Shown here: positions 1-64,000 of the stretch, piece after piece
How positions within the stretch are numbered: position 1 is the stretch's first letter
How the letters are laid out: each line of letters starts with the position of its first letter
Assembly: GCF_022846255.1 (NCBI RefSeq)
Contig: NZ_AP025682.1
Origin: Escherichia coli
GTDB taxonomy: Bacteria > Pseudomonadota > Gammaproteobacteria > Enterobacterales > Enterobacteriaceae
Length of the DNA: 64,000 nt
Reading direction: 5' to 3' (one strand)
Position numbers and translations under genes: made by a program
The notes under the pieces: generated by a model
The model's database searches: none
The model's input: only the letters and a program-made list of their open reading frames with translations
What the model was told of the DNA's origin: nothing

Positions 1-371
1 CGTTGCGAGAAATCATAATAACGGAGGCGGAAAGGATCTTTGATCGCCACAAAAATCTTGCTGGCCACTTGTGCGTAGTCGGGTTCTTCTTGTCCCGGAT
101 AGGCTTCATTGAGGTGCCCAACCAGACATAACTCCGCTTCCTTACGCGTCATTCCAGGCCGGCGCTCGCGGTCAGCATAATAAAGCATGGCGTCAAAGAG
201 ATACATGATTGCCGCCAGCGCATCAAGCTCAACACCATCGAACGGATTTCGCTGAAGGGCGCTATATATTGAATCCAGCGTCCGCACGACCAGCAAGGCG
301 TGAGACTGAATAGACAGCTCACGACGTGCCATTGATTCATTACGAGCCTGCTCCAAAAACCCTAGCGACAT
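1..371 (-). CDS. hypothetical protein, N-terminal part (gene runs off the left edge)
   Basis: Absent from the ORF track because it is open to the window edge. My translation of the minus strand from the ATG at 371-369 reads MSLGFLEQARNESMARRELSIQSHALLVVRTLDSIYSALQRNPFDGVELDALAAIMYLFDAM... with no stop down to base 1. It is divergent from the WYL regulator gene. No family recognised. Confidence 0.4.
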   Translation of the reverse strand, partial: MSLGFLEQARNESMARRELSIQSHALLVVRTLDSIYSALQRNPFDGVELDALAAIMYLFDAMLYYADRERRPGMTRKEAELCLVGHLNEAYPGQEEPDYAQVASKIFVAIKDPFRLRYYDFSQ

Positions 372-416
372 AACATTCTCCCTCTGAGACGGAAGCCACT
401 ATAGTACTCCCCTGCC

Positions 417-443
417 AATTAAGCAAAGAAACTTTGCTTAATT
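417..443. promoter_or_regulatory. perfect 12-bp inverted repeat in the divergent promoter region (candidate operator of the WYL regulator)
   Basis: AATTAAGCAAAG-aaa-CTTTGCTTAATT followed by a T-run. It lies between the two divergent genes (371 and 547). There is no upstream plus-strand gene for it to terminate. Confidence 0.35.
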
Positions 444-546
444 TTTTTTTATAGCAATGTTATTTGTTTTGATGTCATTCGCCTTCTATACTCAGTCGGT
501 ATATCAAACCGCAATTGATTAACCTGCAAATAAGAATAAAACTGAT

Positions 547-1440
547 ATGTACTACTCAAAGTTTCTTGAGAAACACAAATCCCCCCTCAGCCACGCACAA
601 TGGTTGCGCTTGCGCTATATTGAGCGCCAGCTACTGTGGGAACGAAAAGTCACTTCGCGCATGATTGCTGAAGAGTTTGGCGTCTCGGCGCAACAAGCTC
701 GTACTGATGTAAGAACCTATATGGAGGTCGCTCCAGGCAATGCTATTGAGAAGGGGGCCGGCCGAAAAGGGTATTTCCCCAGTACGACGTTTACGCCTGT
801 TTTGCTGGGAGACAACGATCTGGTCTGGCGTGCGACGGTAGAATTTCAACCGCCGCAAGCGGCCCACGCGCAGGAAATCCCGCTCATCCATCGCGCCGTG
901 CATAGCCGCACGCTGGCAATTTTTTTGTCAGCAATCGAACAGAAAGGACAAGTAAAAGTGACTTATGCGTCAATGGAAAACCCGGAAGGCATATCTCGTA
1001 CACTAAGCCCTACGGTAATTATCACCGTTAACGGGCGTCAGCATGTGCGAGCCTATGACTGGGGAAGTTCGGCGTTTAAGGACTTTGTTTTGGCGCGATT
1101 TCTGGACTCGCCGGAACTGATTGTTCCTGCACCCGCCCCGCCACGCAAAGATACCGCGTGGGAGGTCATAATCCCCGTGCGTTTTATCGCAAATCCAACA
1201 CTAAACAAAGCGCAACAAGAGGTAATTAAGCGGGACTATTTACTTGAACCCTCTGAATTCAACATTCGTGCACCAATGATTTTTTATTTATGCCCTGAAA
1301 ACAATCTGCCTAAAACAGATGATGAATATGCACAAGCTACTGACGCCAGCAGCCACGGCCCCTTTATCTACCCTGTTCTAGCTGTGCACGCCCAAACAGG
1401 GGAGCCTATTCATAAGTACCGCCATGCAGGTGAGAGATAG
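547..1440 (+). CDS. wHTH + WYL-domain transcriptional regulator (BrxR/CapW-like)
   Basis: The N-terminal segment ...VTSRMIAEEFGVSAQQARTDVRTYMEV... looks like a winged HTH. The central segment VKVTYASMENPEGISRTLSPTVIITVNGRQHVRAYDWGSSAFKDFVLARF fits the WYL-domain pattern (beta-rich, R.Y..... F.L.R). A hairpin at 1477-1503 follows the stop. Confidence 0.55.
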   Translation: MYYSKFLEKHKSPLSHAQWLRLRYIERQLLWERKVTSRMIAEEFGVSAQQARTDVRTYMEVAPGNAIEKGAGRKGYFPSTTFTPVLLGDNDLVWRATVEFQPPQAAHAQEIPLIHRAVHSRTLAIFLSAIEQKGQVKVTYASMENPEGISRTLSPTVIITVNGRQHVRAYDWGSSAFKDFVLARFLDSPELIVPAPAPPRKDTAWEVIIPVRFIANPTLNKAQQEVIKRDYLLEPSEFNIRAPMIFYLCPENNLPKTDDEYAQATDASSHGPFIYPVLAVHAQTGEPIHKYRHAGER

Positions 1441-1619
1441 ACATTCTGTTTACTAATAATTTATAGCCATTTTCTGCTCCTGCATCAGAGATATGATGCA
1501 GGAATATTAAATACCAGCCACCTATAAATTATGATTTATTAATTTCTGATTCAGTTAAATCCCTCTGAAAATAGACCCGTTTTAGTTCCATGCATCTTTA
1601 GAAATTCCGACCAAATAAT

Positions 1620-1930
1620 GGGGTCGGCAAACATCTATTTGAGACGTTGGTTCTCATCCTCAAGATCCTTGATTATTTTAATATCAGAAGATTCCATACC
1701 GCCGTATCTGGACTTGCAGTTGTAGTAAGTGGCTTAAGATAAGCCGGCCTCCCGGCAGACATCTTTAACAGTTTGCCCGTATTCAAGCGATTTAATCACG
1801 GCGATAATCTGATTCTCAGTAAAAGGGACTTTACGCATAGCGATCTCCTTCATTGGCAGATTGATTATGCCGGAGGATCTCTAAATGTTAATGGCACGAT
1901 TATGCGGGATATTTACAATACCAGTCCAAC
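1620..1930 (-). mobile_element. IS3-family insertion sequence fragment (orfA remnant with two in-frame stops, 3' part deleted)
   Basis: Minus-strand translation from the ATG at 1848 gives MRKVPFTENQIIAVIKSLEYGQTVKDVCREAGLS*ATYYNCKSRYGGMESSDIKIIKDLEDENQRLK*MFAD. This is the conserved IS3-family OrfA HTH/leucine-zipper sequence, broken by TAA at 1734-1736 and a TAG further on. No orfB follows. A TG-initiated end lies near 1928-1930, abutting the truncated integrase. Confidence 0.65.
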
Positions 1931-1948
1931 CCTCAGCTTACTGCAATG

Positions 1949-2818
1949 TCAATCAAGAGGGATGGTCCACATTGACGTATCAAAATCGATCTCTGACCAG
2001 CGAGCAAAACGTAGCTCACTGGAGCGAATAAAGATAAGCAGAGTGAGTTCCGTTGCCCAGCGGGTTAGCGGCCTGCCGGTATAGCCGTCTATTTTCTCAA
2101 GTAACTCAGGGATGCGCTTTAACTCCAGCGCCGGACGATGCTGTCGATTACTGGAAGCAACCGCCCCCGCCATCTCTTGTGCCGGGTTATAATCAATTAA
2201 TCCACTTTGCACTGCATAACGCATGATGGCCGTGGTGCGCTGTTGAAGGCGGGAAGCCACTTCAAAACGTCCAGATTTCTCCACGGCTTTAATGGGAATT
2301 AACAGATCGCGGGTGCCCAGTTCAGCAATATTGCGAGCAACAATTGTTGGGAAGATATTGTCCTCCAGGCTCTTTTTTCCACGATTAGCATGATCTTCCG
2401 ACCATTTTTGGTTGGTTACGAGCCACTCTCTGGCAACCTTCTCGAAAGTAATAATCTCTTTCGCCTGCTCTTCTTTCACAGCACGTTTATGCTCACGAGG
2501 ATCGATACCAGCAGCGACCAGCTTTCTGGCCTCTTCCCTTTTCTTCCGCGCATCCGCCAGCGAAACATCCGGGTAAACGCCGAACGCCATCAAATGTTGT
2601 TTACCACCAAAACGGAAACGAAATCGCCAATACTTTGAACCGCCAGGTTTTACAAGTAAAGACATGCCGTCGCCGTCAACAAGTGAATACTCTTTCTCCT
2701 CAGGTTTTGCAGGACGAACTTTAGTATACGTTAGGGCTATAGTGGTCTTCCTTCCATTGGTATCTCGTGAGTATACAAGCAATATCGAATCGGCAAATAT
2801 ACTTATAAGTATACTCAC
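1949..2818 (-). pseudogene. P4-type tyrosine integrase, inactivated (start codon lost, C-terminal catalytic half deleted)
   Basis: It aligns by eye to the intact island integrase (e.g. RFEVASRLQQRTTAIMRYAVQSGLIDYNPAQEMAGAV vs RLEVASRLQQRTTAVMRYAVQNGLIDYNPAQDMSGAI). The position matching Met1 (MALT...) is ATA at 2738-2740 (IALT). Homology stops at ...SEIDFDTSMWTIP, before the HxxR/Y catalytic region, where the IS fragment begins. Confidence 0.8.
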
Positions 2819-2903
2819 AAGCCTGTTGATGTGGGTTGAGTCAGGTTGACTTCAGTTGAGGAGAAAAGCTGGAAAAGCCTTGCGTAGCGCGGATTTCAGG
2901 CAT

Positions 2904-2927
2904 AAAAAAAGACCTCAGTTGAGGTCT
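2904..2927 (-). terminator. rho-independent terminator (displaced native leuX terminator)
   Basis: An 8-bp stem AGACCTCA/TGAGGTCT with a run of 7 T on the minus strand, lying immediately after the partial tRNA 3'-end repeat. Confidence 0.55.
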
Positions 2928-2940
2928 ATTTACATACTTT

Positions 2941-2963
2941 TGGTGCGAAGGCCGGACTCGAAC
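2941..2963. repeat. distal att direct repeat: copy of the leuX 3' end
   Basis: TGGTGCGAAGGCCGGACTCGAAC matches the 3' end of the tRNA at 21030-21053 (TGGTGCCGAAGGCCGGACTCGAAC) except for one missing C. Confidence 0.85.
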
Positions 2964-2990
2964 ATATTAATTATCCCGTTGTATTTAAGG

Positions 2991-3200
2991 CTATTTTATC
3001 AAAATCATTATTGAAGTACCATCATTAATACCATCATAGGTATTGTTCTCCTTTGGCAACAGTTCTTTGATATCGAAATACTTTAACGAACTTTTTATGA
3101 CATCATACTTTGAAGAAAAAATCACATACTGATTTTCATCCAGTACATCTTGCAAGACAAGGTATAAAACAGGGACTACGATTAAAAATAGCAAAGTCAT
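2991..3200 (-). CDS. hypothetical small protein with N-terminal hydrophobic helix
   Basis: The ORF alone (69 aa, MTLLFLIVVPVLYLVLQ...). No recognisable family, and the region is very AT-rich. Confidence 0.2.
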   Translation of the reverse strand: MTLLFLIVVPVLYLVLQDVLDENQYVIFSSKYDVIKSSLKYFDIKELLPKENNTYDGINDGTSIMILIK

Positions 3201-3685
3201 TCACTAAATGAATTCAAAATCAGTGATGTTCTTATCTGCAAGAATATAATATATTTAAAAGATTATAAGCAATATATAAATAATAATATAGCTTTAAAAA
3301 AACACACATGAATTAGAAGTTAAATACATTAATTAAAGAAACAAATAAGTAAGAATTTTGTTTTTAAATAACTCATGCAAACGCATCGTTTATTTATATT
3401 AAAGGAAAATGATGAAATCCAATCTAAATTTAAATAGCTACATTACAAACGAATAGAAAAAGAAGCATTTTCCATGTTAAACTACTATCTTGGTGAAGAC
3501 AGGGGGTATAGCCTTCTGCGGTAGCCTACGCTCTTCGAATGCAAAGCAAGAAAATAACCTTTATAATCAAATTGTTATGCAATGCGCTTGTAGAGCAAAG
3601 GTATCTTAAACGAATAGGTTTAACAGTTAAAGCCTCTTTACATAGGCTGAACAAGGGCAGTACTTGAAAATGATAAAATTGGGGT

Positions 3686-5371
3686 ATGTTTAAAATTATG
3701 AATGCCCATAGTTTAGAGATGAGAAAAGAGTTAGGAGCATATTATACTCCAAGTGCTCTTAGTCAAGTGATGTCAGATTGGGCAATTAGAAGACCAACTG
3801 ATAAAATACTTGAGCCAAGTTTTGGAGGCTGTGGCTTTTTAGAAAGCTGTGAAAAGAGCCTCATGGAGATAGGCTGCATAAACCCAATGGAAAATTTATT
3901 TGGGGTTGATGTAGACCAAAAAGCCTTTGATACTCTCAAAAAAAAATATGGGCATTTATTAATAAAAAAACATTTCATTTTAAGTGATTTCATTAACGTA
4001 TTTCCAAAAGATTTTGGCATTGAAGATTTTGAGGTTATCATTGGGAACCCTCCTTATATCTCTATGCATAATATGAGTTATGAACAAAGGAAGTCCTGTG
4101 AAAAAGTTTTTGCTGACTCACCTTTTAAAACAAAAACATTAGGACGCAATGCAAGTCTTTGGGGGTTTTTCTTACTCCATGCATTAAGCTTCATTCGAGA
4201 AAATGGACGAATAGCGTGGGTATTACCGAGTAGTTTTTTAAATGCCTATTATGCGAAAGAGCTTATAAGAATTTACAAAAATCATTTTAACCATCTAAAA
4301 ATAATAAAGATAAATGAAAGACTTTTCAAAAATGAAGGTGCCGATGAAATGTCAGTACTTTTTTTATGCGATGAGTTTCACAGGACACCTATCAATAATG
4401 GATACGTTTCAATTGGATTTGCTGACACATTAAATGAACTAACCAGCATAATGACTGGAACTAAAGAAAACAAATTAAATAGCTCTGAAAATTACAAATA
4501 TAATATATTAGATATTGACACATTAAATGTGATATCGTCTATAACAGAACATAAGTACAGTTTAAAAATACAGGATATTGCTGATATAAAGATTGGGATG
4601 GTAACCGGCATGAACAACTTCTTTATATTGGATCAAAATCAAATTTTAAAACATAATTTAGACAATAAACATTTTAGACCAGTTATTTCACGATTTTCAC
4701 ATTTGAAGGGAATTCACCACACATTAAAAAGACATACGAAGTTAATTGCAGACAATAAAAAAGGATTGCTATTACACGTCAGTCCAGATGATTTATATGA
4801 AAAACATAGTCCGTTGAGAAAATATTTATCACAAGTTGATAGAAAAGAACGAGTCAAAAACCGCACATTCAAAAAACGAAAAAAGTGGTTTCAACCAGAT
4901 GATGGTATTTACCCAGACGCATTTTTTTCATATATGGTTCATGAGTTTCCCAGAATGATATTAAATAAAGGGAAAGTTAACTGCACTAACTCAATACATC
5001 GTATCTTTTTCAAAGATATAGCATCTAATAAATTAAAAAAAGCATGTTGCATATCTCTTTTATCAACATTTTCACAACTTTCTGCCGAACTTGAAGGTCG
5101 GTCATATGGCTCAGGTGTGCTAAAAATAGAGCCTACCGCAGGAAAGAACATATCATTCTTAATTAAAGATGATTTAATACACGAGTTAAGCAACTTAAGT
5201 AAAGAAATAGATCAATTGCTTTTAAATAATGAAACAAGCAATGCCACTGCTTTAGTTGATAAGTTTTTTGTTGATAAGGGACTAATTAGCTTAGATGAAT
5301 TGAAAAGTCTTAAAAAAGGGTTATTCAGATTAAGAAAAGATCGATATAAAGGGGTCAAAAATTATGAGTGA
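3686..5371 (+). CDS. N6-adenine DNA methyltransferase, gamma class (Eco57I/TaqI-like) with its own C-terminal target-recognition domain
   Basis: Motif order is GAYYTP (aa 17-22), then the AdoMet motif I EPSFGGCGF (aa 43-51), then the catalytic motif IV NPPY (aa 121-124). A C-terminal TaqI-like specificity signature is present: IKIGMVTGMNNFFIL. Confidence 0.85.
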   Translation: MFKIMNAHSLEMRKELGAYYTPSALSQVMSDWAIRRPTDKILEPSFGGCGFLESCEKSLMEIGCINPMENLFGVDVDQKAFDTLKKKYGHLLIKKHFILSDFINVFPKDFGIEDFEVIIGNPPYISMHNMSYEQRKSCEKVFADSPFKTKTLGRNASLWGFFLLHALSFIRENGRIAWVLPSSFLNAYYAKELIRIYKNHFNHLKIIKINERLFKNEGADEMSVLFLCDEFHRTPINNGYVSIGFADTLNELTSIMTGTKENKLNSSENYKYNILDIDTLNVISSITEHKYSLKIQDIADIKIGMVTGMNNFFILDQNQILKHNLDNKHFRPVISRFSHLKGIHHTLKRHTKLIADNKKGLLLHVSPDDLYEKHSPLRKYLSQVDRKERVKNRTFKKRKKWFQPDDGIYPDAFFSYMVHEFPRMILNKGKVNCTNSIHRIFFKDIASNKLKKACCISLLSTFSQLSAELEGRSYGSGVLKIEPTAGKNISFLIKDDLIHELSNLSKEIDQLLLNNETSNATALVDKFFVDKGLISLDELKSLKKGLFRLRKDRYKGVKNYE

Positions 5372-7673
5372 AGATATTCTTTTTTTGAAGGATAAGATGA
5401 AAGCCCTCCTGGATAATGAGGCTCTCGATTATGATAAAGTATTAGAAACAGCAGTAAAAATCACCGAAAAAGACAACAACAATATTAGATTTTCTGTAGA
5501 TGCGAATTTAGTTAGAAGATTAGGTGAGCAGTTAGTCGCTAAAAAAACTACTGCTGTCAGTGAATTGGTGAAAAATGCTTATGACGCAGATTCGACATTA
5601 GTAAATGTATATTTCGAATTGAACGAAGCAAATCCTCGAATAGTCATATTCGATGACGGCACAGGTATGTCAAAGGAAGATATTATCAATGGATTCATGC
5701 GAATAAGCACAAGTGAAAAAGAAGATAACTCTGTTTCAGAACGATATCAGAGACTAAGAGCAGGTAGAAAAGGTATTGGGCGTTTTTCTACACAGCGATT
5801 AGGAAATTATTTAAAAATAATTACCAAGCAAGAAAATGAAGAGTTAGGATATTTAATAGAAATTAACTGGCAGCAGTTTTCAAAAAAGAAAAATATATCC
5901 TTCATTGCTAACACTATCTCAAAAATCGATGTGGATTTCATTCATGGAACAAAAATAATAATAGAAGATCTGAATGATAAAGATTGGTCTGATGGGAACA
6001 TAAAAACGGCTTATAAATATATTAAGAGCATTATAAATATTGCCCCAAGCGAGACAGATCCAGGTTTCCAAGTAAAGTTCTATTATAAAAATGCCAATGG
6101 CTATGAATTAGTTGCAGATGAGAAAACTGAAATTTTTTCTGATAGTGATGCTCATATTACAGCAACACTTGAAAATGGAAATGCTGTAGTGAGAGTTAGC
6201 AGTGAAACCCTTGGCATAAAAAATGAAAGCATAGATGTATGGTATGATGAAAAAAATAACATACGAAAATTCTCACATATAAACTCTCCAGTAAAGCTTG
6301 ATGCATACTATTTCTCATTAGCAACAGTTAACTCCAGAAAACAAGCGGCATATTTACGTGAAAATGGCGGAATAAAAATCTATCGAAATGGATTCAAGGT
6401 TTCTCCTTATGGAGAGCAGTATGATGACTGGACGGCTCTTGATGACTCGGTTCGAAGGAGAAAGATATTACCCCCTCATGGTAATCAAAACTTCTTTGGA
6501 CACGTCAAAGTTGAAGACCTAAATGGAATAGACTTTGAAGAAACGTCCTCAAGGGAAGGTCTGATTCATACCGATGCCTTTCAAGAACTTCGCCTCTTTG
6601 TATATAAAGCACTGACGGCTGCGGTAATAAGAATTAGTGAAGCCAGAAATATAAAAATAAATCCAAATGACCGTAGCTATGTTAAAGAAACTAAACCAAC
6701 AATATCAGTCAAAGATAAATTAAATATTGTATCTGAAACGATAAGCTCGGTTAGTAAATTGGTAGATGCAGCAACATCTGTTGATGACGTTTCAAGTGAT
6801 GGTGTCATTAATAACATTGAAGATAAAAGTATAAGAAACAAAATTATTGAAGATCTCCATGAAGCCGCAGATGAGCTAAAACAAGCGAGTGTGATATCTC
6901 AATCTTTAATCGATGAAATTGAGCTTCTTAGAGTGCTTGGCGCTATGGGCCTTGCTATTGGTGAGTTTACACACGAAATAAATTTATCAATAACAAGTTT
7001 GAGTATTAACGTTCAAAACCTTAAACAGTCTAAATTATTAGAGGAAGATAGAGACTCTGCTCTAAATAGCCTTGAAAATAATATTGCAACATTAAAATCA
7101 TTTACTAAATTTTTTGACAGTACTATACGTGAGAATGTAAACAGAAATAAGAAAGTTATTGAGATAAGAGACTCTATTGAGCCATTTTATGAATCGATGA
7201 AACCAATAATAGAACGCAAAGGAATTCAGTTTGCAATACATTATGAAGGTTATGAACTTTTTACGAAGCCGATTCATGTTTCAGAGCTATATTCTGTATT
7301 TATAAATCTCTTTACGAATGCATATAAAGCAATACTTCGTTCTGGAACAAATCCACGAAAAATGTCTTTAACTGCGAAAAAAGATAGTGAAGATATAATT
7401 ATCCGATTCGAAGATAGCGGTGATGGAATTGAACCTGCAAATAGAGAAAGAGTTTTTGAGCCTTTCTATACAACAAGTACACCATCAGGACCTTTTGAAA
7501 GTGATGATTTATCATTAAAAGGAATGGGATTGGGGTTATCAATCGTACGTGATCTCGTTGAATCCATGTCTGCAGAAATATCTATAGTTGATGCATCCGA
7601 TGGTTTTACAACGTGCTTTGAGTTGAGAATTCCAAAAGCTGATGATAAGGAAATACCAGATGACATCTATTAA
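5364..7673 (+). CDS. double-GHKL protein: N-terminal MORC/MutL-like ATPase module + coiled region + C-terminal histidine-kinase core (H-box, N, G1, G2 boxes)
   Basis: N-terminal module: ELVKNAYDAD (N71, D74), DDGTGM (aa 97-102), GRKGIGRFS (aa 134-142). C-terminal module: IGEFTHEINLS (H537), INLFTNAYKA (N652), EDSGDGI (aa 683-689), GMGLGLSIV (aa 720-728). No predicted TM segment. The start overlaps the methyltransferase stop by 8 nt. Confidence 0.7.
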   Translation: MSEDILFLKDKMKALLDNEALDYDKVLETAVKITEKDNNNIRFSVDANLVRRLGEQLVAKKTTAVSELVKNAYDADSTLVNVYFELNEANPRIVIFDDGTGMSKEDIINGFMRISTSEKEDNSVSERYQRLRAGRKGIGRFSTQRLGNYLKIITKQENEELGYLIEINWQQFSKKKNISFIANTISKIDVDFIHGTKIIIEDLNDKDWSDGNIKTAYKYIKSIINIAPSETDPGFQVKFYYKNANGYELVADEKTEIFSDSDAHITATLENGNAVVRVSSETLGIKNESIDVWYDEKNNIRKFSHINSPVKLDAYYFSLATVNSRKQAAYLRENGGIKIYRNGFKVSPYGEQYDDWTALDDSVRRRKILPPHGNQNFFGHVKVEDLNGIDFEETSSREGLIHTDAFQELRLFVYKALTAAVIRISEARNIKINPNDRSYVKETKPTISVKDKLNIVSETISSVSKLVDAATSVDDVSSDGVINNIEDKSIRNKIIEDLHEAADELKQASVISQSLIDEIELLRVLGAMGLAIGEFTHEINLSITSLSINVQNLKQSKLLEEDRDSALNSLENNIATLKSFTKFFDSTIRENVNRNKKVIEIRDSIEPFYESMKPIIERKGIQFAIHYEGYELFTKPIHVSELYSVFINLFTNAYKAILRSGTNPRKMSLTAKKDSEDIIIRFEDSGDGIEPANRERVFEPFYTTSTPSGPFESDDLSLKGMGLGLSIVRDLVESMSAEISIVDASDGFTTCFELRIPKADDKEIPDDIY

Positions 7674-8763
7674 CCTACTTTATATCGATGATGATCAGCC
7701 TCAGCAAGTAAAGGGTTTAATTGAAGCAATAATCAGTAAAGCGAGTTTTGATTTAAATATAACTCATAAACCGCCGACGAAAATGAGTGAAATAGCCATA
7801 GAGTTGAGACAAGGTTATGATGGTATCATCATAGATCAAAAACTTGACAGCTTTGTTGAGGGAGTAGAACCAGTTGATTACTTTGGTGCCGCGTTAGCAC
7901 AAAATTTGCGAACACTCATGGCGGGTAAGTCAGATAATATATCTTATAAGCCAATAATTTTACTCTCTCTCGAAAGCTTATTAATTGAATATTATAATCC
8001 CGATTCAAGCTCGCATGATCTATTTGATTTAGTTTTGAGTAAAAGCATATTAGAACAACCAGAATTGTTAGAAAAAAAAGTTCACTTAATAAAATCTATT
8101 GTGAATGCTTACAAACGTGCACATTCGGAAGACTCGTTATATCAATTGCTTTCTCTGAGCAGTAATTATTCATTGCTTGATAAAAGATTTGAAATATATA
8201 TTTCTCAGTATGATAAAGATATACATAAGCTCGTCACATCCATACACTCCACACTTCTGAGAAGTAGTGGCATGTTAGTTTCTGAGATAACTTTGGCAAC
8301 CAGACTGGGTATTAATATTGAAGAATCGCCAGACTGGCACCAAGTAATTGGGCACCTTGAGGAATATAAATACAATGGCATATTCTCTGATTATTATAAA
8401 AGATGGTGGTGGGCAGATGTAGAGTTGTGGATAAATAAAAAGCTTAACTGCCCAATAATTAAAGGATTAACCTCAGAAAAAAGAGTGGAGATCATCAAAG
8501 AAAAACTTGGCTTAGAACGATTGATGCCAATTCATAGCGTACATCCAGGCCAAAGCACCAAGTTTTGGGTTAATTGTATCATCAGTAAAGAACCTCTTGA
8601 TACAATAGATGCTCTTCGTGCATCATCTATGGAATTAAAACCTTGGGAAGATGATAAATACCTTTCAATTAAAACAGTGTTAGAGAGACGGGCCGAAAAA
8701 TATAAAGTACATCCAGAAGATAGAACAAAATTGGATCGAATTCGGGCGAGGTTTAAATTATAA
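7660..8763 (+). CDS. receiver (REC)-like domain protein with uncharacterised ~230-aa C-terminal domain
   Basis: Numbering from the MTSINLLY start. The REC signature residues are in the right order: LLYIDDD (D10-12), GIIIDQKLD (D59), PIILLSL (S103), LVLSKS (K128). The C-terminal part (…YKRWWWADVELWINKK…) matches nothing I recognise. The ORF overlaps the upstream stop by 14 nt. An alternative start at 7642 is possible. Confidence 0.5.
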   Translation: MTSINLLYIDDDQPQQVKGLIEAIISKASFDLNITHKPPTKMSEIAIELRQGYDGIIIDQKLDSFVEGVEPVDYFGAALAQNLRTLMAGKSDNISYKPIILLSLESLLIEYYNPDSSSHDLFDLVLSKSILEQPELLEKKVHLIKSIVNAYKRAHSEDSLYQLLSLSSNYSLLDKRFEIYISQYDKDIHKLVTSIHSTLLRSSGMLVSEITLATRLGINIEESPDWHQVIGHLEEYKYNGIFSDYYKRWWWADVELWINKKLNCPIIKGLTSEKRVEIIKEKLGLERLMPIHSVHPGQSTKFWVNCIISKEPLDTIDALRASSMELKPWEDDKYLSIKTVLERRAEKYKVHPEDRTKLDRIRARFKL

Positions 8764-9506
8764 TGAACAATAATACAACTTTGTTAGACGATATGTGTAG
8801 GCTCAGGGACTTTTTATATGATAGCCGCATATGCCCAGATATTAATCCTCTCAACCGTTTAATCAGTAAACTTAATGCAAATCTCCACTCCGAAACAGGG
8901 GAGGACTTTGAATACTCTTTAGACGATTTAGTATTTTATCTTAGCGAAAAATCTGGAACAATTTGTCCGACCCAAATTACACCCAAAGAAAACCCTATTG
9001 AAATACATTTGGAACTTATATTAAAAAGTGAAGGCCCTTATGAATTTTCGAAGATTAAAGAACTTTCAGGGCAATTACGACTTAAAGCTGAGTGGATCAA
9101 TGACACAACAGAAAAAATTGAGATAAAAACATCACATAGTGCTTGGCATTTTGATTATCATGTTCCTCAAATGGGGGATGGCGTAAATTCATTTACTCAT
9201 CCTCAATTCCATTTACAAAATGGAGGAAACAGGCTGACTGATAATTTAAATGACTATGGAGAGTTAATGATTCTTGATGCTCCAAGACTACCTTTACCTC
9301 CTATGGATGTGATATTAGCCATTGACTTTATTATTTCAAATTTCTTTGGTTCTATTTGGCAACAAGCATTATGTGATTCAGAATACATTGATGTAGTTAA
9401 AAGAGCACAAAAAGCATGGTGGAAACCTTATTATGAAGGTATAAGTCAACACTGGTCTGGCAATGGCTCAGGAATATCCAATATCCTAATTCCAAACCTT
9501 CTGTAG
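8763..9506 (+). CDS. hypothetical protein, last gene of the operon (His-rich segment)
   Basis: ATG overlaps the upstream TAA (TAATG). 247 aa. Contains SAWHFDYHVPQMGDGVNSFTHPQFHLQNGG. No family recognised. Confidence 0.5.
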   Translation: MNNNTTLLDDMCRLRDFLYDSRICPDINPLNRLISKLNANLHSETGEDFEYSLDDLVFYLSEKSGTICPTQITPKENPIEIHLELILKSEGPYEFSKIKELSGQLRLKAEWINDTTEKIEIKTSHSAWHFDYHVPQMGDGVNSFTHPQFHLQNGGNRLTDNLNDYGELMILDAPRLPLPPMDVILAIDFIISNFFGSIWQQALCDSEYIDVVKRAQKAWWKPYYEGISQHWSGNGSGISNILIPNLL

Positions 9507-9716
9507 TGTATCAAAATCTGTTAACCATCTCCAATTACGAATAGCAATATTTATATAAAACTAATTTTTTATTTTAAACAACTTCAGCAAGGGCTAACTC
9601 TCAGCATCTCCTTCGGTGATACTTTGAGTTGCTCCTTGTTTTTTCGCCCTTTGGTTGAAAAAATTAAAAGCAAAACCAACCCTATACATTGACTTTTTCA
9701 GCATCTATCATATAAA

Positions 9717-9747
9717 TAAAATAAGCATAATGGACATGCTTATTTTA
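9717..9747. promoter_or_regulatory. 12-bp inverted repeat upstream of mobC (candidate oriT / mob promoter element)
   Basis: TAAAATAAGCAT-n7-ATGCTTATTTTA, about 25 nt before the mobC-like start. Location is typical for small-relaxase oriT, but no nic consensus was recognised. Confidence 0.3.
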
Positions 9748-9771
9748 CTTTACTATATGAAAGGAGTTCAT

Positions 9772-10185
9772 ATGAATGATAGGAATCATACTTTTAATAA
9801 GTTCGAGCCATTCAGAAGTTGTAGCTATGAAAATTTTACTTCTGCTAAAACACTCTCCCAGCAGACACGTTCTCATTGTATTAGTATCAGATTAAATGAT
9901 GCCGAGTTATCTTACGTTGATGGCTTACGAGAAGATCTCAACCGTGCTGTTTGGATACGTATGTCAGCATTGAATCGTCTCCCTTCCAAAATTCCTGAAA
10001 TAAATCTAATTGTCTGGAAAGACCTTGCCAAAGCATCTCAGAATCTGAATAACCTCGTTCAGCATCTCAACACTAAATCACACGATAGTCCTTTTACTAT
10101 CACCGAAATTTATACGGTACAAAAAAGAATAAAAGCACTAAGAGATGCCCTTCTGTCAGCAAATCGATCTGTCAGTGATAAATAA
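9772..10185 (+). CDS. MobC-like relaxosome accessory protein
   Basis: AAGGAG lies 6 nt upstream of the ATG at 9772. IRLNDAELSYVDGLRE... followed by a helical C-terminus is the usual MobC/ribbon-helix-helix pattern. The stop overlaps the relaxase start (TAATG). Confidence 0.6.
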   Translation: MNDRNHTFNKFEPFRSCSYENFTSAKTLSQQTRSHCISIRLNDAELSYVDGLREDLNRAVWIRMSALNRLPSKIPEINLIVWKDLAKASQNLNNLVQHLNTKSHDSPFTITEIYTVQKRIKALRDALLSANRSVSDK

Positions 10186-11372
10186 TGAAAGGGATGCAAA
10201 AAATCCGCAGAGGAAAGAGTTTTGCTGGTGTCGTCCTCTATGCGTTAAAGCCCGGTTCTCATCATAAAAAAGACCCTATCGTGATCGGTGGAAATATAAC
10301 GATAGTTGGCAATGCCGCTAAAGATCTGATCGCTGAATTTGATAGCACCAAACAGCTTCGCCCTGACGTGCAAAAGGCTGTTTGGCACAACTCGCTTCGC
10401 TTACCTAAAGGTGAATCACTAACGGCTAAACAGTGGTCTGAAATAGCAGATGATTACATGTCCCGCATGGGCTTCTCTGAAACGCATCTCAGATGCTACG
10501 TCCTACATGACGACGAAGATGGCCAGCACATCCATATCATCGCCAGCAGAGTGTCTCTTGATGCCGGAAAGCTCTACCTCGGCAGGAATGAGAACCTGGC
10601 AAGCACGAGAATAATTCAGCAACTTGAAAGAAATTACAATCTGACAAGAACCAAAGGGCCAGGAGCTAAAGCATCTACATCTTCTCTTTCCTCTAAACCG
10701 AAACATAAAAAATCACGTAATGAGGCTATGTTAGAGGAGAGAACTGGTGAACCATGCCCTAAATCCATCATCCAAAGGGCTATAGATTCGATAACATTAA
10801 ATCCTATAGCAATTGATGACTTCGTTGAAAAGCTGAATAGCATAGGGATTACGGCGAAAAGCAATATTTCTTCAACTGGCAAGATGAATGGATTTTCCTT
10901 TGAATGCAAAGGTGTTGTGTTCAAAGCTTCCCAGCTTGGCAAGAAGTATAGTTGGAAGAACCTGGAATCAATGATTTCAATGAATTACAACTCACACATT
11001 GGTGATGAAAAACCTGTCATCCCTGAACCTGCTGCCCATCGCAGCAACGAAGCTGTCATACCTATAGTGGAAGACTATTCTGATGAAAAGATTTACCCTG
11101 AGATAAGGGTACCCTTACCAAGACCTGACACAGCGCCCACAAAACCTACAAGCATGACAATGCGTTGGATCGCAACCATACCTTATCTTGTGAGTGTTAT
11201 TAGCGCACTTAAAACGATGCGTATCCCCTTTCTAAAGGCGTTCAATGGCCCAAGGAAGTTCTTTTCCGTGTCCATGATTCACCTGTCCTCTGTAAGCCTG
11301 AAACAGACCAAAACGAATAATTTCAAACCAAAAAGTTCCCACCAAAAGGCCCACAAGCCCCTTCTCCCCTGA
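10185..11372 (+). CDS. mobilisation relaxase (MobA/VirD2-type relaxase/nuclease domain)
   Basis: N-terminal FAGVVLYALKP (candidate catalytic Tyr). Conserved VWHNSLRLPKGESL block. Histidine triad YVLHDDEDGQHIHIIASRV. The C-terminal third is low-complexity and may be degenerate. Confidence 0.75.
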   Translation: MKGMQKIRRGKSFAGVVLYALKPGSHHKKDPIVIGGNITIVGNAAKDLIAEFDSTKQLRPDVQKAVWHNSLRLPKGESLTAKQWSEIADDYMSRMGFSETHLRCYVLHDDEDGQHIHIIASRVSLDAGKLYLGRNENLASTRIIQQLERNYNLTRTKGPGAKASTSSLSSKPKHKKSRNEAMLEERTGEPCPKSIIQRAIDSITLNPIAIDDFVEKLNSIGITAKSNISSTGKMNGFSFECKGVVFKASQLGKKYSWKNLESMISMNYNSHIGDEKPVIPEPAAHRSNEAVIPIVEDYSDEKIYPEIRVPLPRPDTAPTKPTSMTMRWIATIPYLVSVISALKTMRIPFLKAFNGPRKFFSVSMIHLSSVSLKQTKTNNFKPKSSHQKAHKPLLP

Positions 11373-11580
11373 TTTCTCCACAGATAAACGATCGTTATAA
11401 TCGATCGATTTATTTATATTGATAGTCAATAACAATCAATAGGTAAATAATCGATCGGTACAAGCAATTTGCTATGTCCTTAGAAGTGTTCAAAATGTAC
11501 TTTCATGCATAAATCGGATAATAGGTTGATTTTACTAGCCTATTTTTCTATCCACGTATCGAACATGCAGGGACTGAAGT

Positions 11581-12171
11581 ATGAGATATCTCATGATGAA
11601 GCGTGTAATGTTAGCAATCCTTCTTCCGTTTATTGTTGGATGTTTATTTGGTGCTAAAGCATTATCAGAGTATTGGGTTGTGTGGTTTTTTGTTTGTGCA
11701 ATGTTGATGATCACAGCCTGGGGCGTGTGGTTAAAAAATAAAAACAGAGGTTCCAGCTTCAGCTACCTGAATGATAATGAAGATGGTGTATTTATCTACA
11801 AATTTCATAATCAAGAGATGCGTTTAGATAAAGCCAAAAAAGAGCTTTATTTAAAAGATGGGTTAAACGAAAAAACCTACACTTTTTCCGATGTTGAAAG
11901 CTGGGAATATAAAATTAGCACAGGTGGTCAGATCCTCACTTCAGGTCTTAACCCTACAACTAACTTGATTAACAATAAGATTCTTGGTGAAAACATTAAT
12001 GACACCGGCTTCTTTATCAAAGTTAAAGACATCAGAAACCCTGAGTGGCATATTCGATTCTTCCCTCAAGAAGGATCTTATAAAGATCAGAGGGGATTAA
12101 TTAGCTTAAAAAAACAGATGATGCAGTGGATGACCGTTTTTGACTTAATCGTAAATGCTGATACAAAGTAA
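11581..12171 (+). CDS. hypothetical membrane protein (two N-terminal hydrophobic helices, possible lipobox IVGC)
   Basis: ORF with N-terminal MKRVMLAILLPFIVGCLFGAK and YWVVWFFVCAMLMITAWGVWL. The soluble C-terminal domain is unassigned. Confidence 0.45.
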   Translation: MRYLMMKRVMLAILLPFIVGCLFGAKALSEYWVVWFFVCAMLMITAWGVWLKNKNRGSSFSYLNDNEDGVFIYKFHNQEMRLDKAKKELYLKDGLNEKTYTFSDVESWEYKISTGGQILTSGLNPTTNLINNKILGENINDTGFFIKVKDIRNPEWHIRFFPQEGSYKDQRGLISLKKQMMQWMTVFDLIVNADTK

Positions 12172-12182
12172 GGAAAACAAGA

Positions 12183-12473
12183 ATGAAAAAAACCATGCTA
12201 CTATTATTAGCTTCAATGTCGCTGACAGGTTGCAACAGTGAACCATCCGATGCAGATATTTCAAAAGCCATGCAGAGCTTTATGAGTGAGATGCATGGTA
12301 CCCTGAACTCGTCTAAAAAACTTGCGTGTAAAGATATAGAGAGTGATGGCAGTTATCTCTGCTCTGTAGAGTTCGATGCTAAACTTCCAATCGTGGGCCA
12401 TAGAGAATCGACGCTAGAATTAAAGTTTATTAAATCCGATGACTCCTGGAAAGCAATGGCTCCATCTAAATAA
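12183..12473 (+). CDS. small lipoprotein
   Basis: AAGGAA SD. Signal peptide plus lipobox MKKTMLLLLASMSLTGC. Confidence 0.6.
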   Translation: MKKTMLLLLASMSLTGCNSEPSDADISKAMQSFMSEMHGTLNSSKKLACKDIESDGSYLCSVEFDAKLPIVGHRESTLELKFIKSDDSWKAMAPSK

Positions 12474-12566
12474 ACTTAATTATATTTGACAATAGAAAAA
12501 TAGTACGTCATAGATAGTAAATTGATAACAACCAGTGGGTTGAGCCACTGGCTGTTATCCCAATGG

Positions 12567-12644
12567 TTAATACACGGATGTACTAACCACCATTAAAAGG
12601 ATAAACAACATCACCTTTAATGCACGGGAGCGTTTTTTAGACAT
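12567..12644 (-). CDS. 25-aa basic/hydrophobic peptide (MSKKRSRALKVMLFILLMVVSTSVY), candidate small membrane toxin
   Basis: Below the ORF-track cutoff; found by hand. AAGAAGGAG sits 6-7 nt upstream of the ATG. The peptide has a charged N-terminus followed by one hydrophobic helix. Confidence 0.35.
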   Translation of the reverse strand: MSKKRSRALKVMLFILLMVVSTSVY

Positions 12645-12730
12645 ACGCCACTCCTTCTTTTTCATCATCAACCTTATTGTTGGTGATGTTGCCTCTTTGG
12701 GCTGATGCAGATTATCATTTTAGAATACTA

Positions 12731-12757
12731 AAAGCATCCTTTCGGATGCTTTTTTTC
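12731..12757 (+). terminator. rho-independent terminator
   Basis: AAAGCATCC-tttc-GGATGCTTT followed by TTTTT. Confidence 0.6.
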
Positions 12758-12850
12758 GCCTTGAAAATATTAGCAAGATAATAATCCATAAAGGATAATA
12801 TAAAAACCAAAATAATATGCTACGGTAGTTGTTATAAAAATCACATAAAA

Positions 12851-13273
12851 CTACAGTCCATATTTTTTCCTTTTATCCTTCATCAATAATTCTCTTTTTA
12901 GGGTAGAAGCCTCATGTTTCCTTCTCTCATTAATATAGACTTTTTCGGTTCTACTACCATTGCTCACAATGAAATTGATAAGTGAAGAGCATACGTTTTT
13001 CATACGCTCTTTATCGAGCATGTCATTTTCAATATTATTGATATTGCAGTAATAAGAAAGTAGTAAAAAATTCAACACTACTTCCCTGTTTGAGAACGTT
13101 AGTTTTTCTATTTCAGGCTGGTATTTAATGTAGAACCCGGCACAAAACAGGTATGATTGTTCGATAATTTGTTGCTCTGAGAAGTCTGATTCAGAGAGTT
13201 TATCAACGAATCGATCAAGTAGAAGAAGATACCTTTCCATCAAATGAATATTTATTTTTTCCATAACATGCAT
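12851..13273 (-). CDS. hypothetical protein
   Basis: ORF only. The likely start is the second ATG (13264, MEKINIH...), which has AAGGA 8 nt upstream. Confidence 0.4.
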   Translation of the reverse strand: MHVMEKINIHLMERYLLLLDRFVDKLSESDFSEQQIIEQSYLFCAGFYIKYQPEIEKLTFSNREVVLNFLLLSYYCNINNIENDMLDKERMKNVCSSLINFIVSNGSRTEKVYINERRKHEASTLKRELLMKDKRKKYGL

Positions 13274-13357
13274 CCTTGCAATTTATTTTGCCATCCTGAC
13301 AATTAAATAAATACCATAATTATTAATCACGTCAATAGTTAAAACCTATCTATTTTA

Positions 13358-13756
13358 TTAAAGGTATTTTGCAGGTAACGGATTATTAAGTTCTTCAATC
13401 GTTATTTGTTTAAGGTGAGCATTATAAAGCCATACTTTGAACTGCTCTAAATAGCGTTCATTTAATGCCTTCAAAGCCTCATTTTCTGCTTCAAGTCTTC
13501 TAATTCGTTGAGAAGCCACTTTTAAATTAGCAGGTTTTACAGTATGTATTGCACCAGATTTGATAGTGGCCTTTTTCACACTGAAGCTTTCTGCAATCCT
13601 TACATGACTACTTAAGGATTGTCTTGATGGTCTTTTCCCAATAATCCTTACTAACCTGTCGCACAAAGCATCCCAGGTTAGTTTTTCATCTATAGACCAT
13701 GTGTTAATAACATCTACAATCTTCTTCTCATGATAACCATTTATATGCTTAGCCAT
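13358..13756 (-). CDS. small accessory protein of the recombinase module (coiled-coil C-terminus; TnpC-like position)
   Basis: Its start directly abuts the stop of the upstream recombinase gene (13757). RRLEAENEALKALNERYLEQF is a heptad-like segment. The call is positional only. Confidence 0.4.
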   Translation of the reverse strand: MAKHINGYHEKKIVDVINTWSIDEKLTWDALCDRLVRIIGKRPSRQSLSSHVRIAESFSVKKATIKSGAIHTVKPANLKVASQRIRRLEAENEALKALNERYLEQFKVWLYNAHLKQITIEELNNPLPAKYL

Positions 13757-15388
13757 TTATTCTCCTTTTTTTATTCTCTTATGGAATTCATACCATCTAT
13801 CAGCATTTATGTTCCCATCATTTTTATCATACAGTGTTCTTTTTGAAATTTTATCGTGAATTTTTGAAATCGTTTCGTTATCTAAACCAGAATTCTCAAT
13901 CGGATAATGTTCACACGGCTTAAACGCATATGAGTGCTTGCAGTAGCCATGTTTTGATACCAGTACTGCACCACTACTAAGTGAATCAAACTCATTAAGA
14001 ACCACCACTGGAATATCCTTTATTCTGTGCTCATTAACACACACTGATAACTTTTGTTCTCTTATTGCTTTAGACATTTGAAGATGCGATCTGTGGTCAT
14101 AAGAAAAATTTTGAGAAATAAGCTTACGTCCAGACCAGCGAGCAATACTAAACTCATCCATACCATTTATTTGAGCAAAAGTGTTGAGAAGATGCCTCAG
14201 TTGATGTGTTCTTAGCAAATATGGGCTACCATCATCATTTATATAACCATGTCTTTTAAATACATTTAAATATCCTTTTATATAATCAGAATCAACGATA
14301 TCAGTTTTAAAAAAATTCGTTGTAGGTCTGAATAACTTATCTAACATTTCCTTTTTATTTTGATTTAACTGTCCTTCAGTTAACAAGCAAAGCGCATTAG
14401 AATATTTGATTTTCTTCTCTCTATCATACCAAAAGAGATCTGGAGGTATATTTTCTTTAAGGGTTCCCATCGTTGAATTAGAGTAATTCTTTTGAATTTC
14501 AGCAGCCAATAATCTCGCTTGACTTGATAATTCTTTTAATCTGCTAATAGCCTTTTTTGCTACAGGTATCATTAAAGTTGGAATCCATTTTATATTGCCT
14601 TCATACCCTTTTGCTGAAAAAAATCTTAAACCGTATCTTTGAATGCCCTTTCCATCACATTCTGTAATTTCACAATCCACTGGCAAAGCTAAAATTTCCG
14701 ATATCCTACTCGGTGCACACATAAGTAAAGCAAGCACAGATGTAGTAAATATATCTCTTGACGATAATTGTTCATCCCGCTTTGAAAAAATCTCAGCAAT
14801 CGCAATAACTGATTTGATATCAGGCAATCTAGAATGGCCTTCCAGTGAAGAATCATAACCAGTCCAAGACTGAGTAATCCTATACCTAATTGGACTTATC
14901 CAAAATAAATAAGATGAGTTAGTCATCCTATTATCATTTAAAAATGAACTCAATTTCTCAAGTTCTTTCCCAATAGCAAATGCATGTGCTTTAGAATACT
15001 TTTCAGAGGCTATCCTTATGCATTCATCAAAGATTGAATTGTTGCAATAGTTTACATTAGCTTCCATATTGATTTTAAGTAAAACGAATTCGACAATCTT
15101 CAACATTGATAATGTTGAGTGTTTCGTCTTAGATTTATTGAATGAATGCACATGCAACATATATGCTTTAGCAAAATTAATAAAGCTATCATCTAAGCAT
15201 TCTTTGCTGTTTAGGTTGTTTTTTGAGTTAAACTTAGTAAACCTATATAAACCTTTCCATTTATTGCTTTCCCAAGAAGTTGTTAAATTATTATTAGAAA
15301 TAGTACTCTTACAAAACTCGATGAACTTAATAACATTATCGTGAGGGTTGTTTTTATTGCTTGGTTCAAAAATAAATATATTGTTCAT
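13757..15388 (-). CDS. tyrosine recombinase, third of trio (543 aa)
   Basis: Catalytic signature in order: CAPSRISEILAL (Arg), THQLRHLLNT (HxxR), NFSYDHR (Tyr). Overlaps the upstream gene by 4 nt. Confidence 0.7.
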   Translation of the reverse strand: MNNIFIFEPSNKNNPHDNVIKFIEFCKSTISNNNLTTSWESNKWKGLYRFTKFNSKNNLNSKECLDDSFINFAKAYMLHVHSFNKSKTKHSTLSMLKIVEFVLLKINMEANVNYCNNSIFDECIRIASEKYSKAHAFAIGKELEKLSSFLNDNRMTNSSYLFWISPIRYRITQSWTGYDSSLEGHSRLPDIKSVIAIAEIFSKRDEQLSSRDIFTTSVLALLMCAPSRISEILALPVDCEITECDGKGIQRYGLRFFSAKGYEGNIKWIPTLMIPVAKKAISRLKELSSQARLLAAEIQKNYSNSTMGTLKENIPPDLFWYDREKKIKYSNALCLLTEGQLNQNKKEMLDKLFRPTTNFFKTDIVDSDYIKGYLNVFKRHGYINDDGSPYLLRTHQLRHLLNTFAQINGMDEFSIARWSGRKLISQNFSYDHRSHLQMSKAIREQKLSVCVNEHRIKDIPVVVLNEFDSLSSGAVLVSKHGYCKHSYAFKPCEHYPIENSGLDNETISKIHDKISKRTLYDKNDGNINADRWYEFHKRIKKGE

Positions 15389-16710
15389 AATGCTCTCCAG
15401 GGATTGAATTTTTTACACGTTAAGCATTTCAAATCCTCTTTCGTATCTTCTAATAAGAAAAATGCATCTGAAACATACTTGATAAAAAAGTTCTTGTTTT
15501 CTTCAATCTCTATGCCCATAAGTATATTAGATAAGGGGTTAAAAAACGCACTTAGTCTCTTATCGATGTCATAAACGTTGTCAGGATTGTTTTTTATATA
15601 TATCATAGAAGAGTTTACTGATTTATGATCTAAGGCTTTAGCAATCACCTCAATTGAGGCTCCTTCGTTAGCCAGTCGACTTCCTAACGTATATCTGAAT
15701 CTTCTAGCATTAAGTTCTATATAGCTGTTAGTCCTTTCTGACCTAACATCGAATTTTGACGGAAAGTGTTTTAATAGTTTTGACATAACTGAATTTTTCA
15801 TATGGAAAAAATCTGTTGTTAAATCAGATAAAAAATCCTCAATCCTTTTTGTTTCCGTAATCTTATCTAAATTCATGAAGATTGGTAATTCGCCTCTATA
15901 GTTATTAATCCCAACACTGAATTTATCTTCAACAAACGCCTGATTTTGATTAATTAGCATTGATAAACTGTCATATAAGAACGGTTCTATCATTACCATA
16001 TTAAATTCTTTTCTGAAACATTTTCTTTGTTTTACTTTTGGTACATTCAAAAAGCACCCTCTCTCATTTTTAATGAGATCTTTAGCTTTTAGAGATATCA
16101 ATTGTAATGGCCTTCTTCCTGTTATTGCCAGCAAAAGGATATAACAATACAAAAAGCATTGAATTTTCTTCTCATGATAAAATTTTCCAACGGCGTTAAT
16201 AATGTTATTGAATTCCGTTTCAGTTAAAGGTCCTTTATTTGGATCTCGTCTTTTAACTGCATCTCCTGTTTGGTTTGGAATGATTTTTATTTTCTCCAGC
16301 ATTCTAATGGCAGTCGCATCTACCCCAGGGTAATTGAGATTTTTCCATTTAGTGATGAAAGCCTTAATTGAGTTTAGTTTGTAGTTTCTTTCTGAACCTA
16401 AATAAACATTCAATTGATATATTGCTTTGTCATCAATAGTATCGATGGTCATTGCACCAAACCACTTATAAAATAGATTGTTAATATTTTGTATATAAAA
16501 AGAACTATATTCAGACGCATAGTAAGCTAATGTTTTTAAGTAGCTAAGTTTCATTTTTGTAGGCATTCTATCTACAACTTTATGAGGGTATACGCAGTTT
16601 TCTTTATCAAGTTGCCATTTCTTATCTGACAGTTTGAAACTATATCTATTCATCTTAGCAAAAAAAATTTGCTCACTTTCAATACATTTTATTTCCACAT
16701 TAAACCCCAC
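15385..16710 (-). CDS. tyrosine recombinase, second of trio (441 aa)
   Basis: ITGRRPLQLISLK (Arg), ARRFRYTLGSRLANEG (xxR box), VNSSMIYIKN (Tyr). Overlaps the upstream gene by 11 nt. Confidence 0.65.
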   Translation of the reverse strand: MGFNVEIKCIESEQIFFAKMNRYSFKLSDKKWQLDKENCVYPHKVVDRMPTKMKLSYLKTLAYYASEYSSFYIQNINNLFYKWFGAMTIDTIDDKAIYQLNVYLGSERNYKLNSIKAFITKWKNLNYPGVDATAIRMLEKIKIIPNQTGDAVKRRDPNKGPLTETEFNNIINAVGKFYHEKKIQCFLYCYILLLAITGRRPLQLISLKAKDLIKNERGCFLNVPKVKQRKCFRKEFNMVMIEPFLYDSLSMLINQNQAFVEDKFSVGINNYRGELPIFMNLDKITETKRIEDFLSDLTTDFFHMKNSVMSKLLKHFPSKFDVRSERTNSYIELNARRFRYTLGSRLANEGASIEVIAKALDHKSVNSSMIYIKNNPDNVYDIDKRLSAFFNPLSNILMGIEIEENKNFFIKYVSDAFFLLEDTKEDLKCLTCKKFNPWRAL

Positions 16711-17905
16711 TAATTATTTTACTTACTGATTTATAGACCTTTAGGACGACATCCTTCTCTTGTTGGGATATATATTTAAAATTGTATCTATTACACATGA
16801 TTGACTCCTTTGACCAACCCATTAGATAATTCCTTAAATCTTTCCTTCTACTATATTCTAATTCAGCGCCTTCAATTCCTTTAGAATACATATAATTCCA
16901 AGAGTGCCTTAACCTATGACCTGAAAGATTATATAGCTTTGGACTTGCTCGTTTCAGTGTTGATATCACCTTCTCATAAGCTGAAATGCTTAAGGGTTCT
17001 CCTGCGTTTTTTCCGGTGCAATGAGCCACGAATAAGAAATTATGTTTTTTCCTTTTTGTCATTTTTTCCCTGCTATTGCTTATGTAATCAAAAATTTCAC
17101 TGGCTAACTCATCAGATAACGGAATAACCCTTTCTCCAGTCTTTACTAATGGCTGATAAGCTCTTCCATCTTCTTTTGAATCATGTCTTCTGACTACACT
17201 TAAAGTGTTGTCTCTGAGATCAAAATCATCTATTTTAAGATTGAGCAACTCTCCAGCCCTTAAACCTAAATTTAAGAGCAAGGTAAATATTAGTCTGTTC
17301 CTGACCTGTACTTCCTTATGAAAAGGGTTTTCAATCCCACCAATTTCCAATAGACGGAAAAGCACATTGATCTCTTCTTCATTTAACGATTTTTCAGATA
17401 TTTCATTCATATTCAATGAACTGTTTCTTGGAATATGTGCTCTGATACTTTCAATAAATACTTCTACTTCATACTTTGCATGAATCCCCTTTGACGAATG
17501 AACTAATCCACATAACCACTTAAGGTAGCGTGAAAAAACGTGTACTCTATAACTAAAGGTTCTCTTTGCAATAAACCTATTACTTGCTGATTTTATATTT
17601 ATAATTTTTTGTCTATCGAATCTTTGTTTCGCATATCTTACCAGATCATCTATTTCTGCAACGCTGAGATACTTTTTAAGCTCAATTCTCTCAACTATAT
17701 TAATTTTCCTACTATCTAAGAAATTACTAAAAATTAGTAAGTTAGTTGCAACTATTTCCATAGTTGAGGCGGTTGCGCCTCTATTTCTTATGTCTGTAGT
17801 AAGAAATAGATTTTGATAGTAAGCTGGTAGATTACTATTTTTATCAAGGATCAGGCATCCTCGCTCCCCATTACTCATGATGAATTTCTTTACTTTATAT
17901 CCCAT
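16700..17905 (-). CDS. tyrosine recombinase, first of trio (401 aa)
   Basis: NLGLRAGELLNLK (Arg), SGHRLRHSWNY (HxxR), MCNRYNFKY (Tyr). Confidence 0.7.
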   Translation of the reverse strand: MGYKVKKFIMSNGERGCLILDKNSNLPAYYQNLFLTTDIRNRGATASTMEIVATNLLIFSNFLDSRKINIVERIELKKYLSVAEIDDLVRYAKQRFDRQKIINIKSASNRFIAKRTFSYRVHVFSRYLKWLCGLVHSSKGIHAKYEVEVFIESIRAHIPRNSSLNMNEISEKSLNEEEINVLFRLLEIGGIENPFHKEVQVRNRLIFTLLLNLGLRAGELLNLKIDDFDLRDNTLSVVRRHDSKEDGRAYQPLVKTGERVIPLSDELASEIFDYISNSREKMTKRKKHNFLFVAHCTGKNAGEPLSISAYEKVISTLKRASPKLYNLSGHRLRHSWNYMYSKGIEGAELEYSRRKDLRNYLMGWSKESIMCNRYNFKYISQQEKDVVLKVYKSVSKIISGV

Positions 17906-18030
17906 TTTGACCTCATTCTTTACAAATTAATATCACTCTCACTTATTAAATATATTCCAATTCAAAATAATTCAAATTTTTTACAATGGCTTTAGTTTAT
18001 TTGGTATATATATTAATGGCTTGAAAAAAT

Positions 18031-18048
18031 TTATTTGACGTCAAATAA
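18031..18048. repeat. perfect 18-bp palindrome TTATTTGACGTCAAATAA upstream of the recombinase trio
   Basis: Read directly. A related half-site TACGTCAAATAT occurs at 18142-18153. Confidence 0.6.
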
Positions 18049-18287
18049 ACAGGTACGGCTAGTATTGAGTATCCATACCCGATATTAAGAAAACCATCTT
18101 CAACCCTTATAGCAAAAGCTCTGCTAGAAAAAAGGTAAAGAATTACGTCAAATATACTTATTTTTCAGATACAAACTTTACAAAGCCTCTTTTTTTTCAA
18201 AGCCACTAAGTAAACTCAAAAGATCTCTAAATTCCTTTTTCTTAATACATTATCAAAAGTTAAAAAATCCATGAAGCAGCATTCCTG

Positions 18288-18491
18288 TTAAGCGACATGC
18301 TTTCTTGAATTTTCGATAATTAATTGAATCCATTCATCGATTTCGCTTTCTACAAAAGCGGTAGCACGAATACCGATCTTTACTGGCTGTGGGAACCGAT
18401 TTTGGCTGATAAGACGATAGATCCACGCTTTACCAAATCCAGTTTTCTTCATGACTTCTGGTAAACGGATGAGACGAGCTTGATTTTCCAT
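18288..18491 (-). CDS. AlpA-family DNA-binding protein (excisionase/regulator type)
   Basis: From MENQARLIRLPEVMKKTGFGKAWIYRLISQNRFPQPVKIGIRATAFVESEIDEWI, the typical AlpA/MerR-like HTH sequence. I rejected the longer ORF start at 18575. Confidence 0.75.
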   Translation of the reverse strand: MENQARLIRLPEVMKKTGFGKAWIYRLISQNRFPQPVKIGIRATAFVESEIDEWIQLIIENSRKHVA

Positions 18492-18611
18492 ATGTATGTC
18501 CTCTGTTGTGTCTACAGGGCTACAGTACAAATGAATTTCGAATGGATGAAGCGAGATTACGAACATCAGAGCCATCCCTGGCTCGAAACTATGAGTCTCT
18601 GGAGATTCATA

Positions 18612-19481
18612 TCACTCAGAGTCTGAGAGTTTCATAACATCCGAAACCCTCATTTCTTTAACATGCTGATTTTTATTGATAAAAAAGTTAAATTGCCTTA
18701 AAAAATCAATTTCTACAGTTTTCATTGCGAAAGGCCGATCAGCATCTCTTATATGATATCCTTGGCGAATCGCCTTATCATCATCTTCATCCGTGTATAG
18801 CAATCGAGATAATCTGTCGTCTGACAGAAGTAATTTTTTTCTTTCTGACCATGCGAGCAAATCAAGCATAGGGATAATTCGATAGCTAATTAATTTTTTT
18901 ATTGCCCCATAACCAAATCTGACTGCATCAAGTGGTGCAGGTTTAACGCCTTTTACTTTTCGCCATTGTGGTAATGATACTCGCAGGGCCTCAGCTATCT
19001 CATCATCGCTTCCACCCGCAAGATCGATTTCTAACATAATCGTAGTAGGAAACTGTTCAGGAATTTTTTCGGAAATATATTCATTTTCAATAGTGGAATC
19101 AATTTTATATTGTTCTGTATTTGCTCTAATGAATAAAGCCTTTCTCATACAATCAAAACTGATATTTGCTATTCGATCAACAGTAGTAATAAAAAAGTAT
19201 GGGGGTTGATATAATTTATTTTCGGCATCCATATAATTTAAGTGCTTCTCTTTGATAAGAAAAGGATCACCATCCAATATCTGCATATAATTTTTCAATA
19301 CTGTTTTCTGCATTCCTTCTTCTATTACTGGTTTGAAAAAATAGGTTCTCGCCCATATTTCATGGTAAAGCATATTAATAGAAATGTTTTCAAACCCTCG
19401 ATATTTGTCCAAATCAAACCACGTTTTCACTGCTTTGGTGTCTTCTGATGTCCAACTATTCATTTTTACCCAAGATTTCAT
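18612..19481 (-). CDS. hypothetical protein between integrase and alpA-like gene
   Basis: ORF of ~290 aa. The start is ambiguous: ATG at 19481 with GGAG upstream, or GTG at 19523. No family recognised. Confidence 0.45.
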   Translation of the reverse strand: MKSWVKMNSWTSEDTKAVKTWFDLDKYRGFENISINMLYHEIWARTYFFKPVIEEGMQKTVLKNYMQILDGDPFLIKEKHLNYMDAENKLYQPPYFFITTVDRIANISFDCMRKALFIRANTEQYKIDSTIENEYISEKIPEQFPTTIMLEIDLAGGSDDEIAEALRVSLPQWRKVKGVKPAPLDAVRFGYGAIKKLISYRIIPMLDLLAWSERKKLLLSDDRLSRLLYTDEDDDKAIRQGYHIRDADRPFAMKTVEIDFLRQFNFFINKNQHVKEMRVSDVMKLSDSE

Positions 19482-19592
19482 TAATGCCACTCCGTTGTAA
19501 AAAGTTTTACTTCGTAATAGCACATAAATCGCAAATAAAAAAATGGCGTCTCAATTGGTTATTGAATACGCCATTTTACTCATAAAAATCAG

Positions 19593-20840
19593 TTAGTTAT
19601 TAAAATCAAAAGGTGCAATTCTTCTCTTAGTTGTTTCATCAAGATAATCAGCCCACCACTGCAACATCAACCTACGCTCATCCAAATGCTCAGCTTTATG
19701 AATGTATGCGGCACGAACGGAGTTCCGCTCCTGATGGCTCATCTGCCTCTCAACAGCATCTCTCGACCACTTTCCTGACTCGATCAAAGCACTACAAGCC
19801 ATCGCTCTAAAACCATGCCCACATACCTCAACGGTTGTGTCATAACCCATCGCCCTGAGCGCCTTGTTCACTGTGTTTTCGCTCATAGGTTTTCTGAAAT
19901 CATGATCGCCAATGAATACCAGGTCGCATTCGCCGCTGATTTCTCTGATGGCTTTTAGAAGTTCTAAAGCCTGACGACTTAACGGCACGAGGTGTGGGGT
20001 CTTCATTTTTGAACCTCGATGGGAATGTTTGACTCCTGGCAATAGCTCGCGTTCTCCAGGGATAGTCCACATCGCATTTTCAAAGTCGATCTCCGACCAT
20101 CTTGCGAATCGGAGTTCAATGGAACGGATAAAAATGAGCAATGTCAGCTTCACAGCTAATTTAGTAAGTTTCCTACCTTTAAAGCTTTCAATGCGCTCTA
20201 AAAGCTCTGAGAACCTATCAAATGGTAAGGCTGGTCTGTGGGTTCGTTTCGCAACTGTAATTGCCCCAGACATATCTTGTGCTGGATTGTAGTCAATTAA
20301 GCCATTCTGGACGGCATATCGCATTACTGCCGTAGTCCTTTGCTGTAGTCGGGAAGCAACTTCCAGTCGTCCAGAAGCTTCAACGGCCTTGATAGGGGCG
20401 ATAAGATCTCTGGTATTAAGCTCGGATATTTTTCTTTTACCAATAGCAGTAAAGAGACCATCCTCCATGCTTTTTAGAACTCTTTCGCTGTGAGAATCTG
20501 ACCATTTCCTTTTACAGGCAGTATGCCAGTCCCTTGCAACAGCTTCGAATGTCAGGGCTTCGCTTTGCTCAATCTTATCTGCTTTTTTCTTTTCAGAAGG
20601 ATCGATACCATCAGATACCAACTTTTTGGCTTCATCTCGCTTCCTGCGGGCTTCACCAAGAGAGACCATTGGATAAACACCCAATGCTAAAACTTTCTGT
20701 TTGCCCCCGAAACGGTATTGGAGTCGCCAGTACTTTGAACCATTGGGGTTGATCAGCAGGTGCATACCCTGCCCATCTGTGAGTTTGAAAGGTTTATCGG
20801 AGGGCTTTGTTGTTCGAACTTTGATATCAGTGAGTGCCAT
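19593..20840 (-). CDS. P4-type tyrosine integrase (intact, 415 aa)
   Basis: N-terminal arm-binding type sequence MALTDIKVRTTKPSDKPFKLTDGQGMHLLINPNGSKYWRLQYRFGGKQK. Catalytic region includes GHGFRAMACS (HxxR) and AAYIHKAE (Tyr). It sits adjacent to the tRNA 3' end. Confidence 0.9.
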   Translation of the reverse strand: MALTDIKVRTTKPSDKPFKLTDGQGMHLLINPNGSKYWRLQYRFGGKQKVLALGVYPMVSLGEARRKRDEAKKLVSDGIDPSEKKKADKIEQSEALTFEAVARDWHTACKRKWSDSHSERVLKSMEDGLFTAIGKRKISELNTRDLIAPIKAVEASGRLEVASRLQQRTTAVMRYAVQNGLIDYNPAQDMSGAITVAKRTHRPALPFDRFSELLERIESFKGRKLTKLAVKLTLLIFIRSIELRFARWSEIDFENAMWTIPGERELLPGVKHSHRGSKMKTPHLVPLSRQALELLKAIREISGECDLVFIGDHDFRKPMSENTVNKALRAMGYDTTVEVCGHGFRAMACSALIESGKWSRDAVERQMSHQERNSVRAAYIHKAEHLDERRLMLQWWADYLDETTKRRIAPFDFNN

Positions 20841-21029
20841 CAGTTGATACCTCCATTGTTGGTACCAAAATCAATCGAACCGAGAATACCATCAGTTATA
20901 CCATCATCGGTTGGTATATGTTCAAGGAATTGAGTAGACGTGAACAGACTAAGCCAAGTCAGAAACTCGCTTAACTTACTGTTTTTTTGGACTAAAGTAG
21001 ACGTTAGTAGACTTGAAAAAAGCTTTGTA

Positions 21030-21114
21030 TGGTGCCGAAGGCCGGACTCGAACCGGCACGTATTTCTACGGTTGATTTTGAATCAACTGCGTCTACCGAT
21101 TTCGCCACTTCGGC
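21030..21114 (-). tRNA. leuX: tRNA-Leu (anticodon CAA)
   Basis: The reverse complement reads GCCGAAGTGGCGAAATCGGTAGACGCAGTTGATTCAAAATCAACCGTAGAAATACGTGCCGGTTCGAGTCCGGCCTTCGGCACCA. It is 85 nt with a long variable arm, CAA in the anticodon loop and an encoded CCA. Confidence 0.95.
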
Positions 21115-21309
21115 ACTGAAGAGGTATGCGGAAAACGTTGTGAATTATACCTGTCACGCGCCACCATGCAAGCGCCAGCTTGCTCGCACCTCGCTAAGTG
21201 CTGAAATTTTCAGCATTGCATACCGCGATGTGTAACCTTTGTCACACTCCAGGCACCCCGCCCTGCCATGCTCTACACTTCCCAGACCACACCAGAGAAG
21301 GACCAAAAA

Positions 21310-22329
21310 ATGTCGATGATAAAAAGCTATGCCGCAAAAGAAGCGGGTGGCGAACTGGAAGTTTATGAGTACGATCCCGGTGAACTGAAGCCACAAGATG
21401 TTGAAGTGCAGGTGGATTACTGCGGGATCTGTCATTCCGATCTGTCAATGATCGATAATGAATGGGGATTTTCACAATATCCACTGGTTGCCGGGCATGA
21501 GGTGATTGGTCGCGTAGTGGCGCTCGGGAGTGCCGCGCAGGATAAAGGTTTGCAGGTCGGTCAGCGTGTCGGGATTGGCTGGACGGCGCGTAGCTGCGGG
21601 CATTGCGATGCCTGTATTAGCGGTAATCAGATCAACTGCGAGCAAGGTGCGGTGCCAACAATTATGAATCGCGGCGGTTTTGCCGAGAAGTTGCGTGCAG
21701 ACTGGCAATGGGTGATCCCACTGCCGGAAAATATCGATATCGAGTCCGCCGGGCCGCTGCTGTGTGGTGGTATCACGGTCTTTAAACCGCTGTTGATGCA
21801 CCATATCACTGCCACCAGCCGCGTTGGGGTAATTGGTATTGGCGGGCTGGGGCATATAGCTATAAAACTTCTGCACGCAATGGGATGCGAGGTGACAGCC
21901 TTTAGTTCTAATCCGGCGAAAGAGCAGGAAGTGCTGGCGATGGGTGCCGATAAAGTGGTGAATAGCCGCGATCCACAGGCACTGAAAGCACTGGCGGGGC
22001 AGTTTGATCTCATTATCAACACCGTCAACGTCAGCCTCGACTGGCAGCCCTATTTTGAGGCGCTGACCTATGGCGGTAATTTCCATACGGTCGGTGCGGT
22101 CCTCACGCCGCTGTCTGTTCCGGCCTTTACGTTAATTGCGGGCGACCGCAGCGTCTCTGGTTCAGCAACCGGTACACCTTATGAGTTGCGTAAGCTGATG
22201 CGCTTTGCCGCCCGCAGCAAGGTTGTGCCGACTACCGAACTGTTCCCGATGTCGAAAATTAACGACGCCATCCAGCATGTGCGCGATGGTAAAGCGCGCT
22301 ACCGCGTGGTGTTGAAAGCAGATTTTTGA
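21310..22329 (+). CDS. ahr: NADPH-dependent aldehyde reductase (Zn-ADH family)
   Basis: [26 protein letters not shown]... with GHEVIG and Cys-rich Zn motifs. Recognised as E. coli Ahr/YjgB. I chose the start at MSMIKS rather than the extended ORF. Confidence 0.9.
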
Positions 22330-22332
22330 AAA

Positions 22333-22896
22333 TCATTCGCAGCGCTGATCTGAGGCGCTGCCCTCTTTCGCACATATTCTGTTTTGTCTTATCGCCAGCA
22401 CAGCCTGCCGACATTGTTCGGTGACATTGGCAATATCATGGTTGATATCAATGCGCACAATATCCTGCTCATCTTCTTGTGGACGCTCCAGTGCCTCAAA
22501 CTGACTTTTTAGTAACGCTACCGGCATAAAATGCCCAGCCCGACGCTGCATTCGCGCGAGAATAGTTTCATAGTCGCCATCTAACCAGAGGAAATGAACA
22601 TGGGGGCTACCCTTGCGTAAAATATCACGATACTGTTTTTTTAATGATGAACAGACAATAAATCCTGTTTCATTCTTTTTATAAAGACTGTATGAAGCAT
22701 CATTTAAGCGTTCCAGCCAGGGAAGTCGATCTTCATCAGATAATGGAATACCCTGCGACATTTTATCTATATTTTTGGCTGGATGAAGATCGTCACCATC
22801 AATAAATTTAGCAGATAATAACGCGGCAACCTTGCTACCAATTAATGTTTTACCACTCCCTGAAACACCCATCAAAATAAAGCTTTCACCCGCCAT
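22333..22896 (-). CDS. idnK: gluconate kinase (thermosensitive)
   Basis: P-loop GVSGSGKT. 187 aa. Divergent from idnD as in E. coli. Confidence 0.92.
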   Translation of the reverse strand: MAGESFILMGVSGSGKTLIGSKVAALLSAKFIDGDDLHPAKNIDKMSQGIPLSDEDRLPWLERLNDASYSLYKKNETGFIVCSSLKKQYRDILRKGSPHVHFLWLDGDYETILARMQRRAGHFMPVALLKSQFEALERPQEDEQDIVRIDINHDIANVTEQCRQAVLAIRQNRICAKEGSASDQRCE

Positions 22897-22997
22897 TTAA
22901 AATCTCCTGAATCATCTTACCTGCGGCGATACTACGCCTGGTGGCATAATAATTTCACGTTTTTTTATTTCTGCTGATAAGAATTACAAGGCACATC

Positions 22998-23013
22998 ACG
23001 TTATGCGTAACAT
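22998..23013. promoter_or_regulatory. candidate IdnR/GntR operator in the idnK-idnD divergent promoter
   Basis: ACGTTA-TGCG-TAACAT is one mismatch from the ATGTTA-N4-TAACAT GntR-type palindrome. Confidence 0.5.
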
Positions 23014-23112
23014 AGTAATGTAACAATTTTCTGACGTGATCTTCATCACAAATAATGACAATTAAAACCGCTTAAATGCTTCCGAGGTGTCTACCTGACC
23101 AGTGAGGAATTT

Positions 23113-24144
23113 ATGCAAGTGAAAACACAGTCCTGCGTTGTTGCGGGCAAGAAAACTGTTGCCGTTACCGAGCAGACGATAGATTGGAATAATAATGGAA
23201 CATTAGTACAAATAACCCGAGGTGGAATTTGCGGTTCCGATTTACATTATTATCAGGAAGGAAAAGTAGGTAATTTCATGATAAAGGCACCGATGGTGTT
23301 AGGTCATGAAGTTATCGGTAAAGTTATTCATAGCGACTCATCAGAATTACATGAAGGGCAAACGGTAGCCATTAATCCGTCTAAACCGTGCGGTCACTGC
23401 AAATACTGCATTGAACATAACGAGAATCAGTGTACAGAGATGCGTTTTTTTGGCAGTGCCATGTATTTCCCTCATGTTGATGGTGGCTTTACCCGTTATA
23501 AAATGGTCGAAACGTCGCAATGTGTCCCTTATCCGGCCAAAGCTGACGAAAAGGTTATAGCTTTTGCCGAACCTTTAGCCGTCGCGATTCATGCCGCACA
23601 TCAGGCCGGCGAGTTACAGGGCAAGCGAGTATTTATTTCTGGTGTTGGGCCCATTGGCTGCCTGATTGTCAGTGCAGTGAAAACACTGGGGGCCGCGGAA
23701 ATTGTCTGTGCCGATGTGAGTCCCCGTTCCCTTTCGCTGGGCAAAGAGATGGGGGCGGATGTGCTCGTAAACCCACAAAACGACGACATGGATCACTGGA
23801 AAGCGGAAAAAGGCTATTTCGATGTCAGCTTTGAAGTGTCCGGTCATCCTTCATCAGTGAATACCTGTCTGGAGGTCACTCGTGCACGCGGCGTAATGGT
23901 GCAGGTAGGTATGGGAGGCGCGATGGCAGAATTCCCAATGATGACATTGATTGGTAAGGAGATTTCACTCAAAGGCTCTTTCCGTTTTACCAGCGAATTT
24001 AATACCGCAGTGTCATGGCTGGCGAATGGCGTTATTAATCCACTGCCTTTACTGAGTGCTGAATATCCCTTCACTGACCTGGAAGAGGCGCTACGTTTCG
24101 CCGGTGATAAAACCCAGGCAGCAAAAGTCCAGCTTGTTTTCTAA
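23113..24144 (+). CDS. idnD: L-idonate 5-dehydrogenase
   Basis: Zn-ADH family, GHEVIG, 343 aa, idn operon context. Confidence 0.92.
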   Translation: MQVKTQSCVVAGKKTVAVTEQTIDWNNNGTLVQITRGGICGSDLHYYQEGKVGNFMIKAPMVLGHEVIGKVIHSDSSELHEGQTVAINPSKPCGHCKYCIEHNENQCTEMRFFGSAMYFPHVDGGFTRYKMVETSQCVPYPAKADEKVIAFAEPLAVAIHAAHQAGELQGKRVFISGVGPIGCLIVSAVKTLGAAEIVCADVSPRSLSLGKEMGADVLVNPQNDDMDHWKAEKGYFDVSFEVSGHPSSVNTCLEVTRARGVMVQVGMGGAMAEFPMMTLIGKEISLKGSFRFTSEFNTAVSWLANGVINPLPLLSAEYPFTDLEEALRFAGDKTQAAKVQLVF

Positions 24145-24167
24145 GAGATAAATAAAGGAATAATACA

Positions 24168-24932
24168 ATGAACGATCTATTTTCACTGGCAGGAAAAAAT
24201 ATCTTGATTACCGGTTCAGCACAGGGCATTGGCTTTTTACTGGCAACCGGCCTGGGTAAATATGGCGCACAAATAATTATTAATGATATTACTGCCGAAC
24301 GCGCAGAACTTGCTGTAGAAAAACTCCACCAGGAGGGTATTCAGGCCGTTGCCGCACCTTTTAATGTTACTCATAAACATGAAATTGATGCCGCCGTTGA
24401 ACATATCGAAAAGGACATCGGCCCCATTGATGTGCTGGTGAATAACGCCGGTATCCAGCGCCGTCATCCTTTTACTGAGTTCCCTGAACAAGAGTGGAAT
24501 GATGTGATCGCAGTAAACCAGACCGCCGTGTTCCTGGTGTCGCAAGCGGTAACTCGTCACATGGTTGAACGCAAGGCAGGTAAAGTTATTAATATTTGCT
24601 CGATGCAAAGCGAACTGGGACGTGACACCATCACCCCTTATGCCGCATCGAAAGGGGCGGTAAAAATGCTCACCCGCGGCATGTGCGTCGAGCTGGCGCG
24701 CCACAATATTCAGGTCAACGGTATTGCGCCGGGCTATTTCAAAACAGAAATGACTAAAGCACTGGTTGAGGACGAAGCCTTCACCGCCTGGTTGTGCAAA
24801 CGGACCCCCGCCGCACGCTGGGGAGATCCGCAGGAACTGATTGGTGCTGCGGTGTTCCTTTCTTCAAAAGCCTCTGATTTCGTAAACGGCCACCTGTTGT
24901 TTGTTGATGGCGGCATGTTAGTGGCTGTTTAA
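24168..24932 (+). CDS. idnO: 5-keto-D-gluconate 5-reductase (SDR)
   Basis: TGSAQGIG cofactor motif, YAASK catalytic motif, 254 aa. Confidence 0.92.
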   Translation: MNDLFSLAGKNILITGSAQGIGFLLATGLGKYGAQIIINDITAERAELAVEKLHQEGIQAVAAPFNVTHKHEIDAAVEHIEKDIGPIDVLVNNAGIQRRHPFTEFPEQEWNDVIAVNQTAVFLVSQAVTRHMVERKAGKVINICSMQSELGRDTITPYAASKGAVKMLTRGMCVELARHNIQVNGIAPGYFKTEMTKALVEDEAFTAWLCKRTPAARWGDPQELIGAAVFLSSKASDFVNGHLLFVDGGMLVAV

Positions 24933-24996
24933 CAGCTACTACCCTACGTGCAGCGCGAAAGCGCTGCTTTTCTGGCACTAATAAGAGATAAAGACT

Positions 24997-26316
24997 ATGC
25001 CATTAATCATTATTGCGGCAGGCGTCGCGCTGCTTCTTATCCTGATGATCGGCTTTAAAGTTAACGGCTTTATTGCCCTCGTTCTGGTCGCTGCCGTCGT
25101 CGGATTTGCCGAAGGGATGGATGCACAGGCCGTCCTGCACTCTATACAAAATGGTATCGGCAGCACACTCGGCGGGCTGGCAATGATCCTCGGTTTCGGG
25201 GCCATGTTAGGCAAGCTGATTTCTGATACGGGCGCGGCACAACGTATCGCCACTACGCTGATTGCTACTTTTGGTAAAAAACGCGTGCAATGGGCGCTAG
25301 TGATCACCGGTCTGGTTGTGGGCCTCGCCATGTTTTTTGAAGTGGGTTTTGTCCTGCTGTTGCCGTTGGTATTTACCATCGTGGCATCATCTGGATTACC
25401 CCTGTTGTATGTTGGCGTACCGATGGTAGCAGCGCTCTCTGTAACCCACTGTTTTCTGCCGCCACATCCAGGGCCTACTGCCATCGCGACTATCTTTGAG
25501 GCTAATCTCGGAACGACTTTACTGTATGGATTTATCATTACCATTCCGACAGTTATTGTCGCAGGACCGCTGTTTTCTAAACTGCTAACTCGCTTTGAGA
25601 AAGCACCACCGGAAGGCTTATTTAATCCTCATCTGTTTAGCGAAGAGGAGATGCCCTCCTTCTGGAACAGTATTTTTGCTGCAGTGATCCCGGTCATCCT
25701 GATGGCTATCGCCGCCGTTTGTGAAATTACGTTACCGAAAACTAACACCGTGCGCCTCTTCTTTGAATTTGTCGGTAACCCTGCCGTTGCGCTGTTTATT
25801 GCCATTGTTATTGCGATTTTCACACTGGGCCGACGTAATGGACGCACCATCGAGCAAATCATGGATATCATTGGGGATTCTATAGGCGCTATCGCGATGA
25901 TTGTGTTTATTATCGCTGGCGGCGGCGCGTTTAAGCAGGTATTAGTAGATAGCGGTGTCGGGCAGTATATTTCACACTTAATGACCGGAACTACGCTTTC
26001 GCCGTTATTGATGTGCTGGACTGTCGCGGCGCTGTTGCGTATCGCTCTGGGCTCTGCCACCGTCGCGGCCATTACCACCGCGGGTGTGGTGTTGCCGATT
26101 ATCAACGTTACCCATGCCGATCCCGCTTTAATGGTACTGGCAACTGGTGCGGGCAGCGTGATCGCGTCACACGTAAACGACCCTGGCTTCTGGCTATTTA
26201 AAGGGTATTTTAATCTGACGGTTGGTGAAACGTTGCGTACCTGGACGGTGATGGAAACCCTTATTTCTATTATGGGTTTGCTGGGCGTGTTAGCCATTAA
26301 CGCCGTATTGCACTGA
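24997..26316 (+). CDS. idnT: L-idonate/5-ketogluconate/gluconate transporter (GntP family)
   Basis: Polytopic 439-aa membrane protein in idn operon order. Confidence 0.92.
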   Translation: MPLIIIAAGVALLLILMIGFKVNGFIALVLVAAVVGFAEGMDAQAVLHSIQNGIGSTLGGLAMILGFGAMLGKLISDTGAAQRIATTLIATFGKKRVQWALVITGLVVGLAMFFEVGFVLLLPLVFTIVASSGLPLLYVGVPMVAALSVTHCFLPPHPGPTAIATIFEANLGTTLLYGFIITIPTVIVAGPLFSKLLTRFEKAPPEGLFNPHLFSEEEMPSFWNSIFAAVIPVILMAIAAVCEITLPKTNTVRLFFEFVGNPAVALFIAIVIAIFTLGRRNGRTIEQIMDIIGDSIGAIAMIVFIIAGGGAFKQVLVDSGVGQYISHLMTGTTLSPLLMCWTVAALLRIALGSATVAAITTAGVVLPIINVTHADPALMVLATGAGSVIASHVNDPGFWLFKGYFNLTVGETLRTWTVMETLISIMGLLGVLAINAVLH

Positions 26317-26382
26317 AAGAATAAAATATTGTGATGTAGTTTCGGGGGAAGATTGAAGATTCCCCCGACGTTGGGAGAAGTT

Positions 26383-27381
26383 ATGCGCAATCACAGAATT
26401 TCTTTACAGGATATCGCTACGCTGGCTGGCGTAACAAAAATGACCGTGAGTCGTTATATCCGCTCGCCGAAAAAGGTGGCAAAGGAAACAGGCGAGCGCA
26501 TCGCCAAAATTATGGAAGAGATCAATTATATCCCTAATCGCGCTCCCGGCATGTTGTTGAATGCACAAAGTTATACCCTCGGTATCTTGATTCCGTCATT
26601 TCAAAATCAACTCTTCGCTGACATTCTCGCGGGAATAGAATCCGTCACCTCTGTGCATAATTATCAGACCATTATTGCTAATTACAATTACGATCGCGAT
26701 TCCGAAGAAGAGTCGGTGATTAACCTGCTCTCTTATAACATTGACGGGATTATTCTTTCGGAAAAATATCACACCATCAGGACGGTGAAATTTCTGCGTT
26801 CAGCCACCATTCCGGTCGTGGAATTGATGGATGTACAGGGAGAACGGCTGGATATGGAGGTCGGTTTTGATAATCGGCAGGCTGCTTTTGACATGGTGTG
26901 TACCATGCTGGATAAGCGAGTCAGGCGCAAAATTCTGTATCTCGGTTCCAAAGATGACACCCGCGATGAACAGCGTTATCAGGGGTATTGCGATGCGATG
27001 ATGCTGCATAATCTTTCCCCATTACGCATGAATCCACGCGCCATCTCATCCATTCATTTAGGAATGCAGTTAATGCGTGATGCCCTTAGCGCAAACCCGG
27101 ATTTAGACGGTGTATTTTGCACCAATGACGATATTGCGATGGGTGCGCTTCTGCTGTGCCGCGAGCGAAACCTCGCCGTGCCAGAACAAATTTCCATTGC
27201 GGGTTTTCATGGGCTGGAGATTGGCAGGCAAATGATCCCAAGCCTCGCCAGCGTAATTACTCCCCGTTTTGATATTGGTCGGATGGCCGCCCAAATGTTG
27301 CTGAGCAAAATTAAGAATAACGATCACAACCACAACACTGTTGACCTCGGGTATCAGATTTATCACGGTAACACGCTTTAG
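26383..27381 (+). CDS. idnR: LacI-family regulator of the idn operon
   Basis: [30 protein letters not shown] chose the ATG at 26383 over the TTG-extended ORF. Confidence 0.9.
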
Positions 27382-27458
27382 GTTATTTTCTCTGCATTAC
27401 ACATATTCTCTTTGCCGGACGTTGCCTATACTCCAGGCAGGAAACTGGAGGAAATCTC

Positions 27459-28961
27459 ATGAGCGAACCCCTGTTAATTGCCCGCACGCCGGACACAGAA
27501 CTGTTTTTACTGCCGGGAATGGCTAACCGCCATGGGCTGATTACCGGCGCAACGGGGACGGGTAAAACCGTTACGCTGCAAAAACTGGCGGAGTCATTGT
27601 CGGAAATCGGCGTGCCTGTGTTTATGGCTGATGTGAAAGGTGATTTAACGGGAGTTGCGGAGGAAGGTACATCTTCGGAAAAACTGCTCGCAAGGCTTAA
27701 AAATATCGGCGTAAATGACTGGCAACCTCATACTAATCCGGTGGTGGTGTGGGATATCTTTGGCGAGAAAGGCCATCCGGTGCGGGCGACGGTTTCGGAT
27801 CTGGGGCCGCTGTTGCTGGCACGACTGTTGAATCTCAACGATGTGCAATCTGGCGTGCTGAATATCATTTTCCGCATTGCTGACGATCAGGGATTGTTGC
27901 TGCTCGACTTTAAAGATCTGCGGGCAATTACCCAGTACATCGGCGATAACGCCAAATCCTTCCAGAATCAGTACGGTAATATCAGTAGTGCATCGGTTGG
28001 TGCCATCCAGCGCGGGCTGTTGTCGCTGGAACAGCAAGGCGCAGCACACTTCTTTGGTGAGCCGATGCTGGATATCAAAGACTGGATGCGCACCGATGCC
28101 AACGGTAAAGGCGTTATCAATATCCTCAGCGCCGAGAAGCTCTACCAGATGCCGAAACTGTACGCCGCCAGCCTGCTGTGGATGCTTTCAGAGTTGTATG
28201 AACAATTGCCGGAAGCGGGCGATCTGGAGAAACCAAAACTGGTGTTTTTCTTCGACGAAGCGCATCTGCTGTTTAACGATGCACCGCAGGTACTGCTGGA
28301 TAAGATTGAGCAGGTGATAAGGCTTATTCGCTCAAAAGGCGTGGGCGTCTGGTTCGTTTCGCAAAACCCGTCAGATATCCCGGATAACGTGCTCGGGCAG
28401 CTCGGTAATCGCGTTCAACACGCTTTGCGTGCTTTTACGCCTAAAGATCAGAAAGCAGTGAAGGCAGCGGCGCAAACCATGCGGGCCAATCCAACATTTG
28501 ATACCGAAAAGGCAATCCAGGAACTGGGGACGGGCGAAGCGTTAATCTCGTTTCTCGATGCGAAAGGAAGCCCTTCAGTGGTGGAACGGGCGATGGTGAT
28601 TGCCCCCTGTTCACGAATGGGGCCGGTGACGGAAGATGAGCGCAATGGCTTGATTAACCACTCCCCGGTGTATGGCAAGTACGAGGATGACGTGGACCGG
28701 GAATCCGCCTATGAGATGTTGCAAAAAGGCTTTCAGGCCAGTATCGAGCAGCAAAATAATCCTCCCGCGAAAGGGAAAGAGGTGGCGGTGGATGACGGTA
28801 TTCTCGGTGGATTGAAGGATATTTTGTTTGGCACTACCGGACCACGCGGCGGGAAGAAAGATGGTGTGGTGCAAACAATGGCAAAAAGCGCCGCCCGCCA
28901 GGTGACGAATCAGATTGTGCGCGGGATGTTGGGGAGTTTGCTGGGGGGGAGAAGAAGGTAA
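27459..28961 (+). CDS. yjgR: P-loop NTPase of unknown function (DUF853 type)
   Basis: GATGTGKT Walker A, FFFDEAH Walker B, 500 aa, conserved position. Confidence 0.88.
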
Positions 28962-28974
28962 GCCAGGTGCGATT

Positions 28975-29025
28975 TGTCTTTGCCTGATGCGACGCTGGCG
29001 CGCCGCATCAGGCCTACACTACTGC
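28975..29025. repeat. REP element
   Basis: TGCCTGATGCGACGCTGGCGCGCCGCATCAGGCCTAC imperfect palindrome. Confidence 0.75.
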
Positions 29026-29121
29026 AATATATTGAATTTTCATGATCTTTCAGGCATGAACGAAACACACTTTGCTAACAATAATAAAGGGAGCTTTCGC
29101 TCCCTTTATTCGTTCATTCGG

Positions 29122-30204
29122 TTACGATTTTCTCATTAACAGCCACAGGCTGATTAAGAAGAAGCTGGCACTTGGCAACAGTGCGCCGATGATCGGTGGG
29201 ATGCCGTAAACCAACGTCAGCGGGCCGAAGATCTGGTCCAGTACGTAGAAGACAAAACCGAAGCTAATACCAGTGACCACACGCACGCCCATCGGTACGC
29301 TACGCAGTGGGCCAAAGATGAACGACAGCGCCATCAGCATCATCACCGCCACGGATAGCGGCTGGAAGATTTTGCTCCACATGTTGAGCTGATAACGTCC
29401 GGCATCCTGACCGCTCGACTTCAGATACTTCACATAGTTGTGCAAACCGCTGATAGAGAGTGCATCCGGGTCCAGCGCCACCACGCCCAGTTTGTCTGGC
29501 GTGAGGTTGGTTTTCCAGGTGCCGCTCACCGTCTGCGAACCGGTGATCTGTTTCGGATTGGTCAAATCAGATTCATCAACCTGCGACAGACGCCAGACTT
29601 TATGTTCCGGGTCAAACTTCGCGGTAGCGGCATAGCGTACGGATTGCAGACGACGATTCTCGTTAAAGGCATAAATACTGATGCCACCTAACTCTTCGTC
29701 ACCTTTAACCCGCTCAATGTAGACGAAGTTGTTGCCATCTTTCGCCCATAAACCTTGCTGGGTAGAGAGCAACGAGCCGCCGTACATCGCCTGCGCACGG
29801 TAGTTACGCGCCATCTGCTCGCCCTGCGGCGCGACCCATTCACCAATCGCCATCGTCAGCAAGACCAGCGGAATGGCGGTTTTCATCACCGACAGCGCCA
29901 CCTGCATACGGGTAAAACCAGAAGCCTGCATCACCACCAGTTCGCTGCGCTGCGCCAGCATCCCAAGACCAAGCAACGCCCCAAGCAGAGCCGCCATCGG
30001 GAAGAAGATTTGCACATCTTTCGGCACGCTCAGCAAGGTATACATTCCTGCGCCTAACGCGTCGTAACTCCCCTGCCCGGCTTTTTTCAGCTGATCGACA
30101 AACTTGATAATGCCGGACAGCGACACCAGCATGAACAGCGTCATCATGATGGTGGTGAAAATAGTTTTACCGATATAGCGGTCAAGTACGCCAAAAGGTT
30201 GCAT
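29122..30204 (-). CDS. lptG: LPS export ABC permease LptG
   Basis: MQPFGVLDRYIGKTIF... Its ATG overlaps the lptF stop (TGATG). Confidence 0.93.
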   Translation of the reverse strand: MQPFGVLDRYIGKTIFTTIMMTLFMLVSLSGIIKFVDQLKKAGQGSYDALGAGMYTLLSVPKDVQIFFPMAALLGALLGLGMLAQRSELVVMQASGFTRMQVALSVMKTAIPLVLLTMAIGEWVAPQGEQMARNYRAQAMYGGSLLSTQQGLWAKDGNNFVYIERVKGDEELGGISIYAFNENRRLQSVRYAATAKFDPEHKVWRLSQVDESDLTNPKQITGSQTVSGTWKTNLTPDKLGVVALDPDALSISGLHNYVKYLKSSGQDAGRYQLNMWSKIFQPLSVAVMMLMALSFIFGPLRSVPMGVRVVTGISFGFVFYVLDQIFGPLTLVYGIPPIIGALLPSASFFLISLWLLMRKS

Positions 30205-31304
30205 CACACCGCTCCTTTACGCGAAAAACTGGCGCGCAGGCGGCGGACCGGCACGGTGTCCCAAAGGTTGAGAACAATCGCCAAAGCCAGATAAATCAGG
30301 TTAACGGTCCACATCCACAGCGTCGGGTCCAGCTTACCTTTACCGCCGTTCGATTTCAGGGAGGTCTGGATCAGGAAGAACAACAGATACAGCAGCATGG
30401 CTGGCAGCATCGACAGTACGCGCCCCTGACGCGGGTTAACCACGCTCAGCGGTACGACCATAAGTGCCATCATAAACACGGTGAACACCAACGTGATACG
30501 CCAGTTCAGTTCTGCGCGAGCACGATCGGTGTCAGTGTTCCACAATGTGCGCATGTCCATCTGGTCGGTATCGTTCGGGTCGAGCGCCACCGCCTGGTGA
30601 CCAATGATCGCCTGATAATCCTGGAAATCCGTAATGCGGAAATCACGTAACAGTGCAGTGCCTTCGAAGCGCGTTCCCTGGTTGAGAGTGACGACCTGGG
30701 AGCCGTCGCGCAGCTGGGTTAAATGTCCGGAATCGGCCACCACCACAGAAGGTCGTGCATTACCTTTTGGTCGAATTTGCGCGAGGAACACATCTTTGAA
30801 ATCGCTGCCGTCAACGCTTTCGATGAACAGCACCGAGCTGCCATTAGTCGCTTGCTGGAATTGCCCTTGCGCCAGCGCCGCCATGCCAGGGTTCGCTTTC
30901 GCTTCTGCTAACACTTCATCCTGATGACGCGATGACCATGGTCCCGCCCACATCACGTTAACCGCCGCGACGATTGCCGTGAACACCGCAAGGATCATTG
31001 CCGCTTTCACCAGCACCGCTTTGCTCAGACCGCAGGCATGCATTACCGTAATTTCACTTTCGGTATACAGTTTGCCCAGCGTCATCAGCAGCCCGAGGAA
31101 CAGGCTTAATGGCAGGATAAGCTGCGCCATTTCCGGCACGCCCAACCCGAGAAGGGAGAGCACCAGGTTCGCCGGAATATCGCCGTCAACCGCTGCGCCG
31201 AGGATCCTCACTAACTTTTGACAGAAGAAGATCAAAAGCAAGATGAAGAGTATCGCCAGCTGGCTTTTGAGCGTCTCCCGCACCAGATATCTTATGATTA
31301 TCAC
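30204..31304 (-). CDS. lptF: LPS export ABC permease LptF
   Basis: MIIIRYLVRETLKSQLAILF..., 366 aa, divergent from pepA. Confidence 0.93.
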   Translation of the reverse strand: MIIIRYLVRETLKSQLAILFILLLIFFCQKLVRILGAAVDGDIPANLVLSLLGLGVPEMAQLILPLSLFLGLLMTLGKLYTESEITVMHACGLSKAVLVKAAMILAVFTAIVAAVNVMWAGPWSSRHQDEVLAEAKANPGMAALAQGQFQQATNGSSVLFIESVDGSDFKDVFLAQIRPKGNARPSVVVADSGHLTQLRDGSQVVTLNQGTRFEGTALLRDFRITDFQDYQAIIGHQAVALDPNDTDQMDMRTLWNTDTDRARAELNWRITLVFTVFMMALMVVPLSVVNPRQGRVLSMLPAMLLYLLFFLIQTSLKSNGGKGKLDPTLWMWTVNLIYLALAIVLNLWDTVPVRRLRASFSRKGAV

Positions 31305-31567
31305 TTTAAATACGCCCGTAAAAACTCGTCTTTTGCAGGATTTTAGCTTGTTTCATGGCTTAAACGTCATTTATTCTCTTGAGTCGTCGAAATCGTCGCT
31401 AAGATAATTATACTCAACGGATTCACCTCTCAGATTTTGTTCTGACGTGCCAATGCCGTAATAACGTTAAGATTAACACGAAGTCATCGCAACAGCGGAC
31501 ATGAGTTACGAAAGCTTGCAATTCTATCTGTAGCCACCGCCGTTGTCTTTAAGATTCAGGAGCGTAG

Positions 31568-33082
<1,515 letters not shown>

Positions 33083-33089
33083 TTGCATC

Positions 33090-33295
33090 AGGCTGTGTTG
33101 TTATTGTCGGATGCGGCGTGAACGCCTTATCCAACCTACACAGCACTGAACTCGTAGGCCTGATAAGACGCGACAGCGTCGCATCAGGCAAGGCTGTTAT
33201 TGTCGGATGCGACGTGAACGCCTTATCCGACCTACACACAGCACTTAACTTGTAGGCCTGATAAGACGCGGCAGCGTCGCATCAGGCGCTGCGGT
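33090..33295. repeat. BIME cluster: four REP units forming an ~95-bp imperfect tandem duplication
   Basis: GTCGGATGCG[G/A]CGTGAACGCCTTATCC...GTAGGCCTGATAAGACGCG.CAGCGTCGCATCAGGC occurs twice. Confidence 0.85.
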
Positions 33296-33339
33296 GTATA
33301 CCTGATGCGTATTTAAATCCACCACAAGAAGCCCCATAT

Positions 33340-33783
33340 ATGAAAAACGCAACGTTCTACCTTCTGGACAATGACACCACCGTCGATGGCTTAAGCGCCG
33401 TTGAGCAGTTGGTGTGTGAAATTGCCGCAGAACGTTGGCGCAGTGGTAAGCGCGTACTCATCGCCTGTGAAGATGAAAAGCAGGCTTACCGACTGGATGA
33501 AGCCCTGTGGGCGCGTCCGGCAGAAAGCTTTGTTCCGCATAATTTAGCGGGAGAAGGACCGCGCGGCGGTGCGCCGGTGGAGATCGCCTGGCCGCAAAAG
33601 CGCAGCAGCAGCCCGCGCGATATATTGATTAGTCTGCGAACAAGCTTTGCAGATTTTGCCACCGCTTTCACAGAAGTGGTAGACTTCGTTCCTTATGAAG
33701 ATTCTCTGAAACAACTGGCGCGCGAACGCTATAAAGCCTACCGCGTGGCTGGTTTCAACCTGAATACGGCAACCTGGAAATAA
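33340..33783 (+). CDS. holC: DNA polymerase III chi subunit
   Basis: [43 protein letters not shown]..., 147 aa. The stop overlaps the valS start. Confidence 0.93.
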
Positions 33784-36638
33784 TGGAAAAGACATATAAC
33801 CCACAAGATATCGAACAGCCGCTTTACGAGCACTGGGAAAAGCAGGGCTACTTTAAGCCTAATGGCGATGAAAGCCAGGAAAGTTTCTGCATCATGATCC
33901 CGCCGCCGAACGTCACCGGCAGTTTGCATATGGGTCACGCCTTCCAGCAAACCATCATGGATACCATGATCCGCTATCAGCGCATGCAGGGCAAAAACAC
34001 CCTGTGGCAGGTCGGTACTGACCACGCCGGGATCGCTACCCAGATGGTCGTTGAGCGCAAGATTGCCGCAGAAGAAGGTAAAACCCGTCACGACTACGGC
34101 CGCGAAGCTTTCATCGACAAAATCTGGGAATGGAAAGCGGAATCCGGCGGCACCATTACCCGTCAGATGCGCCGTCTCGGCAACTCCGTCGACTGGGAGC
34201 GTGAACGCTTCACCATGGACGAAGGCCTGTCCAATGCGGTGAAAGAAGTTTTCGTTCGTCTGTATAAAGAAGACCTGATTTACCGTGGCAAACGCCTGGT
34301 AAACTGGGACCCGAAACTGCGCACCGCTATCTCCGACCTGGAAGTGGAAAACCGCGAATCGAAAGGTTCGATGTGGCACATCCGCTATCCGCTGGCTGAC
34401 GGCGCGAAAACCGCAGACGGTAAAGATTATCTGGTGGTTGCGACTACCCGTCCGGAAACTCTGCTGGGCGATACTGGCGTGGCCGTTAACCCGGAAGATC
34501 CGCGTTATAAAGATCTGATTGGCAAATATGTCATTCTGCCGCTGGTTAACCGTCGTATTCCGATCGTTGGCGACGAACACGCCGACATGGAAAAAGGCAC
34601 CGGCTGCGTGAAGATCACCCCAGCGCACGACTTTAACGACTATGAAGTCGGTAAACGTCACGCCCTGCCGATGATCAACATCCTGACCTTTGACGGCGAT
34701 ATCCGTGAAAGCGCCCAGGTGTTCGATACCAAAGGTAACGAATCTGACGTTTATTCTAGCGAAATCCCGGCAGAGTTCCAGAAACTGGAGCGTTTTGCTG
34801 CACGTAAAGCCGTCGTTGCTGCGGTTGACGCGCTCGGCCTGCTGGAAGAAATTAAACCGCACGACCTGACCGTTCCTTACGGCGACCGTGGCGGCGTGGT
34901 TATCGAACCGATGCTGACCGACCAGTGGTACGTTCGTGCCGATGTACTGGCGAAACCGGCAGTTGAAGCGGTTGAGAATGGCGACATTCAGTTCGTACCG
35001 AAGCAATACGAAAACATGTATTTCTCCTGGATGCGCGATATTCAGGACTGGTGTATCTCTCGTCAGCTATGGTGGGGTCACCGTATCCCGGCATGGTATG
35101 ACGAAGCGGGTAATGTTTATGTTGGCCGCAACGAAGACGAAGTGCGTAAAGAAAATAACCTCGGTGCTGATGTTGCGCTGCGTCAGGATGAAGACGTTCT
35201 CGACACCTGGTTCTCCTCCGCGCTGTGGACTTTCTCTACACTCGGCTGGCCGGAAAACACCGACGCACTGCGCCAGTTCCACCCAACCAGCGTGATGGTA
35301 TCTGGTTTTGACATCATCTTCTTCTGGATTGCCCGCATGATCATGATGACCATGCACTTCATCAAAGATGAAAATGGCAAACCGCAGGTGCCGTTCCACA
35401 CCGTTTACATGACCGGCCTGATTCGTGATGACGAAGGCCAGAAGATGTCCAAATCCAAAGGTAACGTGATTGACCCACTGGATATGGTTGACGGTATTTC
35501 GCTGCCGGAACTGCTGGAAAAACGTACCGGCAATATGATGCAGCCGCAGCTGGCGGACAAAATCCGTAAGCGCACCGAGAAGCAGTTCCCGAACGGCATT
35601 GAGCCGCACGGTACTGACGCGCTGCGCTTCACCCTGGCGGCGCTGGCTTCTACCGGTCGTGACATCAACTGGGATATGAAGCGTCTGGAAGGCTACCGTA
35701 ACTTCTGTAACAAGCTGTGGAACGCCAGCCGTTTTGTGCTGATGAACACGGAAGGTCAGGATTGCGGCTTCAACGGCGGTGAAATGACGCTGTCGCTGGC
35801 GGATCGCTGGATTCTGGCGGAGTTCAACCAGACCATCAAAGCGTACCGCGAAGCGCTGGACAGCTTCCGCTTCGATATCGCCGCAGGCATTCTGTATGAA
35901 TTCACCTGGAACCAGTTCTGTGACTGGTATCTGGAGCTGACCAAGCCGGTAATGAACGGTGGAACAGAAGCCGAACTGCGCGGTACTCGCCATACGCTGG
36001 TGACTGTACTGGAAGGTCTGCTGCGCCTCGCGCATCCGATCATTCCGTTCATCACCGAAACCATCTGGCAGCGTGTGAAAGTACTTTGCGGTATCACTGC
36101 CGACACCATCATGCTGCAGCCGTTCCCGCAGTACGATGCGTCTCAGGTTGATGAAGCGGCACTGGCCGACACCGAGTGGCTGAAACAGGCGATCGTTGCT
36201 GTACGTAACATCCGTGCAGAAATGAACATCGCGCCGGGTAAACCGCTGGAGCTGCTGCTGCGTGGTTGCAGCGCGGATGCAGAACGTCGCGTAAATGAAA
36301 ACCGCGGCTTCCTGCAAACGCTGGCGCGTCTGGAAAGCATCACCGTGCTGCCTGCTGATGATAAAGGTCCGGTTTCCGTTACAAAGATCGTCGACGGCGC
36401 AGAACTGCTGATCCCGATGGCAGGCCTCATCAACAAAGAAGATGAGCTGGCACGTCTGGCGAAAGAAGTAGCGAAGATCGAAGGCGAAATCAGCCGTATT
36501 GAGAACAAGCTGGCGAACGAAGGCTTTGTCGCCCGCGCACCGGAAGCGGTCATCGCGAAAGAGCGTGAGAAGCTGGAAGGCTACGCAGAAGCGAAAGCGA
36601 AGCTGATTGAACAGCAGGCTGTTATCGCCGCGCTGTAA
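33783..36638 (+). CDS. valS: valyl-tRNA synthetase
   Basis: Class I motifs [11 protein letters not shown] and KMSKS, 951 aa, C-terminal coiled coil. Confidence 0.97.
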
Positions 36639-36655
36639 TACTCATAGTGAAAACG

Positions 36656-36684
36656 AAGGCCGGAGCATGCTCCGGCCTTTTTAT
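36656..36684. terminator. bidirectional rho-independent terminator between valS and yjgN
   Basis: AAGGCCGGAGCATGCTCCGGCCTT palindrome flanked by an A-run and a T-run. Confidence 0.8.
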
Positions 36685-37872
36685 TTAGATAAACGGAACA
36701 TACGGCATAATACCGCGAGATATCCACATTAACGAACCGCTATCCTGCGGTTTGTCATCATTGGTTAACTCCAGCGAATCAAGGTCGCCCTGGACATGGG
36801 TATTGTTAGCAATCCAGCTAACCATCCACATTTTCAGCCAGGGATAAGCCAGACCACAGGTAATTGAGGACCCCATTAATACCGCCAACATGCGCAGAAG
36901 CATACCGATCGCGGTAACAGATGAATGAAAACGAATTGTCCCATTTGCCAGCGTCAGATTATTCAAAAACAGATTGCGTAACGTGACATAGAGATAACTG
37001 GCAAAAACAAGGATCGCGACAAAATACAGGAAATAAGAAGCCATAATCTGCGGGTAATATTGTAATACAAACTCACTGCCAGCATCAGACCTACCCAACA
37101 TGGTCATCATCATTAACTGCTGGAATACTGGTGCGATCATAATACCAATCACAATGATGAAAGGAACCATGGTTAATATTGCGAGCATGCAACCTTTAAT
37201 GCATTCTTTTACGTTTACCTGAATAGAAAACTTATGAATGCCAAAAGTTGCATTATTACCCAGCAATGGCATCCATTTACTATAGGTTATACCATGGACA
37301 ACACCTAGCCCGATGGCAGAAAGCAAACTTAATGCGACTAAGTTAAAGAATAAGCCTCCTATCGATGTCGTCACTTGCGCAATAAGATACAGTGCGAACC
37401 AAAAAACTAACGCCAACAGAACAGGCAGTCCTAGCATAACCCACCATGCACGCATCATTGAGCAGTTAAAGCCAAAGCGAATGTCATTCAGTGAGGTCAT
37501 GTTCGCCTGATACTGCAGACTCTTCACTGCCATACAAGGAATACCGCAGATCAAGAGAGCAAACAGGAATAAACCGAGCGCAAAGTGTTGACCTGCAAAA
37601 CAAGAAATACTGAGAAGATAAACCACCACAATAAGTAACATGCTAACAAAAATGGCACCACCTGTTCCCTTATAACTAAATGGTTGCCCCTTGAGTGTCA
37701 CATGTTGATAAATATAACGACGGCATTTTATCAATGCCCACGGTCCATATATTCCCAGAGTAATAATTGTCAGTAAAAAATTCACAAGACAAATAAGAAA
37801 ATACTCACCACCTTTGCCTGTGAAAACAAACGAGTGCCGAGAATTATCTTTCCCGATGTTTACATCATTCAT
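36685..37872 (-). CDS. yjgN: inner membrane protein (DUF898 type)
   Basis: Polytopic 395-aa membrane ORF in the conserved position after valS. Confidence 0.8.
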   Translation of the reverse strand: MNDVNIGKDNSRHSFVFTGKGGEYFLICLVNFLLTIITLGIYGPWALIKCRRYIYQHVTLKGQPFSYKGTGGAIFVSMLLIVVVYLLSISCFAGQHFALGLFLFALLICGIPCMAVKSLQYQANMTSLNDIRFGFNCSMMRAWWVMLGLPVLLALVFWFALYLIAQVTTSIGGLFFNLVALSLLSAIGLGVVHGITYSKWMPLLGNNATFGIHKFSIQVNVKECIKGCMLAILTMVPFIIVIGIMIAPVFQQLMMMTMLGRSDAGSEFVLQYYPQIMASYFLYFVAILVFASYLYVTLRNLFLNNLTLANGTIRFHSSVTAIGMLLRMLAVLMGSSITCGLAYPWLKMWMVSWIANNTHVQGDLDSLELTNDDKPQDSGSLMWISRGIMPYVPFI

Positions 37873-38064
37873 GAACTATATCCCTAAAATAAATTCCATT
37901 CATACCAATAATAATTCCAGTCAATTGATACTGGTTCGCCTAGAATACGCTTTATCTCAGAGAGATATGCTTAATATTTTCTGATTTATCTTCTTCTTGC
38001 ACCACCTAAGCGAGGGTGGTATTAAAGTGAGCTATAAATCATACATTTGAAATTGAGCTATGCT

Positions 38065-38568
38065 ATGAATGTTGTCGCTTCTCCCGCACTCCGTTTGCGC
38101 AAACTTACCGTCGCCGATAATCCTGCTATCGCCCACGTCATTCGTCAGGTATCCGCCGAATACGGTCTTACCGCTGATAAAGGCTACACCGTCGCCGATC
38201 CGAACCTTGACGAGCTGTATCAAGTGTATAGTCAGCCTGGCCACGCATATTGGGTGGTTGAGTACGAGGGTGAAGTGGTCGGCGGCGGTGGGATTGCGCC
38301 ATTAACCGGGAGTGAGTCAGACATTTGCGAACTGCAAAAGATGTATTTTCTTCCGGCTATCCGCGGCAAAGGGCTGGCAAAAAAACTGGCCTTAATGGCA
38401 ATGGAGCAGGCGCGAGAAATGGGCTTCAAACGCTGCTATCTGGAAACGACCGCTTTTTTAAAGGAAGCTATTGCGCTTTATGAGCATTTGGGCTTTGAGC
38501 ATATCGACTATGCGCTTGGCTGCACGGGTCATGTTGATTGTGAAGTGCGAATGCTACGCAAACTTTGA
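38065..38568 (+). CDS. yjgM: GNAT-family acetyltransferase
   Basis: The Q/RxxGxG/A-type motif [13 protein letters not shown] is present. I chose the ATG at 38065 (167 aa) over the TTG extension. Confidence 0.85.
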
Positions 38569-38624
38569 AAAAATGCCCGCGAGCTTAGACTCGCGGGCAT
38601 TCGAACATTAACCACGTACTTTTT

Positions 38625-38730
38625 GAGTATGCTGGATGTGACGTAAATGCCTTATCCGGGCTACAAATTCACCAGGTTGCAGGAACTACCTGGGCCTGAT
38701 ATGCGTAGCGCATCAGGTAACGCAGCCTTT
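38625..38730. repeat. REP elements
   Basis: GATGTGACGTAAATGCCTTATCCGGGCTAC ... GGCCTGATATGCGTAGCGCATCAGG. Confidence 0.7.
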
Positions 38731-38745
38731 GTCGTCAACGCTTAA

Positions 38746-39162
38746 TTAGTGACGAATACCGTCATCGTCTTCATCGACAAAATCTTCATCGTCGCCGTCT
38801 TCGCCGTTAGGATCTTCAAAGTAAGTGCCCCAACCATCGTACTCAACGTCAAATTTCTCCGCCAGCGTCATCAGTTGTTCAACCTGGGCATCGATCAGTT
38901 CGGCGTTCAACGCACACTCGCTGAGGATGTCGCAGCAAATCACGATATCACCATCTTCAACTTCCAGCTCTTCTGGATCGGTCACTTCGTAACCGAGTTT
39001 AAACGCTTCAACTGCTGCTTTTTCCAGGGTTTCCAGATCGTCTGCGGAAAGATGGTGTTCGATGGTGTACAGCGCGTCCGGATCGCTGCCATCTTCCAGT
39101 AATTCTTCAATAATCAAACGTGTTTCTTCACGCTGTTCTTCCAGTTGTTCCGGGTTTGCCAT
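38746..39162 (-). CDS. rraB: RNase E regulator RraB
   Basis: [37 protein letters not shown]..., acidic 138-aa protein. Confidence 0.92.
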
Positions 39163-39259
39163 GGCTTATTCCTCTTAATGTCCTGCCGATACTCTTATTG
39201 TCACACACCACTGACATTGCCTCCACCTTTGTGACAAAGATTTATGCTTTAGACTTGCA

Positions 39260-39298
39260 AATGAATAATCATCCATATAAATTGAATTTTAATTCATT
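39260..39298. promoter_or_regulatory. tandem ARG boxes (ArgR operator) overlapping the argI promoter
   Basis: AATGAATAATCATCCATA and AATTGAATTTTAATTCAT, separated by 2 bp, both matching the TNTGAATWWWWATTCANW pattern. Confidence 0.8.
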
Positions 39299-39323
39299 AA
39301 GGCGTTAGCCACAGGAGGGATCT

Positions 39324-40328
39324 ATGTCCGGGTTTTATCATAAGCATTTCCTGAAATTACTCGATTTCACGCCAGCTGAACTCAACAGCTTGTTGCAGTT
39401 AGCCGCGAAGCTGAAAGCCGATAAGAAAAGCGGTAAAGAAGAAGCCAGACTCACTGGCAAAAACATCGCGCTCATCTTCGAAAAAGACTCGACCCGTACC
39501 CGATGCTCTTTCGAAGTTGCCGCATATGACCAGGGTGCTCGCGTTACTTATCTCGGCCCAAGCGGCAGCCAGATTGGTCACAAAGAGTCGATTAAAGACA
39601 CTGCCCGCGTGCTTGGTCGCATGTATGACGGTATTCAGTATCGCGGCTATGGTCAGGAGATTGTCGAAACACTGGCGGAATACGCTGGCGTGCCAGTATG
39701 GAACGGCTTGACCAATGAGTTCCACCCCACGCAGCTGCTGGCGGATCTCCTCACCATGCAGGAGCATTTGCCCGGCAAAGCATTCAACGAAATGACGCTG
39801 GTCTATGCAGGTGACGCGCGTAACAACATGGGCAATTCGATGCTCGAAGCTGCAGCGCTTACCGGTCTGGATTTGCGTCTGGTCGCGCCACAGGCATGCT
39901 GGCCGGAAGCTGCGCTGGTTACGGAATGCCGCGCCCTGGCACAACAAAATGGCGGGAATATTACGCTGACGGAAGATGTAGCTAAAGGAGTTGAAGGTGC
40001 TGACTTTATCTATACCGATGTATGGGTGTCGATGGGTGAAGCAAAAGAGAAATGGGCTGAACGCATTGCATTGCTGCGTGATTATCAAGTGAACAGCAAG
40101 ATGATGCAGTTGACCGGTAACCCGGAGGTCAAATTCCTCCACTGCCTGCCCGCGTTTCATGACGACCAAACGACGCTTGGCAAAAAAATGGCGAAAGAGT
40201 TTGGCCTACATGGCGGAATGGAAGTGACTGATGAGGTCTTCGAATCTGCCGCCAGCATTGTATTTGATCAGGCGGAAAACCGCATGCATACCATCAAAGC
40301 GGTGATGGTCGCGACGCTCAGTAAATAA
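39324..40328 (+). CDS. argI: ornithine carbamoyltransferase
   Basis: STRTR and HPTQ, HCLP motifs, 334 aa. Confidence 0.95.
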
Positions 40329-40399
40329 TTGATATCGCTATAAAGATGCCGGGAAATACAAAAACATCCCGGCGTCACATTATTTTATGCAGTGATAGT

Positions 40400-42052
40400 T
40401 CAATTATTCCACCCCAATTTTTTTATTGCTATACGTAAATCTTCCGGAGGATTTAATTTTCCTAACTGTTCTTCATTAATATATCCATATATATTGATTT
40501 TGCCATTCCGGAGGATTTTCATCATTCTTGTTCTAATTTTTAATTCATTACCCATCTTTTCTTCAAAAATCTTAACGACATAACCCGGAAGTTTATTTAC
40601 AATTTCTTTTGTTTTTTCTTCATCACCATAAACATATCCTAACTCATTAAGATACAGCTGTTCGCCCTCATAACACTTAAGTAATTGATAGAAGTACCAC
40701 TTAGCAAAATCAGGTTGCTTCATGAAAAAATCCTTCAAAAAAATATCATTTACTAAAATGCTGACAGGCACTTCATTAAATAGTAACTTAACATCATCAA
40801 ATAACCTTAGTATTAAACGTGATTTTTCTTGATTGCTTAAGCTAAAATCATTGACATATGCAACCAACTTATCCCAAATCAATTCCTGTAATTTACGGCT
40901 ATTTTTATAGGGTTCTTTATCGAGATTGAAAAATAAGGTCTCAGCTATTTTAATTTTAGATTGATCGCAGCTAAAATCTTTAGATTGATCGCGGCTAAAA
41001 TCAATATGATTTATCACAGAGCATGCATGCTTTATCTTTGCTGAATCATCAAAATATTGCATGCTTTTATTAAAACACCAATCCAGTATTCTTACATCAT
41101 TAATATATGGGGATTTTAAAAAAGTCTCCAGAATCGAAACGATGACCGGTGCAAGGTTAACTTTTGCATCATCTAAGGAATCAATAAGAATATGAGACAG
41201 GTTAACTTTGATGTCATTAATTTCATTGTCAGTAGCTTTTTTATTATTAATAAGATAATTATTTAATACGTTAAGGTCATCTATTTCTTTCAGTATCCCT
41301 TTTTTACCCAGCAAGTATGAAATAGATTCATTACATACATAAGGCATTAATAGCAGATGTTCTTTCCTTATTGCTAATAATGCATTATTCAATGGTTTTT
41401 CTAATAAATCCGTAATCGTAGAATCAACTGAACCTTTACAACTCACCTGCGAGTTATTTAAGTCATGAGAATTATTTAACTCCTGCGGAATATTTAATAG
41501 ACGAGCTATTTCCTTGTTAGCTTCGCGTTGGTAACACGCCAGAATCTTGTTAGTAATCAGGTGTAATGAACTCTCATCTTTTCTTTCAAAGGACTTTCCT
41601 TCATAACGATTAGTCGAACCATCAGGTTGTTGAAATATAATAGCCGTATGTCCTTGACGAGTCCCCATAGTAGTGATAGTGGAAAGTGTAATTTCTATTT
41701 CCACCTTAGATAAACCCGCTCGTTCCCCTTCAGGATTATTCATAACAAACTTCATTAACTCACTGCCATCATTATTTTTGATATAAGATGAGGACTCAAT
41801 ATGAGCCATCATATTTCTTCCCGCTTCGTTGGAGCGTTTGCTAAAATCCACATAACCCAGGGTAAATATTTTTACCAAAAACTCCAAAAATGTCTTAGGA
41901 TCAAGGATATTTCTTGTATTATCCTGCCCCTCGGCATTACGGGCAAAATTATTCATTCCAACACGCCAGGTATTTAAAACTTCACTTTTTTGTTTAAAAT
42001 TGTCGGCTAATGTAATGTGTTGAAAATAATTCAAATCTGATATTTTGCTCAT
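40400..42052 (-). CDS. yjgL: AT-rich gene of unknown function in the yjgL position
   Basis: 550-aa ORF between argI and tabA, as in E. coli. Markedly AT-rich. The assignment is mainly positional. Confidence 0.7.
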   Translation of the reverse strand: MSKISDLNYFQHITLADNFKQKSEVLNTWRVGMNNFARNAEGQDNTRNILDPKTFLEFLVKIFTLGYVDFSKRSNEAGRNMMAHIESSSYIKNNDGSELMKFVMNNPEGERAGLSKVEIEITLSTITTMGTRQGHTAIIFQQPDGSTNRYEGKSFERKDESSLHLITNKILACYQREANKEIARLLNIPQELNNSHDLNNSQVSCKGSVDSTITDLLEKPLNNALLAIRKEHLLLMPYVCNESISYLLGKKGILKEIDDLNVLNNYLINNKKATDNEINDIKVNLSHILIDSLDDAKVNLAPVIVSILETFLKSPYINDVRILDWCFNKSMQYFDDSAKIKHACSVINHIDFSRDQSKDFSCDQSKIKIAETLFFNLDKEPYKNSRKLQELIWDKLVAYVNDFSLSNQEKSRLILRLFDDVKLLFNEVPVSILVNDIFLKDFFMKQPDFAKWYFYQLLKCYEGEQLYLNELGYVYGDEEKTKEIVNKLPGYVVKIFEEKMGNELKIRTRMMKILRNGKINIYGYINEEQLGKLNPPEDLRIAIKKLGWNN

Positions 42053-42174
42053 GACGAACTCCTTGAGTTAATAAGAACGTCTAAGCATTACAAATTTTAC
42101 TCACAAAAAAATATCAAAAAACGCTCTTTTCACAAACTCGCCGTAAACCTGGAGTTATTTACGGCGAAAAGTCA

Positions 42175-42639
<465 letters not shown>

Positions 42640-42771
42640 TTAATTAAAACAATGTTTCATTTCTATCGTTATACGAAAAGATGATCAATTCCGCCAGCCT
42701 TAACGCGTGAATTATTGTCTTATCACAACTTATCGGCAGGCGCGTTCCCGCCTTTCGGATCAAGGCCAGCA

Positions 42772-43365
42772 TCACTCCTTGAGAAGAGTTTTTATCGCTT
42801 CCCCCGCCATGGCAGCTGTTGCACAGAGTTGTTCGATGGAGTGCCCCTCCCGTGCCTTCGCAGAAAGCCCTGACATCACGGTACTCATAAAATCAGTCAC
42901 ACATTGTGCGCTTTGTGGATGCCGCCTGGCGATATAGTCATAAATGGTCGTTTCTGCGGCGTGATAATATTGAACGGCAATATCACGCGCTTGTGGATCA
43001 TGACTATGAATACCTTCAAGAACCATACAGCCAGCGCAGCCGCCGTTTTGGCTATATCTGCGCGCCGCTTCTTTTAATACCTCAACCAGGCACTCGCCTA
43101 CCGGACGATCATCACGAAGAATATCGGCAAGCGGAATAGCTTCCGTACCGACATATTCATTGAGTACACGGCTAAATAACCCAGCCTTACTGCCAAAAGC
43201 CGCGTAGAGGCTCGGGGGGTTAATACCAAGATAATCAGTAACTTCAGCAACACTGACAGCATCGAAACCTTTTTGGTGAAAAAGCACTTTTGCCGCAGAG
43301 ACTGCCTGCTCAGGAGCGAAACGTCTGGGACGACCTGGAACGCGAGATTGTTTTTTAGTGACCAT
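42772..43365 (-). CDS. bdcR: TetR-family repressor of bdcA
   Basis: N-terminal TetR HTH (KGFDAVSVAEVTDYLGINPPSLYAAFGSK), divergent from bdcA. Confidence 0.9.
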   Translation of the reverse strand: MVTKKQSRVPGRPRRFAPEQAVSAAKVLFHQKGFDAVSVAEVTDYLGINPPSLYAAFGSKAGLFSRVLNEYVGTEAIPLADILRDDRPVGECLVEVLKEAARRYSQNGGCAGCMVLEGIHSHDPQARDIAVQYYHAAETTIYDYIARRHPQSAQCVTDFMSTVMSGLSAKAREGHSIEQLCATAAMAGEAIKTLLKE

Positions 43366-43435
43366 TACAAAACTTGTTGACAGAAAGTTAAAACAGTTTT
43401 GTAATGCATGTTACATAATAAATCAAGGAGTCCTT

Positions 43436-44149
43436 ATGGGCGCTTTTACAGGTAAGACAGTTCTCATCCTCGGTGGTAGCCGTGGAATCGGTGCCGCTAT
43501 CGTACGTCGTTTCGTCACCGATGGAGCCAATGTACGATTCACCTATGCGGGGTCGAAAGATGCCGCTGAACGCCTGGCACATGAGACTGGAGCGACAGCA
43601 GTATTCACAGATAGTGCTGACAGAGACGCTGTTATTGATGTCGTTCGTAAGAGCGGCGCATTGGATATCCTGGTGGTAAATGCAGGTATTGGCGTCTTTG
43701 GCGATGCCCTGGAATTAAATGCCGACGATATTGATCGCCTTTTCAAAATCAATATTCATGCTCCTTATCATGCCTCTGTTGAAGCCGCCCGGCAGATGCC
43801 CGAAGGCGGGCGTATCTTAATCATCGGCTCCGTGAATGGCGATCGTATGCCTGTTGCAGGCATGGCTGCTTATGCCGCCAGTAAATCTGCCCTGCAAGGC
43901 ATGGCGCGCGGGCTGGCCCGTGATTTTGGACCGCGTGCGATCACCATTAACGTCGTCCAGCCAGGACCAATTGATACCGACGCTAATCCCGCCAACGGGC
44001 CAATGCGCGATATGTTGCATAGTTTTATGGCCATCAAAAGACATGGGCAACCGGAAGAGGTCGCTGGTATGGTCGCATGGTTAGCAGGGCCAGAAGCCAG
44101 TTTTGTTACCGGCGCGATGCATACCATTGATGGCGCATTTGGCGCATAA
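43436..44149 (+). CDS. bdcA: c-di-GMP-binding biofilm dispersal mediator (SDR)
   Basis: MGAFTGKTVLILGGSRGIGAAI..., YAASK motif, 237 aa from the internal ATG. Confidence 0.9.
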   Translation: MGAFTGKTVLILGGSRGIGAAIVRRFVTDGANVRFTYAGSKDAAERLAHETGATAVFTDSADRDAVIDVVRKSGALDILVVNAGIGVFGDALELNADDIDRLFKINIHAPYHASVEAARQMPEGGRILIIGSVNGDRMPVAGMAAYAASKSALQGMARGLARDFGPRAITINVVQPGPIDTDANPANGPMRDMLHSFMAIKRHGQPEEVAGMVAWLAGPEASFVTGAMHTIDGAFGA

Positions 44150-44280
44150 CCGGCTACGCTCAATTAAGCCCAGCCATTATCCATGATGTCTGGGTTTTGT
44201 TTACTCACGTCGTCCCCCTAAAAGCGGCTCCCGGTAAATATAAATCTTCTGTTCATGTCGTAAATCTTGAGGATAACCAA

Positions 44281-44676
44281 ATGGTAGAAAGAACCGCTGT
44301 TTTCCCTGCTGGCCGACATTCACTGTATGCTGAGCATCGTTATTCTGCGGCTATTCGTTCCGGCGATTTGCTGTTTGTTTCCGGGCAAGTAGGAAGTCGA
44401 GAGGACGGAACACCAGAACCCGATTTTCAGCAACAAGTCAGACTGGCATTTGATAATTTGCATGCGACCCTGGCTGCTGCGGGATGCACTTTTGACGATA
44501 TCATTGATGTTACGAGCTTTCATACCGATCCAGAAAAACAATTTGAAGACATCATGACGGTGAAAAATGAAATATTTAGCGCCCCACCTTATCCAAACTG
44601 GACGGCGGTGGGTGTTACCTGGCTGGCTGGCTTTGATTTTGAAATTAAAGTAATAGCGCGCATCCCTGAGCTGTAA
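44281..44676 (+). CDS. yjgH: RidA/YjgF-family (RutC-like) protein
   Basis: MVERTAVFPAGRHSLYAEHRYSAAIRSGDLLFVSGQ..., 131 aa from the internal ATG. Confidence 0.88.
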   Translation: MVERTAVFPAGRHSLYAEHRYSAAIRSGDLLFVSGQVGSREDGTPEPDFQQQVRLAFDNLHATLAAAGCTFDDIIDVTSFHTDPEKQFEDIMTVKNEIFSAPPYPNWTAVGVTWLAGFDFEIKVIARIPEL

Positions 44677-44956
44677 GCAATAGTGTTAGCCGTGAGTTTT
44701 CACGCTCCGCCCTATAAGTCGGATGAATGGAATAAAATGCATATCGGATTGGGTGAAAGTGAAAAAGAAAAAAGCAGGAAATGTCTGCAATTATTGATAC
44801 CGAACGACCATTCCCCTCCAGAACCATAGAAAATAAAAATGCACATACTTTGACTTTTAATTCAAATAAACCGTTTGCGCTGACAAAATATTGCATCAAA
44901 TGCTTGCACCGCTTCTGGCTATGAGTATAATGCCGGACAATTTGCCGGGAGGATGT

Positions 44957-45091
44957 ATGGTTCAGTGTGTTCGACATTTTGTCTTACCGCGTCTGAAAAA
45001 AGACGCTGGCCTGCCGTTTTTCTTCCCGTTGATCACCCATTCCCAGCCCCTCAATCGAGGGGCTTTTTTTTGCCCAGGCGTCAGGAGATAA
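44957..45091 (+). CDS. pyrL: pyrBI operon leader peptide
   Basis: MVQCVRHFVLPRLKKDAGLPFFFPLITHSQPLNRGAFFCPGVRR (44 aa), ending 4 nt before pyrB. Confidence 0.9.
   Translation: MVQCVRHFVLPRLKKDAGLPFFFPLITHSQPLNRGAFFCPGVRR
45045..45072 (+). terminator. pyrBI attenuator (UTP-sensitive rho-independent terminator inside pyrL)
   Basis: AGCCCCTC-aatc-GAGGGGCT followed by T8. Confidence 0.9.
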
Positions 45092-45094
45092 AAG

Positions 45095-46030
45095 ATGGCT
45101 AATCCGCTATATCAGAAACATATCATTTCCATAAACGACCTTAGTCGCGATGACCTTAATCTGGTGCTGGCGACAGCGGCGAAACTGAAAGCAAACCCGC
45201 AACCAGAGCTGTTGAAGCACAAAGTCATTGCCAGCTGTTTCTTCGAAGCCTCTACCCGTACCCGCCTCTCTTTCGAAACTTCCATGCACCGCCTGGGTGC
45301 CAGCGTGGTGGGCTTCTCCGACAGCGCCAATACATCACTGGGTAAAAAAGGCGAAACGCTGGCCGATACCATTTCGGTTATCAGCACTTACGTCGATGCG
45401 ATAGTGATGCGTCATCCGCAAGAAGGTGCGGCGCGCCTGGCCACCGAATTTTCTGGCAATGTACCGGTACTGAATGCCGGTGATGGCTCCAACCAACATC
45501 CGACACAAACCTTGCTGGACTTGTTCACCATTCAGGAAACCCAGGGGCGGCTGGAAAATCTGCACATTGCGATGGTCGGTGACCTCAAATATGGCCGCAC
45601 CGTTCACTCCCTGACTCAGGCGCTAGCGAAGTTCGACGGCAACCGTTTTTACTTCATCGCGCCGGACGCGCTGTCAATGCCGCAATACATTCTGGATATG
45701 CTTGATGAAAAAGGGATCGCCTGGAGTCTGCACAGCTCTATTGAAGAAGTGATGGCGGAAGTAGACATCCTGTATATGACCCGCGTGCAAAAAGAGCGCC
45801 TGGACCCGTCCGAGTACGCCAACGTGAAAGCGCAGTTTGTTCTTCGCGCCAGCGATCTCCACAACGCCAAAGCCAATATGAAAGTGCTGCATCCGCTGCC
45901 GCGTGTTGATGAGATTGCGACGGATGTGGATAAAACGCCTCACGCCTGGTACTTCCAGCAAGCAGGCAACGGGATTTTCGCTCGCCAGGCGTTACTGGCA
46001 CTGGTTCTGAATCGCGATCTGGTACTGTAA
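45095..46030 (+). CDS. pyrB: aspartate carbamoyltransferase catalytic chain
   Basis: STRTR, HPTQ, HPLPR motifs, 311 aa. Confidence 0.96.
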
Positions 46031-46042
46031 GGGGAAATAGAG

Positions 46043-46504
46043 ATGACACACGATAATAAATTGCAGGTTGAAGCTATTAAACGCGGCACGGTAATTGACC
46101 ATATCCCCGCCCAGATCGGTTTTAAGCTGTTGAGTCTGTTCAAGTTGACCGAAACAGATCAGCGCATCACCATTGGTCTGAATTTGCCTTCTGGCGAGAT
46201 GGGGCGCAAGGATCTGATCAAAATCGAAAATACCTTTTTAAGTGAGGATCAGGTTGATCAGCTGGCGTTATATGCACCGCAAGCCACGGTTAACCGTATC
46301 GACAACTATGAAGTGGTTGGCAAATCGCGCCCCAGTCTGCCAGAGCACATCGACAATGTGCTGGTCTGCCCGAACAGCAACTGTATCAGCCATGCCGAAC
46401 CGGTTTCATCCAGCTTTGCCGTGCGAAAACGCGCCAATGATATCGCGCTCAAATGCAAATACTGTGAAAAAGAGTTTTCTCATAATGTGGTGCTGGCCAA
46501 TTAA
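46043..46504 (+). CDS. pyrI: aspartate carbamoyltransferase regulatory chain
   Basis: C-terminal Zn cluster CPNSNCISH...CKYCEK, 153 aa. Confidence 0.96.
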
Positions 46505-46576
46505 TTGCGGTTGGTAATAAAAGTCTGGCTCCCTATAATGAGCCAGACTTTTTACCGCTGTAATAAAGGAGAAATC

Positions 46577-46963
46577 ATGAGCAAAACTATCGCGACGGAA
46601 AATGCACCGGCAGCTATCGGTCCTTACGTGCAGGGCGTTGATCTGGGCAATATGATTATCACTTCCGGTCAGATCCCGGTAAACCCGAAAACGGGCGAAG
46701 TCCCGGCAGATGTCGCTGCACAGGCGCGTCAGTCGCTGGATAACGTAAAAGCGATCGTCGAAGCCGCTGGCCTGAAAGTGGGCGATATCGTTAAAACCAC
46801 CGTGTTTGTGAAAGATCTGAACGACTTCGCAACCGTTAATGCTACCTACGAAGCCTTCTTCACCGAACACAACGCCACCTTCCCGGCACGTTCTTGCGTT
46901 GAAGTTGCCCGTCTGCCGAAAGACGTGAAGATTGAGATCGAAGCGATCGCTGTTCGTCGCTAA
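46577..46963 (+). CDS. ridA: enamine/imine deaminase RidA
   Basis: MSKTIATENAPAAIGPYVQGVDLGNMIITSGQIP..., 128 aa from the internal ATG. Confidence 0.94.
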   Translation: MSKTIATENAPAAIGPYVQGVDLGNMIITSGQIPVNPKTGEVPADVAAQARQSLDNVKAIVEAAGLKVGDIVKTTVFVKDLNDFATVNATYEAFFTEHNATFPARSCVEVARLPKDVKIEIEAIAVRR

Positions 46964-47019
46964 TCTTGATGGAAATCCGGGCTATCATGCCCGGATTAAG
47001 TCTAATGACAAACGCAAAA

Positions 47020-47112
47020 TTGCCTGATGCGCTACGCTTATCAGGCCTACGTGATTCCTGCAATTTATTGAATTTGTAGGCCTGATAAGGCATTTACGCC
47101 GCATCCGGCATG
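47020..47112. repeat. REP elements
   Basis: TGCCTGATGCGCTACGCTTATCAGGCCTAC ... GTAGGCCTGATAAGGCATTTACGCCGCATCCGGCA. Confidence 0.8.
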
Positions 47113-47168
47113 AACAAAGCTCACTTTGTCTGCAATCTGATTCCGGGCCACCATGCCCAGTTTATTCT

Positions 47169-49865
47169 TTACTGCCAACCGTAACGACGGCTATAGAACC
47201 CTTTCACCAACTGGGTTAACGTCATATACCCTGCCAGAATCGCAACCAGCCACGGGAAATAGCTTAACGGCAGCGCCTGCAGCTGCAGATAACTGGCCAG
47301 CGGTGAAAACGGCAATGCGATCCCGACAATCATCACGATCACGGTCATAATCATTAACGGCCACGATGCACAGCTCTGAATAAACGGTACACGACGGGTG
47401 CGGATCATATGCACAATCAGCGTTTGCGACAGTAAGCCCACCACAAACCAGCCCGACTGGAACAGCGTTTGCGTTTCCGGCGTGTTGGCATGGAATACCC
47501 ACCACATCAGGCAAAACGTCAGAATATCGAAAATCGAGCTGATCGGTCCGAAGAAGACCATAAAGCGCCCCAGATCCGCCGGATTCCAACGCTGCGGCTT
47601 TTGAATTTGCTCGTCGTCGACGTTATCAAATGGGATCGCCACCTGTGACACATCGTATAGCAGATTTTGAATAAGCAAGTGTAGCGGCAACATCGGCAGG
47701 AAGGGCAAGAAAGCACTCGCCACCAGCACGCTGAACACATTACCGAAGTTAGAGCTCGCCGTCATTTTGATGTATTTCAGCATGTTGGCGAAAGTGCGAC
47801 GTCCCTCAATAACCCCCTCTTCCAGCACCATCAGGCTTTTTTCCAGCAGGATGATATCAGCCGCTTCACGGGCAATATCTACCGCGCCGTCCACAGAAAT
47901 GCCGATATCCGCAGCGCGTAAGGCGGGCGCATCATTAATACCATCGCCCATAAAGCCAACCACATGCCCTTCGCGCTTCAGCAACGTTACGATGCGTTCT
48001 TTATGCATCGGCGTCAGACGAGCAAACAGCGTGGTGCGCTGTGCGAGATTTGCCAGTTCGTCGTCAGATAGCGTTTCAATATCACTACCAATGACCACCT
48101 CTCCCGCGTCCAGCCCCACTTCATGGCACACTTTCGCTGCAACTAACTCACTGTCGCCAGTAAGGATTTTTACGGTAATTCCACTCGCTTTTAATGCCTT
48201 CAGTGCCGGAGCGGTTGTCTCTTTTGGCGGATCAAGGAAAGCAATATATCCTTCGAGGATCAGGTCGGATTCATCCGCCCGCTGGTAATCTCCTTCACGC
48301 GCTGGCAGGTATTTCGTCGCCACCGCAACCACGCGCAGCCCCTGACGATTCAGCGTATCAGTAACCCGCTTAATCTTACGCAGCATGGTGTCATCGAGCG
48401 GTACAATCTCGCCATTGTGACGCACTTGCGAACACACATTGAGGATTTCCTGCAATGCGCCTTTGCAAACCAACTGATGGTGTTCGGTATTTTCTGCCAC
48501 AACCACCGACATCCGACGACGCTCGAAATCAAACGGAATCTCATCAATTTTTTGCCAACGGCTGGCCAGCGAGCGCGCTGACTCTTCATCCGTACCTTCG
48601 AGCACCGCTGTATCAAGCAGGTTTTTAAGCCCGGTCTGGTAATGGCTGTTCAACCACGCGCTATGCAGCACGCGTTCGCTAGTTTTACCGGAGATATCGG
48701 TATGATTCTCCAGCACAATTTTATCCTGTGTCAGGGTGCCGGTTTTATCAGTGCACAGAATATCCATTGCGCCAAAGTTCTGAATGGCATCCAGATGTTT
48801 GACGATCACTTTCTGTTTCGACAACTTGACTGCGCCACGCGCCAGCGTCGAGGTAACAATCATCGGCAACATTTCTGGCGTTAAGCCTACCGCGACCGAA
48901 AGCGCAAACAGTGCCGCTTCCCACCAGTCACCTTTGGTGTAACCGTTGATAAGCAACACCACCGGAGCCATCACCAGCATAAAGCGAATCAGCAGCATAC
49001 TGACGCGGCTAATCCCTTGCTGAAAGGCATTCGGCTCGCTTTCCTGCTCACTAACACGCCCCGCCAGTTGACCAAACCAGGTATTGGCACCTGTGGCAAT
49101 CACCATTGCTTGTGCCGTGCCGCTCACCACGGTGGTGCCCATAAAACACAGGGTGTCGCACTCCAGCGGATTGCTGTGCTCCGGCTGGCGAGTGGTAGCG
49201 GCTTTTTCCACGGGCAGAGACTCACCGGTTAACGACGCCTGAGCGACAAACAGATCCCGCGCCTGCAAGATACGTAAATCTGCCGGGATCATATCCCCCG
49301 CCGCCAGTTTTATAATATCGCCGGGCACCAGTTGGTCTATCGGGATTTCCAGCCAGCCATTTTCACCTTTATCGTTAATTACGCGCAGTACCGTCGCGGT
49401 ATTACTGACCATCGCTTTCAGGGCATCTGCCGCTTTGGTGGAACGAGCTTCCTGAATAAAGTTCAGCAACGTAGAAATAGCGACCATTAGCGCGATAACA
49501 CCTGCGGCAAATAAATCTTCCGTGGCGTAAGAAATAGCACCAAGAATGGTGAGCAAAATATTAAAGGGGTTGCGATAGCAGACCCATAAATGTACCCACC
49601 ACGGCGACGGTTGTTGTGCGGGTAATTTATTTTCACCATGTTGTTCGCGGGCAGATTCCACTTCCGCCAGATTTAACCCTTCCGGATGGGTGTCGAACGT
49701 TTTCCACAATTCTTCTTCGGGCATCACCGCCATTTTCAGGCAATGCGCACTTAAAGAAGGCGGGACCGCCGCATTCACTGTCTGCTGCGCGCCAGGCAAT
49801 GGATCACGATGAACCAGACGGGAAGGTAAATGGCGAATGAGCCGGGTAAAAATTTCTTTAAACAT
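47169..49865 (-). CDS. mgtA: Mg2+-importing P-type ATPase
   Basis: DKTGTLT phosphorylation motif, TGES, MGDGINDAPAL, 898 aa. Confidence 0.96.
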   Translation of the reverse strand: MFKEIFTRLIRHLPSRLVHRDPLPGAQQTVNAAVPPSLSAHCLKMAVMPEEELWKTFDTHPEGLNLAEVESAREQHGENKLPAQQPSPWWVHLWVCYRNPFNILLTILGAISYATEDLFAAGVIALMVAISTLLNFIQEARSTKAADALKAMVSNTATVLRVINDKGENGWLEIPIDQLVPGDIIKLAAGDMIPADLRILQARDLFVAQASLTGESLPVEKAATTRQPEHSNPLECDTLCFMGTTVVSGTAQAMVIATGANTWFGQLAGRVSEQESEPNAFQQGISRVSMLLIRFMLVMAPVVLLINGYTKGDWWEAALFALSVAVGLTPEMLPMIVTSTLARGAVKLSKQKVIVKHLDAIQNFGAMDILCTDKTGTLTQDKIVLENHTDISGKTSERVLHSAWLNSHYQTGLKNLLDTAVLEGTDEESARSLASRWQKIDEIPFDFERRRMSVVVAENTEHHQLVCKGALQEILNVCSQVRHNGEIVPLDDTMLRKIKRVTDTLNRQGLRVVAVATKYLPAREGDYQRADESDLILEGYIAFLDPPKETTAPALKALKASGITVKILTGDSELVAAKVCHEVGLDAGEVVIGSDIETLSDDELANLAQRTTLFARLTPMHKERIVTLLKREGHVVGFMGDGINDAPALRAADIGISVDGAVDIAREAADIILLEKSLMVLEEGVIEGRRTFANMLKYIKMTASSNFGNVFSVLVASAFLPFLPMLPLHLLIQNLLYDVSQVAIPFDNVDDEQIQKPQRWNPADLGRFMVFFGPISSIFDILTFCLMWWVFHANTPETQTLFQSGWFVVGLLSQTLIVHMIRTRRVPFIQSCASWPLMIMTVIVMIVGIALPFSPLASYLQLQALPLSYFPWLVAILAGYMTLTQLVKGFYSRRYGWQ

Positions 49866-50130
49866 AAGGAGTCCCTCCGCACTGTCTGAAACAGTACAGA
49901 AATGTCTTCAGGCGTGGCGAAGCCTTACCTGAAGGTAATAAAGCTGAGCAGGGACGTTAAAACGTCACGGCCTTACGCATCCGGTAACGCCGTGAAAAGA
50001 CGGGCTTACCGGAAAAGTTTTAATCTCCGTCGAGGGAGAGGCGTGGGATCAGGTTCCATATAACCTCCGGTAAGTGAAAAAAGCGCCGCAAATAATAAGG
50101 AGAATCCAATAATATTCGTAGCATTTATGG
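49866..50130 (-). promoter_or_regulatory. mgtA 5' leader (Mg2+/proline-responsive attenuator region containing mgtL)
   Basis: Long untranslated region upstream of mgtA that contains the mgtL ORF. The upstream extent is approximate. Confidence 0.7.
50006..50059 (-). CDS. mgtL: mgtA leader peptide
   Basis: [17 protein letters not shown] (17 aa, proline-rich), read as the C-terminal part of track ORF 50006..50347. Confidence 0.85.
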
Positions 50131-50243
50131 CGATATAATACCTGCTGGCAACTAAACCAACGATAAACCAGACTTTACCCATTGCTGAATGCACAGGTAA
50201 AGTTAGGCTCAAATAATTAAACAACACGTTATGGGACAACAGG

Positions 50244-51191
50244 ATGCAAAATCGGCTGACCATCAAAGACATCGCGCGCTTAAGCGGCGTGGGGAAATCT
50301 ACGGTTTCCCGGGTGCTGAATAACGAAAGCGGCGTGAGCCAGCGCACGCGCGAGCGTGTTGAAGCAGTGATGAATCAGCATGGATTTTCCCCTTCCCGCT
50401 CTGCGCGCGCTATGCGTGGGCAAAGCGATAAAGTGGTCGCCATCATTGTTACCCGTCTGGATTCGTTGTCAGAAAATCTCGCCGTTCAAACCATGCTGCC
50501 AGCGTTCTATGAACAAGGTTACGATCCAATCATGATGGAAAGTCAGTTTTCCCCACAATTAGTTGCCGAACATTTGGGGGTGCTGAAACGGCGTAATATC
50601 GACGGCGTAGTGCTGTTCGGTTTTACCGGCATAACAGAAGAAATGTTAGCCCACTGGCAGTCATCGCTGGTTCTGCTGGCGCGTGACGCAAAAGGCTTTG
50701 CTTCGGTCTGTTATGACGACGAAGGGGCAATCAAGATCCTGATGCAACGGCTGTATGACCAGGGACATCGTAATATCAGCTATCTCGGCGTGCCGCACAG
50801 TGACGTGACGACCGGTAAGCGACGTCACGAAGCCTACCTGGCGTTCTGCAAAGCGCATAAACTGCATCCCGTTGCCGCTCTGCCAGGGCTTGCTATGAAG
50901 CAAGGCTATGAGAACGTAGCAAAAGTGATTACGCCTGAAACTACCGCGTTACTGTGCGCAACCGACACGCTGGCACTTGGCGCAAGTAAATACCTGCAAG
51001 AGCAACGCATCGACACCTTGCAACTGGCGAGCGTCGGTAATACACCGTTAATGAAATTCCTCCATCCGGAGATCGTCACCGTAGATCCCGGTTACGCCGA
51101 AGCTGGACGCCAGGCGGCCTGCCAGTTGATCGCGCAGGTCACCGGGCGCAGCGAACCGCAACAAATCATCATCCCCGCCACCCTGTCCTGA
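50244..51191 (+). CDS. treR: trehalose operon repressor (LacI family)
   Basis: MQNRLTIKDIARLSGVGKSTVSRVLN HTH, 315 aa. Confidence 0.94.
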   Translation: MQNRLTIKDIARLSGVGKSTVSRVLNNESGVSQRTRERVEAVMNQHGFSPSRSARAMRGQSDKVVAIIVTRLDSLSENLAVQTMLPAFYEQGYDPIMMESQFSPQLVAEHLGVLKRRNIDGVVLFGFTGITEEMLAHWQSSLVLLARDAKGFASVCYDDEGAIKILMQRLYDQGHRNISYLGVPHSDVTTGKRRHEAYLAFCKAHKLHPVAALPGLAMKQGYENVAKVITPETTALLCATDTLALGASKYLQEQRIDTLQLASVGNTPLMKFLHPEIVTVDPGYAEAGRQAACQLIAQVTGRSEPQQIIIPATLS

Positions 51192-51230
51192 TCGTTTCCC
51201 GAACGATAAATTGTGATCTTCGCTGTGTTT

Positions 51231-51244
51231 CGGGAACGTTCCCG
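51231..51244. promoter_or_regulatory. palindromic candidate TreR operator in the treB promoter
   Basis: CGGGAACGTTCCCG is a perfect palindrome. A second IR TCGTTTCCCGAACGA lies at 51192-51206, and a CRP-like half-site TGTGAT at 51212. Confidence 0.55.
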
Positions 51245-51309
51245 TTTTTAAATTTTTCCGCGCAATATATTCTGCAGCCAACCAAAAATGTCATCTGCCA
51301 TGGGGCTTT

Positions 51310-52731
51310 ATGATGAGCAAAATAAACCAAACGGATATCGATCGGTTGATTGAAATGGTCGGCGGGCGCGGCAATATTGCGACGGTGAGCCACTGTATTA
51401 CTCGCCTGCGCTTTGTCCTCAACCAACCGGCCAATGCCAGACCGAAAGAAATTGAGCAACTCCCCATGGTGAAAGGCTGTTTCACCAATGCCGGGCAATT
51501 TCAGGTGGTGATTGGCACCAACGTGGGTGATTACTATCAAGCACTGATTGCGTCAACCGGACAGGCGCAGGTTGATAAAGAGCAGGTAAAAAAAGCCGCC
51601 CGGCAGAATATGAAATGGCATGAGCAGTTGATCTCTCATTTCGCGGAGATCTTCTTCCCATTGCTGCCCGCGTTGATTAGTGGTGGTTTGATCCTCGGTT
51701 TTCGCAATGTGATCGGCGATTTGCCCATGAGCAACGGTCAGACGCTGGCGCAAATGTACCCTTCCCTGCAAACGATCTACGATTTTCTGTGGTTGATCGG
51801 TGAAGCGATCTTCTTCTACCTGCCGGTCGGGATTTGCTGGTCAGCGGTGAAAAAAATGGGTGGTACACCGATCCTCGGTATCGTGCTTGGCGTAACGCTG
51901 GTTTCTCCACAGCTGATGAACGCTTATCTGCTCGGGCAGCAGCTGCCGGAAGTATGGGACTTTGGCATATTCAGCATCGCCAAAGTGGGCTATCAGGCGC
52001 AGGTCATCCCGGCACTGTTAGCCGGACTGGCGCTGGGCGTTATTGAAACTCGTCTTAAGCGCATCGTGCCGGATTACCTCTATCTGGTGGTGGTGCCCGT
52101 CTGTTCGCTGATCCTCGCGGTGTTCCTCGCCCATGCGCTGATTGGTCCGTTTGGTCGCATGATTGGCGATGGCGTTGCCTTTGCGGTACGTCACCTGATG
52201 ACCGGCAGCTTTGCTCCGATTGGCGCGGCATTGTTTGGCTTCCTGTACGCCCCGCTGGTGATCACCGGCGTACACCAGACCACGCTTGCTATTGATTTGC
52301 AGATGATTCAAAGCATGGGTGGCACGCCAGTGTGGCCGCTGATTGCGCTGTCGAATATTGCTCAGGGCTCCGCCGTGATAGGTATTATCATTTCCAGCCG
52401 CAAGCACAATGAACGCGAGATCTCCGTGCCTGCCGCTATCTCCGCCTGGCTTGGAGTCACTGAGCCTGCTATGTACGGCATCAACCTGAAATATCGCTTC
52501 CCGATGCTGTGCGCGATGATTGGTTCTGGTCTGGCAGGATTGCTATGCGGCCTGAACGGCGTTATGGCGAATGGCATCGGCGTAGGCGGCCTGCCGGGAA
52601 TTCTCTCGATTCAGCCGAGCTACTGGCAGGTGTTTGCGCTGGCAATGGCTATCGCCATCATCATCCCGATTGTACTCACCTCGTTTATCTATCAGCGGAA
52701 ATACCGCCTGGGCACGCTGGACATTGTTTAA
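51310..52731 (+). CDS. treB: PTS trehalose-specific EIIBC component
   Basis: EIIB Cys motif VSHCITRLRF followed by a polytopic EIIC, 473 aa. Confidence 0.95.
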   Translation: MMSKINQTDIDRLIEMVGGRGNIATVSHCITRLRFVLNQPANARPKEIEQLPMVKGCFTNAGQFQVVIGTNVGDYYQALIASTGQAQVDKEQVKKAARQNMKWHEQLISHFAEIFFPLLPALISGGLILGFRNVIGDLPMSNGQTLAQMYPSLQTIYDFLWLIGEAIFFYLPVGICWSAVKKMGGTPILGIVLGVTLVSPQLMNAYLLGQQLPEVWDFGIFSIAKVGYQAQVIPALLAGLALGVIETRLKRIVPDYLYLVVVPVCSLILAVFLAHALIGPFGRMIGDGVAFAVRHLMTGSFAPIGAALFGFLYAPLVITGVHQTTLAIDLQMIQSMGGTPVWPLIALSNIAQGSAVIGIIISSRKHNEREISVPAAISAWLGVTEPAMYGINLKYRFPMLCAMIGSGLAGLLCGLNGVMANGIGVGGLPGILSIQPSYWQVFALAMAIAIIIPIVLTSFIYQRKYRLGTLDIV

Positions 52732-52780
52732 TTTTCTTCGGGGCGCAATTGCGCCCCCTCGCATTTGCAGGAATAACGTA

Positions 52781-54436
52781 ATGACTCATCTTCCCCACTG
52801 GTGGCAAAACGGCGTTATCTACCAGATTTATCCAAAGAGTTTTCAGGACACCACGGGTAGCGGCACCGGCGATTTACGTGGCGTTATCCAACGCCTGGAC
52901 TATCTGCATAAACTGGGCGTTGATGCCATCTGGCTAACCCCCTTTTATGTCTCTCCCCAGGTCGATAACGGTTACGACGTAGCGAATTATACGGCGATTG
53001 ATCCCACCTATGGCACGCTGGACGATTTTGACGAACTGGTGACACAGGCAAAATCGCGTGGGATTCGTATCATTCTCGATATGGTGTTTAACCATACCTC
53101 TACCCAACATGCCTGGTTTCGCGAGGCGCTGAACAAAGAAAGCCCTTACCGCCAGTTTTATATCTGGCGCGATGGAGAACCAGAAACGCCACCGAACAAC
53201 TGGCGTTCAAAATTCGGTGGTAGTGCGTGGCGCTGGCATGCAGAAAGCGAACAGTACTATTTGCATCTCTTTGCACCAGAACAGGCGGATCTCAACTGGG
53301 AGAATCCAGCGGTACGCGCAGAGCTGAAAAAAGTCTGTGAGTTCTGGGCCGATCGTGGGGTCGACGGGTTGCGCCTGGATGTGGTGAATCTGATCTCCAA
53401 AGATCCGCGTTACCCTGAAGACCTGGATGGCGACGGGCGTCGCTTCTATACCGACGGGCCACGAGCACACGAGTTTTTGCACGAGATGAACCGCGATGTG
53501 TTTACGCCACGCGGGTTAATGACCGTAGGTGAAATGTCCTCCACCAGCCTTGAGCATTGCCAGCGATACGCGGCACTGACAGGCAGTGAATTGTCGATGA
53601 CCTTTAATTTTCATCACCTGAAGGTCGATTATCCCGGAGGTGAAAAATGGACGCTGGCTAAACCTGACTTTGTGGCGTTGAAAACATTGTTCCGCCACTG
53701 GCAACAAGGAATGCACAACGTGGCATGGAATGCCTTGTTCTGGTGTAACCACGATCAGCCGCGCATTGTTTCTCGCTTTGGTGATGAAGGTGAATACCGC
53801 GTGCCTGCGGCAAAAATGCTGGCGATGGTGCTGCATGGCATGCAGGGAACGCCGTATATCTACCAGGGCGAAGAGATTGGCATGACCAACCCACATTTCA
53901 CGCGCATTACTGACTATCGCGACGTGGAGAGCCTCAATATGTTTGCCGAGCTGCGCAACGATGGGCGTGATGCCGACGAGTTATTGGCAATCCTCGCCAG
54001 TAAATCCCGTGACAACAGTCGCACACCCATGCAATGGACCAACGGCGATAATGCCGGGTTTACGGCTGGCGAACCGTGGATTGGCCTGGGCGATAACTAT
54101 CAGGAAATCAACGTAGAAGCAGCGCTGGCCGATGAGTCCTCGGTGTTTTACACCTACCAAAAGTTAATCGCACTGCGTAAGCAAGAAGCCGTCCTGACAT
54201 GGGGCGATTACCAGGATCTGCTGCCAAACAGCCCTGTATTGTGGTGCTATCGCCGTGAGTGGAAGGGGCAAACCTTGCTGGTCATTGCCAACCTTAGCCG
54301 TGAGACCCAACCCTGGCAGCCAGGGAAAATGCTCGGCAACTGGCAGCTTGTGATGCATAACTACGAAGAAGCCTCACCACAACCCTGTACCATGACTTTA
54401 CGGCCTTTTGAGGCTGTCTGGTGGTTACAGAAGTAA
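52781..54436 (+). CDS. treC: trehalose-6-phosphate hydrolase (GH13)
   Basis: MTHLPHWWQNGVIYQIYPKSF..., DMVFNHTS, GLRLDVVN, 551 aa from the ATG at 52781 (the track ORF is 5'-extended). Confidence 0.95.
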   Translation: MTHLPHWWQNGVIYQIYPKSFQDTTGSGTGDLRGVIQRLDYLHKLGVDAIWLTPFYVSPQVDNGYDVANYTAIDPTYGTLDDFDELVTQAKSRGIRIILDMVFNHTSTQHAWFREALNKESPYRQFYIWRDGEPETPPNNWRSKFGGSAWRWHAESEQYYLHLFAPEQADLNWENPAVRAELKKVCEFWADRGVDGLRLDVVNLISKDPRYPEDLDGDGRRFYTDGPRAHEFLHEMNRDVFTPRGLMTVGEMSSTSLEHCQRYAALTGSELSMTFNFHHLKVDYPGGEKWTLAKPDFVALKTLFRHWQQGMHNVAWNALFWCNHDQPRIVSRFGDEGEYRVPAAKMLAMVLHGMQGTPYIYQGEEIGMTNPHFTRITDYRDVESLNMFAELRNDGRDADELLAILASKSRDNSRTPMQWTNGDNAGFTAGEPWIGLGDNYQEINVEAALADESSVFYTYQKLIALRKQEAVLTWGDYQDLLPNSPVLWCYRREWKGQTLLVIANLSRETQPWQPGKMLGNWQLVMHNYEEASPQPCTMTLRPFEAVWWLQK

Positions 54437-54580
54437 ATCTTCGCTAAGCCCCGGTAATGCCTGTCATTCCGGGGTTTTGCCTGTCAGTATGTTGTTTTTG
54501 TTGATTTTATAATCAAAAAATTCATTAAAAAATTTACATATCGCTGTAGCGCCCGTCATCCGTACGCTCTGCTTTTTACT

Positions 54581-54670
54581 TTGAGCTACATCAAAAAAAG
54601 TTCAAACATCCTTGATGCAAAGCACTATATATAGACTTTAAAATGCGTCCCAACCCAATATGTTGTATTA
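54581..54670 (+). promoter_or_regulatory. nrdDG anaerobic promoter region: two FNR sites and probable NrdR boxes
   Basis: TTGAGCTACATCAA (54581-54594) and TTGATGCAAAGCAC (54612-54625) have centres 31 bp apart. AT-rich boxes CACTATATATAGAC and CCAATATGTTGTAT resemble NrdR boxes. Confidence 0.6.
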
Positions 54671-54829
54671 ATCGACTATAATTGCTACTACAGCTCCCCA
54701 CGAAAAAGGTGCGACGTTGTGGATAAGCGGATGGCGATTGCGGAAAGCACCGGAAAACGAAACGAAAAAACCGGAAAACGCCTTTCCCAATTTCTGTGGA
54801 TAACCTGTTCTTAAAAATATGGAGCGATC

Positions 54830-56968
54830 ATGACACCGCATGTGATGAAACGAGACGGCTGCAAAGTGCCGTTTAAATCAGAGCGCATCAAAGAAGCGAT
54901 TCTGCGTGCAGCTAAAGCAGCGGAAGTCGATGATGCCGATTATTGCGCCACTGTTGCTGCGGTTGTCAGCGAGCAGATGCAGGGCCGCAACCAGGTGGAT
55001 ATCAATGAGATCCAGACCGCAGTTGAAAACCAGCTGATGTCGGGGCCATACAAACAACTGGCTCGTGCTTACATCGAGTACCGTCACGATCGCGACATTG
55101 AACGTGAAAAACGCGGTCGCCTGAACCAGGAGATCCGTGGTCTGGTCGAGCAGACCAACTCCTCGTTACTCAACGAAAACGCCAACAAAGACAGCAAGGT
55201 GATTCCAACCCAGCGCGACCTGCTGGCCGGGATCGTGGCTAAACACTATGCACGCCAGCACCTGCTGCCGCGTGACGTGGTGCAGGCACATGAACGTGGT
55301 GATATTCACTATCACGATCTCGATTACTCACCGTTCTTCCCGATGTTCAACTGCATGTTGATCGACCTGAAAGGCATGCTGACCCAGGGCTTTAAAATGG
55401 GGAACGCCGAGATTGAACCGCCGAAATCGATCTCTACGGCAACCGCGGTAACTGCGCAGATTATTGCTCAGGTCGCCAGCCATATTTATGGCGGCACCAC
55501 CATTAACCGTATCGATGAAGTGCTGGCACCGTTTGTCACCGCCAGCTACAACAAACATCGCAAGACCGCAGAAGAGTGGAACATCCCGGACGCCGAAGGC
55601 TACGCTAACTCTCGTACCATCAAAGAGTGCTACGATGCCTTCCAGTCGCTGGAGTACGAAGTAAACACCCTGCACACCGCCAACGGTCAAACACCGTTTG
55701 TGACCTTTGGTTTTGGTCTGGGCACCAGCTGGGAGTCGCGCCTGATTCAGGAATCTATCCTGCGTAACCGTATCGCCGGCCTCGGTAAAAACCGTAAAAC
55801 GGCGGTGTTCCCGAAACTGGTGTTTGCGATTCGCGATGGCCTGAACCATAAAAAAGGCGATCCGAACTACGACATCAAACAGCTGGCGCTGGAGTGCGCA
55901 AGCAAGCGCATGTATCCGGATATCCTTAACTACGATCAGGTAGTGAAAGTCACCGGTTCGTTTAAAACCCCGATGGGCTGCCGCAGCTTCCTCGGCGTGT
56001 GGGAAAATGAAAACGGCGAGCAGATCCACGATGGTCGTAACAACCTCGGCGTGATCAGCCTGAACCTGCCGCGTATTGCTCTGGAAGCAAAAGGCGATGA
56101 AGCCACCTTCTGGAAGCTGCTGGATGAACGTCTGGTGTTGGCACGTAAGGCGCTGATGACCCGTATCGCTCGTCTCGAAGGCGTGAAAGCGCGCGTAGCC
56201 CCGATCCTCTATATGGAAGGCGCTTGTGGCGTGCGTCTGAATGCTGACGACGACGTTTCTGAAATCTTCAAAAACGGTCGTGCGTCTATTTCGCTGGGTT
56301 ACATCGGCATCCACGAAACCATTAACGCGCTGTTCGGCGGCGAGCATGTTTACGACAACGAGCAGCTGCGCGCGAAAGGTATTGCGATTGTTGAGCGTCT
56401 GCGTCAGGCGGTGGATCAGTGGAAAGAAGAAACTGGCTACGGTTTCAGCCTCTACAGTACACCGAGTGAGAACCTGTGCGACCGCTTCTGCCGTCTCGAT
56501 ACCGCTGAGTTTGGCGTGGTGCCGGGCGTGACCGATAAAGGTTACTACACCAACAGTTTCCACCTCGATGTGGAGAAGAAGGTGAACCCGTACGACAAGA
56601 TCGACTTTGAAGCGCCTTACCCGCCACTGGCGAACGGTGGCTTCATTTGCTATGGCGAGTATCCAAACATTCAGCACAACCTGAAGGCGCTGGAAGATGT
56701 CTGGGATTACAGCTATCAGCATGTACCGTATTACGGCACCAACACACCGATCGATGAATGCTACGAGTGTGGCTTTACCGGCGAATTTGAGTGCACCAGC
56801 AAAGGCTTCACTTGTCCGAAATGTGGTAACCATGACACCTCCCGTGTGTCGGTGACTCGCCGCGTGTGCGGATATTTAGGTAGCCCGGATGCACGTCCGT
56901 TTAACGCTGGTAAGCAGGAAGAAGTTAAGCGCCGCGTTAAACATTTGGGAAATGGGCAGATAGGTTAA
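54830..56968 (+). CDS. nrdD: anaerobic ribonucleoside-triphosphate reductase
   Basis: N-terminal ATP-cone, C-terminal Zn Cys cluster CYECGF...CPKCG, glycyl-radical motif RRVCGYLG, 712 aa. Confidence 0.96.
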   Translation: MTPHVMKRDGCKVPFKSERIKEAILRAAKAAEVDDADYCATVAAVVSEQMQGRNQVDINEIQTAVENQLMSGPYKQLARAYIEYRHDRDIEREKRGRLNQEIRGLVEQTNSSLLNENANKDSKVIPTQRDLLAGIVAKHYARQHLLPRDVVQAHERGDIHYHDLDYSPFFPMFNCMLIDLKGMLTQGFKMGNAEIEPPKSISTATAVTAQIIAQVASHIYGGTTINRIDEVLAPFVTASYNKHRKTAEEWNIPDAEGYANSRTIKECYDAFQSLEYEVNTLHTANGQTPFVTFGFGLGTSWESRLIQESILRNRIAGLGKNRKTAVFPKLVFAIRDGLNHKKGDPNYDIKQLALECASKRMYPDILNYDQVVKVTGSFKTPMGCRSFLGVWENENGEQIHDGRNNLGVISLNLPRIALEAKGDEATFWKLLDERLVLARKALMTRIARLEGVKARVAPILYMEGACGVRLNADDDVSEIFKNGRASISLGYIGIHETINALFGGEHVYDNEQLRAKGIAIVERLRQAVDQWKEETGYGFSLYSTPSENLCDRFCRLDTAEFGVVPGVTDKGYYTNSFHLDVEKKVNPYDKIDFEAPYPPLANGGFICYGEYPNIQHNLKALEDVWDYSYQHVPYYGTNTPIDECYECGFTGEFECTSKGFTCPKCGNHDTSRVSVTRRVCGYLGSPDARPFNAGKQEEVKRRVKHLGNGQIG

Positions 56969-56989
56969 TCTTCACTCTGTGTTAAGCAA

Positions 56990-57100
<111 letters not shown>

Positions 57101-57125
57101 GCGGACTGATAAGCCAGGTGAAATA

Positions 57126-57590
57126 ATGAACTATCATCAGTACTATCCTGTCGACATCGTCAACGGCCCCGGCACTCGCTGCACCCTGTTTGTCTCCGGG
57201 TGTGTTCATGAATGCCCCGGTTGCTATAACAAAAGCACCTGGCGGGTAAATTCCGGTCAGCCATTTACCAAAGCAATGGAAGACCAGATCATTAACGATC
57301 TGAATGACACTCGCATCAAACGCCAGGGTATTTCCCTCTCCGGCGGCGATCCGCTGCATCCGCAAAACGTGCCGGATATTCTGAAACTGGTACAACGCAT
57401 CCGCGCCGAGTGTCCGGGTAAAGACATCTGGGTGTGGACAGGCTATAAACTCGACGAACTCAACGCTGCGCAAATGCAGGTTGTTGATTTGATTAACGTG
57501 CTGGTCGACGGCAAATTTGTGCAGGATTTAAAAGACCCTTCCCTGATCTGGCGCGGCAGCAGCAATCAGGTGGTGCATCATTTGCGATGA
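57126..57590 (+). CDS. nrdG: anaerobic RNR activating enzyme (radical SAM)
   Basis: CxxxCxxC cluster GCVHECPGCYN, 154 aa. Confidence 0.95.
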   Translation: MNYHQYYPVDIVNGPGTRCTLFVSGCVHECPGCYNKSTWRVNSGQPFTKAMEDQIINDLNDTRIKRQGISLSGGDPLHPQNVPDILKLVQRIRAECPGKDIWVWTGYKLDELNAAQMQVVDLINVLVDGKFVQDLKDPSLIWRGSSNQVVHHLR

Positions 57591-57634
57591 TAAGTTCCCT
57601 GTTACCTGAGTGCAGGCAACAGGGAATTAAAGAA

Positions 57635-58024
<390 letters not shown>

Positions 58025-58203
58025 TCACTTCCTTTTTTATTTACACTTCATCCTTCACACTGCCTCATCGACGGCTACGCTCATTCGCCCGAGTCACGTA
58101 CTACGAGTACGCTCCCCGGCTCTCATTCACTTTCCGTCTCGATGCAGTGCGAATGATTTTGTGTAATTTTTTAGTTTATAGCGCGGCAGGTCGCGCCAGT
58201 TTT

Positions 58204-59556
58204 TTACTGCCCGGCGATTTTCATCTCCGGCAACAGCACAGAACCACACTGTATATTACTGCGTGTTTCAATATCGTTACCGACGGTGACAATATTGCGC
58301 CACATATCTTTTAAATTACCAGCGATGGTGATTTCGCTCACCGGATACTGAATCTCGCCATTCTCTACCCAGAAGCCCGCTGCACCACGGGAATAATCAC
58401 CGGTAATGGCACTCACGCCCTGGCCCATCAATTCCGTCACCACCAGCCCAGTGCCCATCTCTTTGAGCATCTGCTCGAAGCTTAGACCTTGTCCGGCAAT
58501 GCGCCAGTTGTGAATACCGCCCGCATGTCCGGTGCTTTTCAGCCCCAATTTGCGCGCCGAATAGCTGGTCAGCAGCCACTGAGTCAGGATGCCATCTTTG
58601 ACGATATCGCGGCGCTCGGTGCGCACACCTTCGCTGTCGAATGGTGTAGATGCCAGCCCTTTCAGCAGATGCGGATGTTCTTCAATAGTCAGCCAGTCCG
58701 GCAGAATTTGTTTACCGAGCGAGTCGAGCAAGAAGGTCGATTTACGGTAGACCGCACCACCCGCTATCGCCCCCACCAAATGACCAAACAACCCTGTTGC
58801 CACTTCATTGGCAAAAATCACCGGCGCTTTCATGGTAGAAAGTTTACGCGGTGACAGGCGCGATAAGGTACGGCGAGCACAGTCGGCCCCAACCCACTCT
58901 GGCGTTTGTAGATCGCTCATCGCACGCCCAATGGTGTAGGCATAATCGCGCTCCATATCGCCATTTTCTTCGGCGATTACACAACTGGAGAGCGAATGAC
59001 GCGTTGAGCAGTAACCCTGCAACATGCCGTGGCTGTTGCCAAAAACTTTGACACCGTAGTGGCTGTTAAAGCTACCGCCTTCGGTATTGGTGATGCGTTT
59101 GTCCGCCTGCAATGCCGCCTGTTCCGCACGGGCCGCCAGTTCAATGGCTTCATCCGGAGAAACGTCCGCAGGGTGGAACAGGTCAAGATCCGGCGCGTCG
59201 AAAGCCAGCAGTTCTTTGTCTGCCACGCCTGCATACGGATCTGGCGAAGTGTAACGGGCAATATCCAGCGCCGCCTGTACGGTGCGGGCAATGGCCTGCG
59301 GGCTTAAATCGGTAGACGATGCGCTACCTTTACGGTTCTGGTGATAAACGGTGATCCCCAGCGCGCCATCGCTATTGAATTCAACATTCTCCACTTCACC
59401 ATAACGCGTGCTTACGCTAATGCCGGTGGTCTTGCTGACGGCAACTTCTGCACCGTCCGATTTGCCTGAGGCCAACTCCAGCGCAGTCGAAACTGCTTCT
59501 TCCAGAATCTTGCGCTGCGCTTCAACTTGAGAGATTACTTTCATTGCAAGTGCCAT
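58204..59556 (-). CDS. pmbA: metalloprotease subunit PmbA/TldE
   Basis: [30 protein letters not shown]..., 450 aa. Confidence 0.94.
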
Positions 59557-59649
59557 AATGTAGAGAGTTTCTCTGAAGTCTAACAGAGAACCGTTTTTCA
59601 GTGCGCATCTTAACTGGTAACATTAGCCTCTTTTTTTAAGGAGCCTGAG

Positions 59650-60201
59650 ATGACTAAGCAGCCCGAAGACTGGCTCGACGACGTTCCCGGTGATGACATC
59701 GAAGACGAAGACGATGAAATTATCTGGGTCAGTAAAAGTGAAATTAAACGTGATGCCGAGGAGCTAAAACGCCTTGGCGCGGAAATTGTTGATCTGGGGA
59801 AAAACGCGCTGGATAAGATCCCGTTAGATGCGGATCTGCGCGCGGCTATTGAGCTCGCCCAGCGTATTAAGATGGAAGGTCGCCGCCGCCAGTTGCAGCT
59901 CATCGGTAAGATGCTGCGCCAGCGCGACGTAGAACCGATCCGTCAGGCGCTGGATAAGCTGAAAAACCGCCACAACCAGCAAGTGGTGTTGTTCCATAAA
60001 CTGGAAAACCTGCGCGATCGTCTGATCGAGCAAGGTGATGACGCCATCGCTGAAGTATTGAATCTGTGGCCCGATGCCGATCGTCAGCAACTGCGTACTC
60101 TGATCCGTAACGCGAAGAAAGAGAAAGAAGGGAATAAGCCGCCGAAATCCGCGCGCCAGATTTTCCAGTATCTGCGTGAGTTAGCGGAAAACGAAGGGTA
60201 A
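59650..60201 (+). CDS. yjgA: ribosome-associated protein YjgA (DarP)
   Basis: [35 protein letters not shown]..., 183 aa. Confidence 0.92.
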
Positions 60202-60227
60202 TTTTCGTTGTTGATGTGAGTATGGTT

Positions 60228-60348
60228 TGCCGGATGCGGTGCACCTGTAGGCCTGATAAGACGCATCAAGCGTCGCATCAGGCACTATGCTCAAATGCCG
60301 GATGCGACGTGAACGCCTTATCCGGCCTACACACACTCTATCAGGCTG
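60228..60348. repeat. REP elements
   Basis: GCCGGATGCGGTGCACCTGTAGGCCTGATAAGACGC...GCCGGATGCGACGTGAACGCCTTATCCGGCCTAC. Confidence 0.8.
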
Positions 60349-60358
60349 AGGCTGTGAA

Positions 60359-61732
60359 TTACTGCGCAGCTTCCGCTTTCTTCGCCAGACCATCCAGCAG
60401 TTTCTGATGGATCCCACCAAAACCGCCGTTGCTCATCACCAGAATGTGATCGCCCGGCTGAGCGGTTTTCACCACCATATCTGCCAGCGTATCCACATCG
60501 CCGCTCCAGTGTGCAGGCTGAACGCAGGCTTCTGCCACTTCTGCCACCTGCCACGGAATATGCGCCGGTTGCAGCAGGAAGACTTCATCGGCACGACCTA
60601 ATGAAGGTGCCAGATCGTCTTTGCAGATCCCCATTTTCATGGTGTTTGAGCGCGGTTCCAGCACAGCAATAATGCGCGCCGTACCGCCAACTTTGCCGCG
60701 CAGCGCCGCAAGCGTTGCCAGAATCGCCGTCGGGTGATGGGCAAAATCATCATACACCGTCACGCCATTTGCTTCTCCGCGCAACTCCAGACGACGACGA
60801 GCGTTAATAAACGAACCCAGCGCGTTAGCAGCATCTGCCGGCGCTACGCCAACATGACGGGCCGCCGCAATCGCCATCAGGCCGTTGTGCATATTATGTT
60901 CGCCCACCAGCGACCATTTCACTTCGCCCACTTTTTCGCCATCCAGCAAGACTTCCCATTCGGAAGCGTCAGTGGTCAGCTTTTTCGCCTGCCAGTGACC
61001 TTGCTCGCCCACCAGCTCCTGCTCGCTCCAACAGCCCATCGCCATGGTCTGTTTCAGGTTGATGTCGTTTTCCGGCCAGATAATACGGCCCTGCCCCGGA
61101 ACGATACGCACCAGATGGTGGAACTGTTTCTGGATCGCTTTCAGGTCGTCAAAGATATCGGCGTGATCGAACTCAAGGTTGTTGAGGATCAGCGTACGCG
61201 GGCAGTAATGGACAAATTTAGAGCGTTTGTCGAAGAAGGCGCAGTCGTACTCATCCGCTTCGATAACAAAGAAGTTGCTTTCGCCCAGACGCGCCGAAAC
61301 CTCAAAGTTCCCCGGCACACCGCCGATCACAAATCCCGGTTTGTAACCGCATTGTTCCAGAATCCAGGTCGCCATTCCCGCCGTGGTGGTTTTGCCGTGT
61401 GTACCGGCAACGGCCAGCACCCAGCGGTCGCGCAGCACAAAATCGTGCAGCCACTGCGGACCTGACATATAAGGGATGTTTTTTTCCAGTACCGCTTCCA
61501 CACACGGATTTCCACGGGTCATGGCGTTACCAATAATCACCAGATCCGGCTGTGGATCGAGCTGGCTGGCATCGTAACCCTGAATCAGTTCAATGCCTTG
61601 CTTCTCAAGTAAGGTGCTCATCGGCGGATACACATTGGCGTCCGAACCCGTTACTTCATGGCCTAACTGGCGCGCCAGCATCGCCAGACCGCCCATAAAC
61701 GTGCCACAAATTCCTAAAATATGAATGCGCAT
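60359..61732 (-). CDS. mpl: UDP-N-acetylmuramate:L-Ala-gamma-D-Glu-meso-DAP ligase
   Basis: MRIHILGICGTFMGGLA..., Mur ligase P-loop GTHGKTT, 457 aa. Confidence 0.95.
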   Translation of the reverse strand: MRIHILGICGTFMGGLAMLARQLGHEVTGSDANVYPPMSTLLEKQGIELIQGYDASQLDPQPDLVIIGNAMTRGNPCVEAVLEKNIPYMSGPQWLHDFVLRDRWVLAVAGTHGKTTTAGMATWILEQCGYKPGFVIGGVPGNFEVSARLGESNFFVIEADEYDCAFFDKRSKFVHYCPRTLILNNLEFDHADIFDDLKAIQKQFHHLVRIVPGQGRIIWPENDINLKQTMAMGCWSEQELVGEQGHWQAKKLTTDASEWEVLLDGEKVGEVKWSLVGEHNMHNGLMAIAAARHVGVAPADAANALGSFINARRRLELRGEANGVTVYDDFAHHPTAILATLAALRGKVGGTARIIAVLEPRSNTMKMGICKDDLAPSLGRADEVFLLQPAHIPWQVAEVAEACVQPAHWSGDVDTLADMVVKTAQPGDHILVMSNGGFGGIHQKLLDGLAKKAEAAQ

Positions 61733-61907
61733 ACGTCACTATCCTTTTTTAATCTGGCGCTCATTTTACGCATATGTCGGGCAAGTGAGAAACGCATTTC
61801 AGGATAATCCGTAATTTGCTGGCGCGATTCACCTGAGCGCAACATTGGGATTATTTGTTAAGATTGTTGCGGTCGCTTTACTCCATAAACATTGCAGGGA
61901 AAGTTTT

Positions 61908-62906
61908 ATGAAAACGTTAGGTGAATTTATTGTCGAAAAGCAGCACGAGTTTTCTCATGCTACCGGTGAGCTCACTGCTTTGCTGTCGGCAATAAAACTG
62001 GGCGCCAAGATTATCCATCGCGATATCAACAAAGCAGGACTGGTTGATATCCTGGGTGCCAGCGGTGCTGAGAACGTGCAGGGCGAGGTTCAGCAGAAAC
62101 TCGACCTGTTCGCTAATGAGAAACTGAAAGCCGCACTGAAAGCACGCGATATCGTTGCGGGCATTGCCTCTGAAGAAGAAGATGAGATTGTCGTCTTTGA
62201 AGGCTGTGAACACGCAAAATACGTGGTGCTGATGGACCCACTGGATGGCTCGTCCAACATCGATGTTAACGTCTCTGTCGGTACCATTTTCTCTATCTAC
62301 CGCCGCGTTACGCCTGTTGGCACGCCGGTAACGGAAGAAGATTTCCTCCAGCCTGGTAACAAACAGGTTGCGGCAGGTTACGTGGTATACGGCTCCTCTA
62401 CTATGCTGGTTTACACCACCGGATGCGGTGTTCACGCCTTTACTTATGATCCTTCGCTGGGTGTTTTCTGCCTGTGCCAGGAACGGATGCGCTTCCCGGA
62501 GAAAGGCAAAACCTACTCCATCAACGAAGGAAACTACATTAAGTTTCCGAACGGGGTGAAGAAGTACATTAAATTCTGCCAGGAAGAAGATAAATCCACC
62601 AACCGCCCGTATACCTCACGTTATATCGGTTCACTGGTCGCGGATTTCCACCGTAACCTGCTGAAAGGCGGTATTTATCTCTACCCAAGCACCGCCAGCC
62701 ACCCGGACGGTAAACTACGTTTACTGTATGAGTGCAACCCGATGGCATTCCTGGCGGAACAAGCGGGCGGTAAAGCGAGCGATGGCAAAGAGCGTATTCT
62801 GGATATTATCCCGGAAACCCTGCACCAGCGCCGTTCGTTCTTTGTCGGCAACGACCATATGGTTGAAGATGTCGAACGCTTTATCCGTGAGTTCCCGGAC
62901 GCGTAA
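61908..62906 (+). CDS. fbp: fructose-1,6-bisphosphatase class I
   Basis: [23 protein letters not shown]..., DPLDGSSN motif, 332 aa from the ATG at 61908. Confidence 0.96.
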
Positions 62907-62938
62907 GCTCCTGCGCCTCTCCACACGGAGAGGCGTTT

Positions 62939-63934
62939 TTATCGCTGCGCAATGTTGACTCTTGTCACTGGCGAACTCTGACGATTCTCCCACAGCACCG
63001 TTAATCCACGCTGTAATGCTATAAAAATAAACAACAAAATACCGATGGCGATTTTCGTCCACCAGGAACTCAGCGTGCCATCAAAGTTTATGTAAGTCTG
63101 AATCAGTCCCTGAATCGCCACGCCAAAAAGCGTCCCTAATACCGTTCCAACGCCACCACTCAAAAGCGTACCGCCAATTACCACTGAGGCGATAGCATCC
63201 AGTTCCACACCTACGCCCGCCAGTGCATATCCGGCCTGGGTATAAATCGAGAAGACAATCCCCGCCAGCGTTGCCAGTCCGGTGGAGAGCATATAAATGC
63301 GAATAGTGGTGCTGCGAGTGGAAATCCCCATCAGGTTTGCCGACGTTGCGTTGCCGCCAATGGCGTATACCTGATTACCAAAACGGGTACGATGCGCGAG
63401 TAATATGCCGATAACCACCACCGCCAGCATCAGTAGTCCCATCGCACTTAAGCGACCACCGCCAGGGATTTTCCACGCAAGGCTTGAGAGCGTGTCATAA
63501 ACAGGATGGTTTATCGGGATCGACTCTTCCGAAACGAGATAGCTGACGCCACGCAAAAAGAACATTCCCGCAAGGGTAATGATAAACGCCGGGATCTTCA
63601 GGGCGTCAATCAGAAGCCCCATAAATGCGCCGAAGGCACAGCCCATCACCAACACCAGCGGAAACGCCAGCAGCGGCGAGAGGCCGAAATCGCCAATCAC
63701 TTTTGCCAGAAACACGCCGGTAAAGGCGATCACCGAACCGACGGAGAGATCGATCCCACCGGAGAGGATCACAAAGGTCATGCCAACGGCGATTATCCCA
63801 AGAAAGGCATTATCGGTCAGGATATTGCAGATCACTCTTGTGGAAGCAAAACCGGGAAACTGGGTCAGACAGTAGATATAACCCAACACAAAGACGCCGA
63901 TGGTGATCATCAGTGGCAAATTACGTTTTATCAC
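62939..63934 (-). CDS. yjfF: galactofuranose ABC transporter permease
   Basis: GTG start, MIKRNLPLMITIGVFVLGY..., polytopic, 331 aa, adjacent to fbp as in E. coli. Confidence 0.9.
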   Translation of the reverse strand: MIKRNLPLMITIGVFVLGYIYCLTQFPGFASTRVICNILTDNAFLGIIAVGMTFVILSGGIDLSVGSVIAFTGVFLAKVIGDFGLSPLLAFPLVLVMGCAFGAFMGLLIDALKIPAFIITLAGMFFLRGVSYLVSEESIPINHPVYDTLSSLAWKIPGGGRLSAMGLLMLAVVVIGILLAHRTRFGNQVYAIGGNATSANLMGISTRSTTIRIYMLSTGLATLAGIVFSIYTQAGYALAGVGVELDAIASVVIGGTLLSGGVGTVLGTLFGVAIQGLIQTYINFDGTLSSWWTKIAIGILLFIFIALQRGLTVLWENRQSSPVTRVNIAQR

Positions 63935-64000
63935 GGTTACGTCCCCCTTTAATCAGACTGATAAAGCGTTGCGACTGAACAATCAGCACGCAAAGCACCA
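63921..64000 (-). CDS. ytfT: ABC transporter permease, C-terminal 25 codons only (gene continues beyond the right edge)
   Basis: Minus-strand frame reads ...VLCVLIVQSQRFISLIKGGRNRDKT*, overlapping the yjfF start by 14 nt. The assignment is positional. Confidence 0.7.
   Translation of the reverse strand, partial: VLCVLIVQSQRFISLIKGGRNRDKT

Follow-up and report, generated by a model that had tools for sequence, protein, structure and literature searches.

The gene T was found to be part of a widespread three-gene cassette, K-R-T, in which it is always the third gene. We put at roughly one half (0.48) the probability that this cassette provides the restriction side of a pairing with a DNA-modification module, with T as its putative output enzyme, probably a nuclease, an activity that we infer. 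T is the only K-R-T protein without an assigned signalling role. The genes lie as follows in the window, that is, the whole 64,000-nucleotide stretch of Escherichia coli DNA analysed here:

M, 3686..5371, + strand: Eco57I-like (gamma-class, NPPY) N6-adenine DNA methyltransferase, 561 aa; modification partner of the cassette
K, 5364..7673, + strand: 769-aa fusion, with a paraMORC/MutL-like GHKL ATPase at the N-terminus, followed by a middle domain and a complete histidine-kinase core
R, 7642..8763, + strand: receiver-domain protein, 373 aa; PGAP start at 7660
T, 8763..9506, + strand: ATG start, 247 aa; third subunit of the K-R-T cassette, remote DUF2290 relative, candidate effector enzyme

The preliminary description of this DNA had proposed that T is a 247-aa gene whose start is coupled to the upstream stop, and both points were borne out. 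The same coordinates are given to T in the PGAP annotation of E. coli TUM11353, where it is a hypothetical protein, and its ATG overlaps by one base the TAA that ends the preceding ORF (ttaTAATGaac, 8761-8765). The label of orphan did not hold, since an exhaustive HMM profile search over sequences clustered at 50% identity recovered 780 cluster representatives with E<=1e-3, of which 489 had E<=1e-10, with family members of about 250 aa. A word-indexed search with the single T protein returned only 6 relatives, the family alignment gave 44 matches and a permissive rerun added no more. When tblastn was run with T, nothing was found in phages and one locus in plasmids, a Hymenobacter K-R-T.

The synteny of the cassette was analyzed in an 80-locus sample, which was biased because its loci had been picked for the presence of two T motifs and for their rank in similarity, and of which 77 loci were informative. 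T lay directly after K and R, in the same order and on the same strand, in all 77 loci with enough upstream DNA, and the co-occurrence with the upstream genes that had been put forward as a check of the earlier proposal was thus upheld; its possible refutation, homologues mostly outside this operon, did not come about. Two seeming exceptions were ORF-calling overlaps, and in one further locus (L023) T occurred without R or K within 1 kb of upstream sequence. The gap between the R stop and the T start was mostly -23 to +11 nt, with overlapping or abutting frames. The same order was also encountered independently in nine metagenome and genome contexts, and the cassette was present in Bacteroidota, Pseudomonadota, Desulfobacterota, Chloroflexota, Acidobacteriota and other phyla.

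Furthermore, K-R-T was linked in most loci to a modification module, either an Eco57I-like N6-adenine methyltransferase, SspBCD or DndACDE phosphorothioation. Among the 77 informative loci, the partner was an N6-MTase in 41 (plus one, L012, in which the M homologue is fused to K), SspBCD in 30 and DndCDE in one. The nearest neighbours had the same partner type in 69/70 cases for T, and in 68/68 and 71/72 for K and R; partner type thus tracks the phylogeny of T as it does those of K and R, and therefore indicates co-inheritance. In E. coli the operon, with a GC content of 31-35%, is set in a tRNA-Leu island together with a type I R-M system and AbiEii.

The three genes upstream of T were then assigned by profile searches. 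M matched N6_Mtase (6e-16), Eco57I (5e-14) and M_Eco57I_C (4e-19) in Pfam and MTase_II (2e-89) in PADLOC. A MADS identity was rejected, as M scored 24 bits against the NCBIfam MAD2 cut-off of 720 bits and no other MADS family was matched. In K, HATPase_c_3 (3e-27, residues 63-187) and HATPase_c (1e-25, residues 641-759) were detected in Pfam, the kinase core consisting of the H-box His537 and a CA domain; HEF_HK was reached at 1e-3, with 19.8 bits against a 24.1-bit cut-off. Among 71 homologues, conservation reached 90% or more at E67, N71, D74, D97xGxG and G134xxGxG in the GHKL part, and H537-E538, N648/N652, D684xGxG and G720xGxG in the kinase. The middle domain carried the conserved acidic residues E351, D355, D385, E393 and E398. 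The only PDB sequences matched by K were histidine kinases of a generic kind and the N-terminus of MutL, and a restriction enzyme of the BbrUII/HgiDII family was discarded as an identity for K, which covers only the N-terminal 170 positions of that profile at 96 bits versus a 550-bit cut-off. R gave only weak REC/iREC matches in Pfam, none of its 57 homologues matched Response_reg_2 (PF19192) and its profile had no match among PDB sequences. In these 57 homologues D65 was invariant, and D16, D17, S109 and K134 were at least 90% conserved. Its C-terminal domain was conserved and HTH-like (a "LAARLG" stretch), without invariant acidic or His residues or others of catalytic type. Judged from these alignments, the phosphorelay residues of K and R are intact.

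Within T, the conservation was concentrated in two motifs:

T core motif 1 (residues 126-155), 9138..9227, + strand: SAWHFDYH...THPQFHLQNGG
T core motif 2 (residues 174-193), 9282..9341, + strand: PRLPLPPMDVILAIDFIISN

The family consensus was (S/A)WH(L/F)DxH ... HPx(Y/F)HxxxGG for motif 1 and PRxxHPP(M/L)DxxLxxDFxLxNF for motif 2. Across 203 distinct members, H129 was kept in 200, D131 in 200, H146 in 202, and P147, H150, G154 and G155 in 203 each, while H133 was found in only 152. In motif 2 of the same sequences, P174 was present in 202, R175 and P180 in all 203, D182 in 189 (with E in the other 14), D188 in 186 and N193 in 189. Hence, the His-rich core is a near-invariant set (H129, D131, H146-P147, H150, G154-G155, R175 and P180) beyond what chance would give. 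It was identical between the m6A-linked and the phosphorothioate-linked clades, and the N-terminal 120 residues were variable. The count of five His given earlier for the first segment had to be corrected, since residues 126-155 carry four (129, 133, 146 and 150); the fifth, H125, lies just N-terminal of this 30-mer and is not conserved.

The AlphaFold model of T was confident (pLDDT 91; an earlier run with 6 sequences, at pLDDT 67, was not used). No structural match to this model was found in PDB or BFVD, and none to the T profile among PDB sequences. Neither sequence profiles nor structures matched T to the known nuclease folds HNH/His-Me, PD-(D/E)xK, GIY-YIG, PLD and Vsr. The HPxxHxxxGG stretch might resemble the HNH "HxxPxxxGG" hairpin.

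That T has no recognisable family remained true of Pfam, NCBIfam, PADLOC and PHROGs, in which its sequence had no significant match, but not of profile-profile comparison, which revealed a link to DUF2290. DUF2290 (PF10053) was the best Pfam match of T, with E 0.14 and 12 bits, below the 25-bit cut-off; a bona fide DUF2290 member reached 81 bits against the same model. Only one of 125 T family members attained E 2.6e-4 with the DUF2290 Pfam model, and the PADLOC DUF2290 models matched 6 and 3 of the 125 (best E 5.4e-6), matches that were not recovered in a PADLOC scan of ten divergent T members. The hhalign comparison of T with DUF2290 gave a probability of 90.4% and E 1.4e-6 over 98 columns. 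From these profiles T is recognised as a remote homologue of DUF2290 at the superfamily level.

The core motifs are co-linear in the two families, namely xD, HPxxHxxxG, R(I/L)P, a conserved Pro and then an amphipathic helix. HPxxHxxxG is common to T, bona fide DUF2290 and the third-gene product of Paraburkholderia, and motif 2 of T aligns with RIPxSxPxTPxxFIxFILR of DUF2290. Both proteins have about 220-250 aa and are always encoded by the downstream, tightly coupled gene of their own operon. They differ in that DUF2290 has Arg at the position of His129 and GQ for GG, and their N-terminal halves are unalignable. DUF2290 is the sole non-helicase protein of the validated Helicase+DUF2290 anti-phage (anti-T7) system (Rousset et al. 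2022, PMC9122126). Its partner is an SF1 helicase, whereas that of T is a kinase, a receiver and a modification module: a ~710-aa ATP-binding protein was encoded upstream in six of six DUF2290 plasmid loci, and no SF1 (UvrD/AAA_19-type) helicase was found upstream of T in the window, K and R being there instead. The link thus offers two independent systems for finding the activity of a family whose confident model is structurally unprecedented.

Under the reading that we prefer, the GHKL/clamp part of K, together with the modification enzyme, would detect DNA without the host mark; K would autophosphorylate at His537 and pass the phosphate to Asp65 of R; and phospho-R would release or activate T. 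T might then damage nucleic acid by means of a probably metal-binding site (H129, D131, H146, H150 and R175), and thereby halt either the phage or the cell that it infects. Self DNA would be protected by the methyltransferase, and therefore the relay would stay silent. The earlier suggestion that T is the missing effector is the one best supported by the context, while the nuclease or hydrolase activity that came with it is still conjecture. T is not the sole conceivable catalytic part, because acidic residues are conserved in the K middle domain too, and the HTH-like C-terminus of R would likewise fit a transcriptional output. More tentatively, K-R-T could stand for a new class of modification-dependent immunity, in which a MORC-like, clamp-driven His-Asp phosphorelay couples the detection of unmarked DNA (lacking an m6A, Ssp- or Dnd-phosphorothioate mark) to a separate effector, and T and DUF2290 could define a new fold of enzymes, with nuclease or another toxic activity, that is common to two otherwise unrelated defence systems. 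If true, this would be the first restriction-like system joining self/non-self sensing to an effector by phosphotransfer.

Related systems bear on this reading. Beside sspBCD or dndCDE, K-R-T stood in 31/77 loci where DndFGH, SspE or SspFGH are otherwise located, sometimes alongside an adjoining SspE. The likeness may lie in a partner acting on mark-free DNA, and these systems have no sequence relationship to K-R-T: SspE is a DUF262/DUF1524 protein, a Walker A motif is present in SspF, and SspH resembles FtsK (PMC8092258), whereas K-R-T has a His-Asp relay and pairs with methylation too. An identity with SspE, SspFGH or DndFGH was therefore rejected, as PADLOC and Pfam showed none of them in K, R or T. 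Since 83.9% of sspBCD clusters have been described without a known restriction partner (PMC8092258), K-R-T is a concrete and widespread candidate for this missing partner, and it pairs with adenine methylation as well.

Additionally, K-R resembles HEF_HK/Response_reg_2, a two-component-like pair for which a link to R-M systems and to paraMORC ATPases has been described (Bellieny-Rabelo et al. 2021, PMC8011034), although HEF_HK is below its cut-off in K and R has no Response_reg_2 match. Both have HATPase_c_3, a DHp-like H-box and HATPase_c, an adjacent receiver-like gene and a linked DNA methyltransferase, which is mostly a C5-MTase for the HEF_HK pair, as against an N6-adenine MTase or phosphorothioation for K-R-T. 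A T-like third gene was not described in that work, where Vsr and HNH_2 were reported beside related receiver-like genes, Vsr directly downstream (PMC8011034). Similarly, an operon of the Bacillus plasmid pl192 encoded K', a REC-only protein, an HNH endonuclease and an N6-MTase, with the HNH gene in the position of T, and a GIY-YIG gene is listed first in the Vibrio "Kinase-methylase" system.

The alternative that survives best, which we regard as unlikely, is that T acts in regulation or as an adaptor, either a phospho-Asp phosphatase or "buffer" acting on R or a K-R scaffold, with the damage done by the K middle domain or by a gene elsewhere. Two-component defence systems such as Detocs need a buffering component. 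In Detocs, anti-phage signalling runs through a histidine kinase and receiver proteins, and the output is separate, DtcA being the kinase, DtcB a receiver-only buffer and DtcC a receiver-effector; Detocs is not known to have a DNA-modification partner or a GHKL N-terminal domain. PADLOC gave no family for R or T and no Detocs model among the K matches, in a release that may lack Detocs models. The conserved His/Asp/Arg set would also suit a phosphatase, and the acidic residues of the K middle domain and the lack of a nuclease fold found in T agree with such a role. Against it, T is not a receiver domain according to its model, unlike DtcB and DtcC. DUF2290 works with a helicase, without kinase or receiver, and therefore the conserved core cannot be specific to phosphorelay chemistry. 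True nuclease genes also occur in related operons, as with the HNH gene in Bacillus.

We consider it distinctly improbable that K-R-T controls how strongly the neighbouring modification genes are expressed or how active they are, as an epigenetic device rather than an immune effector module, with T as an accessory. A regulatory role has been proposed for the related HEF_HK/Response_reg_2 pair (PMC8011034), R has its "LAARLG" stretch and the operon has no classical restriction enzyme within the window. Nevertheless, the cassette resides in defence and mobile islands, the modification systems to which it is coupled are of three chemically distinct kinds, nucleases are encoded in the related operons and T is a homologue of a protein from a validated defence system; these features argue against such control.

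Still less probable is a role of T as a reader or specificity subunit for the modification state or the target DNA. The variable N-terminus and the tracking of the partner type by T would fit such a subunit, but K and R show the same tracking, the invariant core does not change between the m6A- and phosphorothioate-linked clades, and DUF2290 systems do not need a modification gene. The Hpt-like phosphotransfer role proposed at the outset, which the several conserved His and the operon shared with a kinase and a receiver had suggested, is scarcely credible, as the model is an antiparallel beta-meander sheet with helices on its flanks, in which strands and loops rather than a four-helix bundle carry the conserved His, Pfam gave no Hpt match, DUF2290 relatives occur without a kinase and K-to-R transfer needs no intermediate because the H-box and the receiver Asp are both intact. 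The effector reading is directly testable, since the E. coli operon spans 5.8 kb in a tractable host.

The reading frame at 8763-9506 (+) was found to be real, encoding a protein of 247 aa (T, whose own residue numbers are used here). Its start is coupled to the upstream stop, as the preliminary description had proposed, since the A of its ATG is common to the TAA (TAATG, 8761-8765). The NCBI pipeline annotates a hypothetical protein at identical T coordinates in E. coli TUM11353, whose chromosome is 99.8% identical to window positions 3000-10000. T belongs to a set of four genes, each overlapping or abutting the next:

3686-5371, M, Eco57I-like N6-adenine methyltransferase
5364-7673, K, paraMORC-type GHKL ATPase and histidine kinase: N-terminal HATPase_c_3 GHKL module, weak HEF_HK match, C-terminal HATPase_c
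7642/7660-8763, R, receiver-domain protein without a Pfam hit
8763-9506 (+), T, the feature under study

Two starts are candidates for R, 7642 (the longest ORF, overlapping K by 32 nt) and 7660 (PGAP, 14-nt overlap). The G+C content of the operon is 31-35%, against 44-49% to its left, and the operon was present in only 1 of 5,426 complete E. coli genomes. In TUM11353 it lies within an island at tRNA-Leu, together with a type I R-M system, an AbiEii toxin, an HNH endonuclease, a relaxase and three integrases. Downstream of the operon in the window (9655-16710), a small ORF is followed by a MOB relaxase (10185-11372), and the minus strand encodes a DNA-binding protein and tyrosine recombinases.

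T had been described as an orphan of no recognisable family. No significant match was obtained in Pfam, NCBIfam, PADLOC or PHROGs, the sole family trace being DUF2290 (E 0.14), so that part of the description stood; its orphan status did not. A word-indexed search recovered only six relatives (Pantoea, Rahnella and metagenomes). Their alignment was then used as the query of an exhaustive HMMER search, which yielded 780 representatives of 50%-identity clusters at E<=1e-3, with 489 of them reaching E<=1e-10; the matches listed are for the most part about 220-300 aa long. The 30-residue segment said to hold five His (residues 126-155) contains four (129, 133, 146 and 150), with the fifth, H125, just ahead of it. 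In an alignment of 125 sequences, H146, P147, H150, G154, G155, P174, R175 and P180 were invariant, and W128, H129, D131, D182, D188, F189, N193, Y208, W220, P222 and Y223 nearly so. Among 203 distinct sequences, H129 and D131 were each kept in 200, H133 in 152, H146 in 202, and H150 and R175 in all. These counts identified the His-rich core as a set of conserved motifs, (S/A)WH(L/F)DxH, HPx(Y/F)HxxxGG and PRxxHPP(M/L)DxxLxxDFxLxNF; conservation is poor over the first 120 residues. At position 178, 153/203 members have His (PRxxHPP), and the window protein (9294-9296) and its enterobacterial relatives have Leu (PRLPLPP).

The DUF2290 trace was followed from a bona fide reference, the B. cereus VD115 protein taken from the supplements of PMC9122126 (81 bits), with which six further DUF2290 proteins were gathered from plasmids. 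Each of the six genes lies immediately after one for an ATP-binding protein of ~710 aa, which is the helicase of the Helicase+DUF2290 anti-phage system. Their alignment has R149, H162, H166, G170, R176 and P185 as invariants and the motif PIRFDFD...HPxSHLxxGQ...CRIPxSxPxTPxxFIxFILR. Profile-profile comparison (hhalign) matched the T family to DUF2290 over 98 columns (probability 90.4%, E 1.4e-6), through HPxxHxxxG, R(I/L)P and the helix after the latter. This match, in line with the weak HMM hits, indicated that T is a remote relative of DUF2290; T falls below the Pfam threshold and is thus not a member, and the DUF2290 partner is a helicase, whereas the partners of T differ. By its spacing, the WHxD of T plausibly corresponds to the DUF2290 RFD, which lies outside the aligned region. 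In the literature searched, papers up to September 2026 only list the DUF2290 system by name as a defence system (PMC10952713, PMC11232893, 10.64898/2026.09.16.752016).

An AlphaFold model of T built from the deep alignment was confident (pLDDT 91.1, pTM 0.89). The predicted fold begins with a helical hairpin, continues with four long strands in antiparallel arrangement and a fifth, short one, and ends in a bundle of helices, placing the conserved His and Asp residues at the end of strand 4, in strand 5 and in the loop preceding strand 5. Foldseek found no match to this model in the PDB (best E 0.78) or in BFVD (best E 0.012 at TM 0.14).

The order K, R, T was found at all nine loci of distant T homologues looked up. 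Scanning a single genome per species then gave 182 confirmed T relatives. Profiles from the window and the earlier loci were used to label genes in the top 80 loci, a broad but biased sample chosen by two T motifs and rank. As to whether homologues occur mostly outside this operon, K and R lay immediately upstream of T on the same strand in 77/77 loci with sufficient upstream DNA, the gap from the R stop to the T start being mostly -23 to +11 nt. Two seeming exceptions were overlaps in ORF calling, and R was recovered on re-search of a short contig (L052). Only L023 (1033-1851) shows T without R or K upstream, with an opposite-strand ORF there instead; its contig starts 1 kb upstream of T.

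A DNA-modification module adjoins the cassette in 73 of the 77 loci. The partner was an N6-methyltransferase, upstream or downstream, in 41, SspB-SspC-SspD in 30 and DndA-C-D-E with DndB in one, and in one (L012) the methyltransferase and K form a single protein of 1,795 aa; SspE also adjoins some loci. No modification partner was recognised in four, two of them truncated. Nearest neighbours had the same partner type for T in 69/70 cases, for R in 71/72 and for K in 68/68. Partner type thus tracks the three phylogenies alike, which indicated that partner switches are rare and old and that the three proteins are co-inherited.

The K GHKL module resembles those of MutL and MORC and partially matches BbrUII/HgiDII enzymes. 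Across 71 K homologues, its Bergerat motifs (E67/N71/D74, D97xGxG and G134xxGxG), the H-box His537-Glu538 and the kinase-domain N, G1, F and G2 boxes were each kept in at least 90%. Sequence matches of K in the PDB were limited to generic histidine kinases (HK853, CpxA) and the N-terminus of MutL, and this search found no structure of a K-R-T system. The receiver signature was kept in 57 R homologues (D16, D17, invariant D65, S109 and K134), none of which matches Pfam Response_reg_2. Judged from these retained relay residues, phosphotransfer from His537 of K to Asp65 of R is well supported. The C-terminal domain of R has L212, G223, G246, W256, C312 and W335 as invariants, with no invariant acidic or His residue across the 57 homologues, and R does not look like an enzyme. 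The same domain carries an HTH-like "LAARLG" stretch; that K-R-T is a purely regulatory two-component system seems quite improbable to us, the cassette being coupled to three chemically different modification systems.

Variant operons were located on plasmids through K homologues with roughly 25% identity. Bacillus sp. AR4-2 pl192 (L098:4992-10366) encodes, in order, a distant K homologue (K'), a REC-only protein of 215 aa, an HNH endonuclease (PF01844, E 2.4e-7) and an N6-methyltransferase. A true nuclease thus occupies the exact position of T and bears no similarity to it, which indicated non-homologous replacement at one operon position. A Paraburkholderia plasmid (L097) carries a methyltransferase (SAM-MTase), K, a 355-aa protein and a third-gene product of 225 aa (8325-9002) with a T/DUF2290-like core, GIHYDYE...AAHPIFHAQLG...VRIP; its hhalign match is weak (E 1.4e-3, probability 18%), and it may represent an intermediate branch within a T/DUF2290 superfamily. 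C. jejuni pTet plasmids (L096:4989-9419) have K', a response regulator of 331 aa and a dcm methyltransferase in convergent orientation, with no third gene in this operon. These plasmids are conjugative and confer tetracycline resistance, and Campylobacter accounts for 41 of the 112 plasmid matches. In related systems, Vsr is reported directly downstream of the receiver-like gene, and HNH_2 as the best-represented endonuclease domain near such genes (PMC8011034).

The reading that we tentatively favour, at slightly under even odds, is that K-R-T would be the restriction-side partner of a DNA-modification module. K would sense unmarked DNA, probably via the modification enzyme or jointly with it, and phosphorylate R; R~P would activate T, which would damage nucleic acid at its His/Asp/Arg site, probably in a metal-dependent manner. 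The observations behind it are a conserved cassette whose relay residues are intact, three DNA-modification linkages and one methyltransferase fusion, along with the conserved polar core of T, its DUF2290 homology and the nucleases in related operons. The proposal that T is the missing effector is accordingly the best-supported one, as a candidate role. A regulatory or buffer role for T is unlikely, and a role as a reader or specificity subunit very much so. An Hpt-like phosphotransfer protein, also suggested in the preliminary description, found no support and is hardly credible.

The pairing of kinase and receiver with R-M systems is already published as a prediction (PMC8011034, which describes no T-like gene), with background to related systems in PMC2292703, and a 2026 figure legend lists HATPase + REC domain defence systems as predicted but unvalidated (PMC13092281). 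No experimental work on K-R-T or T was found in the literature searched. What appears to be undescribed so far is the status of T as an invariant third gene, the connection of T to DUF2290, a predicted fold without structural precedent, and the pairing of one cassette with both phosphorothioation and adenine methylation.

Of sspBCD clusters, 83.9% have no known restriction partner, and SspFGH is a separate module, in which one protein has a Walker A motif and another is FtsK-like (PMC8092258). Roughly half of the K-R-T loci linked to Ssp adjoin an extra three-gene module that matched no named system: a ResIII/SNF2 helicase (~750 aa), an AAA_23/AAA_15 SMC-like ATPase (~725 aa) and a family-less protein of ~160-195 aa (L060:10384-15655; L038, L044, L065, L070, L075, L086-L088 and L093). 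In Mesorhizobium and Sphingobium (L027:5873-8722, L032:4678-7518), K is ~947 aa long with ~180 extra N-terminal residues, and no methyltransferase, Ssp or Dnd genes were recognised in these two neighbourhoods. The fused ORF (L012:1459-6846, also L013) joins an MmeI/Eco57I-type methyltransferase to the GHKL-histidine kinase and is followed in L012 by R, T, an SNF2 helicase and an AAA_15 ATPase.

Follow-up and report, generated by a model that had tools for sequence, protein, structure and literature searches.

Why would a tRNA-integrated island that already encodes a P4-type integrase carry three further tyrosine recombinase genes in its interior? The question is raised by a leuX island in the window (the whole 64,000-nt stretch of Escherichia coli contig NZ_AP025682.1 analyzed here), where a multi-recombinase recombination module is, as originally predicted, nested in an island with a P4-type integrase of its own. 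The carrier comprises the following parts:

21030..21114, minus strand: tRNA-Leu(CAA) gene leuX, the attachment site, with island direct repeats (CGAAGGCCGGACTCGAAC) at 21036-21053 and 2946-2963
18288..20840, minus strand: island integration module (AlpA 18288-18491, DUF6387 18612-19481/19523, P4-type integrase 19593-20840)
12851..13273, minus strand: ORF140 (137 aa in RefSeq style, hence also ORF137), an island backbone gene outside the gin module
9772..11372, plus strand: MobC-like gene and MobA/VirD2-family relaxase, island backbone (PF03432, E = 1.6e-26)

The carrier is a P4-type integrase tRNA island: the integrase lies beside the tRNA gene, and both borders carry an 18-nt direct repeat matching the 3' end of tRNA-Leu. 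The proL island of strain E29 is built likewise, with a 21-nt repeat. G+C between the direct repeats is 30-38%, and tRNA-derived repeats were the only ones found for the island. Genes are ordered P4-type integrase, DUF6387, AlpA, gin, ORF137, relaxase/MobC and defence-type cargo (Pfam for the integration module: PF05930; PF19924; PF13356, PF22022 and PF00589). The gin operon lies within the island, at a distance of 3.1 kb from its tRNA end. The MobC/relaxase pair is kept downstream of gin in about 24 Enterobacterales loci. ORF140 is present at 68% nucleotide identity in the gin-less leuX island L006, beside a Rep module; because it is retained where a Rep module replaces gin, ORF140 was assigned to the island backbone. 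It is also 95-100% identical between loci L004 and L009, although their gin operons are only about 65% identical.

Four closely spaced genes and the 140-aa ORF occupy the minus strand, with lengths and a shared strand exactly as in the original prediction:

16700..17905, minus strand: ginA, 401-aa tyrosine recombinase (Pfam PF00589, E = 1e-18)
15385..16710, minus strand: ginB, 441-aa tyrosine recombinase with RxxR instead of HxxR (PF00589, E = 9e-12)
13757..15388, minus strand: ginC, 543-aa divergent tyrosine-recombinase-fold protein with an R-K-HxxR-W-Y signature
13358..13756, minus strand: ginD, 132-aa small helical protein with a long C-terminal helix

The predicted 4-nt overlap of ginB and ginC (ATGA) was confirmed, while the predicted 11-nt overlap of ginA and ginB holds only for the longest ginB ORF (start GTG 16710); RefSeq annotation of near-identical loci starts ginB at GTG 16698, 1 nt past the ginA stop. 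The ginC and ginD genes directly abut (TAAATG). GinB scored 325.6 bits against the NCBIfam model NF041502 (“site-specific integrase”), slightly below its cut-off of 350. The gin genes are under purifying selection (dN/dS 0.1-0.3; 0.11-0.19 for ginA).

Residue conservation was scored across 74-78 homologous operons, and the Arg...(H/R)xxR...Tyr pattern claimed for all three large proteins proved to be conserved. In GinA, R216, K255, H330-x-x-R333, W364 and Y374 are each present in 74/74 homologues. GinB follows the pattern R200, K227, R336-x-x-R339, H362, Y371, with R200, K227, R339 and Y371 in 76 of 76 homologues and H362 in 74; its C429 and C432 are also conserved. GinC retains R228, K267, H395-x-x-R398, W418 and Y430 in 76-78 of 78 homologues, which contradicts published descriptions of GinC as lacking part of the catalytic motif, and a low-confidence stretch of its AF2 model (residues 423-438) takes in the proposed Tyr430. 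All three proteins have the catalytic fold and the R-K-H/R-R-H/W-Y residues of the tyrosine recombinase superfamily; assignment came from Pfam PF00589 for the 401- and 441-aa proteins and solely from the predicted fold for GinC. The AF2 model of GinD (pLDDT 86) is a small helical bundle with a 38-residue helix (residues 78-115), compatible with the coiled coil ascribed to it; comparison of the fold with the PDB gave no match.

Judged by synteny and protein similarity, the module is the ginABCD operon of a GInt (Bardaji 2017, PMC5385486; alternatively named the Tn6571 family). The ginABCD order is retained in 75-78 loci of Gamma- and Betaproteobacteria (ginD follows ginC in 75/78), including canonical GInts at the end of ssb, the target described by Bardaji 2017 (PMC5385486). 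The proteins are 30-37% identical to those of ssb-inserted gin operons (E. ruysiae, Pseudomonas viridiflava and others). A published ginC/ginD orthologue table contains near-identical proteins annotated in related E. coli loci, WP_001052044.1 (ginD), WP_001579411.1 and WP_001059531.1 (both ginC), and includes strain EC28, a carrier of the same leuX island (PMC10214605); GinD here is 97-100% identical to the related-locus protein annotated WP_001052044.1. Gin modules have also been reported from E. coli defence hotspots (PMC10121019).

The original prediction proposed an independent mobile module that might have delivered part of the cargo, with a search for the same recombinase trio elsewhere as a check. 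Among 5,426 complete E. coli genomes, 381 (about 7% of the collection) carry the gin module, always as a single copy and never on a plasmid, with O157:H7 making up the majority of sampled matches. Other sites were found (the gin-bearing backbone is integrated at leuX, thrW, proL/yejO and ssrA/ypjA), and the slot was the same at each: DUF6387–AlpA, gin, ORF137–relaxase in all 381 genomes and in about 25 loci of other Enterobacterales, whose islands sit at tRNA-Thr, tRNA-Leu or tRNA-Arg. A search for an empty AlpA–ORF137 site found none, the sole gin-less relative having the Rep module there. This gin clade was absent from PLSDB plasmids, where 88 of 88 matches were <60% identical to GinC (34% for those listed), consistent with the canonical GInt type. 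This is the outcome that the original prediction had set as refuting an independent module: the operon is always in the same island slot and has no independent ends. Nor was there any sign of cargo delivery; the exchangeable unit contains no cargo gene:

13322..18184, minus strand: exchangeable gin module, about 4.9 kb, no cargo gene

In three comparisons (L004 with L008, L004 with L009, and the window with L025), the heterologous segment spans from the repeat on the AlpA side to 40-90 nt past ginD. L025 has an AlpA 100% and a P4 integrase 95% identical to those of the window, with GinA at only 67%; conversely, L011 has a GinA 98% identical and a DUF6387 only 50% identical. In two independent locus pairs, about 100% identity gives way to about 65% at the repeat/palindrome. 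On these alignments, the gin module is swapped as one unit. When the two module flanks were compared, neither direct nor inverted repeats exceeded chance (best score 10; shuffle mean 10.2).

The AlpA-side boundary coincides with a composite site upstream of ginA:

18081..18184, minus strand: AT-rich 104-nt segment starting TTTGTAAAG, proposed GInt 3'-end arm of a closed junction
18069..18080, minus strand: left arm GGGTATGGATAC of a core-like inverted repeat, almost invariant in 23 loci of at least 10 genera
18064..18068, minus strand: 5-nt hypervariable spacer, TCAAT here, with 21 different spacers in 23 loci
18052..18063, minus strand: right arm ACTAGCCGTACC, first base 158 nt upstream of the ginA ATG
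18030..18049, minus strand: 20-bp perfect palindrome TTTATTTGACGTCAAATAAA, unique in the window
17906..18029, minus strand: leader and promoter region of ginA, containing two more TTGTAAAR repeats (17979-17986 and 17918-17925)

This invariant imperfect inverted repeat around a saturated 5-nt spacer is newly described here. Across 66 locus pairs (not independent of one another, so that the contrast is not a formal test), p-distance was 0.69 in the spacer, 0.007 in the arms and 0.071 at 459 four-fold degenerate sites, with 228 spacer differences observed against 23.5 expected. The 104-nt segment is conserved alongside the gin module in every context and is common to type-1 and type-2 modules; homology with the O157 and E29 islands begins exactly at this segment, the sequence to its left being unrelated. 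The two canonical ssb-inserted GInts mapped against the empty K-12 site likewise have their first element base 158 nt before ginA, and canonical GInt termini are imperfect inverted repeats too. The 12-bp arms are joined by the spacer in a closed junction in 362/363 E. coli genomes and 23/23 loci with these arms, and no copy integrated via the repeat site was found among either set. Element ends were seen apart only in L026 and the metagenome contig L089, in both of which homology breaks exactly at the border between spacer and right arm. Pectobacterium modules have different arms, which covary with each other, and a variable spacer at the same position; no T-run follows their repeats. In type-2 gin modules, TTTCTTTCACGTGAAAGAAA replaces the palindrome at the same position, with symmetry kept despite changes on both halves, and the palindrome variant tracks gin type rather than AlpA type. 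TTGTAAAR has seven matches in the 64-kb window, three of them within 17918-18183 and all three in gin orientation. Canonical GInts have a TGTAAAG motif close to their 5' end, as well as a GC-rich terminator hairpin about 125-130 nt upstream of ginA, near the position of the group-1 palindrome.

Family identity, the fixed context, the module boundaries, the repeat, its hypervariable spacer and purifying selection are direct observations. Taken together, the module is probably a cargo-less GInt cassette of about 4.9 kb, held in a fixed island slot and carrying a closed attI, and not a separate nested transposon. The repeat would be the closed junction (attI) at which the two ends of a GInt meet, the GInt circle having been integrated via the P4 integrase instead. 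Such an attI would consist of the AT-rich segment of 104 nt as the “3'-end”, then a 12-bp arm, 5 nt of spacer for crossover or coupling and an inverted second 12-bp arm, the last in the position of the 5' terminus in integrated canonical GInts; the 20-bp palindrome after the junction changes together with gin type. The whole island would then be, in topological terms, a GInt circle that also bears a P4 integrase and attP, opened at attP and not at attI. GinA, GinB and GinC, with intact active sites, would work with GinD on the attI site, which might recombine with sites carried by other DNA, once the island has been excised or through capture and release of circles. Reverse recombination would leave a rewritten spacer, a behaviour described at the junctions of Tn554, SE and GInt, and would account for spacers that differ between nearly all lineages; the repeat itself would be the Gin crossover site. 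No partner site (attB) for the repeat was identified. In the sampled O157:H7 genomes (all at 91.0% identity) the spacer is constant, and rewriting is therefore rare rather than ongoing phase variation.

A bolder version, which we regard as possible but doubtful, is that the island is a dual-integrase element, a GInt circle that gained a P4-type integrase/attP and a relaxase and that could insert either at tRNA genes, the state found in every genome, or, via its intact attI, into other replicons. Alternatively, a chromosomal attI might capture and release circles or plasmids, giving Hfr-like cointegrates. With each exchange by Gin a different 5-nt “fingerprint” would remain; if so, the spacers would record GInt-type strand exchange across non-homologous centres, and all three paralogues, GinC included, would be catalytic.

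It is unlikely that the module is instead an independent nested mini-GInt of 4.9-5.4 kb, inserting site-specifically downstream of alpA and moving by itself between islands; its ends would lie near 18184 (TTTGTAAAG) and near 13321 or 12835. In its favour, the leuX, ypjA and yejO islands share a 5.35-kb block (12834-18184) at 95-96% identity, between flanks that are unrelated or at most 77% identical; the left edge of the block falls on an identical base in two flank types, and both the TGTAAAG motif near the canonical GInt 5' end and the known sharing of targets among distantly related GInts also speak for this reading. However, in the genomes surveyed the module was never outside its slot, in two copies or on plasmids, the only relative without gin has a Rep module in place of an empty site, and flank repeats did not exceed chance. 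The right edge shifts with the comparison made (12834, 12849, 12858 or about 13321), as in homologous exchange within a mosaic backbone, and both putative termini lie side by side within the block.

Similarly improbable is a domesticated accessory system, in which Gin has lost integration and works solely between copies of the island, at the repeat/palindrome; it could, for instance, resolve multimeric excised circles, or exchange or invert modules. Each island has one site beside the genes, like resolution systems of the cer/dif/loxP type, and the other known occupant of the slot is a replication module, likewise circle-maintaining. The proL island interior is inverted relative to tRNA-int in comparison with the leuX and thrW islands, and the breakpoint of type-1/type-2 module exchange lies at the site. 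Yet recombination between identical copies cannot make new spacers, and spacers appear randomised; four proteins, three of them catalytic, far exceed the needs of a resolution system, and the canonical relatives integrate and excise.

Still less probable is that the repeat and palindrome are transcription signals only (as tandem terminators downstream of alpA, or as an operator through which gin regulates itself), with Gin substrates lying elsewhere or the system inactive. As RNA, the two elements fold into two stable hairpins followed by a U-run (-16 kcal/mol, z -3.2), the palindrome stays symmetrical although both its halves change, as expected of an operator or hairpin, and the terminator hairpin of canonical GInts offers a parallel. 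A terminator or operator role may accordingly exist for E. coli-type modules. Several observations count against it as the full explanation: a freely drifting loop cannot outpace the neutral rate about ten-fold, Pectobacterium repeats have no T-run after them, two independent homology breaks fall exactly at the border of spacer and arm, and the gin genes are under purifying selection with intact active sites. Membership in the RIT, Tn554 or NCBI “gamma-mobile-trio” (GmtX/Y/Z) families is barely credible, since three adjacent recombinase genes (RIT-like), a small fourth protein with a short variable junction sequence (Tn554-like) and GmtY matches of 24.3 and 21.9 bits (E = 1.6e-5 and 8.6e-5) against a cut-off of 340 are set against a conserved fourth gene, absent flanking inverted repeats, orthologues filed as ginC/ginD and missing from the tfp/srap table, and homologues that were all proteobacterial with gin synteny.

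As a set of genes the module is ordinary, being a GInt recombination system that is already catalogued. In this Enterobacterales clade, GInt modules serve as exchangeable cassettes in tRNA-integrating, mobilizable defence islands, a lifestyle that blurs “GInt” and “IME” in mobile-element censuses, which count such islands as GInts. Invariant arms around a saturated 5-nt centre make the repeat a precise candidate for the Gin crossover site, and amplicon sequencing of five bases could provide a cheap read-out for recombination of the GInt, SE and Tn554 kind. The full catalytic signature of GinC, contrary to published statements, suggests a machine with three active sites.

Several known systems invite comparison. 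SEs (strand-biased circularizing integrative elements, intA-tfp-intB-srap; Idola et al. 2023, PMC10214605) likewise have four core genes, which encode recombinase-fold proteins and one small protein. In their circular junction, attS, the imperfect inverted-repeat termini meet with only a short spacer between them, and this spacer is a “fingerprint” of the previous site (PMC10214605). SE termini are 13-19-bp inverted repeats (C, C') with a 6-bp spacer, compared with a 12-bp imperfect repeat and 5 nt here; the middle protein here carries a catalytic-type motif, SE and GInt proteins cluster separately, SEs are rare in Enterobacterales, the hosts here, and the accessions of these proteins are absent from the tfp/srap orthologue table (Additional file 3, PMC10214605). 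Tn554 of staphylococci (tnpA, tnpB, tnpC) likewise transposes by tyrosine recombinases, has a small third protein and carries a 6-bp junction sequence from site to site (summarized in PMC10214605), but has two recombinases rather than three, Firmicutes hosts and no BLAST-level similarity (Idola 2023, Fig. 1b, PMC10214605). The original analogy with RIT and Tn554 holds for relatedness in kind; the family is GInt. EARL/ROD21-like islands (e.g., ICEKp258.2) and P4-integrase mobilizable islands resemble the carrier in their P4-type integrase at a tRNA gene, AlpA-family directionality factor, DUF6387 gene, relaxase and defence-type cargo; the described members have no gin operon, and the relaxase here is of the MobA/VirD2 type (PF03432) and not the annotated MobQ type. 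RIT elements are bounded by long inverted repeats and are not known to have a conserved fourth gene; the three adjacent, often overlapping tyrosine recombinase genes are alike, whereas the locus here has a conserved fourth gene and no flanking inverted repeats. Canonical GInts integrate and excise, excision as a circle requiring all four genes. They differ in having gin at the 5' end, cargo from the ginD stop and a short AT-rich 3' end, a tripartite layout that fits here only when one treats the island as a circle cut open at the P4 attP; in their flanking imperfect direct repeats of 10-17 nt (attL/attR), absent here, where both putative termini are abutted in a closed junction; and in the carrier, which here is tRNA-integrated by a P4-type integrase and has a relaxase, with a GinC bearing the full R-HxxR-Y signature. 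The likeness is nonetheless closest with GInts: the same four genes in the same order, homologous proteins with a small helical fourth member, and, about 158 nt upstream of ginA, a putative crossover site whose inverted-repeat arms enclose a short, variable centre.

The three recombinase genes of the leuX island and the small gene that follows them are a GInt ginABCD operon, which has already been catalogued. GInts comprise ginA, ginB, ginC and a small ginD; in Pseudomonas, excision and integration require all four genes (PMC5385486). At several hotspots in E. coli, GInts have been reported to carry defence genes (PMC10121019). A near-identical 132-aa protein from related E. coli loci (WP_001052044.1) and two orthologues of the 543-aa protein (WP_001579411.1 and WP_001059531.1) are entered in the ginC/ginD orthologue table of Idola et al. 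2023, which includes strain EC28, a carrier of the same leuX island; none of these accessions appears in the SE (tfp/srap) table of that study. Searching species-representative genomes with a GinC profile gave 78 loci, essentially all with homologues of GinA, GinB, GinC and GinD in that order. In E. ruysiae, Scandinavium and Pseudomonas viridiflava, members of a more distant set (GinC ~30 to 34% identical, ~606 aa) immediately follow ssb and uvrA; the end of ssb is the published target of several GInts. One ssb-inserted element, mapped against the empty K-12 site, measured 11.9 kb, with the repeat CCGTTCT(A/G)(G/A) at the ssb stop, imperfectly inverted termini (GATTTACCTAAGA... / ...TATCAGGTTATC) and 158 nt between its first base and the ginA ATG. 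The RIT, Tn554 and “gamma-mobile-trio” (Gmt) families were rejected as assignments, being unsupported. The original prediction was right to place a multi-recombinase module inside an island with a P4-type integrase, and its proposed RIT or Tn554 affiliation gives way to GInt. Canonical GInts, whose GinC is 34% identical to that of the window, occur on at least 40 E. coli and several Salmonella plasmids, mostly conjugative (matches H106-H130); all plasmid matches were consistent with that clade, and no carrier of the clade studied here was found among PLSDB plasmids.

Features of the island and its surroundings are as follows (window coordinates):

21030-21114, tRNA-Leu(CAA), first limit of the island
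next from the tRNA, P4-type integrase gene, DUF6387 gene and AlpA gene
18069-18080 and 18052-18063, two 12-nt repeat arms, with a 5-nt spacer at 18064-18068
18030-18049, 20-bp perfect palindrome, the single occurrence in the window
16700-17905, minus strand, ginA (401 aa)
15385-16710, minus strand, ginB (441 aa)
13757-15388, minus strand, ginC (543 aa)
13358-13756, minus strand, ginD (132 aa)
12851-13273, 140-aa ORF (ORF137)
past the 140-aa ORF, opposite strand, DUF4755 gene, MobA/VirD2-family relaxase gene and MobC-like gene
remaining island genes, one for a methyltransferase, one for a double HATPase protein, plus two uncharacterised
2946-2963, 18-nt copy of the tRNA 3' end, second limit of the island
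547-2818, past the island repeat, second P4-like integrase, truncated to its arm and central domains (289 aa), and WYL-domain protein

The ORFs match the original description in strand and spacing, although the 11-nt overlap of ginA and ginB holds only if ginB starts at the GTG at 16710 and not with the RefSeq start of near-identical loci (16698). The R...(H/R)xxR...Y pattern read in each of the three recombinases was also correct, and in alignments of 74 to 78 operons from 78 genomic loci this signature was essentially invariant: R216, K255, H330, R333, W364 and Y374 were invariant in GinA, and conserved residues were R200, K227, R336-x-x-R339, H362 and Y371 in GinB and R228, K267, H395, R398, W418 and Y430 in GinC. 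Pfam assigned the 401- and 441-aa proteins to Phage_integrase. The 543-aa GinC had no match in Pfam, NCBIfam, PADLOC or a PDB profile search, and of the searches on this protein the fold search alone placed it among the tyrosine recombinases; hhalign comparisons of the GinA, GinB and GinC profiles gave weak local matches (E = 0.01 to 0.08) in the correct motif register, which are no proof. The GinC catalytic residues proposed here from motif register and conservation (the model is weak near Y430) contradict two published accounts, one in which the first arginine is missing and another in which the RHRY motif is absent. Cysteines C429 and C432 (CLTC) in the C-terminal extension of GinB, and C483, H485 and C492 in GinC, were kept in 74 to 76 of 76 to 78 sequences; these clusters may form a zinc site, perhaps shared between subunits. 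The GinD model (132 aa) has a four-helix N-terminal part and a 38-residue helix, with no significant match in a Foldseek search against PDB. Ratios of dN/dS were 0.1 to 0.3 for all four gin genes (versus five related loci); ginABCD are under purifying selection.

The carrier is an E. coli chromosome in its leuX region, with strain TUM11353 as closest genome (99.8% identity over the query), and the G+C content of the island is 30 to 38% versus ~50% outside. The genes at 547-2818 are remnants of a tandem island: since a second, truncated P4-like integrase lies past the island repeat, leuX carries islands in tandem. In TUM11353, a type I R-M system lies directly past the far island repeat. Cargo at 3686-9506 encodes a 561-aa methyltransferase of the Eco57I/N6 type, a protein of 769 aa that has two HATPase_c domains and a weak PADLOC REase_II match, and two family-less proteins (373 and 247 aa); its appearance is that of a defence operon, either restriction-modification-like or novel. 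At the same position, sister islands hold other systems (a different methyltransferase/HNH set, ABC-three-component, SIR2). Paired TATGCCTA...TATGCCTAAAAG motifs adjoin the tRNA-derived island repeats (7064-7337 in the Pectobacterium zantedeschiae locus L026; 5330-5420 in the proL locus L010) and are likely arm-type binding sites of P4-type integrases. Two further low-G+C patches in the 50% G+C chromosome, at 37000-38000 (39%) and 40000-42000 (34 to 37%), are probably other horizontally acquired segments.

The gin module was present in 381 of 5,426 complete E. coli genomes, in single copy every time and never on a plasmid among those genomes; O157:H7 made up the majority of sampled matches. 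Its sites were leuX, thrW and the neighbourhoods of yejO (proL) and ypjA (ssrA region), and at each of them it was flanked by DUF6387-AlpA and ORF137(-ORF221)-relaxase-MobC, diverged gin types included. In other genera (Klebsiella, Enterobacter, Pantoea, Erwinia, Pectobacterium, Brenneria, Xenorhabdus, Kosakonia and more), gin occupied the same slot in ~25 loci, which lie at tRNA-Thr, tRNA-Leu or tRNA-Arg. In E29 (L010, proL) the whole island lies between 21-nt tRNA-Pro repeats. In a sister island at leuX of E. coli STEC17-183 (L006), with integrase, DUF6387 and AlpA 93% identical and ORF137 and relaxase kept, a replication-initiator gene and an 84-aa gene (10410-11509) sit exactly in the gin slot. 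Given this fixed context between AlpA and ORF137, and the Rep genes in the gin slot of the sister island, gin is a cassette of the island backbone, and the slot is suggested to hold alternative cassettes for “what to do after excision.” Linear GInt cargo of the ordinary kind was rejected for the relaxase and defence genes, as the gin-less sister island keeps ORF137 and relaxase. Compared with the leuX and thrW islands, those at proL and ypjA have their whole interior (DUF6387-AlpA-gin-ORF137-relaxase-cargo) turned around with respect to tRNA-integrase; both orientations lie between tRNA-derived repeats, which implies swapped or flipped int-attP modules.

The cassette is exchanged between backbones. 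Compared with the window, locus L025 has an identical AlpA (100%) and a 95% identical integrase with GinA only 67% identical, and locus L011 has 98% identical GinA with DUF6387 only 50% identical. In same-backbone, different-gin pairs the exchanged unit runs from 130 to 180 nt upstream of ginA to 40 to 90 nt downstream of ginD and includes no cargo gene; between islands of the same gin type the conserved block is 12834-18184. No direct or inverted repeats common to both module flanks were found above chance. An independent mobile module with its own ends, as originally proposed, is therefore unsupported: the trio was always in the same island context and had no terminal repeats above chance. 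The motif TTGAC(G/A)T downstream of ginD was rejected as a second core site, being unchanged across gin types and resembling the ORF137 -35 box.

Upstream of ginA the leader reads, in gin orientation, TTTGTAAAG ...(104 nt)... GGGTATGGATAC TCAAT ACTAGCCGTACC TG TTTATTTGACGTCAAATAAA ... ginA, and it contains a cluster of three TTGTAAAR repeats. The two arms form an imperfect inverted repeat (GGTATGG/CCGTACC) and were almost invariant across 23 loci that represent at least 10 genera; the spacer between them was different in 21 of the 23. Among 12 loci of the same gin type (66 pairs, not independent), p-distance was 0.69 for the spacer, 0.007 for the arms and 0.071 for four-fold degenerate sites (459 sites). 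Spacer differences numbered 228 observed versus 23.5 expected at the four-fold rate, a very large contrast, albeit over the same non-independent pairs. Between the window and strain A42, 0.9% of four-fold sites and 3 of 5 spacer bases differed. The spacer was constant among sampled O157:H7 genomes, and is therefore replaced occasionally rather than being phase-variable. Gin operons of Pectobacterium have other arms, which covary with each other: the repeats are perfect, 11 to 17 bp long, and enclose a variable 5- to 6-nt centre at the equivalent place, with no T-run after.

Mapped canonical GInts have their 5' terminus 158 nt upstream of the ginA ATG, and the right arm starts at that same distance. 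In two sequences homology breaks exactly at the border of spacer and right arm. The Pectobacterium zantedeschiae locus lacks DUF6387, AlpA, the 104-nt segment and the left arm. In metagenome contig Ga0308166_1015487 (L089, 25% G+C), 61 nt of right arm and palindrome (2369-2434) are 98% identical to a Candidatus Pantoea locus. This contig is full of tandem paralogous genes of ~125 aa each, and the 5 nt preceding the relic (TCTTT) equal the spacer of a Kosakonia locus (L020). Of copies with separated arms, the metagenome scan gave this single relic, and 362 of 363 E. coli genomes were closed.

The palindrome occurs as TTTATTTGACGTCAAATAAA and, in type-2 modules (one of two diverged gin types), as TTTCTTTCACGTGAAAGAAA, with differences symmetric on both halves (loci L009, L017-L021, L024, L025 and L030); its symmetry has thus been kept. 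Its form tracks gin type, not AlpA type, and a dimeric protein of the Gin module, perhaps GinD, probably binds there. As first choice for a crossover site it was dropped, the adjoining hypervariable repeat fitting better.

In published descriptions, the ends of Tn554, SEs and GInts are joined with a short stretch of the previous insertion site between them. The joined ends (attI/attS) of such an element should look like an inverted repeat that is itself invariant but has a randomised centre, at the position of a GInt end. From the look and position of the repeat, we read 13322-18184 as a GInt in joined form. It would be a complete minimal element (3' arm, core, 5' arm, ginABCD), and the remainder of the island, P4 integrase included, would topologically be GInt cargo, the circle having been opened at the P4 attP. 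No copy integrated through the candidate attI was found in E. coli genomes, the 23 loci or plasmids, and no attB partner site was found. Three main alternatives compete with this reading: a mini-GInt nested in the island and ending at 18184 and about 13321/12835, a system domesticated for resolution or module swapping, and a repeat and palindrome acting as plain transcription signals only, the last favoured by the folding of two elements as hairpins with a U-run. Each of the three leaves at least one of spacer saturation, fixed context and exact homology breaks unexplained. The embedded, cargo-less, closed-junction arrangement with a hypervariable core appears to be new, as no description was found in the literature searched. 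The backbone around this putative joined GInt is similar to EARL/ROD21-like islands in its integrase, AlpA-type factor, DUF6387 and relaxase, and 13322-18184 itself closely resembles pGInt0, the synthetic construct of Bardaji et al. (PMC5385486).
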